The notes under the pieces were generated by a model, which was not told where the DNA came from, searched no databases, and saw only the letters and a list, made by a program, of their open reading frames with translations. The translations under genes and the position numbers were made by a program. 53,373 bases of DNA. It comes from Gaiellaceae bacterium. Lineage in GTDB: Bacteria; Actinomycetota; Thermoleophilia; Gaiellales; Gaiellaceae. Location: NCBI GenBank assembly GCA_036557145.1, contig DATBIC010000076.1, forward strand, positions 1 through 53,373, read 5' to 3'. Below are positions 1 through 53,373 of the stretch, piece after piece (position 1 is the stretch's first letter; each line of letters starts with the position of its first letter).

Positions 1-710
1 GTAGTTCCAGTAGCGCTTCAGCATCGGCTTCTGGGACTTGAGCAGCGACACCGTCGCGTCGAGCTGCGCCTTCGTCAGCTCGTAGGGATCCTTGATCCCC
101 AGGCTCGGCTTCGTCTTCTCGAGGTACAGCGCCGCGTCGGCAATCTGGATCGGATTGTTCGGGACGGTGAGCTTGCCCTTGTACTTGCCGCTGTAGATCG
201 CGCCCCAGCCGGTCGGCGCAGGCTTCACCTTCTGCGTGTTGTAGATCAGCGTGTTCGGGCCCCACTGCACCGAGACGCCGTAGTGCACACCCTTCACCGT
301 GTTGTGCGCCGGCGACTTGAACGCCGGCAGGAAGTCCTTCCACGACGGGATCAGGTTCACGTTCACCGGCTGCACGTCGCCGCCGTAGATCAGCCGCAAG
401 CTCGCGTCGCCCGATGCCGAGACGAGGTCGTACTGGCCGCCGCCACCGCCGCCGCCCGTGCGCATGAGCGCGACCATCTCGTTCGAGCTGCCCGCGTCCT
501 TGCGGTGGATGGTGCAGCCGGTCTGCTGCTCGAACTTCTTCGCGAAGCTCGGGTCGCTGTACGCGGACCACTCGATCAGGTTGAGCGAGCCCTCGCCCTT
601 CCCGATCTTCGTCAGCATCGTCGTGTCGTTGCCGCGCGACACGCCGACGGCGGGCACGATCAGCGCAGCGACGAGCGCGAGCGCCAGCAGGTGGATCTTG
701 TGGATCCGTC

Positions 711-714
<4 letters not shown>
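1..714 (-). CDS. Polyamine (spermidine/putrescine) ABC transporter substrate-binding protein, PotD/PotF family; C-terminal part lies outside the window
   Basis: Open minus-strand frame runs off the window edge, so it is absent from the ORF track. GTG at 714-712 overlaps the potA stop (GTGA), with AAGGAGGA 8 nt upstream. My translation VRRIHKIHLLALALVAAL...GSLNLIEWSAYSDPSFAKKFEQQTGC...HYGVSVQWGPNTLIYN has a signal-like N-terminus and a PotD/PotF-like core. Confidence 0.8.
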
Positions 715-1722
<1,008 letters not shown>

Positions 1723-1733
<11 letters not shown>

Positions 1734-2976
1734 GGCACTCCTGGAGGATGTCGAGGCCGCGGTCGAGCTCGTCGTCGGCGACGGTGAACGGCACGAGGAT
1801 CCGGATCACGTTCCCGTAGATGCCGCACGAGAGCAGGATCAGCCCGCGCTCCCGCGCCGCCGCGGTGATGCGGGACGTCTCCTGCCCGTTCGGCTCCGGA
1901 AGCTCGAGCGCGAGCATCGGGCCGAGGCCGCGCACGTTGCTGCCTTCCGGCGCCATCACGACCAGGCGCTCGCGCACGTGCGTGCCGATCTGCTCGGCGC
2001 GCTCGCGCATCCCCGGCAGCGCATCGAGCACGGCGATCGCCGCCGCGCACGAGACCGGGTTGCCCGTGAAGGTGCCGCCGAGCCCGCCGGGCGGCACCGC
2101 GTCCATCACCTCGGCGCGGCCGGTGACGCCGGCGAGCGGCAGCCCTCCGCCGAGCGTCTTCCCGCTGACGAGCAGGTCGGGCTCGGCGTCGTAGTGCTCG
2201 ATCGCCCAGACCGGACCGGTGCGCCCGCACCCCGACTGCACCTCGTCGTCGACGTAGAGGATGCCGTGTCGGTCGAGGAGCTCCTGCAGCCGCCGTGGGA
2301 AGTCGGGCGTCATCGGGACGAACCCGCCCTCGCCCTGCACCGGCTCGAGCACGGCGCACGCGACCGACTCCGGGTCGACCTCGCCCTTGAACAGATGCTC
2401 GAGCGCCGCGATCGCGTCGTCCTCGCTGACGCCGCGGTACGGATACGGAGCCGGCGTGCGGTACACCTCGGGCGCGAACGGCCCGAACCCCTTCTTGTAC
2501 GGGACGACCTTTGCGGTCATCGTCATCGACAGCAGCGTCCGTCCGTGGAACGCGTTGTCGAAGACGACCACGGCCGGGCGTCCGGTCGCGACCCGCGCGA
2601 TCTTGACGGCGTTCTCGACGGCCTCCGCGCCGCTGTTCAGCAGCAGCGACTTCTGCTCGTCGCCGCGGCACGGCGACAGCTCGGCGAGCCGCCGGCACAC
2701 CTCGACGTACGGCTCGTACATGCCGACCATCGCGCACTGGTGCAGGTAGCGGTCGACCTGCTCGTGCACCGCCTTGACGACCGCAGGGAGCGAGTGACCG
2801 ACGTTCGCGCAGCCGATGCCGCCGGCGAAGTCGATGTACTCGCGGCCGTCGACGTCCCAGACGCGCGCGCGCTCGGCGCGGTCGACGAAGATCGGCTGGG
2901 TCGAGAGCCCGCGGGCGACGTAGCGCTCGCGTGCTTCCTGGAGGCGTGCGGTTGCTGTCTCCTCCTGCAGCGACAC
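1723..2976 (-). CDS. gabT: Class III aminotransferase, 4-aminobutyrate/putrescine aminotransferase type
   Basis: 417-aa ORF. N-terminus RAERARVWDVDGREYIDFAGGIGCANVGH and the overall layout are typical of GabT-like PLP enzymes. It is the first gene of the gabT-potA-potD minus-strand operon. Confidence 0.9.
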
Positions 2977-3051
2977 GACAGCGCGACCCTACACGGCGCC
3001 TCCGGAGCGGGCCAGTGGCCCGAAGCCCGCCCGGATACGATGGCCGACTCG

Positions 3052-3122
3052 GGCGCCTTGGCCGAGTGGTTAGGCAGCGGCCTGCAAAGCCGTTTACAGC
3101 GGTTCGAATCCGCTAGGCGCCT
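3052..3122 (+). tRNA. tRNA-Cys (anticodon GCA)
   Basis: 71-nt cloverleaf read by eye. Acceptor GGCGCCT/AGGCGCC; anticodon stem GCGGC/GCCGT with loop CTGCAAA; T arm AGCGG-TTCGAAT-CCGCT; discriminator T (U73, characteristic of tRNA-Cys). CCA is not encoded. Confidence 0.85.
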
Positions 3123-4366
3123 CTTGGAAGCTCGACGAGCGGTGCGGGGGCCGACGCGGGATGCGCGCTCGCGATCGTCTTCAGGACGGAGCCCGAGGCG
3201 AGATCGACGACGCTCGTCGTCGCGGGCCCGACGGCGTATGCAATCCCGTTCGCGACGAAGACCTGCTGAACGGGAAGCTTGCCCAGGGTGTGGAAGGCAG
3301 GTGCGCCGGTCGTCGCGTACGCGCTGAGCCCGTTGCCGAGCGGCTTCAGCATCGAGCTGCCGGTCGTCGTGTCCCAGCTCTCGTCGGCCGCGAGCAGCAG
3401 GCCGCCGGCGAACGTGACGCTGCTCGTCCCGGGATCGACGATCCGCGTCGTCCAGTTCCGCGTGTCGACGATCGTCAAGCCGGCCGGCGCCTCTGTCTCC
3501 TGGTACGCCTTCTGCGAGTCGAACCACGCGTTGCCGTTCTCGCCCGTCACCGCGAGCAGGCCGTTCCCGAGCCAGACCGCCTCCCGGGTGGGCCCTGCGA
3601 GCACCTTGTCGGCGTGGGCAAGCGCTCGGGTCGGGTGGTGATACGACACCGCCAGCGTCCGCAGATCGACGGCGGCCACGGTGCCGTCGCCCACGACGAC
3701 ATAGGCCGTGTTCCCCGTCGGATCGACAGCGAGCCCCGGCTCGGAGCCGCTGAACAACGACGTGCCGGTCGGGTCCTGGGCGCCGGCCGGGATCTGCGCA
3801 AGCACCACCGACCGGACTCGCCCCGAGACATCGGCGCTCACGAGTGTCGTCGCGCCGACGCTGCCGTCGAACGGCGGAACGAGAAAGACAAGCCCCGAGG
3901 GCGTGCGCGCTGCCCGCCCCGGCAAGAAGGGCCTCACCGCCTCCGGCAGCGTCTTCCGCCACCGAACCCGCATCGCGGCGGGATCGACCAGTGCGATCGA
4001 TGCCTGGTCGACCACCAGCAGCGCTCTCGACGAAACCCAGGCGAGCTGCGGGTCGTCGAACCCCGGTAGCCGTACCGATCCCGCGGCCTTCAGCTTCACC
4101 GCGTCGACGAACCAGAGCGTCCCGTCTCGGCCGCCCATCACGACGCGTGAGCCGCTCGGAGACCGGTCCCAGTAGGCGAAGGTCGAGACCTTGACGGAGC
4201 GTGAGCCCGTCGGCCGCAAGGTCAAGGGATCGAGCCAGACCAGCCGGGCCGAGCTCTGCGCCGAGACGACGCCCAGCACCGGCGCGCGTGCTACCCCGCC
4301 GCCGGCGGACACCGCCGCGATGGCGGCCATACCCACAGCGCACGCCAGGACGGCGCCACGCTTCAT
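3113..4366 (-). CDS. Secreted hypothetical protein, probably beta-propeller-like
   Basis: 417-aa ORF with a signal peptide (MKRGAVLACAVGMAAIAAVSA). Recurrent short beta-strand motifs (VVD, LVD, AVD, IVD followed by Gly/Thr turns) suggest a propeller. ATG lies 3 nt after the stop of the upstream GNAT gene. The last 3 codons and the stop overlap the tRNA-Cys 3' end on the opposite strand. Confidence 0.65.
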   Translation of the reverse strand: MKRGAVLACAVGMAAIAAVSAGGGVARAPVLGVVSAQSSARLVWLDPLTLRPTGSRSVKVSTFAYWDRSPSGSRVVMGGRDGTLWFVDAVKLKAAGSVRLPGFDDPQLAWVSSRALLVVDQASIALVDPAAMRVRWRKTLPEAVRPFLPGRAARTPSGLVFLVPPFDGSVGATTLVSADVSGRVRSVVLAQIPAGAQDPTGTSLFSGSEPGLAVDPTGNTAYVVVGDGTVAAVDLRTLAVSYHHPTRALAHADKVLAGPTREAVWLGNGLLAVTGENGNAWFDSQKAYQETEAPAGLTIVDTRNWTTRIVDPGTSSVTFAGGLLLAADESWDTTTGSSMLKPLGNGLSAYATTGAPAFHTLGKLPVQQVFVANGIAYAVGPATTSVVDLASGSVLKTIASAHPASAPAPLVELPRGA

Positions 4367-4369
4367 GCG

Positions 4370-4882
4370 TCACATCTTAGATGGCGTTCGACGGAGCTCG
4401 TACACCGTCATCGGCTCGCCCGAGCGTCCGTGGCCCGCGCCGCGGACGACGAATCCGAGCTTGGCCGCGACGCGCCGCGACGGCTCGTTCTCCCCGCCGA
4501 TGTACGCCGCGATGGTCTCGAAATCCGTCCGGCTCCAGAAGTCGTCGATCGCGGCGAGCATCGCCTCGGTCGCGATGCCCGCGTCGCGCCGCGCCTTGGT
4601 CACCCACCAGCCCGCCTCGATTTCGTCCGGCGCGATGCCGTCGATGCCGCCACCGGCGAAGTGCAGCTCGGCGCCGCCGATGAAGCTGTCGTCTCGCCGG
4701 TCTCGGATCGCCCACGGGCCGAAGCCGTGCTCACGCCACTGCGTCTCCGAGGCATGCACGTCGCGTATTGCGTCGGTGGGACTCTCCGACGCTCGCGCAT
4801 GCTCCGCCTCGTCGAGCGCGGTCATCGGGACGAGCGTCAGCCGCGCTGTTCGCAGGACGACGTCGGCGCTCGGCTTTCGCAC
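4370..4882 (-). CDS. GNAT family N-acetyltransferase (RimJ/RimL-like)
   Basis: The C-terminal 170 aa of the 221-aa ORF look GNAT-like (LRTARLTLVP..., EIEAGWWV..RRDAGIATEAMLA, NEPSRRVAAKLGF). I place the start at GTG 4882 (VRKPSADVVLRTARL), because the upstream part of the ORF is Arg/Pro-rich junk. Confidence 0.7.
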   Translation of the reverse strand: MRKPSADVVLRTARLTLVPMTALDEAEHARASESPTDAIRDVHASETQWREHGFGPWAIRDRRDDSFIGGAELHFAGGGIDGIAPDEIEAGWWVTKARRDAGIATEAMLAAIDDFWSRTDFETIAAYIGGENEPSRRVAAKLGFVVRGAGHGRSGEPMTVYELRRTPSKM

Positions 4883-5010
4883 AGCCGTAATCTTGGCCGA
4901 TCCGGGCTCCGGGCATCTCCGACCTGCAGGCTCTGACCGAGACCGAGCAGTCCTGCCTGCAGCGATACCTGGACCGTCTCGTCGACAGGTTCGGCGCCGG
5001 GCTCGAGCAG

Positions 5011-5289
5011 GTGGTCGTGTTCGGCTCGGTGGCACGGAACGAGCCGTGGCCCAGGGGAATGCCGATCCGCTCCGACCTCGACCTGCTCGTGATCACGACT
5101 GATCCCGTCGAGGCCGGCGTCGTCGACGAGCTGCTCGACGCGACGCTGCCGCTGTTCCTGGAGTGCGGCCGTCAGATCGGCCCGCAGTTCCGAACGCGGG
5201 AGCAGCTCGCGCGAAGGGACGAGCGAACGGTCACGTTCGCCGAGAACGTCGAGCGGGACGGCGTGGTCGTCTACCCGAGCGCCGGATGA
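5011..5289 (+). CDS. Minimal nucleotidyltransferase (MNT/Pol-beta superfamily) domain protein; the true 5' end is probably upstream of the first canonical start
   Basis: FGSVARNE...SDLDLLV is the GS...DxD NTase motif. The in-frame upstream sequence 4915-5010 (ISDLQALTETEQSCLQRYLDRLVDRFGAGLEQ) looks like the usual N-terminal helix but contains no ATG/GTG/TTG. Confidence 0.6.
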   Translation: MVVFGSVARNEPWPRGMPIRSDLDLLVITTDPVEAGVVDELLDATLPLFLECGRQIGPQFRTREQLARRDERTVTFAENVERDGVVVYPSAG

Positions 5290-5364
5290 AGAACTGAGAT
5301 CAAGGCAGCACACACACCGTCGATACGATCGGAACGGGTAACCGCGCAGACGGAGGTGATCGGG

Positions 5365-6003
5365 ATGAACGACGGCTCGAAGTGGAAGCTCGCGCAGCTC
5401 GACCAGATCGAGCGCCGCAACCGAGACATTCCGGTGCGCGAGCATTTCGGGATCCGCGCCTTCGGGATCAACGCGTACACACCCGGCGAGGATGGGCGGC
5501 TGATCGGCGAGCACGACGAGGCCGGGTCCCGTCAGGAGGAGCTGTACATCGTGCTCGACGGGAACGCGACCTTCGAGATCGACGGCGAGACGGTCGAGGC
5601 ACCCGCGGGGGCGTTCCTGTTCGTCGCGCCCGAGGCGCGGCGGAAGGCGACCGGAGACGGCACCGTGCTGGCGATCGGCGCGACGCCGGGAGAGGCGTAC
5701 CAGGGGATGGACTGGGGGGACGCGTGGCCGGCCCAGAGTGCGTCGATGGGCGCCTACGGCGAGCAGCGATACGCCGACGCACTCGCCGCGGTCCGCGGCG
5801 GGCTCGAGAAAACGCCCGACCACCCTGGCCTCCTCTACAACTATGCGTGCTTCGCGAGCCTGGCGGGGGAAATCGGCGACGAGACGTTCGAGAACCTCCA
5901 GCGCTCTGTCGAGCTGTATCCGCCGTTCCGCGAGCAGGCCCGCCGAGACGACGACTTCGCCGCCGTGCGCGACGACCCGCGCTTCGAAGCGGCGCTGCGC
6001 TGA
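5365..6003 (+). CDS. Cupin domain protein with a helical (TPR-like) C-terminal extension
   Basis: ORF 5356-6003; ATG 5365 lies 6 nt after GGAGGTG. Cupin core EELYIVLDGNATFEIDGETVEAPAGAFLFV. It is paralogous to the cupin at 15094-15495. Confidence 0.75.
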   Translation: MNDGSKWKLAQLDQIERRNRDIPVREHFGIRAFGINAYTPGEDGRLIGEHDEAGSRQEELYIVLDGNATFEIDGETVEAPAGAFLFVAPEARRKATGDGTVLAIGATPGEAYQGMDWGDAWPAQSASMGAYGEQRYADALAAVRGGLEKTPDHPGLLYNYACFASLAGEIGDETFENLQRSVELYPPFREQARRDDDFAAVRDDPRFEAALR

Positions 6004-6010
6004 ACCGCGG

Positions 6011-6466
6011 CTACGAGAGGTTCAGCCGGAGCGCGACCTCGTCGCCGTGGAGCTCTCCGGTGCGCTCGAACCCGTAGCGCTCGTAGAAGGCGATCGGGCT
6101 GCCGTCGCCCGGCACGGCGCTCGTCAGGATCGAGTCGACGCCGCGGCTGCGGAAGTACTCGACGACGAGGTCGAGCGCTGCGCGGCCGAGCCCCTGCCGC
6201 TGGTAGCGCTGGTCGATCAGCAGCTTCCAGAGGTAGTGCGCGATGTAGTCGGGGTCGGCGACCTCGTCGGCGATCATCACGAACCCGACCGGCGTCTCGT
6301 CGGCGTAGATCGCCCAGTGGATGGCCTGCGCATCCGGGTGCTCCGCCGCCTCGGCGAGCGACTCGCGAACGCCGCTGACGAACCGACGCTGCTCGGGAGC
6401 CACGGCGAGCGCCTCGACGGCTTCCCGATTCGCGTCGGTGAGCGGCCGCAGCGAGACGCGCTGCAC
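6011..6466 (-). CDS. GNAT family N-acetyltransferase (diamine acetyltransferase-like)
   Basis: Acetyl-CoA binding motif QRYQRQGLGRAALDLVV and C-terminal FYERYGFE. Start taken as GTG 6466 (VQRVSLRPLTDANREAV), 2 nt after the stop of the upstream small ORF. Confidence 0.8.
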   Translation of the reverse strand: MQRVSLRPLTDANREAVEALAVAPEQRRFVSGVRESLAEAAEHPDAQAIHWAIYADETPVGFVMIADEVADPDYIAHYLWKLLIDQRYQRQGLGRAALDLVVEYFRSRGVDSILTSAVPGDGSPIAFYERYGFERTGELHGDEVALRLNLS

Positions 6467-6468
6467 CG

Positions 6469-6663
6469 CTAACGGACGGTTCGCAGCTGCAGGAACACCC
6501 AAATGGCCACCGCCGCGGCGATGCCGAAGACGATGCCGAGGAACCAGTGCCCGCTGCTGAAGAACAGGAGCGTCAGGAGCACGAGCACGGCCGCGACGAG
6601 GCCGGCCCGACGGAGCCAGCGTTGACGTGTCTGCGCTCTCCCGCCGACGCTCACGACCGACAT
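6469..6663 (-). CDS. Small membrane protein (2 predicted TM helices)
   Basis: 64-aa ORF with an ATG start and two hydrophobic stretches (LVAAVLVLLTLLFF, FLGIVFGIAAAVAIWVFL). It sits immediately upstream of the GNAT gene. Confidence 0.5.
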   Translation of the reverse strand: MSVVSVGGRAQTRQRWLRRAGLVAAVLVLLTLLFFSSGHWFLGIVFGIAAAVAIWVFLQLRTVR

Positions 6664-6710
6664 CTCAGCATGATGTGCCGCCCGCGTCCACTGACCCCGA
6701 AGGAGGGTGA

Positions 6711-6944
6711 ATGAGCGAGAAGAGGCCGAGTGCGCCCGGGTTCGTCGTGCTGCGCGACCTCGGCGGCGGCACCTGGCAGCTGCTCGGCGAGGTGCCGCGG
6801 CGGCGAGGGCTCCCCGCGCGTGCAGCGAGAAGCCGGGCGATCATGGACGCCACCGAGGGCAAGGCGAAGAGGGGAGAGGTGTACGCCGCCGTCCTGCGCA
6901 GCGAGTGGCGCGTCGCGCTCGACTGGGCCTACGACCCGGACTGA
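6711..6944 (+). CDS. Hypothetical protein (77 aa)
   Basis: ATG preceded by a strong AGGAGGG 3 nt upstream. No family is recognisable by eye. Confidence 0.6.
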   Translation: MSEKRPSAPGFVVLRDLGGGTWQLLGEVPRRRGLPARAARSRAIMDATEGKAKRGEVYAAVLRSEWRVALDWAYDPD

Positions 6945-7243
6945 AGCTCCCAGGCGCCGATGACGGCGTCTTCGACGGCGTCGTCGTTGCCGTTCGCGAG
7001 ATCGGCCACGACCATCATGTGATCGGCGAAGCGCCCGGGTGCGGTGAACGTGTCCGGGAAGGCCTGGAGCAGGAAGTCCTTGAAGTCGAACGAGGCGCGG
7101 ATGACGATGTGGCTGTCGTCGAGCTGCCGCGCCACCAGCCGGCCGTGGTACCGCCAGTCGAGCAGGCCGTCACGGGTGCGTTCGGTCACGCCCTCGAGCT
7201 GAGCCGCCAGACGGCTGACGTCGGCGAGCTTCATCGAGCCCAT
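6929..7243 (-). CDS. MmcQ/YjbR family DNA-binding protein
   Basis: 104-aa ORF. Length and motifs (W.YHGRLVAR....IVIR..F) resemble YjbR-like proteins. It overlaps the preceding gene convergently by 16 nt. Confidence 0.65.
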   Translation of the reverse strand: MGSMKLADVSRLAAQLEGVTERTRDGLLDWRYHGRLVARQLDDSHIVIRASFDFKDFLLQAFPDTFTAPGRFADHMMVVADLANGNDDAVEDAVIGAWELQSGS

Positions 7244-7278
7244 GCTCGCAGGACCTCTCTTTTCGGTCGAGATACATA

Positions 7279-7308
7279 ACTAAGAAATATAAATCTGCTA
7301 TGCTTAGT
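7279..7308. promoter_or_regulatory. Inverted repeat ACTAAG-N18-CTTAGT in an AT-rich spacer, candidate MarR operator/promoter
   Basis: The 7244-7313 spacer is the most AT-rich stretch of the window (ataactaagaaatataaatctgctatgcttagt). The repeat ends 5 nt before the MarR ATG. Confidence 0.35.
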
Positions 7309-7313
7309 GGGCA

Positions 7314-7769
7314 ATGGCAAACCGCAGTCAGCCCGACGCCGCCCCGGCGCGCACCCTCGCCGGCGAGCTTGCGCCGCGGCTCTCGCGCCTCGTCCGGCTC
7401 GTCAGGGAGGGGCAGGGGGTCAGCCGCACGCAGCTTTCGCTGCTCACGTCGCTGCGAGACGCCGGGCCGCAACGGATCACCGCGCTCGCGGCCTCCGAGC
7501 ACGTGACGCAGCCGGCGATGACGACCCTCGTCTCGCGGCTCGAGCGGGAGGAGTGGGTCGTACGGCAGGCCGATCCCTCCGACCGGCGCGCCGTCCAGGT
7601 CGTGCTCACGGCTGAGGGCCGAGAGGCGCTGGCGGGCCTCACGGCAGCGGCGGTCGACAGGCTCGCCGGGCGCATCGCCGCGCTGACGCCGGCCGAGCGC
7701 AAGCGGCTCGAAGCCTCGCTGCCGCTGATCGACCGGCTGCTCGAGACAGAGAGAAGAGGAGCGAAGTGA
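7314..7769 (+). CDS. MarR family transcriptional regulator
   Basis: 151-aa ORF with a winged-helix core (SRTQLSLLTSLRDAGPQRITALAASEHVTQPAMTTLVSRLEREEWVVRQADPSDRRAV). Confidence 0.9.
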   Translation: MANRSQPDAAPARTLAGELAPRLSRLVRLVREGQGVSRTQLSLLTSLRDAGPQRITALAASEHVTQPAMTTLVSRLEREEWVVRQADPSDRRAVQVVLTAEGREALAGLTAAAVDRLAGRIAALTPAERKRLEASLPLIDRLLETERRGAK

Positions 7770-8995
7770 AGATGGAGGAACGGGCGAGCCTGCTGAGGCA
7801 GCCGAAGGCCGTCTGGGCGGTCGCGTTCGCATGCGTGATCGCCTTCATGGGGATCGGTCTCGTCGATCCGATCCTGCCCGCGCTCGCGCAGTCGCTCGAC
7901 GCCACGCCGAGCCAGGTGGAGCTGCTGTTCACGAGCTACTTCGCGATCACCGGGATCGCGATGCTCGTCACCGGCTTCGTCTCGAGCCGGATCGGCGCGA
8001 AGCGGACGCTGCTCGCCGGGCTCGCGCTGATCGTCGCGTTCAGCGCCGCCGCCGGCGCCTCCGGCTCGATCGGCCAGATCGTTGCCTTCCGCGGCGTATG
8101 GGGCCTCGGCAACGCACTGTTCATCGCGACCGCCCTGGCCGCGATCGTCGGCGCCGCGAGCGGTGGGCTCGGCGGCGCGATCGTGCTGTTCGAGGCGGCG
8201 CTCGGACTCGGCATCGCGTCGGGGCCGCTACTCGGCGGCGAGCTCGGCTCGCTCAGCTGGCGCGCGCCGTTCTTCGGCGTCGCGGCGCTGATGGCCACGG
8301 CGTTCGTCCTGATCCTGCTCCTGCTCGAGCGGACGCCCGCACCGCCAATGCGCAGCTCGCTCGGTCAGCCGCTCCGGGCGCTCCGCGAGCGGGGCCTGCG
8401 CGGCGTCGCCTTGACCGCGCTCTTCTACAACTTCGGCTTCTTCACGCTGATCGCGTTCACACCGTTCCCGCTCGAGCTCGGTATCCACCAGCTCGGCTAC
8501 GTGTTCTTCGGCTGGGGCGTGCTGCTCGCGATCTCGTCGGTGTGGCTCGCACCCAGGCTGCGCGACGCGTTCGGCCTGATGCCCGTCCTCTACGGTGCAT
8601 TCGCGCTCGTGGCGCTCGACCTGTTCGGGATGGCGCTGTGGACGGATTCGCAGACCGCGCTGATCCTGCTCGTGATCGTCGCCGGCCTGTTCCTCGGCGT
8701 CGTCAACACGCTCGTCACCGAGACGGTGATGCGCGTGTCCACGACCGAGCGCGCGACCGCGTCCGCCGCCTACAGCTTCGTCCGCTTCATCGGCGGCGCT
8801 GCCGCGCCGTACCTCGCGGGGAAGCTCGCCGAGCACTTCGATGCGCACGTCCCGTTCTTCGTCGCGGCCGCCTCGGTCGCCGTGGCGATCGGCGTGCTCG
8901 CCTGGCACCGGGACGACATCGCCGAGCCGCAGGACGTCGCGGCGCGGCTACCGACGGCGTTCGCCGAGGAGCTGCTCGAGGCGGACGCCGCTTGA
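7766..8995 (+). CDS. MFS transporter (drug/metabolite efflux type)
   Basis: 409-aa ORF with about 12 hydrophobic segments. GTG overlaps the MarR stop (GTGA). An alternative start is ATG 7772. Confidence 0.9.
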   Translation: MKMEERASLLRQPKAVWAVAFACVIAFMGIGLVDPILPALAQSLDATPSQVELLFTSYFAITGIAMLVTGFVSSRIGAKRTLLAGLALIVAFSAAAGASGSIGQIVAFRGVWGLGNALFIATALAAIVGAASGGLGGAIVLFEAALGLGIASGPLLGGELGSLSWRAPFFGVAALMATAFVLILLLLERTPAPPMRSSLGQPLRALRERGLRGVALTALFYNFGFFTLIAFTPFPLELGIHQLGYVFFGWGVLLAISSVWLAPRLRDAFGLMPVLYGAFALVALDLFGMALWTDSQTALILLVIVAGLFLGVVNTLVTETVMRVSTTERATASAAYSFVRFIGGAAAPYLAGKLAEHFDAHVPFFVAAASVAVAIGVLAWHRDDIAEPQDVAARLPTAFAEELLEADAA

Positions 8996-9112
8996 GAGGC
9001 GTTCACAGAGCGGGGCTGGAAGCCGACCTTCCCGACCAAGAGCGGGCCGTTCCGGATGACCGACCTGCTGACGTTCGCCGGTGTCGACCCCGCGTCGCGC
9101 GGCCAGTGAGCG

Positions 9113-9700
9113 TCACTCTCGTCCGAAGAACGAGCTCTCGATCACGTAGAAGATCGCGATCGCCGCGAACAGCACCACGGCGAGGACTGCCGAGAGGAGC
9201 GCGCTCAGCGTCGCGATCGCGTAGACGAAGGCGCCGGGCGCGAACGACCGCGAGATCCCCGAGACCATCCGCTGGTCGGCGGCCGCCGCGATCAATCTGC
9301 GCTTGCCGGCCGCGTAGAACCACAACGAGACGAAGCAGACCGCCATCGACGTGTAGGTGAGCCCGTACGCGACCGCGGCCGCCTTCGACTGCTCGCGCAT
9401 GTTGTCGGCGAGGACGCGCGTCGGGAACGGCGTGAACGCCACGACCATCAGGAAGAGGACGTTGATGAACAGGAACGTCCGGTCGACGCTGCCGATCTGC
9501 TTGAAGACGGTGTGGTGGTTGACCCAGACGATCCCGAGCGTGGCGAACGAGATCGCGTAGGCCGCGTACGACGGCCACGCCTGCACGAGCTGGTGCGCGA
9601 CCGAGCCGTCCCCGCTCAGGTTGACGTCGAGGATCAGCAGGGTCGCGGCGATCGCGAAGATCCCGTCGCTGAACGTCTCGAGTCGCGCGGTATCGCTCAC
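9113..9700 (-). CDS. TMEM175/DUF1211 family potassium channel-like membrane protein
   Basis: Hallmark N-terminal motif RLETFSDGIFAIAATLLILD and six hydrophobic helices. Start taken as GTG 9700, because the upstream part of the 271-aa ORF is Arg-rich junk. Confidence 0.8.
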   Translation of the reverse strand: MSDTARLETFSDGIFAIAATLLILDVNLSGDGSVAHQLVQAWPSYAAYAISFATLGIVWVNHHTVFKQIGSVDRTFLFINVLFLMVVAFTPFPTRVLADNMREQSKAAAVAYGLTYTSMAVCFVSLWFYAAGKRRLIAAAADQRMVSGISRSFAPGAFVYAIATLSALLSAVLAVVLFAAIAIFYVIESSFFGRE

Positions 9701-9723
9701 GCTCCTCAGTCTAGGATCGGGAC

Positions 9724-10875
9724 GTGTCGTTCTCGGGAGCGATGATCCAGAACGCGATCTACATCGCGCAGCAGCCGCCCGAGTGGCCGATCTCGGTCGA
9801 CGACTGGGAGCGCGCCGCCGCCGCGCGGCTCGACCCCGGCGCCTACGGTTACATCGCGGGCGGCGCGGGCGCCGAGTCGACGATGCGCGCGAACCTGGAG
9901 GCGTTCGACCGCCACCGGATCCGCCCACGCATGCTCTCCGGCAATGTCTCGCGGAACCTGTCGGTCGACGTGCTCGGCCTGCACTCGCCCGCCCCGTTCC
10001 TGCTCGCGCCGATCGGCGTGCTCTCGATCGCGCATGAGGACGCCGAGCCCGCGGTCGGCCGTGCGAGCGCGTCGTCCGGCATTCCGATGGTCCTCTCCGG
10101 CGCCGCGACGCACTCGCTCGAGGAGGTCGCCGAGACCGGCTGCCCGCGCTGGTACCAGCTTTACTGGCCGAACGACCGCGACCTCTGCGCGAGCTTCGTC
10201 GCGCGCGCCGAGGCGGCCGGCTACACGGCGATCGTCGTCACGCTCGACACGCTGATGCTCGGCTGGCGGCCGCGCGACCTGCGCTCCGCCTATCTGCCGT
10301 TCCTGCACGGCGAGGGCTGCGGCGTCTACTTCAGCGACCCGGTCTTCCTCTCGCGGCTCGCGAAGCCGCCCACCGAGGACCCGCTCACCGCTGCCGCCAC
10401 CATGCTCATGCACTTCCCGAACCTCGGCCTGACGTGGGACGACCTCGACTGGCTGCGCAGCGCGACCTCGCTGCCGCTGCTCGTCAAGGGCGTCCTTCGC
10501 GCCGACGACGCCGAGCGGGCGCTCGAGCACGGCATCGACGGCGTGATCGTCTCGAACCACGGCGGGCGGCAGGTCGACGGTGCCGTCGCCGCGCTCGACG
10601 CGCTGGTCGAGGTCCGTGACGCGCTCCCCGACGCGGTCGTCTTGATGGACGGCGGCATCCGCTGCGGCGCCGACGTCGTGAAGGCGATCGCGCTCGGCGC
10701 CGACACCGTCCTGCTCGGCCGGCCCTACGCCTATGCGCTCGCGGTCGGAGGCCAGCGCGGCGTCGAGGAGCTGATCCAGAACCTGATGGCGGAGATCGAC
10801 CTCACCCTCGCGCTCGCCGGCGCCGAGTCCGCGCGCGCACTCGACCGCTCGTGGCTGACACCGGCGTCGTCCTGA
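9724..10875 (+). CDS. FMN-dependent alpha-hydroxy acid oxidase/dehydrogenase (lactate 2-monooxygenase/LldD family)
   Basis: 383-aa ORF with motifs YGYIAGGAG.EST, WYQLYW, IVVTLD, LLVKGV, VIVSNHGGRQVDG and GADTVLLGRPY. Confidence 0.85.
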   Translation: MSFSGAMIQNAIYIAQQPPEWPISVDDWERAAAARLDPGAYGYIAGGAGAESTMRANLEAFDRHRIRPRMLSGNVSRNLSVDVLGLHSPAPFLLAPIGVLSIAHEDAEPAVGRASASSGIPMVLSGAATHSLEEVAETGCPRWYQLYWPNDRDLCASFVARAEAAGYTAIVVTLDTLMLGWRPRDLRSAYLPFLHGEGCGVYFSDPVFLSRLAKPPTEDPLTAAATMLMHFPNLGLTWDDLDWLRSATSLPLLVKGVLRADDAERALEHGIDGVIVSNHGGRQVDGAVAALDALVEVRDALPDAVVLMDGGIRCGADVVKAIALGADTVLLGRPYAYALAVGGQRGVEELIQNLMAEIDLTLALAGAESARALDRSWLTPASS

Positions 10876-11882
10876 GCGCTCCCGGCCGGGTCGCCCTCGA
10901 GGAGATCCGCGTCGACGAGCCGGCTCCGGGCGAAGTGCTCGTCCGGATCGAAGCGACCGGCGTCTGCCACTCCGACCAGCACGTGATCGACGAGGACGGG
11001 TGGGGGCATCCGTTCCCGGTGCTGCTCGGCCACGAGGGCGCCGGCATCGTCGAGCGCGTCGGCGAGGGCGTCCAGGCGGTCGCGGTCGGGGACCGCGTCG
11101 TCCTCGGCTGGAAGACGGCGTGCGGCGAGTGCGCTGCCTGCCTGCGCGGCGAGCCGCGGCGGTGCCGGAAGCCTCCCGCGGCGGCCGGGCGCCTCCACCG
11201 CGCGGACGGAAGCGTCCTGACGCCGGTCCTGCGCACGGGCACGTTTGCGACCCACACGGTCGTGCCCGAGGTCGCCGCAGTGCGCATCCCGGACGAGTTG
11301 CCGTCCGAGCAGGCGTGCCTGATCGGCTGCGCCGTCGCGACCGGCGTGATGTCGGTGCTCGAGACGGCGAAGGTCTGGGCCGGCGCGCGCGTCGCGGTGA
11401 TCGGCTGCGGCGCGGTTGGGCTCTCGGCGATCCAGGGCGCGCGCATCGCCGGGGCGTCGGAGATCCGCGCGATCGACCTCGACGCCCGCAAGCTCGAGCA
11501 AGCCCGCGGCTTCGGCGCAACGCACGTCGAGCCGGGCCCCGTCGAGTTCGTCTTCGACGTCGTCGGCCGCCGCTCGACGTTCGAGCAAGGGCTCTCGCTG
11601 CTCGTCTCCGGTGGGACGTACGTGCTCGTCGGCCTCTCGCCCGCAGGCGAGCGTGCCGAGGTCGTGCTGCCCTCGCTGTTCGCGAAGCGAACGGCGATCG
11701 TCGTCTCGCACGGCGGCGACTACGTGGCGCAGGACGACTTCCCGCGGCTCGCGGCGCTCGCGCTCGAGGGCAAGCTCGACCTCGCCGGCATGGTGACGCG
11801 GACCGCGCCGCTCGAGGACTGGGAGGCAGCGTTCGCGGCGATGCGCGACGGCGAGGTGATCCGGACGGTGCTCACGCCGTGA
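10851..11882 (+). CDS. Zinc-dependent alcohol dehydrogenase (MDR family)
   Basis: GVCHSDQH, LGHEGAGIVE, the structural-zinc motif CGECAACLRGEPRRC and Rossmann motif VAVIGCGAVG. Confidence 0.85.
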   Translation: MADTGVVLSAPGRVALEEIRVDEPAPGEVLVRIEATGVCHSDQHVIDEDGWGHPFPVLLGHEGAGIVERVGEGVQAVAVGDRVVLGWKTACGECAACLRGEPRRCRKPPAAAGRLHRADGSVLTPVLRTGTFATHTVVPEVAAVRIPDELPSEQACLIGCAVATGVMSVLETAKVWAGARVAVIGCGAVGLSAIQGARIAGASEIRAIDLDARKLEQARGFGATHVEPGPVEFVFDVVGRRSTFEQGLSLLVSGGTYVLVGLSPAGERAEVVLPSLFAKRTAIVVSHGGDYVAQDDFPRLAALALEGKLDLAGMVTRTAPLEDWEAAFAAMRDGEVIRTVLTP

Positions 11883-12295
11883 GCCACCTCGCGTACCTGC
11901 GGCAGATCATCGCGGGCGAGGTGCAGGGCGCGCCCGTCGCGGACCTGCTCGGCATGCGAATGACCGAGGCCGAGGTGGGCCGCGTGACCTTCGAGCTCGA
12001 CGTCGGCCCGCAGCACACGAGCCCGCCCGGCACGCTGCACGGCGGCATCGTGTGCGACCTGGCCGACGCGGCGATGGGCTGCGCCAACCTCACCCGCCTC
12101 GAGCCGGACGAGCTGTTCACGACGGTCGAGCTGAAGATCAACTTCCTCAAGGCGGTGTGGCAGGGACGCCTGACCGCGGTCGGTTCCGTGCTGCGCGGAG
12201 GGAGGACGCTCGCGCTCCTGGAGTGCCGGGTCACCGACGAGGAGGGTGCGCTGGTCGCCTACGCGACGTCGACGTGCATGACCCTGCGCGACTAG
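11879..12295 (+). CDS. PaaI family (hotdog-fold) thioesterase
   Basis: Coding tail of ORF 11000-12295. GTG 11879 overlaps the ADH stop (GTGA). Motif GTLHGGIVCDLADAAMG. Confidence 0.8.
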   Translation: MSHLAYLRQIIAGEVQGAPVADLLGMRMTEAEVGRVTFELDVGPQHTSPPGTLHGGIVCDLADAAMGCANLTRLEPDELFTTVELKINFLKAVWQGRLTAVGSVLRGGRTLALLECRVTDEEGALVAYATSTCMTLRD

Positions 12296-12305
12296 GATCG
12301 GCGCC

Positions 12306-13460
12306 GTGGACCTGCGCGACACGCCCGAGGAGGCCGCCTTCCGCGCCGAGGTTCGCTCGTTCATCGAGGAGAACCTCCCCGACGGCTCGAAGGCGCGCGG
12401 CGCGCGCCGCTTCGAGGACGCCGACCGCGACTGGAGCCGCAAGCTCGGCGAGGCCGGCTACGCAGGCCTCACGTGGCCGAAGGAGTTCGGCGGCGCCGGC
12501 GCGCCGTACAGCCACCAGGCGATCTACCTCGAAGAGCTCGCGCGGGCCGAGGCGCCCTCGCACCTCGGCGTGATCGGGCTCGGCATGGCCGGGCCGACGA
12601 TCATCGCGTGGGGCACCGACGAGCAGAAGGACCGCCACCTCGCGAAGATCCTGAGCGCGGACGAGATCTGGTGCCAGGGCTTCTCCGAGCCCGACGCCGG
12701 CAGCGACCTCGCGGCCGCGCGGACGCGGATCGAGGACAAGGGCGACCACTTCGTCGTCAACGGCCAGAAGGTGTGGTCGTCGTTCGCGCACATCGCCGAC
12801 TTCTGCATCCTCGTCGGCCTCGGCGTCCCCGATGCGCCGCGCTACAAGAACCTCACGTACGTGATCGCCGACATGCACGCGCCGGGCGTCGAGGTGCGGC
12901 CGCTCGTGCAGATCACCGGGCACCCGGAGTTCAACGAGATCTTCTTCACCGACGTACGAGTGCCGAAGGAGAACCTGCTCGGCGAGGTCGGCGGCGGCTG
13001 GCAGGTGGCGATGACGACGCTGCTGCACGAGCGCGGCACGCTCGGCTTCGCGCTCGCGGCGACGCTCGACGTCGCCGTGCGCAAGCTGGTCGCGCTCGCG
13101 AAGGAGCGCAACGTCACGGATCCGATCCTCCGCGACCGGATCGCGCGCGAGTGGGTGGAGCTGCAGGCGCTCCGCTACACGAACTACCGCGCGCTGACGA
13201 CGCTCCAGAAGACGGGCATTCCGGGGCCGGAGGGCTCGGCGTCGAAGCTCGTCTGGTCGGAGAACAACCAGCGCCTGACGAAGCTCGCGCTGGAGATCCT
13301 CGGCTCGCATGCCCAGCTCACCGACGGCGGCGGCTACGCCGACGGGTACTGGCAGTACCAGCAGCTCCGCTCGCGCGGCAATACGATCGAGGCCGGCACG
13401 AGCGAGATCCTCCGCAACATCGTCGCCGAGCGCGTGCTCGGCCTCCCGAGGAGTCGCTAG
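12306..13460 (+). CDS. Acyl-CoA dehydrogenase family protein (full-length partner)
   Basis: 384-aa ORF. Motifs WCQGFSEPDAGSDLAA, NGQKVWSSFA and the C-terminal GTSEILRNIVAERVLGLP are typical of actinobacterial FadE proteins. Confidence 0.9.
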   Translation: MDLRDTPEEAAFRAEVRSFIEENLPDGSKARGARRFEDADRDWSRKLGEAGYAGLTWPKEFGGAGAPYSHQAIYLEELARAEAPSHLGVIGLGMAGPTIIAWGTDEQKDRHLAKILSADEIWCQGFSEPDAGSDLAAARTRIEDKGDHFVVNGQKVWSSFAHIADFCILVGLGVPDAPRYKNLTYVIADMHAPGVEVRPLVQITGHPEFNEIFFTDVRVPKENLLGEVGGGWQVAMTTLLHERGTLGFALAATLDVAVRKLVALAKERNVTDPILRDRIAREWVELQALRYTNYRALTTLQKTGIPGPEGSASKLVWSENNQRLTKLALEILGSHAQLTDGGGYADGYWQYQQLRSRGNTIEAGTSEILRNIVAERVLGLPRSR

Positions 13461-14308
13461 TGGACCTTTCCTTCACGCCGGAGCAGGACGACCTCCGCCG
13501 CGAGGCGCGCGCGTTCCTCGAGGCGAATCCGTCGCCGTCGCTCGAGCAGCTCTCGGAGCTCGGCTGGGTCGGGATCCTGCAGAGCGACGACTTCACGTTC
13601 CTCGACGCAGCCGTGCTGTTCGAGGAGCTCGGCCGCGTGCTCTACGACGGCCCGTACGTCCTCAACGAGGTCGCGGGGCAGGGGGGAGACGAGGTCTGGT
13701 CGATCGAGGTCGACGGGTTCGTCCCGCACCTCGACCAGGTCGACCGCGTGCTCACTCCCGACATGAGCGGGCGGCCGGCGCAAGGTGAGACGGTCGCCAC
13801 CGTCGACGAGACGCTGCGCCTCGGGCGCCTCACCGCCGACGGCACAGCCGCGGCCACGGGCGACTGGGAGGAGGTTCGCCGGCGCCTGCTCGCCGCGCTC
13901 GCGCTCGAGGCGGTCGGGATCGGCTCGAAGGCGGTCGAGCTTGCAATCGAATACGCCGGCTCGCGCGAGCAGTTCGGCAAGAAGATCGGCAGCTACCAGG
14001 CGATCTCGCATCCGCTCGTCGACGCATACGTCGCCGTCGAGCTCTCGCGTTCGCTCGCGTACTGGGCGGCGTGGGCGGTCGCCGAGCACGACGAGCAGGC
14101 CGGCCTCGCCGTCGCGTCGGCGAAGTCGCAGGCGTCGGAGGCGGCCGTGCTCGCGTGCGAACGGTCGATCCAGGCGCACGGCGGCATCGGCTTCACGTGG
14201 GAGCACCCGCTGCACCGCTACTACAAGCGCGCGCTGTGGCTGGAGGGCGCGCTCGGGTACGGACGCGAGCTGCGCGCCGAGGTGGCTGCATCCCTGCTTG
14301 CTTCGTAA
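13460..14308 (+). CDS. Acyl-CoA dehydrogenase-like protein, short form (putative second subunit)
   Basis: Coding tail of ORF 12473-14308. GTG 13460 overlaps the preceding TAG (TAGTG). Its C-terminal half is ACAD-like (REQFGKKIGSYQAISHPLVD, HGGIGFTWEHPLHRYYKRA), but it is only about 282 aa. Confidence 0.75.
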   Translation: MDLSFTPEQDDLRREARAFLEANPSPSLEQLSELGWVGILQSDDFTFLDAAVLFEELGRVLYDGPYVLNEVAGQGGDEVWSIEVDGFVPHLDQVDRVLTPDMSGRPAQGETVATVDETLRLGRLTADGTAAATGDWEEVRRRLLAALALEAVGIGSKAVELAIEYAGSREQFGKKIGSYQAISHPLVDAYVAVELSRSLAYWAAWAVAEHDEQAGLAVASAKSQASEAAVLACERSIQAHGGIGFTWEHPLHRYYKRALWLEGALGYGRELRAEVAASLLAS

Positions 14309-15084
14309 CCGGCGCGTCGAGCGGCATCGGGCGAGCGACGGGCGAGCACCTGCTCGCACTCGGCTGGGCCGTGCACGCGTCGGTGCGGAACGCGGGCGAC
14401 GCGCCCACCGGCTCGCAGGAGCTGCTCTTCGACGTCACCGACCCGGGGGCGATCGCGGCCGCGGCGGCGGGCATCGAGCGGCTCGACGGGCTCGTCGCGA
14501 ACGCCGGCATCGCGATCGCCGCTCCGCTCGAGTTCCTGCCGCCGGAGGAGCTCGCGCACCAGCTCGACGTCAACGTCGTCGGGCAGCTGCGCGTGCTCCA
14601 GGCGTTCCTGCCCGCCGTGCGGGCGGCGCGCGGCCGCGTCGTCATCGTCGGCTCGATCCAGGGCCGCTCGGCGCTCCCGTTCCTGGGCGCCTACGGGATG
14701 AGCAAGTTCGCGCTCGAGGCGATGGCGGACGCGCTCCGGCTCGAGCTGCAGCCGTGGGGGATCCACGTCGCGATCGTCGAGCCCGGCCTGATCGCGACGC
14801 CGATGTGGACCAAGCCGCAGCGGACGCTGGAGAGCTACCCGCCCGAGGCGGCCGAGCTGTACGGCGCTCGCGTCGAGCGCTTCCGCCGGGTGGCGGCGGA
14901 GCGCTCGTCGCAGCACGGCGTCCCGGCATCCCTCGTCGCGACGGCGATCGAGCACGCGCTGACCGCAGCCAGGCCGAGGACGCGTTACGTCGTCGGCCCC
15001 GACGCGAAGAAGCGCGCCCACGTCCAGCGCCTGCCCGACCGCGCCAGGGACCGCGTGCTGACGCGCTTCCTGTTCGGGTCGTAG
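14236..15084 (+). CDS. Short-chain dehydrogenase/reductase (SDR); start codon uncertain
   Basis: TGASSGIG, NAGI and the YGMSK catalytic motif. The first canonical in-frame start (GTG 14236) adds an Arg-rich 18-aa leader. ATC 14290 would give the usual spacing before VTGASSGIG. Confidence 0.8.
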   Translation: MAGGRARVRTRAARRGGCIPACFVTGASSGIGRATGEHLLALGWAVHASVRNAGDAPTGSQELLFDVTDPGAIAAAAAGIERLDGLVANAGIAIAAPLEFLPPEELAHQLDVNVVGQLRVLQAFLPAVRAARGRVVIVGSIQGRSALPFLGAYGMSKFALEAMADALRLELQPWGIHVAIVEPGLIATPMWTKPQRTLESYPPEAAELYGARVERFRRVAAERSSQHGVPASLVATAIEHALTAARPRTRYVVGPDAKKRAHVQRLPDRARDRVLTRFLFGS

Positions 15085-15093
15085 GATCACGGC

Positions 15094-15495
15094 ATGGGCT
15101 ATTCGGTGAACTCACTCGACGCCCTCGGGGAGGGCTACGGCTTCCGCAAGGTGCGCAAGGAGCTCGGCGTGAGCGCGTTCGGCGTCAACGCGCTGGTCTT
15201 TCCGCCGGGCTACGACGGCCCCGCGCACTATCACGACTTGCAGGACGAGCTGTACTTCGTCCATCGCGGCACGGCGACGTTCCTGATCGACGACACGGAG
15301 CACGTGGTGGAGACGGGTGGGCTCGTCCACGTCGAGTCCACGACGCCGCGCCAGGTTTCCAACCGCGGCAGCGAGGATCTCGTGCTGCTGGTCGTCGGCG
15401 GCAAGGACGGGTACGTCGAGCGCGACGGGCAGCTCGTTGATCCGGAGCGCGACCTCGCGCGGCGGCAGGCGCTGGCGAAGGGAGAGCTCACGTGA
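15094..15495 (+). CDS. Cupin domain protein
   Basis: 133-aa ORF with an ATG start and cupin motifs HYHDLQDELYFVHRGTATF...GGLVHV. Confidence 0.8.
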   Translation: MGYSVNSLDALGEGYGFRKVRKELGVSAFGVNALVFPPGYDGPAHYHDLQDELYFVHRGTATFLIDDTEHVVETGGLVHVESTTPRQVSNRGSEDLVLLVVGGKDGYVERDGQLVDPERDLARRQALAKGELT

Positions 15496-17108
15496 ACGGC
15501 CTGATGATGGACTACCAGCTCACGTTGCCGACGCTGTTGCGCCGTGCCGAAACGTACTCGGCCGACGCGGAGCTGGTCGCGCGGCTCGCCGACCGGAGCT
15601 TCCAGCGGAGCACGTACGGCGAGTCGTGCCGTCGCGCGCGGGCGCTCGCGGTCGGGCTGCACGAGCTCGGCCTCCAACGGGGCGACCGAGTCGCGACGCT
15701 CTGCTGGAACCACCTCGCGCACCACGAGGCGTACCTCGGCATCCCGTGCGGCGGCTTCGTCCTGCACACGCTCAACCTGCGTCTGCACCCGAACGATCTC
15801 GCGTACATCGCGACGCACGCGAACGATCGCGCCGTGATCGTCGACCGCAGCCTGATCCCGCTGCTCGACCAGTTCCGCGACCGCACCAACATCGAGCACG
15901 TGCTCGTGGTCGAGGACGGCTACGAGGAGCTCGTCGCCGGCTCCGACCCCGACGCGTGGCAGGACCCGCAGCTCGACGAGGACGAGGCGGCCGCCATGTG
16001 CTACACGAGTGGCACCACCGGGCTGCCGAAGGGCGTGCTCTACTCGCACCGCTCGACGATGCTGCACACGCTCGGCGTCGCCGCGGGGAACCCGATGAGC
16101 CTGGGCATCTCGGATCAGGACGTGATCCTCCCGGTCGTGCCGATGTTCCATGCGAACGCGTGGGGCTACCCGTATCTGGGGACGATGATCGGCGCGAAGC
16201 TCGTCTACCCGGGCCCGTTCCTCGACCCGGAGAGCCTGCTCGACGCGTTCGTCTCCGAGCGCGTCACGTGGACGGCCGGTGTGCCGACGATCTGGCTCGG
16301 CATCCTGCAGCTGCTCGACGCGAACCCCGGCCGCTGGGACCTCTCGCACATGAAGGGCATGCTCGTCGGCGGCTCGGCGGCGCCGCGCGCGATGATCGCC
16401 GGGTTCAAGGAGCGCCACGGCCTCAACGTCGTTCACGGCTGGGGGATGACCGAGACGTCGCCGGTCGCGTCGACGGCGCAGCTTCCCGGCGAGCTCGCGC
16501 ATGCCGACCCCGACACGCGCTACGACTTCATCGCGATGCAGGGGCGGCCGCTGCCGCTCGTCGAGCTGCGCCACCGCGACGAGGAGGGGAACGTGCTGCC
16601 GTGGGACGGCGAGTCGATGGGCGAGCTCGAGACGCGCGGCCCGTGGGTCGCGGCGGCGTACTACGAGACGCCGGAGGAGGGCCGCTGGACCGACGACGGC
16701 TGGTTCCGGACCGGCGACGTCGTGACGATCCATCCGCGCGGCTTCATCCAGATCAAGGACCGGTCGAAGGACGTGATCAAGTCCGGCGGCGAGTGGATCT
16801 CGTCGGTCGACCTCGAGAACGCGCTGATGGCGCATCCGGCGATCGCGGAGGCGGCAGTGATCGCGATCCCCGACGAGAAATGGGACGAGCGCCCGCTCGC
16901 GGCCGTGGTGCTGCGCGAGGGCCAGTCGGCCACCGCCGACGACCTCCGCGCGTTTCTCGCGCCCGACTTCGCCAAGTGGTGGCTGCCCGACCGCTTCGAG
17001 TTCATCGCTGAGATCCCGAAGACGAGCGTCGGCAAGTTCCGGAAGACCGAGCTCCGAGAGATGTTCGCGTCGGATCCCGCCGCGGCTGCCGCCACGCCCG
17101 CACCGTGA
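15492..17108 (+). CDS. Long-chain fatty acid-CoA ligase (AMP-binding enzyme)
   Basis: 538-aa ORF with the AMP-binding motifs YTSGTTGLPKGV and GWFRTGD. GTGA overlap with the cupin stop. Confidence 0.9.
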   Translation: MNGLMMDYQLTLPTLLRRAETYSADAELVARLADRSFQRSTYGESCRRARALAVGLHELGLQRGDRVATLCWNHLAHHEAYLGIPCGGFVLHTLNLRLHPNDLAYIATHANDRAVIVDRSLIPLLDQFRDRTNIEHVLVVEDGYEELVAGSDPDAWQDPQLDEDEAAAMCYTSGTTGLPKGVLYSHRSTMLHTLGVAAGNPMSLGISDQDVILPVVPMFHANAWGYPYLGTMIGAKLVYPGPFLDPESLLDAFVSERVTWTAGVPTIWLGILQLLDANPGRWDLSHMKGMLVGGSAAPRAMIAGFKERHGLNVVHGWGMTETSPVASTAQLPGELAHADPDTRYDFIAMQGRPLPLVELRHRDEEGNVLPWDGESMGELETRGPWVAAAYYETPEEGRWTDDGWFRTGDVVTIHPRGFIQIKDRSKDVIKSGGEWISSVDLENALMAHPAIAEAAVIAIPDEKWDERPLAAVVLREGQSATADDLRAFLAPDFAKWWLPDRFEFIAEIPKTSVGKFRKTELREMFASDPAAAAATPAP

Positions 17109-17821
17109 TCAAGACCGTCTGGCTCGACAACCCACCCGTCAACGCCGTCAACGCGGGGATCATCGACACGCTCTGGGCCGAGCTCGAGCACCTCGACGCC
17201 GACGTGCGCGTGGTCGTGCTGCGCGGCAAGGGCGGGCGCGCCTTCTCCGCCGGCGCCGACATCAGCGGCTTCCAGGGCGCCGGCGACCCGAGCGGGCGCC
17301 CCGCCGGCATCCAGCCGGTCGCCGACCTGATCGAGCACACCGAGGTGCCGGTGGTCGCCGCGATCCACGGGTACTGCCTCGGTGGCGGGCTCGAGATCGC
17401 GCTCGCGTGCGACTTCCGCATCGCGACCGAGGACGCGCAGCTCGGCTTCCCCGAGGTCAACCTCGGACTGCTCCCGGGCGGCGGCGGCACGCAGCGTGCA
17501 CCGAGGCTGATCTCGCCGGGCCGGGCGCGCTGGCTCGTGATGTCGGGCGAACGGATCCCGGCGCGGACGGCGGAGGCGTGGGGGCTCGTCGAGTTCGTCG
17601 TCGACGACCTCGAGGCGGGGATCGCCCGCTATGTCGAGCCGCTCGCGAATCAGTCGCCGCACGCGATCCGGCAGATCAAGTCGCTGCTGCACGACACCCG
17701 CGACGCGCGTGACGACGAGCGCGAGGTGCACGCGTTCGCCGCGTGCCTCGCCTCGGAGGACGGACAGGAAGGCGTCGCAGCGTTCCTCGAGAAGCGCGAG
17801 GCGAGGTGGTCCGGGCGCTGA
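17105..17821 (+). CDS. Enoyl-CoA hydratase/isomerase (crotonase family)
   Basis: 238-aa ORF with FSAGADI and GYCLGGGLEIALACDFRIA. GTGA overlap with the ligase stop. Confidence 0.9.
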   Translation: MIKTVWLDNPPVNAVNAGIIDTLWAELEHLDADVRVVVLRGKGGRAFSAGADISGFQGAGDPSGRPAGIQPVADLIEHTEVPVVAAIHGYCLGGGLEIALACDFRIATEDAQLGFPEVNLGLLPGGGGTQRAPRLISPGRARWLVMSGERIPARTAEAWGLVEFVVDDLEAGIARYVEPLANQSPHAIRQIKSLLHDTRDARDDEREVHAFAACLASEDGQEGVAAFLEKREARWSGR

Positions 17822-17905
17822 CGACGTGGCGGTCTGTGTCGTAAGGCCAGAGGCCAGGCACACGTGCCCGCCGCCGTATTCCCGCCGGGTCGCGGCAAGC
17901 CGCAC

Positions 17906-17941
17906 CTCCCGCCCCCGAGGGCGGCTCGGAGGGGACGGGAG
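17906..17941. terminator. Imperfect GC-rich hairpin between convergent genes, candidate bidirectional terminator
   Basis: CTCCCGCCCCCGAG-GGCGG-CTCGGAGGGGACGGGAG gives about 14 bp of stem with two bulges. No T tract follows. Confidence 0.3.
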
Positions 17942-17969
17942 GTGACGGCTCAGAGTCGGGCCGGCGGTG

Positions 17970-18668
17970 CTAGTTGTTGATGGTCGGGGTGGTGCTGACG
18001 CCATCGGCCACCGGGACGCACAGCGCCCACACGACGAGGTTCGTGTCGGAGCTTCCCACGTGGCCGAACTGGATGATCCAGCCGTCGAGGCGGCCGGTCT
18101 TCGGCGTGTTCGTGTTCCAGTCCATGCGACCAGGGAACGATGCCGCGACTTCGACCGGGTTCGCGACCGTCGTCATGTCCGTGGTGTTGTCGGTGTCCTG
18201 AACGCCTCCGGAGATCGCCACGTACTTCTGCGAGTTCGTGTCGTCAGTCGGATCGCAGGCGGCTGTGGCGATCGCGCCGACGCCGACCTGCTCGGTGTAG
18301 TTCTGGACGGAGTAGAACGCGCCGTTGAAGCCGCTGATCCCCTGCGGCCCCTGCGCACCGGTGGCGCCTGCTGGGCCGACGGGTCCCTGCGCGCCGGTTG
18401 CGCCCCGGAGGCCCGTAGCGCCCGTCGCTCCGGTCGCCCCTCTCGGCCCGGCGGGCCCGGCCGGGCCCTGCGGCCCGATCGGCCCCTGCACGCCCCGCGG
18501 TCCTGCCGCGCCGGCGAGCTTGCTCCGGGTCGACCTCGCGAGGTCGGCGACGGAGATCGTGCCCGGCTTGATCTGCCGGCTCGACGTGATCATGTACTTG
18601 TGGGCGGCGAACGCCCCGGTCACGGCGACGAGCGCAACGGCGAGCGCCGCCGGGATGGCGAACTTCAT
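17970..18668 (-). CDS. Secreted collagen-like triple-helix repeat protein with a C-terminal globular domain
   Basis: Signal peptide [21 protein letters not shown], then 21 uninterrupted Gly-X-Y triplets and a roughly 115-aa C-terminal domain. ATG 18668 is preferred over TTG 18671. Confidence 0.8.
18324..18512 (-). repeat. Gly-X-Y (collagen) triplet repeat, 21 units, inside the CDS
   Basis: [63 protein letters not shown], read directly from the ORF translation. Confidence 0.9.
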
Positions 18669-18712
18669 CAAGGGACAACGACCCCTATTCTCCAGGCCGA
18701 ATTACAGTGAAT

Positions 18713-18757
18713 GACGTGGCGCAGGGGTTGGCCTGGAGTGGCCCCCTGCGCCACGTC
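18713..18757. promoter_or_regulatory. Perfect 15-bp inverted repeat (GACGTGGCGCAGGGG-N15-CCCCTGCGCCACGTC) in a divergent intergenic region
   Basis: All 15 pairs checked base by base. It lies 45 nt upstream of the collagen-like gene start and 81 nt upstream of the qor-like GTG. The function is unknown; the confidence value refers to the structure, not to a role. Confidence 0.5.
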
Positions 18758-18837
18758 TTCGTAATTCATCGTAGTAGCATGTATTTCGGACGACTCGCAT
18801 CCCTCGTCCGGGGGGATGCGCGTAGGGTTCGCGCGAC

Positions 18838-19740
18838 GTGAGAGCAGCGGTTCTCCACGAGGTCGGCGGCGATCTTCGCGTCGAGGAGCTGCCGGAACCG
18901 GACGGCGACGCGGTCGTCACGGTGCGCGCAGCGGGCGTCAACTTTGCCGACCTGCTGATCCGTTACGGCCGCTACCCGCAGATGCCCGAGCTCCCGTACG
19001 TGCTCGGCTCCGAGGTCGCCGGCGACCTCGACGGCCGGCGGGTGATCGCGTTCACGCGGGTGAACGGCGGCGGCTACGCGGAGCGCGCCTCGGTCGACCC
19101 CGACTGGACGTTCGCCCTCCCCGACGGCGCATCGTATGCGTCGGGTGCGGCCTTTCTGCTCACGTACCTCACGGCGTACGTCCCGCTGCACCATCAGGCG
19201 CGTGTGACGCCCGAGAGCACCGTGCTCGTCCACGCCGCGGCGGGCGGCGTCGGCTCGGCGGCGGTGCAGCTCGCCAAGAACCTCGGCGCGCACGTCGTCG
19301 CGACAGCCAGCACGCCGGAGAAGCGCGCCGCCGCGCTCGAGAACGGCGCCGACGAGGCACTCGGCTACGACGAGCTCGACGACGTCCGAGCGGACGTCGT
19401 GATGGATCCCGTCGGTGGCGACGTGTTCACGCGATCGCTCTCGCTGCTCAACCCGCTCGGCGTCGTCGTCGCGATCGGCTTCGCCGACGGGCTGTGGCAG
19501 GACCCGAGCGTGCAATGGCTCGTCGGGCGTAACGCCGGCGTGGTCGGGATCTACCTGGCGCGGCTGATGAAGCTGCAGCCCGGCTTCGTGCGCGAGTGCG
19601 CGCTCGAGCTGCTCACGATGTGGGCGCGCGGCGAGATCGACCCGGTCGTCGGCGCGCGCTTCCCGCTCGACGACGCCGCGGCGGCGCATGCGCTGATCGC
19701 CGAGCGCAGAAACATGGGCAAGGTCGTCCTCGAGCCGTGA
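18838..19740 (+). CDS. NADPH:quinone oxidoreductase (zeta-crystallin-type MDR)
   Basis: 300-aa ORF with GVNFADLL, the Rossmann motif VLVHAAAGGVGSAAVQLAK and C-terminal GKVVLEP. Confidence 0.85.
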   Translation: MRAAVLHEVGGDLRVEELPEPDGDAVVTVRAAGVNFADLLIRYGRYPQMPELPYVLGSEVAGDLDGRRVIAFTRVNGGGYAERASVDPDWTFALPDGASYASGAAFLLTYLTAYVPLHHQARVTPESTVLVHAAAGGVGSAAVQLAKNLGAHVVATASTPEKRAAALENGADEALGYDELDDVRADVVMDPVGGDVFTRSLSLLNPLGVVVAIGFADGLWQDPSVQWLVGRNAGVVGIYLARLMKLQPGFVRECALELLTMWARGEIDPVVGARFPLDDAAAAHALIAERRNMGKVVLEP

Positions 19741-20414
19741 AGGCGCTCGTCACCGGCGCTGCCGGCGGGATCGGGCGCGCGATCGTCGCGCGGCTCGAGG
19801 CGGAGGGATGCTCCGTCGAGCGCCTCGATCTCGTCGACGGCTTCGACGTCTCCGATCCCGCTGCATGGGAGATGGTGCAGGCGGTGGACGTCGCGTGCCT
19901 GAACGCAGGCGTCCTCACCGGCGAGACGGACATCGGCACCCTCAGCGATACCGCGTACCGGCGAGCGCTCGGCGTCAACGTCGACGGAGTCGTGTTCGGC
20001 GTGCGCCGGCTCGCGCAGGTGATGGACCGCGGCGCGATCGTCGTCACCGCCTCGCTGGCCGGGCTCACGGGCATGCCGAGCGACGTCATCTATTCGCTCA
20101 CGAAGCACGCGCTCGTCGGCTTGGTGCGCAGCGTCGCGCCGCAGCTCGCACCGGTGACGATCAACGCCGTGTGCCCGGGCATCGCCGACACGCCGATGAT
20201 CGATTCGCAGCGCTCCGCGTTCTCGGCGGCCGGCTTCCCGCTGGTTGCGCCGGACGCGGTCGCGGACGCGGTCTGGCGCGCGGCGATGAGCGGCGAGAGC
20301 GGGCAGGCGTGGTTCGTCCAGCCCGGGCGCGAGCCGGGCCAGTTCCGGTTCCCCACGCTCCCCGGCCCGCGGCGCGACGGGGAGCAGGTCGGCCTGCCGC
20401 CGCTCTCGCGCTAG
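19737..20414 (+). CDS. Short-chain dehydrogenase/reductase (SDR)
   Basis: Coding tail of ORF 19596-20414. GTG 19737 overlaps the qor stop (GTGA). Motifs TGAAGGIG, NAGV, YSLTK. Confidence 0.8.
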   Translation: MKALVTGAAGGIGRAIVARLEAEGCSVERLDLVDGFDVSDPAAWEMVQAVDVACLNAGVLTGETDIGTLSDTAYRRALGVNVDGVVFGVRRLAQVMDRGAIVVTASLAGLTGMPSDVIYSLTKHALVGLVRSVAPQLAPVTINAVCPGIADTPMIDSQRSAFSAAGFPLVAPDAVADAVWRAAMSGESGQAWFVQPGREPGQFRFPTLPGPRRDGEQVGLPPLSR

Positions 20415-20956
20415 TTCAGGCGCGGGTCGAACGGCATGTTCTCCATCAACGAAACCGAGCCGCCGGCGCGGTGGACGGCCTCGCGCCACAGTGCGTCCGG
20501 GTCGTCGACGAACGGATCGTCGCTCGTCGCCGGGACGACGATCCACGACGGCTCGGCGAGCTCGGCCTCGAGCTGCCCGGCGCCCCAGCCGGCGTAGCCG
20601 GCGAACAGCCGCACGCGCCGGATCGAGAGCTCGTCGGGCTCGGCGTCGGCGCTCATGAAGCCGACGTGGTCGAAGATCGGCGCGGCCGCGTCGTCGACGT
20701 CGCCGAACTCGGCGAGTGCCATGAACGCCTGAGGCTGCACGGGGCCGCCGACGAACACGGGGTCCTCGGCACCGGGGATGCCCTCGAGCAACGGCACCGC
20801 CTCCGCCGCCGGCACGCCGGACGGCCGGCTGAGCACGAGACCGAGCGCACCGTCGCCGTCGTGGTGGGCGACCAGTACGACGGTCTTGCGGAAGTTCGGG
20901 TCGAGCAGCGACGGCGCCGAGACCAGCAGCTTGCCCTTCAGCGAACGCCACGTCAC
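20411..20956 (-). CDS. YqgE/AlgH family protein (UPF0301)
   Basis: Coding tail of ORF 20411-21994. GTG 20956 overlaps the stop of the upstream ACAD (GTGA). Motifs LLVSAPSLLDPNFRKTVVLV..H...GALGLVLSRP and GYAGWGAGQLE. Confidence 0.85.
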   Translation of the reverse strand: MTWRSLKGKLLVSAPSLLDPNFRKTVVLVAHHDGDGALGLVLSRPSGVPAAEAVPLLEGIPGAEDPVFVGGPVQPQAFMALAEFGDVDDAAAPIFDHVGFMSADAEPDELSIRRVRLFAGYAGWGAGQLEAELAEPSWIVVPATSDDPFVDDPDALWREAVHRAGGSVSLMENMPFDPRLN

Positions 20957-22155
20957 CGAAAGTCCCACCCGTCCCCGTTTGCAAACGTCTTCAGGACGCG
21001 ACGCGCGACGACCATGCGATGAACCTCGTCCGGCCCATCGTAGATGCGTCCGGCGCGCGCGGTGGTCAGCATGTGGCCGAGTGGCGTCTCGTCGGTCAGG
21101 CCGCGTGCGCCGTGAACCTGGACGGCGCGGTCGATCACGTCCTGCAGCGCCTGCGCCGCGAAGAACTTGATCGCCGAGATCTCGACGCGCGCCTCGTCGC
21201 CGCCGTCGATCTTGTGTGCGGCGTCGAGCGTCATCAGCCGACAGGCGTGGATCTGCGCGTAGCTGTCGGCGATCCAGTTCTGCACGGTCTGCTTGTCGGC
21301 GAGCGGCCCGCCGAACGCTTCGCGCTCGAGCGCGTACGAGCACATCAGCGCGAACGCGCGCTGCATCTGCCCGAGCCAGCGCATCACGTGATGGATGCGC
21401 CCGGGGCCGAGGCGCTTCTGTGCGATCCGGAAGCCCGAACCCTTCTCGCCCAGCGTGTTCGCAAGCGGGACGCGGACGTTCGTGTACCGCACCTCGCAGT
21501 GCGTCGTCCAGCCGCGGCCGGCGTGGCCGAGCACGGTGATCGGCCGCACGACGTCGACGCCCGGCGTGTCGGCCGGGACGACGATCTGCGTCGCGCGCGC
21601 GTGCGGCGGCGCGTCCGGGTCGGTGACCGCCATCACGATCCCGAAAGCTGCGCCGTCGGCGCCGGACGAGAACCATTTGTGCCCATCGATCACCCACTCG
21701 TCGCCGTCCTTGACTGCGCGCGTGCGCAGCGTGGTCGGATCCGACCCGGGCACGTCGGGCTCGGTCATCGAGAAGAACGAGCGAATCTCGCCCGCGACGA
21801 GCGGATGCAGCCAGCGCTCCTTCTGCTCCTCCGTGCCGAAGAGGTGGAGGATCTCGGCGTTGCCGGCGTCGGGCGCCTGGCAGCCGAAGACGAGCTGGCC
21901 CCAGAGCGACCGGCCGATGTGCTCGTTCAGGTACGCGTAGTCGAGGAAGCCCGTGCCCGTGCCGCCGGCCTCGGGCGGAACGTGCGGCGCCCACAGGCCG
22001 AGCTCGCGCACCTCGTCGCGCAGCGCGGTGACGAGTGACGCTGCGGCGTCGTCCTCGCGGTCCAAGGCCGGCTCATTCGGCAGCACCCGCTCGTCCATGA
22101 AGGCGCGGACGCGCTCCAGACGCTCGCTCGGTGGAGCCCAGTCGGTGACCGTCAC
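20953..22155 (-). CDS. Acyl-CoA dehydrogenase, ACAD10/ACAD11 (FadE2-like) type
   Basis: Coding part of ORF 20953-22593 from GTG 22155 (VTVTDWAPPSERLERVRAFMDERVLPNE). Hallmarks: SMTEPDVPGSDP, KWFSSGA, GPGRIHHVMRWLG, RIYDGPDEVH. Confidence 0.85.
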   Translation of the reverse strand: MTVTDWAPPSERLERVRAFMDERVLPNEPALDREDDAAASLVTALRDEVRELGLWAPHVPPEAGGTGTGFLDYAYLNEHIGRSLWGQLVFGCQAPDAGNAEILHLFGTEEQKERWLHPLVAGEIRSFFSMTEPDVPGSDPTTLRTRAVKDGDEWVIDGHKWFSSGADGAAFGIVMAVTDPDAPPHARATQIVVPADTPGVDVVRPITVLGHAGRGWTTHCEVRYTNVRVPLANTLGEKGSGFRIAQKRLGPGRIHHVMRWLGQMQRAFALMCSYALEREAFGGPLADKQTVQNWIADSYAQIHACRLMTLDAAHKIDGGDEARVEISAIKFFAAQALQDVIDRAVQVHGARGLTDETPLGHMLTTARAGRIYDGPDEVHRMVVARRVLKTFANGDGWDFR

Positions 22156-22176
22156 CCGTCTAGCATCGCACCAACC

Positions 22177-23175
<999 letters not shown>

Positions 23176-23180
23176 ACCCT

Positions 23181-23210
23181 CTTGGGGTCAGACCCGGGTC
23201 TGACCCCAAG
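23181..23210. repeat. 30-bp perfect palindrome, REP-like copy 1
   Basis: CTTGGGGTCAGACCCGGGTCTGACCCCAAG is self-complementary with no spacer. It starts 5 nt after the LLM stop codon. Confidence 0.9.
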
Positions 23211-23270
23211 GGTGTCCCGAGGCGTCGCACCGGTCAGGGCAAACCCGCATCGTGGGTGCGGTTTCGTGGA

Positions 23271-23300
23271 GGTGGGGTCAGACCCGGGTCTGACCCCACC
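23271..23300. repeat. 30-bp perfect palindrome, REP-like copy 2
   Basis: GGTGGGGTCAGACCCGGGTCTGACCCCACC has the same 24-bp core as copy 1. It ends 2 nt before the stop codon of the minus-strand kinase gene. Confidence 0.9.
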
Positions 23301-23302
23301 GG

Positions 23303-24328
23303 TTACGCGCCGAGCGCCTCGCGCGCGGCGGCGGCCAGCGCGGGGACGCCCTGCTCGAAGATCGCGGCGCGGGTGTCTTCCGCGCCGAGCTCGCCGCGCA
23401 CGTAGCGGCCGTAGATCGCCTCGCAGAAGACGGCCGCCTTCCACAGCGCGAGCGCCTCGAACCACGCGAGCGGGCCGAGGTCGCGGCCGCTCCGCTCCTC
23501 GTAGCGCCGGACGAGCTCCGCGCGCGACGGGAAGCCCGCGCTCGCCGTGACCGGCGACGACCCGAGCGCGCTCGGCCGCCCGCCCGGCTCGCTGTACGTC
23601 GAGAGCAGGTACCCGACGTCCGCGCGCGGATCGCCGATCGCGCCCATCTCCCAGTCGAGCGCCGCCTCGATCCGCGTCGGCTCGTCGCGCGCGACCATCA
23701 TGTTGCCGAGCCGGAAGTCGCCGTGGACGACGGTCGGCGCCAGCGGCTCCGGCAGCGCGCCCGCGAGCACCCGGCCGACCTCGTCGACGTCGGGAATCGG
23801 CCGCGTGCGGTTCACCTCCCACAGCTGCGTGAACCGCCGGACCTGCCGCTCGGCATAGCTTCCCGGCCGCGCGAACGCCGCCAGCGCGGGCACCGAGACG
23901 TCGGCCGCGTGGATCTCGACCAGCGTGTCGACGAGGTCCTCGCCGAGCCGCCGCCGCGCCGCCCGCGTCTCGAGCCTCGGCGGCAGCGACTGCGTGACGA
24001 CGTGCCCGTCGAGGTAGCGCATCAGGTAGAACGGCACGCCGAGCACGCTCGTGTCGCCGCACACGGCGACGATCTCCGGCAGCCGCTCGAAGCCGGCCGC
24101 TCGCACCGCGAGCTGCAGCCCCGCCTCGCGCACCATGTCGTGCGCCGACGGCGGCAGCGGCGGGCGCGGCGGCCGGCGCAGCACGTACCGGTCGCCGCCG
24201 CGCGTGAGCAGGAACGTGAAGTTCGAGCCGCCGCCGTCGCCGATGCGCTCCGCGGTCAGCGGCCCCGCGCCGAGCTCTTGCTCGTCGAGGAACCGTTCGA
24301 CGCGGTCGAGGACGATCAGCGGCTCCAC
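23303..24328 (-). CDS. Phosphotransferase (APH/choline-kinase fold), ACAD10/11 N-terminal-domain type
   Basis: 341-aa ORF with GGGSNFTFLL, YVLRRPP, SAHDM.REA, the catalytic VVHGDFRLGNMM and DWEMGAIGDP. Confidence 0.85.
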   Translation of the reverse strand: MEPLIVLDRVERFLDEQELGAGPLTAERIGDGGGSNFTFLLTRGGDRYVLRRPPRPPLPPSAHDMVREAGLQLAVRAAGFERLPEIVAVCGDTSVLGVPFYLMRYLDGHVVTQSLPPRLETRAARRRLGEDLVDTLVEIHAADVSVPALAAFARPGSYAERQVRRFTQLWEVNRTRPIPDVDEVGRVLAGALPEPLAPTVVHGDFRLGNMMVARDEPTRIEAALDWEMGAIGDPRADVGYLLSTYSEPGGRPSALGSSPVTASAGFPSRAELVRRYEERSGRDLGPLAWFEALALWKAAVFCEAIYGRYVRGELGAEDTRAAIFEQGVPALAAAAREALGA

Positions 24329-24337
24329 GGCGCGATG

Positions 24338-25084
24338 CTATGCGCCGGCGATGACTGCCACGCCGCCGAGCGCCAGCGCGACGCCGAAGCGTTGTGCCCG
24401 CGTGAGCCGCTCGCCCAGCAGGACGTGCGCCAGCAGCACCGTCACCACGGGATAGAGCGAGCCGAGCACCGACACCAGCGCGAGCAGTCCGGACCGGCTC
24501 GCCAGCGCGAACAGCGCGTTCGCCGTGACGTCGGCGATCCCGACGGCGGCGACGGCAGCGATCGACGAACGCGGCACGCGAACCGGCGCCCGCAGCGCGA
24601 CGGCGACCAGAACCAGCACGCTGAGCGAGCCGACCCGCGCACCGAAGAGCGTCGACAGCGCGTCGCCGTCCTTGCTGCCGAGCCCGAGGAAGTAGACGAA
24701 CAGCCCGAGCGCCACCGCAGCGACGACTGCGAGCGCGACTGCCCGCCCGCGCTCCGGCGCCTCGGCGCGACGCTCCTCGAGTGACGCCATCACGGCGCCG
24801 GCCAGCGCCGCGACCGCGCCGACCAGCGCGAGCCTGCCCGGGCGCTCGCCGGTCGCCAGCGACACGACGAACGGCACGAGTGCGCCGCACGCCGCGATCG
24901 GCGAGACGACGCTCATCGTCCCGAGCGAGAGCGCGCGGTAGAACGCCGCCAGGCCGACGCCGCCGCCGACGCCGGACAGGAGCCCGATCAGGAACGAGCG
25001 AACGCCGACGTCCCCTCGCACCGCCACCGCGACGACGAGCGCCACGAAGCCCGCAGCCTGCGAGACGAGCGTCACGCCGAGCAC
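24338..25084 (-). CDS. EamA/DMT family transporter; the first TM helix is probably encoded upstream of the annotated GTG (to about 25177)
   Basis: 248-aa ORF with about 9 hydrophobic helices. The in-frame upstream 33 codons (RLLGALALLLALGSSVVWGVADFSGGSLSRRLP) look like the canonical EamA TM1 but have no ATG/GTG/TTG. Confidence 0.8.
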   Translation of the reverse strand: MLGVTLVSQAAGFVALVVAVAVRGDVGVRSFLIGLLSGVGGGVGLAAFYRALSLGTMSVVSPIAACGALVPFVVSLATGERPGRLALVGAVAALAGAVMASLEERRAEAPERGRAVALAVVAAVALGLFVYFLGLGSKDGDALSTLFGARVGSLSVLVLVAVALRAPVRVPRSSIAAVAAVGIADVTANALFALASRSGLLALVSVLGSLYPVVTVLLAHVLLGERLTRAQRFGVALALGGVAVIAGA

Positions 25085-25190
25085 GGGCAGCCGCCGCGAC
25101 AGCGATCCACCGGAGAAGTCGGCGACGCCCCAGACGACCGACGACCCGAGCGCGAGGAGAAGTGCGAGCGCGCCCAGAAGCCGCTAGACG

Positions 25191-26336
25191 CTAGACGCGC
25201 TCGACGAGCATCGCCATGCCCTGCCCGCCGCCGACGCACATCGTCTCGAGCCCGATCGTCCTGTCGAGCGTCTCGAGGTCGTTCAGCAACGTGTTCATGA
25301 TGCGGGCGCCGGTCATGCCGTACGGATGGCCGAGTGCGATCGCGCCGCCGTGTGGGTTGAGCTTCTCGCCGAACGGATCGATGCCGAGCTCGCGGCAGAC
25401 CGGGATCACCTGGGCGGCGAACGCCTCGTTGAGCTCGACCACGTCGACGTCGTCGATCGTCATGCCGGCCTGCGCGAGCACCTTGCGCACGGCTTCGATG
25501 GGGCCGACGCCCATGATCTCCGGAGCGACGCCGGAGACGCTCGACGCGAGGATCCGCGCCCGCGGTGCGATCCCGAGCTCCTGCGCGCGCTGCTCCGACA
25601 GCACCACGACGGCCGCCGCCCCGTCGTTCAGCGGGCACGAGTTGCCGGCGGTCACCTTGCCGCCCGGCTTGAAGGCCGGCTCGAGCGCCGCGAGCTTCTC
25701 CAGCGTCGACGAGCGCCGCGGCCCGTCGTCGACGTCGGCGCCCTCGTAGGGCGTGAGCTCGCGCGCGAAGAACCCCGAGTCCTGCGCGGCAACCGCACGC
25801 TCCTGCGACCGCTGCGCGAAGTGGTCCATCTCCTCGCGCGACACGTCCCACTGCTCGGCGACGTTCTCCGCGGTCAGGCCCATCGGGATGTACACGTTTG
25901 CGATCGGAGCGTCGTCGCCGAACAGCGCAGGGTGCAGCTCCTCCTGCGACTTCGGGTAGCCGTTGACCTGCGAGATCGACTCGACGCCGGCGGCCACGAA
26001 GGCCTCGCCTTCGCCGGCCTTGATCGCATGGAATGCCATGCGGATCGTCTGCAGGCTGGAGGCGCAGAAGCGGTTGACGGTCGTGCCGGGCACGGACTCC
26101 GGCAGGCCCGCCAGCAGGGCCACACGCCGCCCGAGGTTCATCCCCTGCTTCTCCTGCGGGAAGCCGCAGCCGACGATGACGTCGACGATCTCCTCCGGCG
26201 GAAGCCCGGGGACACGCTCGAGCGCCGTGCGCACGGCGAAGGCGCAGAGGTCGTCCGGCCGCGCCTCGACGAGCGAGCCCTTGGCCGCGCGCCCGATCGG
26301 CGTGCGGGCGGCGGAGACGATGACGGCGTCCGGCAC
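25191..26336 (-). CDS. Acetyl-CoA C-acetyltransferase (thiolase II)
   Basis: 381-aa ORF with the active-site Cys context VNRFCASSLQ and C-terminal GHPYGMTGAR and CVGGGQG. Confidence 0.9.
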   Translation of the reverse strand: MPDAVIVSAARTPIGRAAKGSLVEARPDDLCAFAVRTALERVPGLPPEEIVDVIVGCGFPQEKQGMNLGRRVALLAGLPESVPGTTVNRFCASSLQTIRMAFHAIKAGEGEAFVAAGVESISQVNGYPKSQEELHPALFGDDAPIANVYIPMGLTAENVAEQWDVSREEMDHFAQRSQERAVAAQDSGFFARELTPYEGADVDDGPRRSSTLEKLAALEPAFKPGGKVTAGNSCPLNDGAAAVVVLSEQRAQELGIAPRARILASSVSGVAPEIMGVGPIEAVRKVLAQAGMTIDDVDVVELNEAFAAQVIPVCRELGIDPFGEKLNPHGGAIALGHPYGMTGARIMNTLLNDLETLDRTIGLETMCVGGGQGMAMLVERV

Positions 26337-26361
26337 GCCCCCATATTGACCGAGGAGTCAA

Positions 26362-27093
26362 ATGTCGGTTGACTTGATCGGCTGCATGGGGTCGCTGCTT
26401 GCACTCCGCGACGTCGACGCGCGCTACGGACAGGTGCAAGCGCTGCGACGCCTGTCGCTCACGGTCGACGACGGCGAGATCGTCGCGATTCTCGGCGCGA
26501 ACGGCGCCGGGAAGACCACGACCCTGCGTGCGATCTCGCACACGGTTGCGCGGAACGGCACGATCGAGTTCGCGGGGCGCTCGCTCGGCCGCCGCGGTCC
26601 CGAGGCGACGGCGCGGCTCGGCATCGCGCACGTGCCCGAAGGACGGGGGACGTTCGCGGAGCTCACCGTCGGGGAGAACCTGCGGCTCGGGGCCTATGCC
26701 CGCCGCGGCTCGCTGCGCGACGACTACCGGCGCGTCTACGAGTACTTCCCCTGGCTGGAGGCGCGCGGGTCGCAGCAGGCCGGGACGCTGTCCGGAGGCG
26801 AGCAGCAGATGCTCGCCCTGGCGCGCGCCGTCATGCAGCGGCCGAAGCTGCTCCTCCTCGACGAGCCTTCGCTCGGCCTCGCACCGCTCATCGTGTCCGA
26901 GGTGTTCCGGATCGTGCGCGAGCTCAACGAGCGCGAGGGAACGGCGGTGCTGCTGGTCGAGCAGAACGCCCGGATCTCGCTGGCGACCGCGTCGCGCGCG
27001 TACGTGCTCGAGGTCGGGTCCGTCGCCTACGAGGGGACGAGCGACGACCTTGCCTCGCGGGATGCAATCCGAACGAGCTATCTCGGGTACTGA
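26362..27093 (+). CDS. livF: Branched-chain amino acid ABC transporter ATP-binding protein, LivF type
   Basis: GANGAGKTT, VPEGRGTF, LSGGEQQMLALARA, LLLDEPSLGLAP, LVEQNA and C-terminal YLGY. GAGGAG lies 4 nt before ATG 26362; an alternative start is ATG 26386. Confidence 0.85.
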   Translation: MSVDLIGCMGSLLALRDVDARYGQVQALRRLSLTVDDGEIVAILGANGAGKTTTLRAISHTVARNGTIEFAGRSLGRRGPEATARLGIAHVPEGRGTFAELTVGENLRLGAYARRGSLRDDYRRVYEYFPWLEARGSQQAGTLSGGEQQMLALARAVMQRPKLLLLDEPSLGLAPLIVSEVFRIVRELNEREGTAVLLVEQNARISLATASRAYVLEVGSVAYEGTSDDLASRDAIRTSYLGY

Positions 27094-27101
27094 ACGGTGA
27101 C

Positions 27102-28103
27102 ATGACCGCGATCTCGCTCTTCCAGCGGACGACGTGGCGGCCGAGCTCGTCGTGGATCGTGCCCCTGGCGATTCTCGGCGGCGTCATCTTCCTCGTCATC
27201 GGCTCGCTCCGCAGCACGCTCTTCGCGCAGCAAACCGTCTCCGGCCTGGCGAACGGCGGCATCTACGCGAGCCTGGCCGTCGCGCTCGTCCTCATCTACC
27301 GCGCGACCGAGGTGATCAATTTCGCGCAGGGCGCGCTCGCCACGTTCGCGACGTACATCGCGTGGCAGCTGATCGACTGGGGGCTGACGTACTGGCTGGC
27401 CTTCGCGTGCACGCTCGGCATCGCGTTCGTCGGCGGCTTCGCAGTCGAGCTGGTCGCGATCAGGCCGGTGGAGCGGCGCGGCAACGTGCTGACGGTCGTG
27501 ATCGCTTCGATCGGCCTGCTGATCCTCGTCGAGGGCGCGATCGGGTGGATCTGGGGCAACGAGGTGAAGTTCATGCCGGCGCCGTTCCCGGCGCACATCT
27601 ACCACCTCGGCGGCGTTGCCTTCTCGCTGCAGGACCTCGGCACGATCGCGATCTCGATCGCGTCGGTCTTCGTCCTCTGGCTCTTCTTCCAGTTTACGAA
27701 GATCGGGCTGGCGATGCGCGCGGCCGCGGTTCGCCCGGCGGCCGCGCGGCTCGTCGGGATCCGCGTCAGCTGGATGCTCTCGCTGGGCTGGGGGCTCGCG
27801 GCGATGCTCGGCGCGGTCGCGGGAATGCTCGCCGCGGCCAGCCCGAGCGTCCTGCTGCAGCCGTCGATGATGGACGGCATCCTCATCTACGCCTTCGCCG
27901 CGGCCGTCGTCGGCGGCCTCGAGAGCCCGGCCGGCGCGGTGATCGGCGCGCTCGCGATCGGCGTGCTGCTGAACCTGATCGGCAGCTACGTGAGCTGGGT
28001 GACGCCGCAGCTCCTGCTCCCGGCGGCCTTCGTGCTCATGCTCGCCGTCCTGCTGGTGAAACCGTCCGGGCTCTTCGGCCGAACGAGAGTGAGGAGAGTA
28101 TGA
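27102..28103 (+). CDS. livH: Branched-chain amino acid ABC transporter permease, LivH type
   Basis: 333-aa ORF. GLANGGIYASLAVALVLIYRAT.VINFAQG is the family signature, with multiple TM helices. Confidence 0.9.
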   Translation: MTAISLFQRTTWRPSSSWIVPLAILGGVIFLVIGSLRSTLFAQQTVSGLANGGIYASLAVALVLIYRATEVINFAQGALATFATYIAWQLIDWGLTYWLAFACTLGIAFVGGFAVELVAIRPVERRGNVLTVVIASIGLLILVEGAIGWIWGNEVKFMPAPFPAHIYHLGGVAFSLQDLGTIAISIASVFVLWLFFQFTKIGLAMRAAAVRPAAARLVGIRVSWMLSLGWGLAAMLGAVAGMLAAASPSVLLQPSMMDGILIYAFAAAVVGGLESPAGAVIGALAIGVLLNLIGSYVSWVTPQLLLPAAFVLMLAVLLVKPSGLFGRTRVRRV

Positions 28104-29077
28104 GGATCTCGCGCTCGACCGCGTACGGCGTGGTCGCGGCCGTCGTCGTCGCGGTCGTGATCGCGCTGCTGCCGCTCACGCTGTCCGACTACCACCTGTC
28201 GACGGGCGCGACCGTCGGCGTCTTCTTCGTGGCGATCCTCTCGCTGAACATCGTCACGGGCTACACCGGCCAGATCTCGCTCGGGCAGGGCGCGTTCATG
28301 GCGATCGGCGGCTACACCACGGCGATCCTGACCCACAACCACGGTTGGAACGACATCGCCACGCTGCCGGTCGCGGCGCTCGTCGGCTTCGCCGCCGGCG
28401 TGATCGTCGGTCTTCCCGCGCTGCGGCTCCAGGGCGTCTACCTCGCGTTGACGACGTTCGCGGTGGCGCTGGCCGTGCCGCAGATCGCGAAGAACTACTC
28501 GAACTTCACCGGCGGCACGGAAGGGCTCGCGCTGCCGACGCACAGCGGGCTCTGGCTCTACCGCACGGCCTGGATCGTCGCCGGGATCGTGTTCGTGCTG
28601 AGCTGGCTCCTCCTCCGCGGCCGGGCGGGGCGGGCCTTCCGGGCGGTGCGGGACAGCGAGGTCGCAGCGGCGTCCTCCGGGGTGGCGCTGCCGATCTACA
28701 AGACGCTCGCGTTCGGGATCTCGGCGGCGATGGCGGGCGTCGCAGGCTCGGTGTACGTCCTCGTCAACAACTTCGTGAACCCCGACGTGTTCGGGCTGAC
28801 CCTCTCGCTCTACATCCTGATCGGAGCCGTCGTGGGCGGGCTCGGATCCCTGTGGGGCGTGATCGTGGGGGCGGCGTTCGTCGAGCTCTTGCCGCTCGGC
28901 CTAACCACCGCCCACGTGAGTTCGTCGCAGTCGGTGCCGGTGATCTTCGGAGCGGTCGTCATCGCGGTCATGGCCCTGATCCCGCTGGGGGCGGCAGATC
29001 TGCTCCGGAGGCTCTTGCATTTCGGATCCAGAACCAAGGAAAGTGTGCAAAGTCCCCTAGGCACGGAGGCTCGATGA
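28100..29077 (+). CDS. livM: Branched-chain amino acid ABC transporter permease, LivM type
   Basis: Coding tail of ORF 27134-29077. ATG 28100 overlaps the livH stop (ATGA). Motif NIVTGYTGQISLGQGAFMAIGGYT. Confidence 0.85.
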   Translation: MRISRSTAYGVVAAVVVAVVIALLPLTLSDYHLSTGATVGVFFVAILSLNIVTGYTGQISLGQGAFMAIGGYTTAILTHNHGWNDIATLPVAALVGFAAGVIVGLPALRLQGVYLALTTFAVALAVPQIAKNYSNFTGGTEGLALPTHSGLWLYRTAWIVAGIVFVLSWLLLRGRAGRAFRAVRDSEVAAASSGVALPIYKTLAFGISAAMAGVAGSVYVLVNNFVNPDVFGLTLSLYILIGAVVGGLGSLWGVIVGAAFVELLPLGLTTAHVSSSQSVPVIFGAVVIAVMALIPLGAADLLRRLLHFGSRTKESVQSPLGTEAR

Positions 29078-30288
29078 CCAGAAGGAGTAAGGGAGCGCTC
29101 GCAGTGCTGGCGCTCGTCTCAACGGCACTTCTCGTCTCCGCAGCGTTCGCCGCGAGCTCGGCGACCCCAGGCGTCACGAAGACGACGATCACGATCGGCG
29201 GGACGTTTCCGCTGACGGGTCCCGCTGCGCTCTACAGCGTGATCCCGAAGGCCGAGAACGCCTACTTCCAGTACGTGAACGCCCACGGCGGCGTGAACGG
29301 CCGCAAGATCGTCTTCAAGTACTACGACGACCAGTACAACCCGGCGAACACCGTCCCGCTCACGAAGAAGCTCGTGCAGCAGGATCACGTGTTCGCGGTG
29401 TACGGCGCCCTCGGCACCGCCCCGACGCTCGCCACGCGCGACTACCTGAACAAGGCCGGCGTGCCGCAGGTGCTCGTCGCAACCGGCGACTCGTACTGGG
29501 GCGCGCAGTACAAGAAGTACCCGTGGACGATCGGGTACCAGCCGGACTACCCGGGTGAGTCGCGCGTCTACGGGCAGTTCATCGCGAGCAAGGTGCCGCA
29601 GGCGAAGATCGGCGTCCTCATGCAGGACGACGCCTACGGCGAGAACTACTACAACGGCCTGGTCCAGGGCCTCGGCGACGCGAAGTCGAAGATCGTCGAC
29701 GTCGAGAAGTACGACGCGACGCAGACCGACGTCAGCCAGCAGGTCGTGAAGCTGAAGGCGGCGGGTGCGAACGTCTTCGCACTCTTCGCGCTTCCGACTC
29801 AGACGATCGACGCACTCGTCGTCGCGACGAAGGTCGGCTGGAAGCCGACGACGTTCATCAACAACGTCTCCGCGTCGCCGACGTTCATGGGGCTCGCCAT
29901 CAAGAGCGGCGCCAACGTCGACAACGACATCTCGGCGACGTACGTGTACGACGTGTGGAACAACCCGAACACGGCGACAGCGAAGCTCTACAAGTCGATC
30001 CTGTCGAAGTACGACAAGGGCGCAGACCCGCTCGACGCCAACAACATCTACGGCGTGTCGAGCGCGTGGACGATGGTGCAGGCACTCAAGGGGGCGGGGA
30101 AGAACCCGACCCGCGCGAGCCTGATGAGCGCCCTCACGCACCTGAACGCGGTCAACCCGTTCCTCTATCCGGGCGTGAAGCTGCAGACCACGCCCGCGGA
30201 GCGGTTCCCGATCGACCAGCAGATCCTCGAGCACTGGCAGAACGGCGGGTGGAAGCCGTTCGGCCACATCTTCTCGAAGGCCCGCTGA
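29074..30288 (+). CDS. ABC transporter substrate-binding protein, LivJ/LivK-like (type I periplasmic binding fold)
   Basis: Coding tail of ORF 28345-30288. ATG 29074 overlaps the livM stop (ATGA). Signal peptide MTRRSKGALAVLALVSTALLVSAAFA and motifs ITIGGTFPLTGPAA, VNGRKI....DDQYNP. Confidence 0.85.
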   Translation: MTRRSKGALAVLALVSTALLVSAAFAASSATPGVTKTTITIGGTFPLTGPAALYSVIPKAENAYFQYVNAHGGVNGRKIVFKYYDDQYNPANTVPLTKKLVQQDHVFAVYGALGTAPTLATRDYLNKAGVPQVLVATGDSYWGAQYKKYPWTIGYQPDYPGESRVYGQFIASKVPQAKIGVLMQDDAYGENYYNGLVQGLGDAKSKIVDVEKYDATQTDVSQQVVKLKAAGANVFALFALPTQTIDALVVATKVGWKPTTFINNVSASPTFMGLAIKSGANVDNDISATYVYDVWNNPNTATAKLYKSILSKYDKGADPLDANNIYGVSSAWTMVQALKGAGKNPTRASLMSALTHLNAVNPFLYPGVKLQTTPAERFPIDQQILEHWQNGGWKPFGHIFSKAR

Positions 30289-30302
30289 GCAAGGTCACGC
30301 GG

Positions 30303-30335
30303 ACGGTGGCGGTGCAGTCGTTGCGCCGCCACCGT
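30303..30335 (+). terminator. Hairpin after the substrate-binding protein gene
   Basis: ACGGTGGCGG-N13-CCGCCACCGT has a 10-bp perfect stem. It lies 15 nt after the stop and is followed by a single T. Confidence 0.45.
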
Positions 30336-30348
30336 TAGCGTCCTGCGC

Positions 30349-31272
30349 ATGCTCGAGCTCGGGGAAGGAATCCGGCGCGTCACCCTGCCGCTTCCGTTCG
30401 GCCTCGACCACGTCCACTGCTACCTGCTGCCGACCAGCAACGGGTTCACGCTCGTCGACACCGGCCTCGGCACCCGCGATCCGGAGGCTCGGTGGCGGCC
30501 GGTGCTCGACGCACTCGACGCGCCGGTCGAGCGGATCGTCGTCACGCACATGCATCCCGATCACGTCGGCGGCGCCCGCGACGTCGCCGCGCTGACCGGC
30601 GCGCCGGTCGTGCAGGGCCGCGAGGACTACGCGCAGTGCCTCGACGCGTGGGGGCCCGGACGGTCGCCGACTCGGATGGCGGCGCACTGGGTGGCGAACG
30701 GGATGCCCGAGTCGGTGGTCGGGAGCGTGGTGGCGGAGTCGAGCCGGCTGGCGGACGCGATCCACTGGGCCGAGTCGCCGCAGCTGGTCGAGCCCGGCGA
30801 CGAGATCGACGGCTGGCGCGTCGAGCTGCTGCGCGGGCACGCCGACGGCCATATCGTGCTCGTGCGCGACGGGGTCCTGATCGCCGGCGACACGATCCTC
30901 AGCGGGATCACGCCCACGATCGGCCTCTACCCGAACGCACGCCCCGACCCGCTCGGCGACTACCTCGTGACGCTGGAACGGATCGAGCAGCTGGCCCCGC
31001 GCATCGCGTACGCCGGGCACAAGGACGTGATCCTCGACCCGGCCGGACGCGCGCGAGAGATCCGCGCGCACCACGAGGAGCGGCTCGAGGCGACGGCCGC
31101 GGCGCTCGACGGCGACCCTCGGACCGCGTACGACGTGTCGCTCGTCCTGTTCGTGCAGGCCCTGTCGGCGGTCGAGCGGCGCTTCGCGGTGGCGGAGTCC
31201 CTCGCGCACCTCGAACGGCTGGTCTCGAGCGGTGAGGCCGAGCGGGACGGGGGCGGGTACGTGCGCGCCTGA
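30349..31272 (+). CDS. MBL-fold metallo-hydrolase
   Basis: 307-aa ORF with the HxHxDH motif [10 protein letters not shown] and later GHADGH. Confidence 0.85.
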
Positions 31273-31289
31273 CCGATAGCATTTTCGCC

Positions 31290-31853
31290 GTGGAGCCGCT
31301 TCGGATCGGCGTTCTCGCCCTGCAGGGCAACTTTCGCGAGCACGTGAGGATGCTGCGGGAGCTCGGCGCCGAGACGGTCGAGGTGCGCAAGCCGGAGGAG
31401 CTCGACGGGCTCGACGGGCTCGTCATTCCCGGCGGCGAGTCGACGACGTTCATGCGCCTGATGCGCCTGTACTCGCTCGACGAGGCGATCCGCCGCTTCC
31501 CCGGCGCGGTGTTCGGCACCTGCGCCGGGATGATCGTGCTGGACGGCAATCACCTCGGCCTCGTCGATCTGACCGTCCGGCGGAACGCGTTCGGGCGCCA
31601 GGTCGCATCGTTCGAGGCCGACCTCGCGATTGACGGCGAGGAGCGGCCGATCCGCGCCGTGTTCATCCGCGCGCCGTGGATCGAGGAGCTCGGAGGCGAC
31701 GTCGAGGTGCTCGCCGAGCTCGACGGCCGTCCGGTGCTCGCACGCGAGGGCCGCTTCCTGGTGGCCTCGTTTCATCCCGAGCTCACCGACGACTCGCGGC
31801 TGCACCAGTGGTTTCTCGCGATGGCGAAGGAGGAGCGGCTTGTCCGGGCATAG
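31290..31853 (+). CDS. pdxT: Pyridoxal 5'-phosphate synthase glutaminase subunit
   Basis: 187-aa ORF with GVLALQG...[12 protein letters not shown], the catalytic FGTCAGMI and SFHPELT. Confidence 0.9.
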
Positions 31854-32595
31854 CAAGTGGTCGTCGATCAAGCACAAGAAGGGCGCGGCCGACGCGAAGC
31901 GCGGCCAGCTGTTCTCGAAGCTGTCGCGCGCGATCCTCGTCGCGGCGAAGGAGGGTGGCGGCGACCCGGCCAACAACCTCGCGCTGCAGAACGCGATCGA
32001 GAAGGCGAAGTCGTATTCGATGCCGAAGGACAACATCGACCGCGCGATCGCGAAGGGCTCGGGGGCGGACGCCGACGCGGATGCGTTCGAGACGATCGTG
32101 TACGAGGGCTACGGGCCGGAGGGCGTCGCGCTGATCGTCGAGGCGCTGACCGACAACCGGAACCGGACGGCGGCCGACGTCCGCCACCTGTTCGCGAAGC
32201 ACGGCGGCAACCTCGGAGCGACGGGTGCCGTCGCGTGGCAGTTCGAGCGGCGCGGCGTCGTGGTCGTCGCGGGTGACGGCGCGGACGAGGAGGAGCTGCT
32301 GCTGGTCGCCGCGGACGCCGGCGCCGACGACGTCGAGGCAGACGGCTCGACCTTCCAGGTGACGTCGGCGCCCGAGACGCTGTCGGCGGTGCGCACGGGC
32401 GTCGAGCAGGCCGGCTTCACCGTCGAGTCGGCCGAGCTCCAGCTCGTCCCGAAGACGACCGTGTCGATCGACGACGAGGCGAAGGCGCGCCAGGTGATGC
32501 GGCTCGTCGACGCGCTCGAGGAGAACGACGACGTCCAGGACGTCTACGCGAACTTCGACATCCCCGAGCGCGTGCTGGAGGCGGTCGCGGGCTGA
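31840..32595 (+). CDS. yebC: YebC/PmpR family DNA-binding transcriptional regulator
   Basis: TTG 31840 gives the canonical N-terminus (M)[21 protein letters not shown], with AAGGAGGAG 4 nt upstream. It overlaps the pdxT end by 14 nt. Confidence 0.9.
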
Positions 32596-32630
32596 GGTGC
32601 CCCGTCCGGGTCGGCGCCTAACCTCTCTCC

Positions 32631-33119
32631 GTGAAGGTCCTCGGCATCGACCCAGGGACGGCTGCATGCGGGTACGGGATCGTCCACGAAAGCGACGGGC
32701 GCCTCCGGGCCACCTGCCACGGGTGGTGGCGAACGCCGGCACGCGCGCGAACCGAGGCCCGGCTGCTCACGATCTTCACGGCCGTCCAGGAGCTGATCGC
32801 GGAGCACACGCCGGATGCCGTCGCGCTCGAGGAATCGTTCGTCGGCGCAGACGCCCGCATCGCGCTCTCCGTCGGGCAGGCGCGGGGAGCCGTCCTCGTC
32901 GCCGCGTCGTCCGCCGGCGTCGCCTGCGCCGAATACGCGCCCGCGCGCGTGAAGCAGGCAGTCTGCGGCTACGGGCGGGCGGACAAGGAGCAGGTCGGCC
33001 GCATGGTGCGCGCGATCCTCGCGCTCGACGAGATCCCGAAGCCGGACCACGCCGCCGACGCCCTGGCCGTCGCGATCTGCCACGCGACCGCGCCGCCGCT
33101 CCTCCGCGCCGCCTCGTAG
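32631..33119 (+). CDS. ruvC: Crossover junction endodeoxyribonuclease RuvC
   Basis: 162-aa ORF with VLGIDPG, ALEE and DHAADALAVAICH catalytic motifs. Confidence 0.9.
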   Translation: MKVLGIDPGTAACGYGIVHESDGRLRATCHGWWRTPARARTEARLLTIFTAVQELIAEHTPDAVALEESFVGADARIALSVGQARGAVLVAASSAGVACAEYAPARVKQAVCGYGRADKEQVGRMVRAILALDEIPKPDHAADALAVAICHATAPPLLRAAS

Positions 33120-33198
33120 CGGGCGCGCAGGAATCGCCGGGTCGCCTGCGAAGAAACGGGGCGCGCTCATCGATCGTCGCCCTGGAGGTGGCAGGCAC

Positions 33199-33909
33199 AT
33201 GAAGGACTGGCAGAAGTACCTCGCGGAGCTGTTCGGCACGTTCATCCTCGTGTTCACCGGGACGACGGCGATCGTCGGTGCATTCGTCCGGACCGGCGGC
33301 CTTCCGCCGCTGCTCGTCGCGCCGTTCGCGTTCGGTCTCGCGCTTCTCGCCGCGCTCTACGCGTTCGCGGAGGTCTCGGGCGGGCACTTCAACCCGGCCG
33401 TGTCGCTGGGCCTCTTCCTCGATCGGCGGATCGGCATGGTCGACCTGTTCGGCTACTGGATCGCGCAGTTCGTCGGTGCAACGCTCGCGTCGCTCGTGCT
33501 GCTCGCAGCGACCACCAAGAATCAGGTCAAGATCACGGCGACGACGCCGTCGGCCGGCAACGGCACCGCGTTCGTGATCGAGCTGGTGTTCACAGCGATC
33601 TTCGTCGCCGTCATCCTGCAGTCGTCGAAGAGCGAACGCTTCGGGGGCAGCGCGCTGATCTCGATCCCGCTGACGCTGCTCGCGATCCACTTCGCCGCGA
33701 TCCCGTTCAGCGGCTCGTCAGTGAACCCGGCGCGCACGTTCGGCCCGGCGCTCGTCGGCGACGTCTGGCACGGCTTCTGGATCTACATGATCGCCCCGCC
33801 GCTCGGCGCGATCATCGCGTGGCTCGTCCATACCGTCGTCGTCAACGGCGACCTCAATCTCGGGGCGAACCTCTCCGCGGGTGACGGGGAGCCCCAGAGC
33901 GCGGGCTAG
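33199..33909 (+). CDS. aqpZ: Aquaporin/MIP family channel
   Basis: 236-aa ORF with two NPA boxes (GGHFNPAVS, GSSVNPART) and six TM helices. GGAGGTG lies 8 nt before the ATG. Confidence 0.9.
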   Translation: MKDWQKYLAELFGTFILVFTGTTAIVGAFVRTGGLPPLLVAPFAFGLALLAALYAFAEVSGGHFNPAVSLGLFLDRRIGMVDLFGYWIAQFVGATLASLVLLAATTKNQVKITATTPSAGNGTAFVIELVFTAIFVAVILQSSKSERFGGSALISIPLTLLAIHFAAIPFSGSSVNPARTFGPALVGDVWHGFWIYMIAPPLGAIIAWLVHTVVVNGDLNLGANLSAGDGEPQSAG

Positions 33910-33925
33910 CCGCGGCTCGAGAATC

Positions 33926-33955
33926 GAGTGCCTGGCACCTCGGTGCCAGGCACTC
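33926..33955 (+). terminator. Perfect 13-bp stem / 4-nt loop hairpin after the aquaporin gene
   Basis: GAGTGCCTGGCAC-CTCG-GTGCCAGGCACTC lies 16 nt after the stop. No T tract follows. Confidence 0.55.
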
Positions 33956-34005
33956 AGCGTCGCGCGATGAAGTAGCGTTCGCGCCGATGACAATGGTGAT
34001 GGTCC

Positions 34006-34695
34006 GTGGCCTCCGCCGGCGTTCGGCCGGGCGGACGGCATCTTCTCCGCAGTAGCAGCCTCGCCGAGGAGATCGTCCGCGATGCCGGGATCGGTCGCGG
34101 AGAGCTGGTCGTGGACGTCGGTGCCGGCACCGGCCTGCTCACGCGCGCATTGCTCGATACCGGCGCACGGGTCGTCGCGGTCGAGCCCGATGCGGTCTCG
34201 GCCGCGCGGCTGCGACGGGCGTGCCCGGAGGCGCGCGTCGTCGTGGCGGATGCTGCGTCGGTGCGCTGGCCGTCGGAGCCGTTCAAGGTGGTCGCGAACC
34301 TGCCGTTCGCGGCGGCGGCGGAGATCTGCCGCTCGCTGCTCGGCGATCCCTCGCTGGCGCTGCGCTCGGCCGACGTGGTCGTCGAGTGGGACTTCGCAGC
34401 GAAGCGGGCGCGGCGATGGCCGAGCACGGTCGCCGGAGTCGTGTGGGGCGTCTGGTACGAGCTGTCCGTCGCCCGCCGGCTGCCGCCGGAGCTCTTCGTG
34501 CCCAGGCCCTCGGTGGCCGCCGGCGTGCTGCGGGCGACGCGCCGGGCTGCGCCGCTCATCGACCCGGCGCTCGCCGACCCGTTCGAGCGCTTCGTCCGCC
34601 GCGGCTTCGCGCGCGGCGGCCGTGACCTGGACGCCCACGCGTGGGCGCGCCGCTTCCGCCTCGGCCCGGGCAGGAACGTCCGTTCGCGCCCGTAA
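34006..34695 (+). CDS. rRNA adenine N6-methyltransferase family protein (KsgA/Erm fold), short Erm-like form
   Basis: 229-aa ORF with SAM motif [18 protein letters not shown] and catalytic-loop motif VVANLPF. It is shorter than housekeeping KsgA. Confidence 0.75.
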
Positions 34696-34704
34696 CGTTG
34701 AGGC

Positions 34705-35259
34705 ATGATCGCGCGTCTCCGCGGGCGGATCGCCGGGCGGGCAGGGCCCGGCCTGGTCGTCGACGTCAACGGCGTCGGCTACCTCGTGCACGCGTCGCCG
34801 TCGGTGCAGCGGCTCGGCAGCGGCGAGATCACGATCGAGGTGCACACGGTCGTGCGCGAGGACGCGCTGCAGCTCTTCGGCTTCGCGACGGCGGACGAGC
34901 GCGAGCTTTTCGAGCTGCTGCTCGGCGTCTCCGGAGTCGGGCCGAAGGTGGCCCTGGCGATCGTCTCGGGCTCGACGCCGGTGGAGCTTCGCCGTGCGAT
35001 CGCGCGCGACGACGTGAAGCGGTTCCAGGCGATCCAGGGAGTCGGGCTCAAGACGGCGCAGCGCGTGGTGCTCGAGCTGAAGGAAAAGCTCAGCGTCGCC
35101 GACGCGCTCGCCGAGGAGACGAACGAGGCGACGCTCGCCCGCGACGCGCTGGTCAACCTCGGCTGGTCGCTGCTCGACGCCGAGCGTGCGCTCGCCGCGG
35201 TCGACGCCGCCCTGCCGGTCGAGGAGCAGGTGCGCGAAGCGCTCCGGGCAGCGGCATGA
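34705..35259 (+). CDS. ruvA: Holliday junction branch migration complex subunit RuvA
   Basis: 184-aa ORF with MIARLRG, LFGF....ER.LF..L..VSGVGPK.AL and the HhH motif [11 protein letters not shown]. Confidence 0.9.
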
Positions 35260-36260
35260 CGCAGTTCCTCGCACCCGTTCTCGCCGACGCTGAGGAGGAG
35301 GTCGAGCGCTCGCTCCGCCCGCGCACGCTCGCCGACTTCGTCGGGCAGGCGCGGGTGAAGGAGCAGCTCGAGATCGCGCTCGAGGCAGCGCAGGCGCGGA
35401 GCGAGGCACTCGATCACGTGCTGCTCGCTGGGCCGCCGGGCCTCGGAAAGACGTCGCTCGCGCAGATCGTGCGCAACGAGCTCGGCGTCGGCATCCGCCA
35501 GATCGCCGGCCCCGGCCTCGAGCGGAAGGACATCGCCGCGATCCTCACGTCGCTCGAGTCACGCGATGTGCTCTTCATCGACGAGATCCACCGCATGAGC
35601 CGCGCGGCCGAGGAGATCCTCTACCCGGCGCTCGAGGACTTCCGGCTCGACATCGTCGTCGGCCAGGGGCCCGCTGCACGGACGTTGACCCTCGACCTGC
35701 CGCCGTTCACGCTGATCGGCGCGACGACGCGCACCGGCCTGCTGACGACGCCGCTGCGCGACCGGTTCGGCTTGACGTTCCGCCTCGAGCTCTACGCGCC
35801 CGGGGAGCTCGCCGCGATCGTGCGCCGCTCGGCGCGCATCCTCGCCGTCGACGTCGACGACGCGGCGGCGACGCTGATCTCGGAGCGCGCGCGCGGGACG
35901 CCGCGCATCGCCAACCGCATCCTGCGGCGCGTGCGAGACGTGGCGGAGGTACGGCACGAAGGCATCGTCACGACGGAGGTCGCCGAGGAGGCACTTGCGC
36001 TGCTCGAGGTCGACGCCTCGGGCCTCGAGCGCTTCGACCGCGAGCTCCTGCGGGCGCTCGTCGAGAAGTTCGGCGGCGGCCCGGTCGGCCTCTCGACGCT
36101 CGCGGTGGCGCTCGGCGAGGAGGCGGAGACGATCGAGGACGTCTACGAGCCGTACCTGCTGCAGCTCGGGTTCCTGCAGCGGACGCCGCGCGGCCGCATC
36201 GTCACCGCGCTCGGCCGCGAGCACCTCGGCACGTCGCGCAGCGACTCGACGCTCTTCTAA
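35256..36260 (+). CDS. ruvB: Holliday junction branch migration DNA helicase RuvB
   Basis: Coding tail of ORF 34641-36260. ATG 35256 overlaps the ruvA stop (ATGA). Motifs [39 protein letters not shown]. Confidence 0.95.
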
Positions 36261-36943
36261 GCGAGGGCGCCGACGGCCTCTCGGTCGAACAGCCGCCAGT
36301 GCCCCTCGGAGACGACGTCGACGCTGTCGTTGACCACGCGGATCGCGGTGTCGTCGCAGATCGCGTAGGCCGGGTTGCCCAGGCCGGCAGCCCATCGCTC
36401 CGCCTCGGCCATCGTGTTCTCCGGCAGCGCGGGGTGGTCGACGTGCGGGAAGATCGAGAAGCCGACCACGCCGAGCGTCCTGTCGTCGGGCGCGGACTTC
36501 CACTCGACGAAGTCGTCGCCGATCCGGGGAGTCAGCACCATGCTCCCCGCGCTGAATCCGACCCAGACTGTGTCGTGCAGCGACGGCAGGAGGTCGGCGA
36601 GCCCTGACTCCCGCATCCAGTGGGACAGGTACGTCGCGTCGCCGCCGCTCACCAGCAGGGCGTCCGTCTCGCGCACCCAGGGAACCCAGCGTTCCTCGCC
36701 GATGCTCGGCAGCGCCGTGAGCTCGAGCACGCCCACGGACTTCCAGCCGAGCCCGGTCATGGGTTGGGCCGAATGACCGCTGATGGAACGCCAGACCCCG
36801 GCCGGGCTGCTCATGGGGTGCCCGTACGACCCGGTCGGGATGAAGAGGGCGTCGGACTCGGCAATCGGCCTGCCCAGGAGCTCGACCAGCGCGTTCTCGA
36901 TGGTCGGGTTCTGGACGCCGGCGGAGGTCAAGAGAAGCTTCAC
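36257..36943 (-). CDS. Peptidase S51/type 1 glutamine amidotransferase-like protein (dipeptidase E family)
   Basis: Coding part of ORF 36257-37210 from GTG 36943 (VKLLLTSAG). Motifs VSGGDATYL and the nucleophile context [12 protein letters not shown] overlap with the upstream membrane-protein stop. Confidence 0.8.
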
Positions 36944-37557
36944 GGTGTTCCTTCGGTCGCGGTGTACGTGTGCTGGTTTCTCCGGGAGAGACGCCAGAGG
37001 AGCGGAGAAATCATCGGTGCAACGAGCAGCGCCATCACGTCGAACCACACGTAGCCGGACGCGACGCCGCTCGGCGGATTGCCGTCGGGGATCCCGAGGC
37101 CGGGCAGTTCGTGCGCCCAGCGCCACGTGCCGATCGCCGTGCCGTACAACTCGAGCGACGCGACGACGAGGAACACCGCGGCGTAGACCGCGCGATTCCG
37201 CCCCCGCCACAGGAACAGCAGGAGCAGCGGCACGCCGATCGCACCGGCGACGTCACGGCGGGGCAGCACGAAGAGCCCGAGCAGCCCCCACGAGCCTGCG
37301 GCGATCGCCGCCGTCCAGACGAGACGCCGCGCGTGCGCACGGAGCGCCAGCGCGAGTGAGAGGCCGGTGAGGTAGACGAGGCCGTGCGCGGGCGGCACGA
37401 ACGCCGGCAGGTTGTGCAGCCGGTAGTGGTAGACGCCCCAAATCAGCGAGCCCGTGATCTCGCCGATCGTCGCGAAGCACACGACGCCGATCGTCTGCAC
37501 ACGGCGCTCGACCGAGACGCGCGTGAGCGCAGCGAGCAGGACGAGCCACGTCAGCAT
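36940..37557 (-). CDS. Hypothetical integral membrane protein; start uncertain
   Basis: ATG 37557 gives about 205 aa with 5-6 hydrophobic helices. Hydrophobic in-frame sequence continues upstream to about 37647 without a canonical start. The annotated long start (37797) would overlap the upstream gene by about 150 nt. Confidence 0.6.
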   Translation of the reverse strand: MLTWLVLLAALTRVSVERRVQTIGVVCFATIGEITGSLIWGVYHYRLHNLPAFVPPAHGLVYLTGLSLALALRAHARRLVWTAAIAAGSWGLLGLFVLPRRDVAGAIGVPLLLLFLWRGRNRAVYAAVFLVVASLELYGTAIGTWRWAHELPGLGIPDGNPPSGVASGYVWFDVMALLVAPMISPLLWRLSRRNQHTYTATEGTP

Positions 37558-37643
37558 GCCGAGCGCGAGCTGTTCGTGGTAGCTCGCGTAGTGGTCGAGC
37601 GCGAGCAGCACGGCCAGGTAGGCCGCGCCCCCTGCCGCGAGAG

Positions 37644-38120
37644 CTACGGCCGGAACTGGAGCTCGTGCCAACTCGGCACCGGTGCGAGCTCGAGCAGCGG
37701 CCGGCCGCCGCCGCCCGGGTGCTGGTAGGCGAACTCGGCGTCGGAGTCGTCCCAGACGACCTCGAGCGCCCCGCGCTTGACCTGGTGGTCGAGCCACGCG
37801 CCGCGGAAGATCAGCTTGCGGAGCCAGTAGACCAACGACTCGTCGCCGACGAGAGAGATGCGCTCCCAGTTGCGGACGAGGTAGCGCCCGAGCTGCGAGA
37901 GCGGCTCCTCGACCACGCCCGAGGCGGCGAGCGCAACCAGATCGGCGGTCTCCTCCTCGTCCAGCTCGGACGACGAGACGACGCCGAGCTTGACGGCGGC
38001 GGCAGTCACCCGTCCCTCGAAGTCGATCGAGCTGAACGCGAAGCGATAGCCGAGGAACTCGACGATGTAGTCGTTGCCCGAGCTGTAGTTCGCGTCGGGT
38101 GCCGGCAGCGCGTCAGGCAC
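37644..38120 (-). CDS. Hypothetical protein (about 158 aa)
   Basis: Coding-looking part of ORF 37644-38273. GTG 38120 is preceded by TACCAT with a 6-nt spacer, a leaderless-type arrangement. No family is recognised. Confidence 0.5.
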   Translation of the reverse strand: MPDALPAPDANYSSGNDYIVEFLGYRFAFSSIDFEGRVTAAAVKLGVVSSSELDEEETADLVALAASGVVEEPLSQLGRYLVRNWERISLVGDESLVYWLRKLIFRGAWLDHQVKRGALEVVWDDSDAEFAYQHPGGGGRPLLELAPVPSWHELQFRP

Positions 38121-38126
38121 GATCTC

Positions 38127-38360
38127 ATGGTAGTGAACCTCCTGGCGGACGCATCGACCTGGCAGCGGGTGCTGATCCTCGCGCCGGCGCTCGTGATCGG
38201 CGGCGGCCTCGTCGTGGGCGTCTTGATCCTGCTCGGACGGGCGTTCGCCGCGACCGTCCGCGAGTCCGGCCACCCCCGCTGGCTCTGGGGCGGGGTCGTG
38301 CTCGTCTTCGGGCTCGTCGTGTTGCTGACGTGGCTCGGCGTCGAGCTGCCTAGAGAATGA
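38127..38360 (+). CDS. Possible small 2-TM membrane protein (77 aa)
   Basis: ATG 38127. Translation MVVNLLADASTWQRVLILAPALVIGGGLVVGVLILLGRAF...WLWGGVVLVFGLVVLLTWLG has two clean hydrophobic helices and strongly G/C-biased third positions. There is no SD and no -10 box, and it overlaps the Ldt gene end by 11 nt. Confidence 0.35.
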   Translation: MVVNLLADASTWQRVLILAPALVIGGGLVVGVLILLGRAFAATVRESGHPRWLWGGVVLVFGLVVLLTWLGVELPRE

Positions 38361-39300
38361 CGACGGGCGTCCCGACGGAGACGTGCTCGAAGAGCCACTC
38401 CGCGTCGGGGACCTGCATGCGGATGCAGCCGTGCGAGGCGCTGTAGCCGATCGACGTCGGCTCGTCGGTGCCGTGGATGCCGACGCCCGGCGCGTTGAGC
38501 CCCATCCAGCGCGTCCCGAGCGGGTTCGCCGGGCCCGGCGGCACCGGCTTGAGGCCCTTCGCCCACGCGTCGTACGTCGGCGGGTACCACCACGGGTCGA
38601 GCTGCTTGTCCATGATGTGCCACAGGCCCGCGGGCGTCGGGTAGATCGCCTGCCCGGTCGCGACCGGGAAACGGCGGACGAGCTTCGTTCCGTGGTAGAG
38701 GGTGAGCGAGTTCGCGCCGCGCACGACGACGATCACCGGACCGAAGCTCTCGGCGGTGCGCCGGGGCTTCAGGACGGTCTCCCTCAGCCTGAGCGCGCGC
38801 CGGTCGGTCGTGCGGAGCGCGCGTGCGAGCTCGCGGCGCATCGTCGTTGCGTCGACCGCGGCTCCCGGCTTCGACGCGGTGAAGACGGGCCCGGCCGCCG
38901 TCGCGCCGGTCAGCGTCGCGTCGACGGGCTTGCGGTCGAACCGGCGCGCAAGGCGCCGGACGACGGCGGCGACCCGCGCGCCCGAGAGCCGCACCGGCAG
39001 CGCGATCGAGCTCCGCGGCGTCGCGGCGAGCGCCGACGAGACCGCCGTGTCGATGCTCGACGCCGCGCCGAGCTGGGCCGGCGTCGCGTGTACCGGCCCG
39101 TCCGGTGTCCGAATCGTCACCGGGCGCACGAACGAGCGCTCGATACGTGCGCGGGCCGGCTCCGCCGTGAGCCCGCCGACGGGGACCCCGGAGACGGTCA
39201 CCCCGGGCGCGACGAGCGGGCTCCGCGTCGAGGCGGGGGCGGCCGCGCAGGCCAGTCCGGCTGCGAGGACGATGGCGGCGAGCGTTTTCAGCACGGGCAC
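38350..39300 (-). CDS. L,D-transpeptidase (YkuD domain) with an N-terminal signal/anchor
   Basis: 316-aa ORF. C-terminal YkuD motifs GIHGT and the catalytic SHGCIRM; signal-like MPVLKTLAAIVLAAGLACAAA. Confidence 0.85.
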   Translation of the reverse strand: MPVLKTLAAIVLAAGLACAAAPASTRSPLVAPGVTVSGVPVGGLTAEPARARIERSFVRPVTIRTPDGPVHATPAQLGAASSIDTAVSSALAATPRSSIALPVRLSGARVAAVVRRLARRFDRKPVDATLTGATAAGPVFTASKPGAAVDATTMRRELARALRTTDRRALRLRETVLKPRRTAESFGPVIVVVRGANSLTLYHGTKLVRRFPVATGQAIYPTPAGLWHIMDKQLDPWWYPPTYDAWAKGLKPVPPGPANPLGTRWMGLNAPGVGIHGTDEPTSIGYSASHGCIRMQVPDAEWLFEHVSVGTPVVIL

Positions 39301-39371
39301 CGGATTGAAACACGTTTCCGCTGCTTTTTCGACTATTCCGTCCGACGCGGGCCGTACCGTGACCAGCCCTC

Positions 39372-41249
39372 ATGGCGACCGCGACCTGGCAGATCGACCC
39401 GTGCCCGCTCGACCGGGTGCGCGAGCTCGCCGCCGCGCTGGCGCTCGACGAGGTGACGGCTTCGGTGCTGGTGCGGCGCGGATACGCGTCGTCCGAGGAC
39501 GCGCAGCGGTTCCTCGACGGCGCCTTTCCGCGCCATGACCCGTTCGCGCTCGGCGACATGCGCGAGGCGGTCGAGGCGATCCGGGCTGCCGTCGACCGCG
39601 GCGCCCGCATCTGCGTCCACGGCGACTACGACGCCGACGGCATCTGCGCCACGGCGCTCGCCGTGCTGCTGCTGCGCGAGCTCGAGGCCGACGTCGCGTG
39701 GCATCTGCCGTCGCGGTTCGAAGAGGGATACGGCCTCAACGGGCAGACGCTGAGCCGCCTCGCCGAGGAGGGCTTCGGCCTCGTGCTCACGGTCGACTGC
39801 GGCATCACCGCCGTCGCCGAGGTCGAGCACGCGCGGTCGCTCGGGCTCGACGTCGTCGTGACCGACCACCACCGACCCACGGACACGTTCCCGTCCTGCC
39901 CGGTGGTCGCGACGCTCAAGGGCTCGTACCCGTTTGCGGGGTTGTGCGGAACCGGCGTCGTCTGGAAGCTGGCCGAGGCGCTGCTCGGGCCGGATCACGC
40001 GTTCCTCGAGCGTCACCTCGACCTCGTCGCGCTCGCGACGGTCGCCGACGTCGTCCCGCTGCTCGACGAGAACCGCGCGATCGCCCGCGCAGGGCTGCGG
40101 CGGCTCGCGCAGACGGGCAAGCCGGGCTTGCGCGCGCTGATGCGCGTTGCACATGTCGACCCCGCCACCGTCGACGAGTCGGCGATCGGATTCCGTCTCG
40201 CGCCTCGCATCAACGCTTCGGGGCGGCTGTGCCGTCCCGAAGCCGCGCTCGCGCTGCTGCTCACCGAGGACGCCGAGGAGGCCGCCCGCCTGGCCGACGA
40301 GCTCGAGGCGCTGAACCGCGAGCGGCAGGTGGTCGAGGAGCGGATCCTGCGCGATGCCGTCGAGCAGATCGAGTCGTGGCCGCAGTCACGGCGGAGCCGT
40401 CGCGGCTACGTGGCGGCCGGCGAGGACTGGCACGAGGGCGTGATCGGCATCGTCGCGTCGCGGCTCGTCGAGCGCTACGGCCGTCCGGTCGTGCTGATCG
40501 CGGGCGCGGAGGGCAGCTGGAAGGGGTCGGGGCGCTCGGTGCCCGCCTTCGACCTCCATGGCGCGCTCGGAGCCTGCGCCGGCGAGCTCGAGCGCTACGG
40601 CGGGCATCGCGCCGCTGCCGGCCTGTCGATCCGGCCGGACCGGGTCGACGCGTTCGCGGCGGCGTTCGCCGCGCATGCGGACGCCGTGCTCACCGACGCC
40701 GATCTCGTCGCGTCGACGCACGTCGACGCGATCGTCCCGGGATCGAAGCTGACGCTGGGGCTCTGCGCCGAGCTGGCGCAGCTCGCGCCCTTCGGGCTCG
40801 GCAATCCGGGCGTGACGCTGCTCGTCGACGGCTGCGAGCTCGCCGATCTGCAAACGGTCGGGGACGGCAAGCACCTGCGCTTCCGGGTGCGCCAGCGCGG
40901 GCGCGACGCCGGATCGGCGATCGCGTTCGGCCGGGGCGCCGAGCTCGACCGGCTGAGACGTCCGGGACGCTACGACGTCGCCTTCCGGCTGCAGGAGAAC
41001 CGCTGGAACGGCGTCATCGCGCCGCAGCTGGTGGTGAGGCGCGTCTTCGACGCCGACGACCGCTACGACGATCTCCGCGAGTGGCTCGCCGCCGAATGGC
41101 GCGCCGGCGAGGCCGCCTGGACGCCCGAGGCGCGGGCGATCTTCGCCGAGCTGGAGCTCAGCGCGGACGGGATCCGGCGCAGCCTGCTCGAGTCTCCGAG
41201 CTTCCGGGCCCTGCTCGGCGCGCCGGCGGTACTGGCCGACGCGGCTTAG
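39372..41249 (+). CDS. recJ: Single-stranded-DNA-specific exonuclease RecJ
   Basis: 625-aa ORF with DHH motifs ICVHGDYDADG, VDCGI and VVVTDHH, plus DHHA1 GGHRAAAG. Confidence 0.9.
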   Translation: MATATWQIDPCPLDRVRELAAALALDEVTASVLVRRGYASSEDAQRFLDGAFPRHDPFALGDMREAVEAIRAAVDRGARICVHGDYDADGICATALAVLLLRELEADVAWHLPSRFEEGYGLNGQTLSRLAEEGFGLVLTVDCGITAVAEVEHARSLGLDVVVTDHHRPTDTFPSCPVVATLKGSYPFAGLCGTGVVWKLAEALLGPDHAFLERHLDLVALATVADVVPLLDENRAIARAGLRRLAQTGKPGLRALMRVAHVDPATVDESAIGFRLAPRINASGRLCRPEAALALLLTEDAEEAARLADELEALNRERQVVEERILRDAVEQIESWPQSRRSRRGYVAAGEDWHEGVIGIVASRLVERYGRPVVLIAGAEGSWKGSGRSVPAFDLHGALGACAGELERYGGHRAAAGLSIRPDRVDAFAAAFAAHADAVLTDADLVASTHVDAIVPGSKLTLGLCAELAQLAPFGLGNPGVTLLVDGCELADLQTVGDGKHLRFRVRQRGRDAGSAIAFGRGAELDRLRRPGRYDVAFRLQENRWNGVIAPQLVVRRVFDADDRYDDLREWLAAEWRAGEAAWTPEARAIFAELELSADGIRRSLLESPSFRALLGAPAVLADAA

Positions 41250-41463
41250 ACGCGGCCGATCGCGACGCGGCTGCGGCGCGGCTTGACGACCGGGCGGGTC
41301 GACGCCGCATCGAGCTCGCGCAGCATCCGCGCGATCTGGTTGAGCTTCTTGGCTTGTCTCCGACGAGCGAACACGGGTTCACTGATTCATCGTCGATCGC
41401 GAGGTTCCTGCGCATCCCACTGGCGGGGGATGGAGCGCGGAAGGCCAGGGGTACACTGGCTTC

Positions 41464-43659
41464 ATGGCTGTCCTGGAGCGGCATCAGGACCTCGTCGAGG
41501 AGCTGGTCGCCGAGGTCGCGGCGTACAAGGTCGACGTCAACCGTGCGCTGTTGACGCAGGCCTTCGACTTCGCCGCGCGTGCGCACGCCGGGCAGGTGCG
41601 CCAGTCGGGCCAGGAGTTCATCTTCCATCCGTGGGGCGTCGCCAAGATCCTCGCAGGGCTCCAGCTCGACGAGCCGACGCTGGCCGCCGCGCTGCTCCAC
41701 GACGTCGTCGAGGACACGGGCACCGACATCGACGAGGTGCGCGCAGAGTTCGGCGACGAGATCGCGCGGCTGGTCGAGGGCGTCACCAAGCTGACGCGCG
41801 TCCAGTTCCAGAGCCGCGAGCACGCGGAGGCTGAGAACTACCGGAAGCTGATCGTGGCGATGGCCGAGGACGTGCGTGTGATCTTGATCAAGCTCGCCGA
41901 CCGTCTCCACAACCTGCGCACGATCGAATACCTGGGCAAGCAGAAGCAGGTGCAGAAGGCGCGGGAAACGCTCGAGGTATACGCACCGCTCGCGCACCGG
42001 CTCGGCATCCACGCGCTCAAGTGGGAGCTCGAGGATCTCTCGTTCCAGACGCTGCATCCGCGCAAGTACGAGGAGATCAAGCAGATGGTCGCCGAGCGGC
42101 GCGCCGACCGCGAAGAGCACGTGCGCGAGGCCGCGATCGTGCTGCAGAAGGAGCTCGATAAGGTCGACATCCCGGCGGAGATCTCCGGGCGCGCGAAGCA
42201 CTTCTACTCGATCTACGACAAGATGGCGAAGAAGGGCCGCGAGTTCAACGAGATCTACGACCTGACCGCGATGCGCGTGATCGTGGAGCGGGGCGGGGAC
42301 GAGGGGACGCGCGACTGCTACGGCGCGCTCGGGTTGATCCACTCGCTGTGGAAGCCGATGCCAGGTCGCTTCAAGGACTTCATCGCGATGCCGAAGTTCA
42401 ACGGCTACCGCGCGCTGCACACCACCGTGATCGGGCCGCAGGGCAGGCCGCTCGAGATCCAGGTGCGCACGCGGGAGATGCACGAGACGGCGGAGTTCGG
42501 CGTGGCCGCGCACTGGCTGTACAAGCGCGGGGCGAAGCAGAAGGACGCCGAGTGGGTCGCCTGGGTCAAGCAGCTGATGGACGAGGGCACGGCCGACGAA
42601 GCCGACCCGCGCGAGTTCATGAAGGCGTTCCGCACCGACCTCTTCGACGAAGAGGTGCACGTGTTCACGCCGAAGGGGCAGGTAAAGACGCTCCCGGCGG
42701 GCGCGACGCCGATCGACTTCGCCTACGCCGTCCACACCGACGTCGGGCACCGCACGGTCGGCGCGAAGATCAACGGCCGGATCGTCCCGCTGCACTACCA
42801 GCTGAAGAACGGTGACTTCGTCGAGATCCTGACCTCGAAGCAGGGACGCGGGCCGTCGCGGGACTGGCTGTCGCTGGCGAAGAGCTCGCGCGCGCGGAAC
42901 AAGATCCGGCAGTGGTATTCGCGCGAGACGCGTGAGGAGACCGAGCAGAAAGGGCGCGACGCGCTCGAGCAGGCGCTGAAGGCCCAGAACCTCCCGTACG
43001 CGAAGCTGCGCGGGTCGCCGACGCTCGCGCAGGTGATCCGGGAGGTCGGCTTCAAGAAGGCGGACGACTTCTACGTCGCGCTCGGGTCGGGGAAGCTGCA
43101 GCCCGGATCGATCGTCAACAAGGTGATCCACCGCCTCAAGACGGAGCAGGTGGTCGAAGAGGCGCCGGTCGTCCGCAAGGCACCGAAGGCACGCACGGTG
43201 CAGGGCGCAGAGATGGGCGTCGCCGTGCCGGGAGTCGAGGACGTGCTCGTCCGCCTCGCGAAGTGCTGCACGCCGGTCCCCGGCGACGAGATCATCGGCT
43301 ACATCTCGCTCGGCAAGGGCATCACGATCCATCGCGCCGACTGCCCGAACGTGCGTGCGCTGCGCCGGAACCCTGAACGGCTCACGGAGGTGTCGTGGGA
43401 CGGAGCGACCGCGGCCAAGAGCTTCCGCGTGCAGATCGCCGTCGACTCGTGGGACCGCGCGAGGCTGCTCGAAGACGTCGCGAGGACGTTCGCCGAGCAC
43501 GGCGCGAACATCGTCAGCTACGTCGGGGTCGTCGAAGACCAGCTCGCGAAGAACCGCTACACGGTCGAGGTCGGCGACGTGAAGAGCCTGCGGACGCTCC
43601 TGAACTCGCTGCGCAACCTCGACGCCGTCTTCGACGCGTATCGCGTGACCCCCTCGTAG
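41464..43659 (+). CDS. relA: Bifunctional (p)ppGpp synthetase/hydrolase, RelA/SpoT (Rel) family
   Basis: 731-aa ORF with the HD hydrolase domain (HPWGVA..., LLHDVVEDT), the synthetase domain (RAKHFYSIYDKM, GYRALHT), then TGS and ACT-like C-terminal domains. Confidence 0.95.
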   Translation: MAVLERHQDLVEELVAEVAAYKVDVNRALLTQAFDFAARAHAGQVRQSGQEFIFHPWGVAKILAGLQLDEPTLAAALLHDVVEDTGTDIDEVRAEFGDEIARLVEGVTKLTRVQFQSREHAEAENYRKLIVAMAEDVRVILIKLADRLHNLRTIEYLGKQKQVQKARETLEVYAPLAHRLGIHALKWELEDLSFQTLHPRKYEEIKQMVAERRADREEHVREAAIVLQKELDKVDIPAEISGRAKHFYSIYDKMAKKGREFNEIYDLTAMRVIVERGGDEGTRDCYGALGLIHSLWKPMPGRFKDFIAMPKFNGYRALHTTVIGPQGRPLEIQVRTREMHETAEFGVAAHWLYKRGAKQKDAEWVAWVKQLMDEGTADEADPREFMKAFRTDLFDEEVHVFTPKGQVKTLPAGATPIDFAYAVHTDVGHRTVGAKINGRIVPLHYQLKNGDFVEILTSKQGRGPSRDWLSLAKSSRARNKIRQWYSRETREETEQKGRDALEQALKAQNLPYAKLRGSPTLAQVIREVGFKKADDFYVALGSGKLQPGSIVNKVIHRLKTEQVVEEAPVVRKAPKARTVQGAEMGVAVPGVEDVLVRLAKCCTPVPGDEIIGYISLGKGITIHRADCPNVRALRRNPERLTEVSWDGATAAKSFRVQIAVDSWDRARLLEDVARTFAEHGANIVSYVGVVEDQLAKNRYTVEVGDVKSLRTLLNSLRNLDAVFDAYRVTPS

Positions 43660-44438
43660 TGGAGGGCGTCGACCCGGTCGCGGCCACGGGGTTCACGGCC
43701 GCCGCGGACGTCTACGAGCGCGCCCGGCCGAGCTACCCGCCCGAGGCGATCGACTGGCTCGCCGAGCGGGTCGACCTGCGACCCGGGCGCGCGGTGGTCG
43801 ACGTCGGCGCCGGCACGGGGAAGCTCACCCGCCTGCTCGTGCCCACCGGGGCGCAGGTGATCGCGGTCGAGCCCCTTCCGGCGATGCTCGCGAAGCTCGT
43901 CGAGGCTGCGCCCGGCGCCGAGGCGCTGCTCGGCACGGCAGAGGCAATACCGCTCGAGGATGCGAGCGCGGACGTGATCACCGTGGCCCAGGCCTTCCAC
44001 TGGTTCGACCACGACCGTGCGCTGCCGGAGTTGCGGCGCGTGCTTCGCGCGGACGGCTTCCTGGTGCTGGTCTGGAACATGCGCGATCTCGACGACCCGG
44101 TGCAGGCGGCCGTGGAGGAGCTGATCGCGCCGGCACGCGCGACCGCGAACGCGCAACGCGCGGATACCTGGCGTCCGCCGCTCCAGCGCTCGCCGCGGTT
44201 CGGCCCGCTCGAGACGTGGCGGTTCCCATTCGCCCAGCAGTTCACGGCCGATGACCTCTGCGACCGTGTCCGCTCGACGTCGTTCGTGGCTGCGATGGAC
44301 GACGAGGAGCGCGAGCAGCTGCTGATCTCGGTGCGCGAGCTCGTTCGCGACGTCCCGGAGCCGTTCCCGTACCACTACGTCACCGAGATCTTCGTCGCCC
44401 CAGTCGCCGGGAGCGACGGTGCCAGGCGCCGGGGCTAG
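43659..44438 (+). CDS. Class I SAM-dependent methyltransferase
   Basis: Coding tail of ORF 43395-44438. GTG 43659 overlaps the relA TAG (TAGTG). Motif [15 protein letters not shown]. Confidence 0.8.
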   Translation: MEGVDPVAATGFTAAADVYERARPSYPPEAIDWLAERVDLRPGRAVVDVGAGTGKLTRLLVPTGAQVIAVEPLPAMLAKLVEAAPGAEALLGTAEAIPLEDASADVITVAQAFHWFDHDRALPELRRVLRADGFLVLVWNMRDLDDPVQAAVEELIAPARATANAQRADTWRPPLQRSPRFGPLETWRFPFAQQFTADDLCDRVRSTSFVAAMDDEEREQLLISVRELVRDVPEPFPYHYVTEIFVAPVAGSDGARRRG

Positions 44439-44893
44439 GCGCCGCTGTCGAACGCCGCGATCCGCTCGCGGAAGGCGTCGGGCACGGGCACGGGCCGTCG
44501 GCCGGCGAGGTCGATCAGCACGAGCGTCTGCTTCGCGGTCGCCATCAGGAGCTCGCCGGCGCCCGTCTCGTCGTCGTCCACGCGATACGCAGCGTGGTCG
44601 TACGTGATGCTCGTCGTCCCGATGCGCTCGACGCGCACGAAGACCTCGAGCAGGTCGTCGAACCGTGCCGGTGCGTGGTATTCGACGTTCGACGCGCGCA
44701 TCGCGAAGTCGGCCTGGCCGAGGTGCACGCGACCCAGGTGGCGGTGGAACTCGGTCCGTGCGAGGTCGAAGTACGGCATGTACCGGCCGTAGTAGACGAC
44801 GCCCTGCGCGTCCGTCTCGGAGAAGCCGACGCGCAGATGTGCGGCGTAGCGGAACGGCGGCTTGCGGTCGGTGACGTGCCCGAGCTCGATCAC
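44435..44893 (-). CDS. Acyl-CoA thioesterase (4HBT/YbgC hotdog family)
   Basis: 152-aa ORF. RVGFSETDAQGVVYYGRYMPYFDLARTEF is the family N-terminal signature. Confidence 0.85.
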   Translation of the reverse strand: MIELGHVTDRKPPFRYAAHLRVGFSETDAQGVVYYGRYMPYFDLARTEFHRHLGRVHLGQADFAMRASNVEYHAPARFDDLLEVFVRVERIGTTSITYDHAAYRVDDDETGAGELLMATAKQTLVLIDLAGRRPVPVPDAFRERIAAFDSGA

Positions 44894-45022
44894 GCGGCGA
44901 TCGTAGGCGAGCGGACGGTCGGCGCCGATCGGTGCCAGGCGCCGTCACAAAAGTGCGACAAGCCTCCCACAGTCCCTGAAAGGCCGATGCGCCACGGCTG
45001 TCGACCACCTACTCTCGACGGC

Positions 45023-45604
45023 ATGGCCCGACGCATCCGAATCGAGATCCCGGGTGCGTCGTACCATGTGACGGCGCGTGGGAATGATCGTCAGCGCATC
45101 TATTTCGGGAACTGGAGCGGGAGGCTCTTCGTCCGTGAGCTCGATCGGGCGGCCCTGCGCTACGGCTGGCGCGTCTTCGCGTACTGCTTGATGACGAACC
45201 ACTACCACATGGTTCTGCAGATCGGCGATCGTGGCCTCTCGCATGGGATGTGCGAGCTGAACGGCCGGTTCGCCCGCGCTACGAACTGGGTGAACCGCCG
45301 TACCGACCATGTGTTCGGCAAGCGCTTCTACGATCGCGTCGTCGACACCGACGAGCACTGGGAGGAGGTGTGCCGCTACGTCATGCTCAATCCCGTGCGG
45401 AGCTCGGCCGGCTGCCGCGACCCCCGCCAATGGCGCTGGAGCAGCCTTCGGCCGACCCTCGGTCTCGAGCATCCGCCGGCATGTCTCGATGTCGGCGAGG
45501 TCCTCGGCCGATTCGGAGGAGATCCGCGTCGTGCACGGGAGAGCCTCTGGAGGTTCCTACGGGAAGGGATGGCACCCGCGACGGCGCCAGGCACCGGGAT
45601 GTGA
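45023..45604 (+). CDS. REP-associated tyrosine transposase (RAYT)/IS200-like Y1 transposase homologue, solitary
   Basis: Coding tail of ORF 44594-45604 from ATG 45023. Motifs YHVTARGNDRQRIY, the HUH motif LMTNHYHMVL and the Tyr motif CRYVMLNPVR. No IS ends or tnpB are present. Confidence 0.8.
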   Translation: MARRIRIEIPGASYHVTARGNDRQRIYFGNWSGRLFVRELDRAALRYGWRVFAYCLMTNHYHMVLQIGDRGLSHGMCELNGRFARATNWVNRRTDHVFGKRFYDRVVDTDEHWEEVCRYVMLNPVRSSAGCRDPRQWRWSSLRPTLGLEHPPACLDVGEVLGRFGGDPRRARESLWRFLREGMAPATAPGTGM

Positions 45605-45613
45605 CCGTCGCGC

Positions 45614-46951
45614 TCAGCCGCGGATGACCGCGAGAACCTCGTCGCGCTTGCCCTGCATCTGCTCCTGCGAGCGCGCCTCGAGGTTCAGCCGCAGCAGCGG
45701 CTCCGTGTTCGACGGCCGTACGTTGAAGTGCCAGGCACCGGCGGTCACCGACAGCCCGTCGAGGTGCGAGACGTCGCCCTCCGGCCCGAAGCGCTCCTCG
45801 AGCCGCGCCAGCGTCGCAGCGACATCGGACACGGGCGTGTTGATCTCGCCTGTGATGAAGTACCGCTCGCGGAAGCTGCGCAGCACGTCGCTCAGCTTCC
45901 CCCGCCGCGAGACGAGCTCGCACATCAGCAGGAACGGGACGACGCCCGAGTCGGCCTGCGAGAAGTCGCGGAAGTAGTAGTGCGCGGACACCTCGCCGGC
46001 GAAGACGGCGTCGACCTCCCGCATCAGCTGCTTGATGAACGCGTGGCCGACGCGGCTCACGACCGGCACGCCGCCGGCCTGCTCGATCGCCTCCGGCACT
46101 GCCCACGACGCGCGGACGTCGTAGATCACCTTCCCGCCGGGCTCGCGTTCGAGGATCGTCTCGGCGAACAGCGCCGTGGTGAAGTCGCCGGGGACGAACT
46201 CGCCCGTGTCGTCGACGAAGAAGCAACGGTCGGCGTCGCCGTCGAACGCGACGCCGAAGTCGGCGCCGGCGCGCGTCTTGGCGACGATGAACTCGCGGTT
46301 CTCCGGGAGCAGCGGGTTCGGCTCGTGGTTCGGAAAGTTCCCGTCCGGCTCGAAGTAGCAGCGCTCGACGTCGAGCATCGGCAACCGCGCCAGCACCGGC
46401 GGCAGCATCGTCCCGCCCATCCCGTTGGCCGCGTCGATCACCAGACGCAAGGGTCGGATCGCGTCGACGTCGACGAACGAGAGCACGCGGTCGACGAAAG
46501 CGCCCCAGATGTCCTCGTCGCGGATCTCGCCGCGGCGCGCCTCGCGCCAATCCCCGGCAAGCGCACGATCGCGGATCTCGAGCAGGCCGGAGTCGCCGCC
46601 GACGGGGAGCGCACCCGCGCGCACGATCTTCATCCCCGCGTACTCCTTGGGGTTGTGCGAGGCAGTGACGGCGATGCCGCCGTCCAGCGCCAGTTCGCCG
46701 ACCGCGAAGTAGACCATCTCGGTGCCGACCAGCCCGAGGTCGAGCACGTCTGCGCCGGCGTCGGCCGCGCCGTCGCGGACGGCCTGCGCGACCGACGGCG
46801 AAGACAGCCGCATGTCGCGGCCGACGGCGATGCGCCGTGGCTCGAACTGCTCGACGTACGCGCGCCCGATCGCGTAGGCGCCGGCCTCGTCGAGCTCCGA
46901 GGGGTAGACGCCGCGGACGTCGTAGGCCTTGAAGATCTCCGGCGCGAGCAC
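45614..46951 (-). CDS. Phosphomannomutase/phosphoglucomutase
   Basis: Coding part of ORF 45614-47185 from GTG 46951 (VLAPEIFKAYDVRG). Active-site motif TASHNPKEYAG and metal motif FDGDADR. Confidence 0.9.
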   Translation of the reverse strand: MLAPEIFKAYDVRGVYPSELDEAGAYAIGRAYVEQFEPRRIAVGRDMRLSSPSVAQAVRDGAADAGADVLDLGLVGTEMVYFAVGELALDGGIAVTASHNPKEYAGMKIVRAGALPVGGDSGLLEIRDRALAGDWREARRGEIRDEDIWGAFVDRVLSFVDVDAIRPLRLVIDAANGMGGTMLPPVLARLPMLDVERCYFEPDGNFPNHEPNPLLPENREFIVAKTRAGADFGVAFDGDADRCFFVDDTGEFVPGDFTTALFAETILEREPGGKVIYDVRASWAVPEAIEQAGGVPVVSRVGHAFIKQLMREVDAVFAGEVSAHYYFRDFSQADSGVVPFLLMCELVSRRGKLSDVLRSFRERYFITGEINTPVSDVAATLARLEERFGPEGDVSHLDGLSVTAGAWHFNVRPSNTEPLLRLNLEARSQEQMQGKRDEVLAVIRG

Positions 46952-47050
46952 GCATTGACGATAACGGCGAAGGCCCGGGGAGGTCTTGTGACGACCGCCG
47001 CGAACCTGCAAGACTGAAGGCTGCAGGCAACCAGACAAGGGGACGCTCAG

Positions 47051-47569
47051 TTGGACAAGATCAACGAACTCTCGCTCGGCAAGAAGCTGGTCTTGGGCGC
47101 AGGCGTACTGCTCCTGATCGACACGTTCCTGCACTGGCAGGAAGTGACCGCATTCGGATTCACCGGCGGCCAGAGCGCCTGGCACGGCTTCTGGGGCGTG
47201 CTGCTCGGGCTGATGACCGTCGCCCTCGTCGTGTGGGTCGCGGTGCGCACGTTCGCAAACGTCCAGCTACCGGAAGGGATCCCCGACGGCCTGATCTCGC
47301 TGGTGCTCGGCGCGCTGATCCTGCTCTTCGCCGTGATCAAGGTGATCAGCGACGACTTCGTCCACTGGCCCGCCTATCTCGGGATCATCCTCGCCGCCGT
47401 CGTGACGTACGGCGCCTGGCTCGTGTTCAAGGAGAGCGGTGAGTCGTTCCCGGCGATGCCCGCCAGGGCAGGCGGGACGTCGTCCGCCGCAGCGTCGACA
47501 CCGCCGCCCGCAACGCCGCCTGCACCAGAGCCGCCGGCCGCACCGCCGGAGGACGAGCCGAGCGCCTAG
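47051..47569 (+). CDS. Hypothetical membrane protein with a Pro/Ala-rich C-terminal tail
   Basis: 172-aa ORF with a TTG start, four hydrophobic helices and the tail STPPPATPPAPEPPAAPPEDEPSA. Confidence 0.6.
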   Translation: MDKINELSLGKKLVLGAGVLLLIDTFLHWQEVTAFGFTGGQSAWHGFWGVLLGLMTVALVVWVAVRTFANVQLPEGIPDGLISLVLGALILLFAVIKVISDDFVHWPAYLGIILAAVVTYGAWLVFKESGESFPAMPARAGGTSSAAASTPPPATPPAPEPPAAPPEDEPSA

Positions 47570-48384
47570 CCCGTCTCGAGAATCGAGCGAATCGCCTCCG
47601 TCGAGCCCGGATCGGGCGACTCGGAGATCACCGTCGCCGGCCGCGCGAAGCCGGCGAGGGCATCGCGCAACGGCTCGGCTCTGAGCGTCCCGTCGCCGTA
47701 GGGCAGATGCTTCGTCTCGTTGCGGTTCGCGAACTGGATGTCGGAGAAGTGAACGTGGAAAGGGGCGCCGGGCTCGAGCACGGAGTCGGCCTGCTCGAGC
47801 GCGGCGGCGAACGGCTCGACCGTCGTGTACGCCCCGTCCGAGGTCGCGTGCATGTGCGCGAAGTCGAGAACGGGCCGCACCCACTCGACGCGCGACGCGA
47901 TCTCGATGACGTCGTCGAGCGAGCCGAGCTCGCGCACACGCCCCATCACCTCGATCCCGAACGGGACGGCGCGTCCCTTGCCCTCGAGGCGGACGCGGAG
48001 CTCGCCGAGCTGCTCGCAGACGGCATCGATCGCCTCTTCGCGCGTCCGCCCGAGCAGGAAGCCCGGATGGAAGACGACGAGCTCCGCTCCGGCCGCGACC
48101 GCGATCCCGGCGGAGTGGTCGAGCATGCCGACCGCCATGTTGAGCTTCTTGCCGCGCTCGGCATGGCCCATGAAGCCCGCGATCGGCGCATGGACGCTGA
48201 GCGCGATGTCGTGCTCGCGGCAGAGCGCCCCGAATGCCTCGGCGAATGCGTAGTCCATCCAGAAGCGCCCCTCGAAGTCGATCTCGCAGGCCGAGTGGCC
48301 GTGCTCGCTGAGCGCTGCGACCGCCACCTCGGGCGAATCGCGCGCCGGGACCCGAGCGGGGCCGAAGTGAAGACGGCGGGCCAT
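47566..48384 (-). CDS. Xylose isomerase-like TIM-barrel protein (AP endonuclease family 2 / sugar phosphate isomerase-epimerase fold)
   Basis: Coding part of ORF 47566-48639 from ATG 48384 (MARRLHFGP). It shows the alternating beta-alpha pattern with His/Glu ligand motifs (LSVHAP, VVFHPG, FGIEVMG, DFAHMHA). Confidence 0.7.
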   Translation of the reverse strand: MARRLHFGPARVPARDSPEVAVAALSEHGHSACEIDFEGRFWMDYAFAEAFGALCREHDIALSVHAPIAGFMGHAERGKKLNMAVGMLDHSAGIAVAAGAELVVFHPGFLLGRTREEAIDAVCEQLGELRVRLEGKGRAVPFGIEVMGRVRELGSLDDVIEIASRVEWVRPVLDFAHMHATSDGAYTTVEPFAAALEQADSVLEPGAPFHVHFSDIQFANRNETKHLPYGDGTLRAEPLRDALAGFARPATVISESPDPGSTEAIRSILETG

Positions 48385-48444
48385 CGTCGCGGGCCTCAGC
48401 GTAACGGCGGGGGTCCGTCCGATCCCGTTCCTACCCTTTTCGTC

Positions 48445-48690
48445 ATGCCCACGCATCCGTCTCGTATCGATCTGCTCGAGCTCGACATCGACCTGAGGCT
48501 CGCCGACCTCTGGCGCGAGGCCGCCGGCATCAGCGAGTGGACGCTCGACGTGGTGGCCGCGTTCATGCGGGCCGCGTACGGCAAGGGGTATTGCGACGCG
48601 TTGACCGAGGAGCTGCCCGGCTCGCTCTGCGCGGAGCACGGCTACCGGGTCCCGGGACGCAGACCCCAGCCTGCTTCCGCCGACGCATAG
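48445..48690 (+). CDS. Hypothetical protein (81 aa) immediately upstream of ccmE
   Basis: ATG 48445 in the frame of ORF 47707-48690, with TACCCT plus a 7-nt spacer upstream. No family is recognised. Confidence 0.45.
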   Translation: MPTHPSRIDLLELDIDLRLADLWREAAGISEWTLDVVAAFMRAAYGKGYCDALTEELPGSLCAEHGYRVPGRRPQPASADA

Positions 48691-48704
48691 CTAGACTCAC
48701 GCCC

Positions 48705-49106
48705 GTGACCTCGCGCAGCCCTGCGCGGCTGATCGTCGCCCTCGCAGTCGCGGCCGTCCTCGCGATCTTCCTGCTCTACACGGCGATCGCCGGCAAGTCG
48801 ACGCCGCAGTTCAGCCCGAGCCAGCTCCAGGGTCATCCGGGGGTCGCGTCGGTCGTCGGCGTCGTCGTCGGGCCCGTCACGGGGGACTCGCACACGGCGC
48901 GTGGCCTGCGCTTCGGCCTCCGCGACCGCGGCACCGCGAAGGGAGCCGTCGTGCCGGTCGTCTACCACGGCGACAGCCCACCGCCGCTGTTCAAGGCGAC
49001 GCGCGAGGTCGTGGTGACAGGCAGGTACGCCGACGGGCGCATCGACGGCACGGGGATCGTGACGAAGTGCCCGTCGAAGTACACCGCCTCTTCGCCGAAG
49101 GCGTAA
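48705..49106 (+). CDS. ccmE: Cytochrome c maturation haem chaperone CcmE, variant with CxxxY instead of HxxxY
   Basis: Coding tail of ORF 48537-49106 from GTG 48705. N-terminal TM anchor, OB-fold-like body (FGLRDRG....VPVVYHGDSPPPLFK..REVVVTG) and C-terminal motif TKCPSKY (49068-49082). Confidence 0.8.
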   Translation: MTSRSPARLIVALAVAAVLAIFLLYTAIAGKSTPQFSPSQLQGHPGVASVVGVVVGPVTGDSHTARGLRFGLRDRGTAKGAVVPVVYHGDSPPPLFKATREVVVTGRYADGRIDGTGIVTKCPSKYTASSPKA

Positions 49107-51059
49107 GTGGCTGAGCTCGGCCGTGCAGCGCTCGTAGTCAGCTTCGGGCTAGCGCTCTATGCGCTCGTCGTCGGCGCCGCCGCCGCGCGCCTCAACCGCC
49201 GCCGCCTCGCGGACTCCGCGCGCAACGCGCTGCTCGCCTGCTTCGCGTCGACCCTCGTCGCGGCGGCGGTGCTCGCGTCGGCGCTCGTTCGGCACGACTT
49301 CTCGTTCGTCTACGTCGCGCAGCACACCAACCGGACGCTCCCCACCGTCTACGCGCTGAGCGCGTTCTGGGGCGGCCAGGAGGGCTCCCTGCTGCTGTGG
49401 CTGCTCGTGCTCACCGGCTACGGAGCGCTCGCCGTCATCCTCAACCGGCGGCTGCTCCGCGACCTCGTCGCGTGGGTCGTGCCCGTGCTCGGGGGCATCG
49501 CGACGTTCTTCGCATTCATGCTCGTCGCAGTCGCCAGCCCGTTCGACATGCAGACCGCGCCGGTCGACGGGGCGGGGCTGACGCCGAGCCTGCAGAACCC
49601 GTACATGGTCGCGCACCCGCCGATGCTGTACCTCGGCTACGTCGGCCTCTCGATCCCGTTCGCATTCGCGGCGGGCGCCATGCTCTCGGGCCGGCTCGAC
49701 GAGCGGTGGATCGTCGCGACGCGCCGCTGGACGCTCGCCGCGTGGACGTTCCTCGGCTTCGGCCAGCTGCTCGGCGCACACTGGGCGTACGTCGAGGTCG
49801 GGTGGGGCGGCTACTACGCCTGGGACCCGGTCGAGAACGCGGCGCTGATGCCGTGGCTCGCCGCGACCGCGTTCCTGCACTCGGTGATGATCCAGGAGCG
49901 GAAGGGCATGCTGAAGGTCTGGAACATGGTGCTCGTCGCGCTCGCGTTCGAGCTGTCCGTGTTCGGGACGTTCCTCACGCGCTCGGGGGTCGTGCAGTCG
50001 ATCCATTCGTTTGCGCAGAGCTCCGTCGGGGGGTGGTTCCTGGCCTTCGTCGTGATCTCGTCCGTCTTCTCGGTGGTGCTGATCCTCTGGCGGCTGCCGC
50101 TGCTGCAGGCCCGAACGAAGCTCGAGTCGGCGCTGTCGCGCGAAGCGGCCTTCCTCTACAACAACCTGCTGCTCGTCGCGCTGTGCCTGACGATCCTCTG
50201 GGGCGTGCTCTTCCCGATCGTCACCGAGCTGGTCAAGGGCGAGTCGCGAACGATCGGGCGCCCGTACTACGACTTCTTCCTGCGCGCCTTCGGGCTGCCG
50301 TTGCTGCTGCTGATGGGAATCGGCCCGCTGATCGCGTGGCGGCGGTCGAGCGTTCATGCGCTCGTTCGTAGCCTCGCGTGGCCGATCGCGGCAGCGGTCG
50401 TGACGGGCGTCGCGCTGATCGCCGCCGGCGCGGGGTCGTCGCGTCCGGGTCTGATCGCCTACTCGTTCTCGGCATTCGTGATCGCGGCGATCGTCGTCGA
50501 GCTCGTCCGCGGTACGCGAGCGACCGGGTCGTTGTTCAAGCTGATCGGACGCAACCGGCGCCGCTACGGCGGTTACATCGTGCACTTCGCGATCGTGCTG
50601 CTCGCGATCGGCATCGCCGGATCGAGCGCCTACGGAACGAACGTCGAGCGTCACTTGCGCCCGGGCCAATCGACGAGCGTCGGCGCATACCGTCTGACCT
50701 ACGAGGGCGTCGACCCGATCCGAAACGACCCGAATCGCGTGGGCCGGTACGCCGTGCTGCACGTGTCCGGGCCCTGGAGCGGCACCCTCCGCACCGGCAA
50801 CGTCACGTACACGGGCTTCGACGAGACCGACAACGACGTCGGCATCAAGACGGACTGGTTACGCGCGCAGGACCTCTACGTGATCGCCGACTTCCAGAAG
50901 AGCTCGAACGTCGTCTTCTTCAACGTGCTGGTCAAACCGCTCGTGAACCTCATCTGGGTGGCCGGGATCGTCTTCCTGCTCGGCGCGCTGGTCGCGATGT
51001 GGCCCGACGCCCGTGAGCAGCGCCGCCTCGTGCTTCGCCTCGCACCCGCGCGCGCGTGA
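49107..51059 (+). CDS. ccmF: Cytochrome c-type biogenesis protein CcmF (haem lyase component)
   Basis: 650-aa polytopic ORF. It has the WGGxWxWDPVEN-type tryptophan-rich motif (VGWGGYYAWDPVENAALMPWL) and conserved His residues. Confidence 0.9.
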   Translation: MAELGRAALVVSFGLALYALVVGAAAARLNRRRLADSARNALLACFASTLVAAAVLASALVRHDFSFVYVAQHTNRTLPTVYALSAFWGGQEGSLLLWLLVLTGYGALAVILNRRLLRDLVAWVVPVLGGIATFFAFMLVAVASPFDMQTAPVDGAGLTPSLQNPYMVAHPPMLYLGYVGLSIPFAFAAGAMLSGRLDERWIVATRRWTLAAWTFLGFGQLLGAHWAYVEVGWGGYYAWDPVENAALMPWLAATAFLHSVMIQERKGMLKVWNMVLVALAFELSVFGTFLTRSGVVQSIHSFAQSSVGGWFLAFVVISSVFSVVLILWRLPLLQARTKLESALSREAAFLYNNLLLVALCLTILWGVLFPIVTELVKGESRTIGRPYYDFFLRAFGLPLLLLMGIGPLIAWRRSSVHALVRSLAWPIAAAVVTGVALIAAGAGSSRPGLIAYSFSAFVIAAIVVELVRGTRATGSLFKLIGRNRRRYGGYIVHFAIVLLAIGIAGSSAYGTNVERHLRPGQSTSVGAYRLTYEGVDPIRNDPNRVGRYAVLHVSGPWSGTLRTGNVTYTGFDETDNDVGIKTDWLRAQDLYVIADFQKSSNVVFFNVLVKPLVNLIWVAGIVFLLGALVAMWPDAREQRRLVLRLAPARA

Positions 51060-51382
51060 GCGTCGTTGCCTTGGTTCTCGTCGTCGCGCTCGCGGCGGCT
51101 GCCGTCATGATCGTGTGCCTGCCGTTCCTGCGCGAGCCGGAGGTCGACGACGACCGGCTCGACGCGCCCAGCGCGGAGGAGGAGCAGCGGCTCACGCTGG
51201 CCGAAGAGCGGGACCGCGCGCTGGCGGCGCTCAAGGAGCTCGAGTTCGACCATCGGACGGGGAAGGTGGGGGACGAGGAGTACCGCGAGCTCGTCGGGCC
51301 GCTGCGCCAGTCCGCGGCCGAGGCGCTGCGCGCGCTCGACCGCGCGCAGCCCTCGCGGTCCGTGGAAGACTTTCGAGCGTGA
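51056..51382 (+). CDS. Small single-TM protein resembling the N-terminal module of CcmI/CycH
   Basis: 108-aa ORF. GTG overlaps the ccmF stop (GTGA). One TM helix is followed by a charged helix (ERDRALAALKELEFDHRTGKVGDEEYRELV), like the CcmI N-terminus. Confidence 0.5.
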   Translation: MSVVALVLVVALAAAAVMIVCLPFLREPEVDDDRLDAPSAEEEQRLTLAEERDRALAALKELEFDHRTGKVGDEEYRELVGPLRQSAAEALRALDRAQPSRSVEDFRA

Positions 51383-51933
51383 GCGGACCGCAGGGACCGA
51401 TCGAGCCGATGGCCGCCGCCGAGCGGCCCGTCGACCCGCACCTTCGCATCGGCCACGTCCACCTGCGCACCGCGGACATCGACCGGGTGCGCGATTTCTA
51501 CGTCGGCATCATCGGCTTCGACGTCGTCCACGAGGCGCGTGGCGTCCCGGGCTGGGGCACGACGGGCGACATCCTCTTCGTATCGGCCGGCGGCTATCAC
51601 CACCATCTCGGCTTCAACACCTGGAAGTCGGCCGGCGGTTCGCCGCAGCCGGACGGAGTCGCGGGGCTGCATCACGTGGCGCTCAACTTCTCGACGCGGG
51701 CGCAGCTCGCCGAGACGGTCGGCCGCCTCGTCGACGCCGGCGTCCCGCTGCGGCAGCTCACCGACCACGGCACGCATCTCGCCGTCTACCTCAGCGACCC
51801 GGACGGCAACGACCTCGAGCTCGCCTGGGACAGGCCGTTCGACGAATGGCCGCGGTACGGCTCGGAGGACGCACCCGCGATCGATGCGCCGCTCGACCTC
51901 GACGAGTTGCTCGCGAGCCGCGCGCCCGCCTGA
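51379..51933 (+). CDS. VOC family protein (glyoxalase/extradiol dioxygenase fold)
   Basis: Coding tail of ORF 51013-51933. GTG 51379 overlaps the preceding stop; an alternative start is ATG 51409. Motifs IGHVHLRTADIDR...FY and HHVALN....YLSDPDGN.LEL. Confidence 0.8.
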   Translation: MSGPQGPIEPMAAAERPVDPHLRIGHVHLRTADIDRVRDFYVGIIGFDVVHEARGVPGWGTTGDILFVSAGGYHHHLGFNTWKSAGGSPQPDGVAGLHHVALNFSTRAQLAETVGRLVDAGVPLRQLTDHGTHLAVYLSDPDGNDLELAWDRPFDEWPRYGSEDAPAIDAPLDLDELLASRAPA

Positions 51934-51939
51934 CCGCAG

Positions 51940-53211
51940 CTACGTCAGCGTCTGCACGAGCAGGAACGTGTTCAGCGCGATGATCGCCGCGGCGATCGCG
52001 ACTGCCGCCACCGTGGTCATCCGCCGGTTGACGAGCTGACCCATCACCTCGCGCTTCGACGTGAAGCTGACGAGCGGCACGAGTGCGAACGGGATCCCGA
52101 ACGAGAGCACGACCTGCGAGACGACCAGGGTGCGCGACGGATCCAAACCGAGCGCGATCACGATGAACGCGGGCGCCATCGTGGCCAGGCGGCGCCAGAC
52201 GATCGGGATCTGCTTGCGGATGAAGCCCTGCATCACGACCTGGCCCGAGAGCGTGCCGACGGCCGAGCTCGACAGCCCCGACGCGACGAGCGCGAGCGCG
52301 AACAGCGCGCTCGACGCGTTGCCGAGGATCGGCTGCAGCGTCGTGTGCGCGCCCTCGAGCGAATCGACGTCGCGATGGCCGCTGCCGTAGAACGTGCTTG
52401 CCGCCATCACGAGCATCGCGACGTTGATCAACCCGGCGACGGTCATCGCGATCAGCACGTCGATCCGCGTGTAGCGAAAGAGCGTGATCGCGTCCTCGTC
52501 CGTCTCGGGCACGAGTCGGTCCTGCGTGAGCGCCGAGTGGAGGTAGATCACGTGCGGCATCACCGTTGCACCGAGGATCCCGACCGCGAGCAGCAGTGAG
52601 TCGGAGCCGCTGAGGCCCGGGACGACGGCGTGGCGTCCGACCTGACTCAGGTCGGGGTTCGAGAAGACGAGCTCGGCCAGGTAGCAGGTGCCGATCACGC
52701 CCACGATCGCGGCGATCACCGCCTCGAGCAGCCGGACGCCGAAGCGCTGCAGGCCGAGGATCGCGAACGCCGCGATGCCGGTGAGGATCGCCGAGGGGAA
52801 CAGCCCGAAGCCGAAGAGCAGCTGCAGTCCGACGGCCGCACCGAGGAACTCGGCCAGGTCGGTCGCCATCGCGATCGCCTCGGCCTGCACCCACAGGCCG
52901 AGCGACACCCGCCGCGAATACCGGCGGCGGCAGACCTCGGGCAGGTTGAGCCCCGTCGCGATCCCGAGCTTCGCGGACAGCGTCTGGATCAGCATCGCCA
53001 TCAGGCTGGCCGCGACGACCACCCAGACCAGCGTGTAGCCGTACTTCGACCCCGCCGCGATGTTCGTCGCGAAGTTGCCCGGATCGATGTAGGCGACGCA
53101 CGCGATGAAGGCCGGGCCGAGGAAGGGCAGGATGCGGAAGCGCGTCCGGTGCAGCGCCTCGTCGACGGTCTGGAGACCCTCGGGGAGCGCGGCCGGCCGG
53201 GAGGCGATCAC
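51940..53211 (-). CDS. mntH: NRAMP family divalent metal (Mn2+/Fe2+) transporter
   Basis: 423-aa ORF with the signature GPAFIACVAYIDPGNFATNI and 11 or so TM helices. GTG start. Confidence 0.9.
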   Translation of the reverse strand: MIASRPAALPEGLQTVDEALHRTRFRILPFLGPAFIACVAYIDPGNFATNIAAGSKYGYTLVWVVVAASLMAMLIQTLSAKLGIATGLNLPEVCRRRYSRRVSLGLWVQAEAIAMATDLAEFLGAAVGLQLLFGFGLFPSAILTGIAAFAILGLQRFGVRLLEAVIAAIVGVIGTCYLAELVFSNPDLSQVGRHAVVPGLSGSDSLLLAVGILGATVMPHVIYLHSALTQDRLVPETDEDAITLFRYTRIDVLIAMTVAGLINVAMLVMAASTFYGSGHRDVDSLEGAHTTLQPILGNASSALFALALVASGLSSSAVGTLSGQVVMQGFIRKQIPIVWRRLATMAPAFIVIALGLDPSRTLVVSQVVLSFGIPFALVPLVSFTSKREVMGQLVNRRMTTVAAVAIAAAIIALNTFLLVQTLT

Positions 53212-53218
53212 CTCCCTA

Positions 53219-53236
53219 TTTTAGCCATGCCTAAAA
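53219..53236. promoter_or_regulatory. Imperfect AT-rich palindrome TTTTAGCCATGCCTAAAA overlapping a TAAAAT -10 box, candidate metalloregulator (DtxR/MntR-type) operator of mntH
   Basis: 16 of 18 positions are symmetric. On the minus strand, TAAAAT (53223-53218) lies 6 nt upstream of the mntH GTG. Confidence 0.4.
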
Positions 53237-53252
53237 CTCGGGGAAGAGAATG

Positions 53253-53373
53253 CTAGGCGGCGGCCCGCACGAAGCGCAGATCGGGCAGGTTGCGGTGTCG
53301 TTCGTCGAGGTCGAAGCCGTAGCCGACGAAGAACTCGTCGGGGATCGTGAAGCCGACGTAGCGGACGGGCAGG
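53253..53373 (-). CDS. hpt: Hypoxanthine phosphoribosyltransferase, C-terminal end only (N-terminal part lies outside the window)
   Basis: My translation of the open minus frame is [39 protein letters not shown]. It matches the Hpt C-terminal consensus (YVGF.IP..FVVGYG.D....YRNLP). Confidence 0.8.

Follow-up and report, generated by a model that had tools for sequence, protein, structure and literature searches.

The window analyzed here is a stretch of 53,373 bp (53 kb) that makes up an entire contig of a Gaiellaceae bacterium. Two convergent genes meet in it, a luciferase-like monooxygenase (LLM) gene on the plus strand (22177-23175, Bac_luciferase 259.6 bits) and an APH-family phosphotransferase gene on the minus strand (23303-24328), and their 3' ends adjoin two palindromes, copy 1 (23181-23210, CTTGGGGTCAGACCCGGGTCTGACCCCAAG) and copy 2 (23271-23300, GGTGGGGTCAGACCCGGGTCTGACCCCACC), respectively. 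Each palindrome is 30 bp long, perfectly self-complementary, and of zero spacer. They have the 24-mer GGGGTCAGACCCGGGTCTGACCCC in common (23184-23207 and 23274-23297) and lie 90 bp apart from center to center. Copy 1 begins 5 nt past the TGA (23173-23175) of the LLM gene, while the stop codon of the APH gene, a TTA on the plus strand (23303-23305), is found 2 nt beyond copy 2. The original prediction had described the pair in the same way; the two palindromes and their shared core were re-read as predicted, and the ORF coordinates agree with the distances given to both stop codons. The inner spacer (23211-23270) is locus-specific, lies outside the repeat, and holds a third, imperfect hairpin (AAACCCGCA-N7-TGCGGTTT, 23241-23264), which is as previously described with one bulged C.

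As single-stranded DNA (ssDNA), either 30-mer adopts a hairpin with 13 bp in the stem and 4 nt in the loop, with energies of -14.0 and -14.9 kcal/mol and z-scores of -5.3 and -4.7, and zero shuffled sequences fold equally well. A palindrome of 20-40 bp with a stable stem-loop, which is one of the marks of a REP element, is therefore present twice. A long-range helix of 26 bp can also form between the two copies. Being perfect palindromes they have no orientation, and the Y/Z typing used for BIMEs is inapplicable to them. The absence of a T tract on either strand at the palindromes, another point of the original prediction, was confirmed, and a scan for promoter and terminator consensus sequences returned nothing, with zero terminator-like sites. 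Of the two parts of an intrinsic (Rho-independent) terminator, the G+C-rich hairpin is present and the U tract is absent, so that neither copy classifies as one. An Rfam scan of positions 22900-23600 (E up to 10) gave sub-threshold noise from miRNA models only. The LLM protein sequence had no exact match on record.

The motif forms one cluster within the window. Allowing up to three mismatches, the 24-mer matches the window twice vs 0 matches in 100 dinucleotide shuffles, and the 12-mer half-site, with up to one mismatch, has no further occurrence in the window.

Dispersal, placement, and history of the palindrome

A dispersed repeat family had been preferred over two independently evolved terminators in the original prediction, with the reservation that the core might occur only here. 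This reservation can be dropped, as the core is widespread in both metagenome and genome collections. The exact loop-less 24-mer was found in at least 120 metagenome contigs, which among the matches listed are mostly from soil or wetland and have a G+C content of 0.65-0.73, and GGGGTCAGACCC-N(0-20)-GGGTCTGACCCC was found in at least 120 stretches of the genome collection. Among the genome matches listed, the 12-bp stem spans about 11 phyla, namely Pseudomonadota (Oxalobacteraceae, Alcaligenaceae, Halomonas, and Hyphomicrobiaceae), Bacillota (Lachnospiraceae), Actinomycetota (Gaiellaceae and Thermoleophilia), Planctomycetota, Acidobacteriota (Vicinamibacterales), Gemmatimonadota (Gemmatimonadaceae), Myxococcota, Desulfobacterota, Elusimicrobiota, Omnitrophota, and Patescibacteria. 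The stem is identical between these matches and the loops and flanks vary; in most of the phyla a loop of 2-20 nt parts the arms, which are themselves embedded in longer stems.

Since any G+C-rich stem might recur often in so large a database, controls were run in the viral collection. In the viral contigs the true stem gave 24 stretches vs one for the A/T-swapped stem, and three composition-matched permuted stems gave 0, 0, and 0, so that the stem is specifically enriched and its enrichment is specific to the orientation of the arms. Mobility of the palindrome is shown by the relative L217, with 77% nucleotide identity to window positions 31581-32588, where a 24-mer directly follows the yebC stop codon and the window has no copy.

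Self-complementarity continues into the flanks for 2 bp or more in 40% of 126 unique copies. The commonest flanking 4-mers in this set are AAAA, CCCC, and GACC, and neither GTAG nor CGTC is conserved beside the core. The tag at one end by which many REPs are recognized (GTAG or CGTC, PMC3733652) is hence missing, and the GGTGG of copy 2, previously read as a REP-like head, does not hold up as such.

Two known repeats were also considered as identities of the motif, that is, the inverted repeats of the Tn3 family, which we take to begin with GGGGTCTGAC, and the Neisseria DNA uptake sequence, presumably GCCGTCTGAA. Each shares only 6-9 nt with it and nothing else fits, and both were rejected.

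The position of the copies relative to genes was analyzed by calling frame and strand on either side from codon-phase G+C periodicity, for 200 elements and, as controls, for 4268 positions picked at random from the contigs of these elements. Only 11.5% of the elements lie in a continuous reading frame (intragenic) compared with 47% of the random positions, whereas convergent junctions account for 20% of the elements and 3% of the random positions, and divergent junctions for 1% and 3%, respectively. The extragenic bias that was asked for in the original prediction is clearly seen in these figures. The placement is the classical REP distribution, extragenic at gene 3' ends and convergent junctions, and is found family-wide as well as in the window, where the pair lies between convergent stop codons. 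The occupation of many non-orthologous sites, which is likewise typical of REPs, is also observed.

The definition of REPs further includes a number of more than 100 copies per genome (PMC2817692). In about 160 kb from relatives of the window, the motif is found only in the orthologous APH-LLM spacer and at the flanks of a RAYT gene (RAYT-2, see below), so the copies probably number in the tens per genome rather than above 100 as for classical REPs, and copy number is probably low. A rough estimate of about 10-20 perfect copies per genome may be drawn from the fraction of unique perfect copies that abut a RAYT gene (9/126).

The convergent APH-LLM pair is syntenic in four related loci (L270-L273), whose APH proteins are 83-91% identical to that of the window, and 4/4 of these loci have a motif pair whose copies lie at either end of the spacer, adjoining the stop codons. 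The interior of the spacer has diverged with large indels. The full spacer measures 127 bp in the window vs 188-213 bp in the relatives, the spacing of the pair is 90 bp vs 139-180 bp, and the inner spacer of the window is homologous to that of the relatives, strongly diverged and shortened. The third hairpin (23241-23264) is unconserved in the orthologous spacers and was excluded from the element for this reason.

Both copies of a genome always carry one common variant in the window and in L270-L273. The perfect 24-mer is the variant of the window and L272, a direct-tandem T-to-A variant (GGGGTCAGACCCGGGTCAGACCCC) is that of L271 and L273, with a third unit in one L273 copy, and L270 carries GTGGTCTGACCGCGGTCAGAC(C), in which the A/T order is swapped and the outer bases are changed. 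What is invariant across these orthologous variants is GGTCNGACC at 11-bp spacing. The direct-tandem variant puts an A-A mismatch into the hairpin and takes its energy from about -14 to -9.3 kcal/mol; since the doublets of L271 and L273 hold this mismatch, a perfect hairpin appears not to be strictly required. The co-variation of the copies within each genome is concerted evolution, by gene conversion or enzyme-mediated homogenization, and, along with the conserved position, speaks for a maintained pair and against a recent insertion. The pair seems to be old, as judged from the orthologous loci, and would have been present at both spacer ends before the L270-L273 relatives diverged.

RAYT genes and their repeats

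Every ORF up to 2 kb from a copy, in about 265 loci, was included in an all-against-all clustering. Families that recur near the copies as background are SDR, ABC, LysR, histidine kinase, peptidase S9, and MacB/FtsX, and one recurrent set of related phage structural genes was treated as background as well.

The sole recurrent family in these loci that is neither generic and abundant nor phage structural is the IS200-like Y1 transposase (RAYT), and the clustering gave no DNA-binding protein family other than RAYT that recurs beside the copies. Using tblastn, Y1_Tnp homologues were identified in 10/264 motif-selected loci (1.59 Mb), and 9/10 of these RAYT genes are within 115 bp of a palindrome copy. 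One or two RAYT genes are expected per multi-megabase genome. The palindrome is found on both sides of the RAYT gene in L209, L250, L262, L093 (Halomonas getboli), L274, L275, and L276, and on one side in L154, L211, L091, L221, and L224; in L209, L250, and L221 the stop codon of the RAYT gene is the TGA within the downstream palindrome. Two RAYT clades with about 31% mutual identity bear the identical stem. The arrangement of REP systems, in which the repeat brackets a RAYT gene, is thus found in relatives, outside the window. Co-occurrence with RAYT genes had been raised as a point to check, and the copies directly flank such genes, close relatives included.

The RAYT of this kind found in Gaiellaceae, RAYT-2, has opcA on one side and an inositol monophosphatase gene on the other in relatives of the window. 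A perfect 24-mer precedes its annotated start by about 75-90 nt, and its 3' end carries GGGGTCAGACCCGGGTCAGACCCC. One motif-flanked RAYT-2 gene (P0273) shares a 2.2-Mb contig with the syntenic APH-LLM locus L271, and another, also motif-flanked (P0272), shares an assembly with L273.

The only Y1 gene in the window is a different one, RAYT-1 (45023-45604, plus strand). Its HUH motif (HYH) and Tyr motif (RYVMLNPVR) are intact, and it scores 28.4 bits with Y1_Tnp (PF01797, cut-off 23) and 77.5 bits with the NCBIfam model NF047646 (REP_Tyr_transpos), slightly below the cut-off of 80, so that Y1 HUH fold, motifs, and model scores all mark it as a RAYT. Its homologues are named "REP element-mobilizing transposase RayT" by JGI and "transposase [Gaiellaceae bacterium]" elsewhere. 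A PDB sequence search with RAYT-1 (E up to 0.01) gave zero matches. The gene order around it (RelA, methyltransferase, 4HBT thioesterase, RAYT, PGM, AP endonuclease, CcmE) is kept in the window, in its 99.8%-identical twin contig L121, and in L267, L268, and L269, with the methyltransferase absent in L268, and the RAYT-1 protein is 57-84% identical in L267-L269. A single copy in a conserved neighborhood, which is characteristic of RAYT genes, is what these loci display.

GGTGCCWGGCRCC flanks RAYT-1 in 5/5 loci; the upstream copy lies 56-92 nt from the annotated start and the second one 10-25 nt ahead of the stop, and GGGGTCAGACCC is absent within 10 kb of RAYT-1 in the 4/4 other loci (L121 and L267-L269). 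There are three exact GGTGCCWGGCRCC matches in the window, all about 600 bp or less from RAYT-1. The near-palindrome of 13 bp GGTGCCAGGCGCC (44931-44943) has its first base 92 nt upstream of the RAYT-1 start, and GGCGCCAGGCACC, as upstream of the gene, lies inside its 3' end (45583-45595); both are kept in 5/5 loci. At 33927-33954, between convergent ORFs, two RAYT-1-type units form an inverted doublet (AGTGCCTGGCACCtcGGTGCCAGGCACT), which represents a second REP family in the window. Doublets of this family (REP-1) had 0 matches in the viral contigs in both orientations.

The hairpin units are GGTGCCWGGCACC for the RAYT-1 type and GGGGTCWGACCCC for the RAYT-2 type, to which the APH-LLM palindromes belong. 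As read from the sequences, the unit motifs GGGGTCAGACCCC and GGTGCCAGGCACC are two palindrome-preserving pair swaps apart, with G:C changed to T:A at positions 3/11 and T:A changed to C:G at positions 5/9 in going from GGGGTCAGACCCC to GGTGCCAGGCACC.

Of the claims made or implied for 45023-45604, that of a RAYT homologue stands and that of a partner of the palindromes very probably does not, as a different palindrome flanks RAYT-1 in 5/5 loci. RAYT-2, by its flanking repeats, is the likely partner of the pair at the APH-LLM site, and this gene is located outside the window, which is a complete 53,373-bp contig with one Y1 gene.

Interpretation and rival explanations

The evidence supports the two palindromes being copies of a dispersed, REP-like, RAYT-linked family and not two local terminators. 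The full explanation, in which they belong to a REP family with RAYT-2 as its partner outside the window and form an old, maintained pair, is in our judgment quite likely to be correct. The REP unit would be the 13-nt near-palindrome GGGGTC(A/T)GACCCC, and two such units, inverted and without a loop, would make up a 24-mer core (GGGGTCWGACCC doublets). By analogy with E. coli TnpA_REP, from which binding and cutting of ssDNA hairpins are taken (PMC3479197, PMC8266576), RAYT-2 as an IS200-like Y1/HUH tyrosine transposase would bind and cut the hairpin on ssDNA, and its cutting may seed copies at extragenic sites and homogenize them. In 3' UTRs, an influence of REPs on mRNA decay and on termination has been proposed (10.64898/2026.03.23.713779). 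Judging from their position and from E. coli REP biology, the palindromes would form a G+C-rich hairpin in the 3' part of the LLM and of the APH transcript, immediately past the stop codon, and this hairpin might serve as a U-tract-less terminator or as a barrier to 3' exonucleases.

Four other explanations were weighed. Mobilization by the window's own RAYT (45023-45604) would have in its favor an intact RAYT-type protein, with the model scores and motifs given above and 36-39% identity to the motif-flanked RAYTs, and cross-recognition by RAYT-1 is conceivable with only two symmetrical pair swaps between GGTGCCAGGCACC and GGGGTCAGACCCC. The flanks of RAYT-1, however, are GGTGCCWGGCRCC and never GGGGTCAGACCC in 5/5 loci, and GGGGTCAGACCC flanks another RAYT in the same genomes, which makes this explanation unlikely. 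It is also possible to regard the element as primarily a site on double-stranded DNA (dsDNA), consisting of 11-bp-phased GGTC-N-GACC palindromes for a dimeric protein, with the hairpin being incidental. This would fit the invariance of GGTCNGACC at 11-bp spacing among the orthologous variants, the direct-tandem doublets and triplets in L271 and L273, and the arrays of degenerate 11-nt units found beside some cores (L259, L176, L205, L216, and L218). A protein-binding site of this kind is hard to reconcile with copies located at gene 3' ends and avoiding the divergent spacers that bear promoters, with the asymmetry of arm orientation (24 vs 1 for the A/T-swapped stem), or with the 2-20 nt loops inside longer stems in most phyla, which fit a hairpin among the matches listed; and RAYT is the only putative DNA-binding family that recurs beside the copies. 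Binding of the duplex survives at a low probability, because the direct-tandem variants need no perfect hairpin, and we consider it decidedly unlikely.

Another way to read the locus is to take the entire 120-bp block (copy 1, spacer, and copy 2) as one mobile REPIN or MITE, given its identical terminal palindromes, their ability to pair in the 26-bp helix, and the recurrence of pairs with spacings of 41-44 bp in metagenome contigs, among the matches listed. Against this, the inner spacer is locus-specific, homologous to the orthologous spacers only, variable in length (60 to about 145 nt), and repeated nowhere else in the sequences compared, and the inner sequences of other pairs all differ. 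The dispersed doublet is the single 24-mer, in which the 12-mer is inverted with a zero-length spacer, and the 120-bp block with its spacer is unrepeated; we consider a mobile block very improbable. Finally, two intrinsic terminators could have evolved locally for the convergent genes without any repeat-family biology, which would be in line with their location immediately past both stop codons, their stable G+C-rich stems, and their conserved position in the relatives. The identical 24-mer, however, recurs at hundreds of unrelated sites and beside RAYT genes, the U tract is absent, and both copies co-vary within each genome, leaving hardly any probability for this account.

Returning to the REP family with RAYT-2 as its partner, a broader proposal would be that the stem GGGGTC(A/T)GACCCC is pan-bacterial and untagged in about 11 phyla, and that a Gaiellaceae RAYT duplicate re-specified its repeat by two compensatory swaps (GGGGTCAGACCCC to GGTGCCAGGCACC). 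We put this forward tentatively, as something that may be true but is at present rather doubtful. Conservation of the stem across phyla, if true, would mean either that one RAYT lineage has kept an ancient DNA specificity or that a RAYT-REP pair has spread horizontally, and would challenge the view of REPs as lineage-specific and vertically inherited. The two paralogues, with their own 13-nt near-palindromes two pair swaps apart, offer a natural system for the study of the code by which Y1/HUH enzymes recognize hairpins. For the window itself the gain in annotation is modest, namely two REP copies as putative 3'-end hairpins of convergent genes.

Comparison with known systems

Searching the literature by the motif string and its sub-strings (12-, 11-, and 9-mers) returned coincidences with eukaryotic or viral primers only and no bacterial paper, and no description of REPs for Gaiellaceae was found in this way. 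The motif is absent from the main texts of the REP/RAYT papers. The present case extends REP-RAYT systems to Gaiellaceae (Thermoleophilia, Actinomycetota).

The closest comparison is with the REP/BIME elements of E. coli and their TnpA_REP (YafM). In both, short G+C-rich extragenic palindromes are located at gene 3' ends and are often paired, and a single-copy IS200-like Y1/HUH gene is flanked by its own repeat (PMC2817692, PMC3479197, PMC8266576). Whereas the REPs of E. coli are imperfect stem-loops, the Gaiellaceae palindrome is perfect and loop-less, without a GTAG tag or an orientation, and it is probably present in tens and not hundreds per genome, in an actinomycetotal host.

The REPIN-RAYT systems of Pseudomonas are similar in having several RAYT paralogues per genome, each with its own repeat family, and in vertical inheritance at a fixed syntenic location and doublets of inverted units (PMC3116915, PMC5581495). 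They differ from the present case, in which the doublet spacer is of zero length and the 12-bp stem is found in many phyla and is not confined to one lineage. The flanking 16-mers of RAYTs occur 12-14 times for Group 1 and Group 4 and 57-140 times for Group 2 and Group 3 (PMC5581495), and the abundance of the Gaiellaceae repeat, as roughly estimated, resembles the former two groups and not the latter (PMC5581495).

The repeats tagged with GTAG or CGTC (Di Nocera et al. 2013, PMC3733652) are also short intergenic stem-loops, some of which are RAYT-linked, but the Gaiellaceae repeat has neither tag; the main text of PMC3733652 makes no mention of Actinobacteria. The subterminal hairpins of IS200/IS605 are comparable in that they bracket a Y1 HUH gene and recognition on ssDNA is expected, but in contrast to IS200/IS605, the RAYT is single-copy and syntenic, and the hairpins alone are dispersed. 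In high-G+C actinobacteria, terminators without a U tract ("I-shaped") consist of a hairpin without a T tract and have individually evolved sequences. The Gaiellaceae palindromes share with these terminators a G+C-rich hairpin directly past the stop codon and without a T tract, and are distinguished from them as identical copies of a dispersed, RAYT-linked family. Taken together, this is a REP-RAYT system of known type, in Gaiellaceae.

A second repeat motif at RAYT-1 and at 33927-33954

The RAYT gene of the window (RAYT-1, an IS200-like Y1 transposase gene at 45023-45604 on the plus strand) is bracketed by a second 13-bp near-palindrome, GGTGCCWGGCRCC, in all five loci compared, namely the window, its twin contig L121 and the RAYT-1 loci of three relatives (L267, L268, and L269). 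The window is itself a complete contig of 53,373 bp, the length listed for the longest contig in the cluster record of its APH protein. L121 is a 10-kb contig from the JGI metagenome 3300036835 with 99.78% identity to window positions 39504-49513. Across the five loci, the upstream copy lies ~56-92 nt before the annotated RAYT-1 start and the downstream copy 10-25 nt ahead of the stop; the corresponding window positions are 44931-44943 and, at the 3' end of the gene, 45583-45595. A third copy is found at the MT/4HBT convergent junction (44418-44430). When up to one mismatch is allowed, the motif occurs at seven window sites, that is, 14 strand matches vs 2.4 expected.

Two units of the RAYT-1-type motif, placed in inverted orientation, make up the 28-nt perfect palindrome AGTGCCTGGCACCtcGGTGCCAGGCACT at 33927-33954, which has a folding energy of -14.5 kcal/mol as single-stranded DNA and is flanked by the stop codons of a convergent ORF pair (plus strand, 33907-33909; minus strand, 33954-33956). 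This palindrome is a second REP family within the window.

The unit motif of the 24-mer palindrome, GGGGTCAGACCCC (23184-23196), and that of RAYT-1, GGTGCCAGGCACC (44931-44943), share the pattern GGnGnCWGnCnCC, and their sole difference is two symmetrical, compensatory pair swaps. It looks as if two RAYT paralogues and their repeats had diverged in concert.

The 24-mer at RAYT-2 and yebC

In some genes of RAYT-2, the paralogue outside the window, the stop codon is a TGA inside the downstream palindrome (L209 1226-1249, L250 1995-2018, and L221 346-369), with the protein ending in ...RGQTRV. Relatives with a T-to-A direct-tandem variant (10560-10583 in both L274 and L275) have lost this stop, and their RAYT-2 ORF is ~35 nt longer.

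Another relative carries the 24-mer directly 3' of yebC (L217 1063-1086). At the window counterpart (32596-32620), the yebC-ruvC spacer sequence ggtgccccgtccgggtcggcgcc shares 14 of the core's 24 nucleotides, and it may be a decayed copy of the 24-mer or a chance resemblance.

Stems on phage contigs and in longer hairpins

The identical 12-bp stem, with gca or tgc loops, is also present on related phage contigs from IMG/VR with a G+C content of ~0.7 (L123, L127, L129, L130, L131, L135, L137, and L144), whose genes include portal, prohead protease, head-tail connector, and tail completion. There it is intergenic and adjoins short tandem repeats of 7-8 nt (eg, ctactcc and cgaatgg). Locus L140 and the twin contig L121 share a source sample, metagenome 3300036835.

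Elsewhere, some cores have arrays of degenerate 11-nt repeats on either side, the unit being GGGGTCARACY to the left and its complement to the right, with 11-bp phasing (L259 at 1730, L176, L205, L216, and L218), and the hairpin is a component of 50-60-bp tandem arrays in L057 (3164-3291) and L086 (4613-4737). In Oxalobacteraceae/Pseudomonadota loci (L003, L022, L026, L029, L039, L045, L055, L078, and L111, among others), the 12-bp stem with a 2-4-nt loop caps a larger imperfect hairpin (~60-70 nt), the outer arms of which vary by lineage while the stem is conserved. These long hairpins are REPIN- or MITE-like in architecture.
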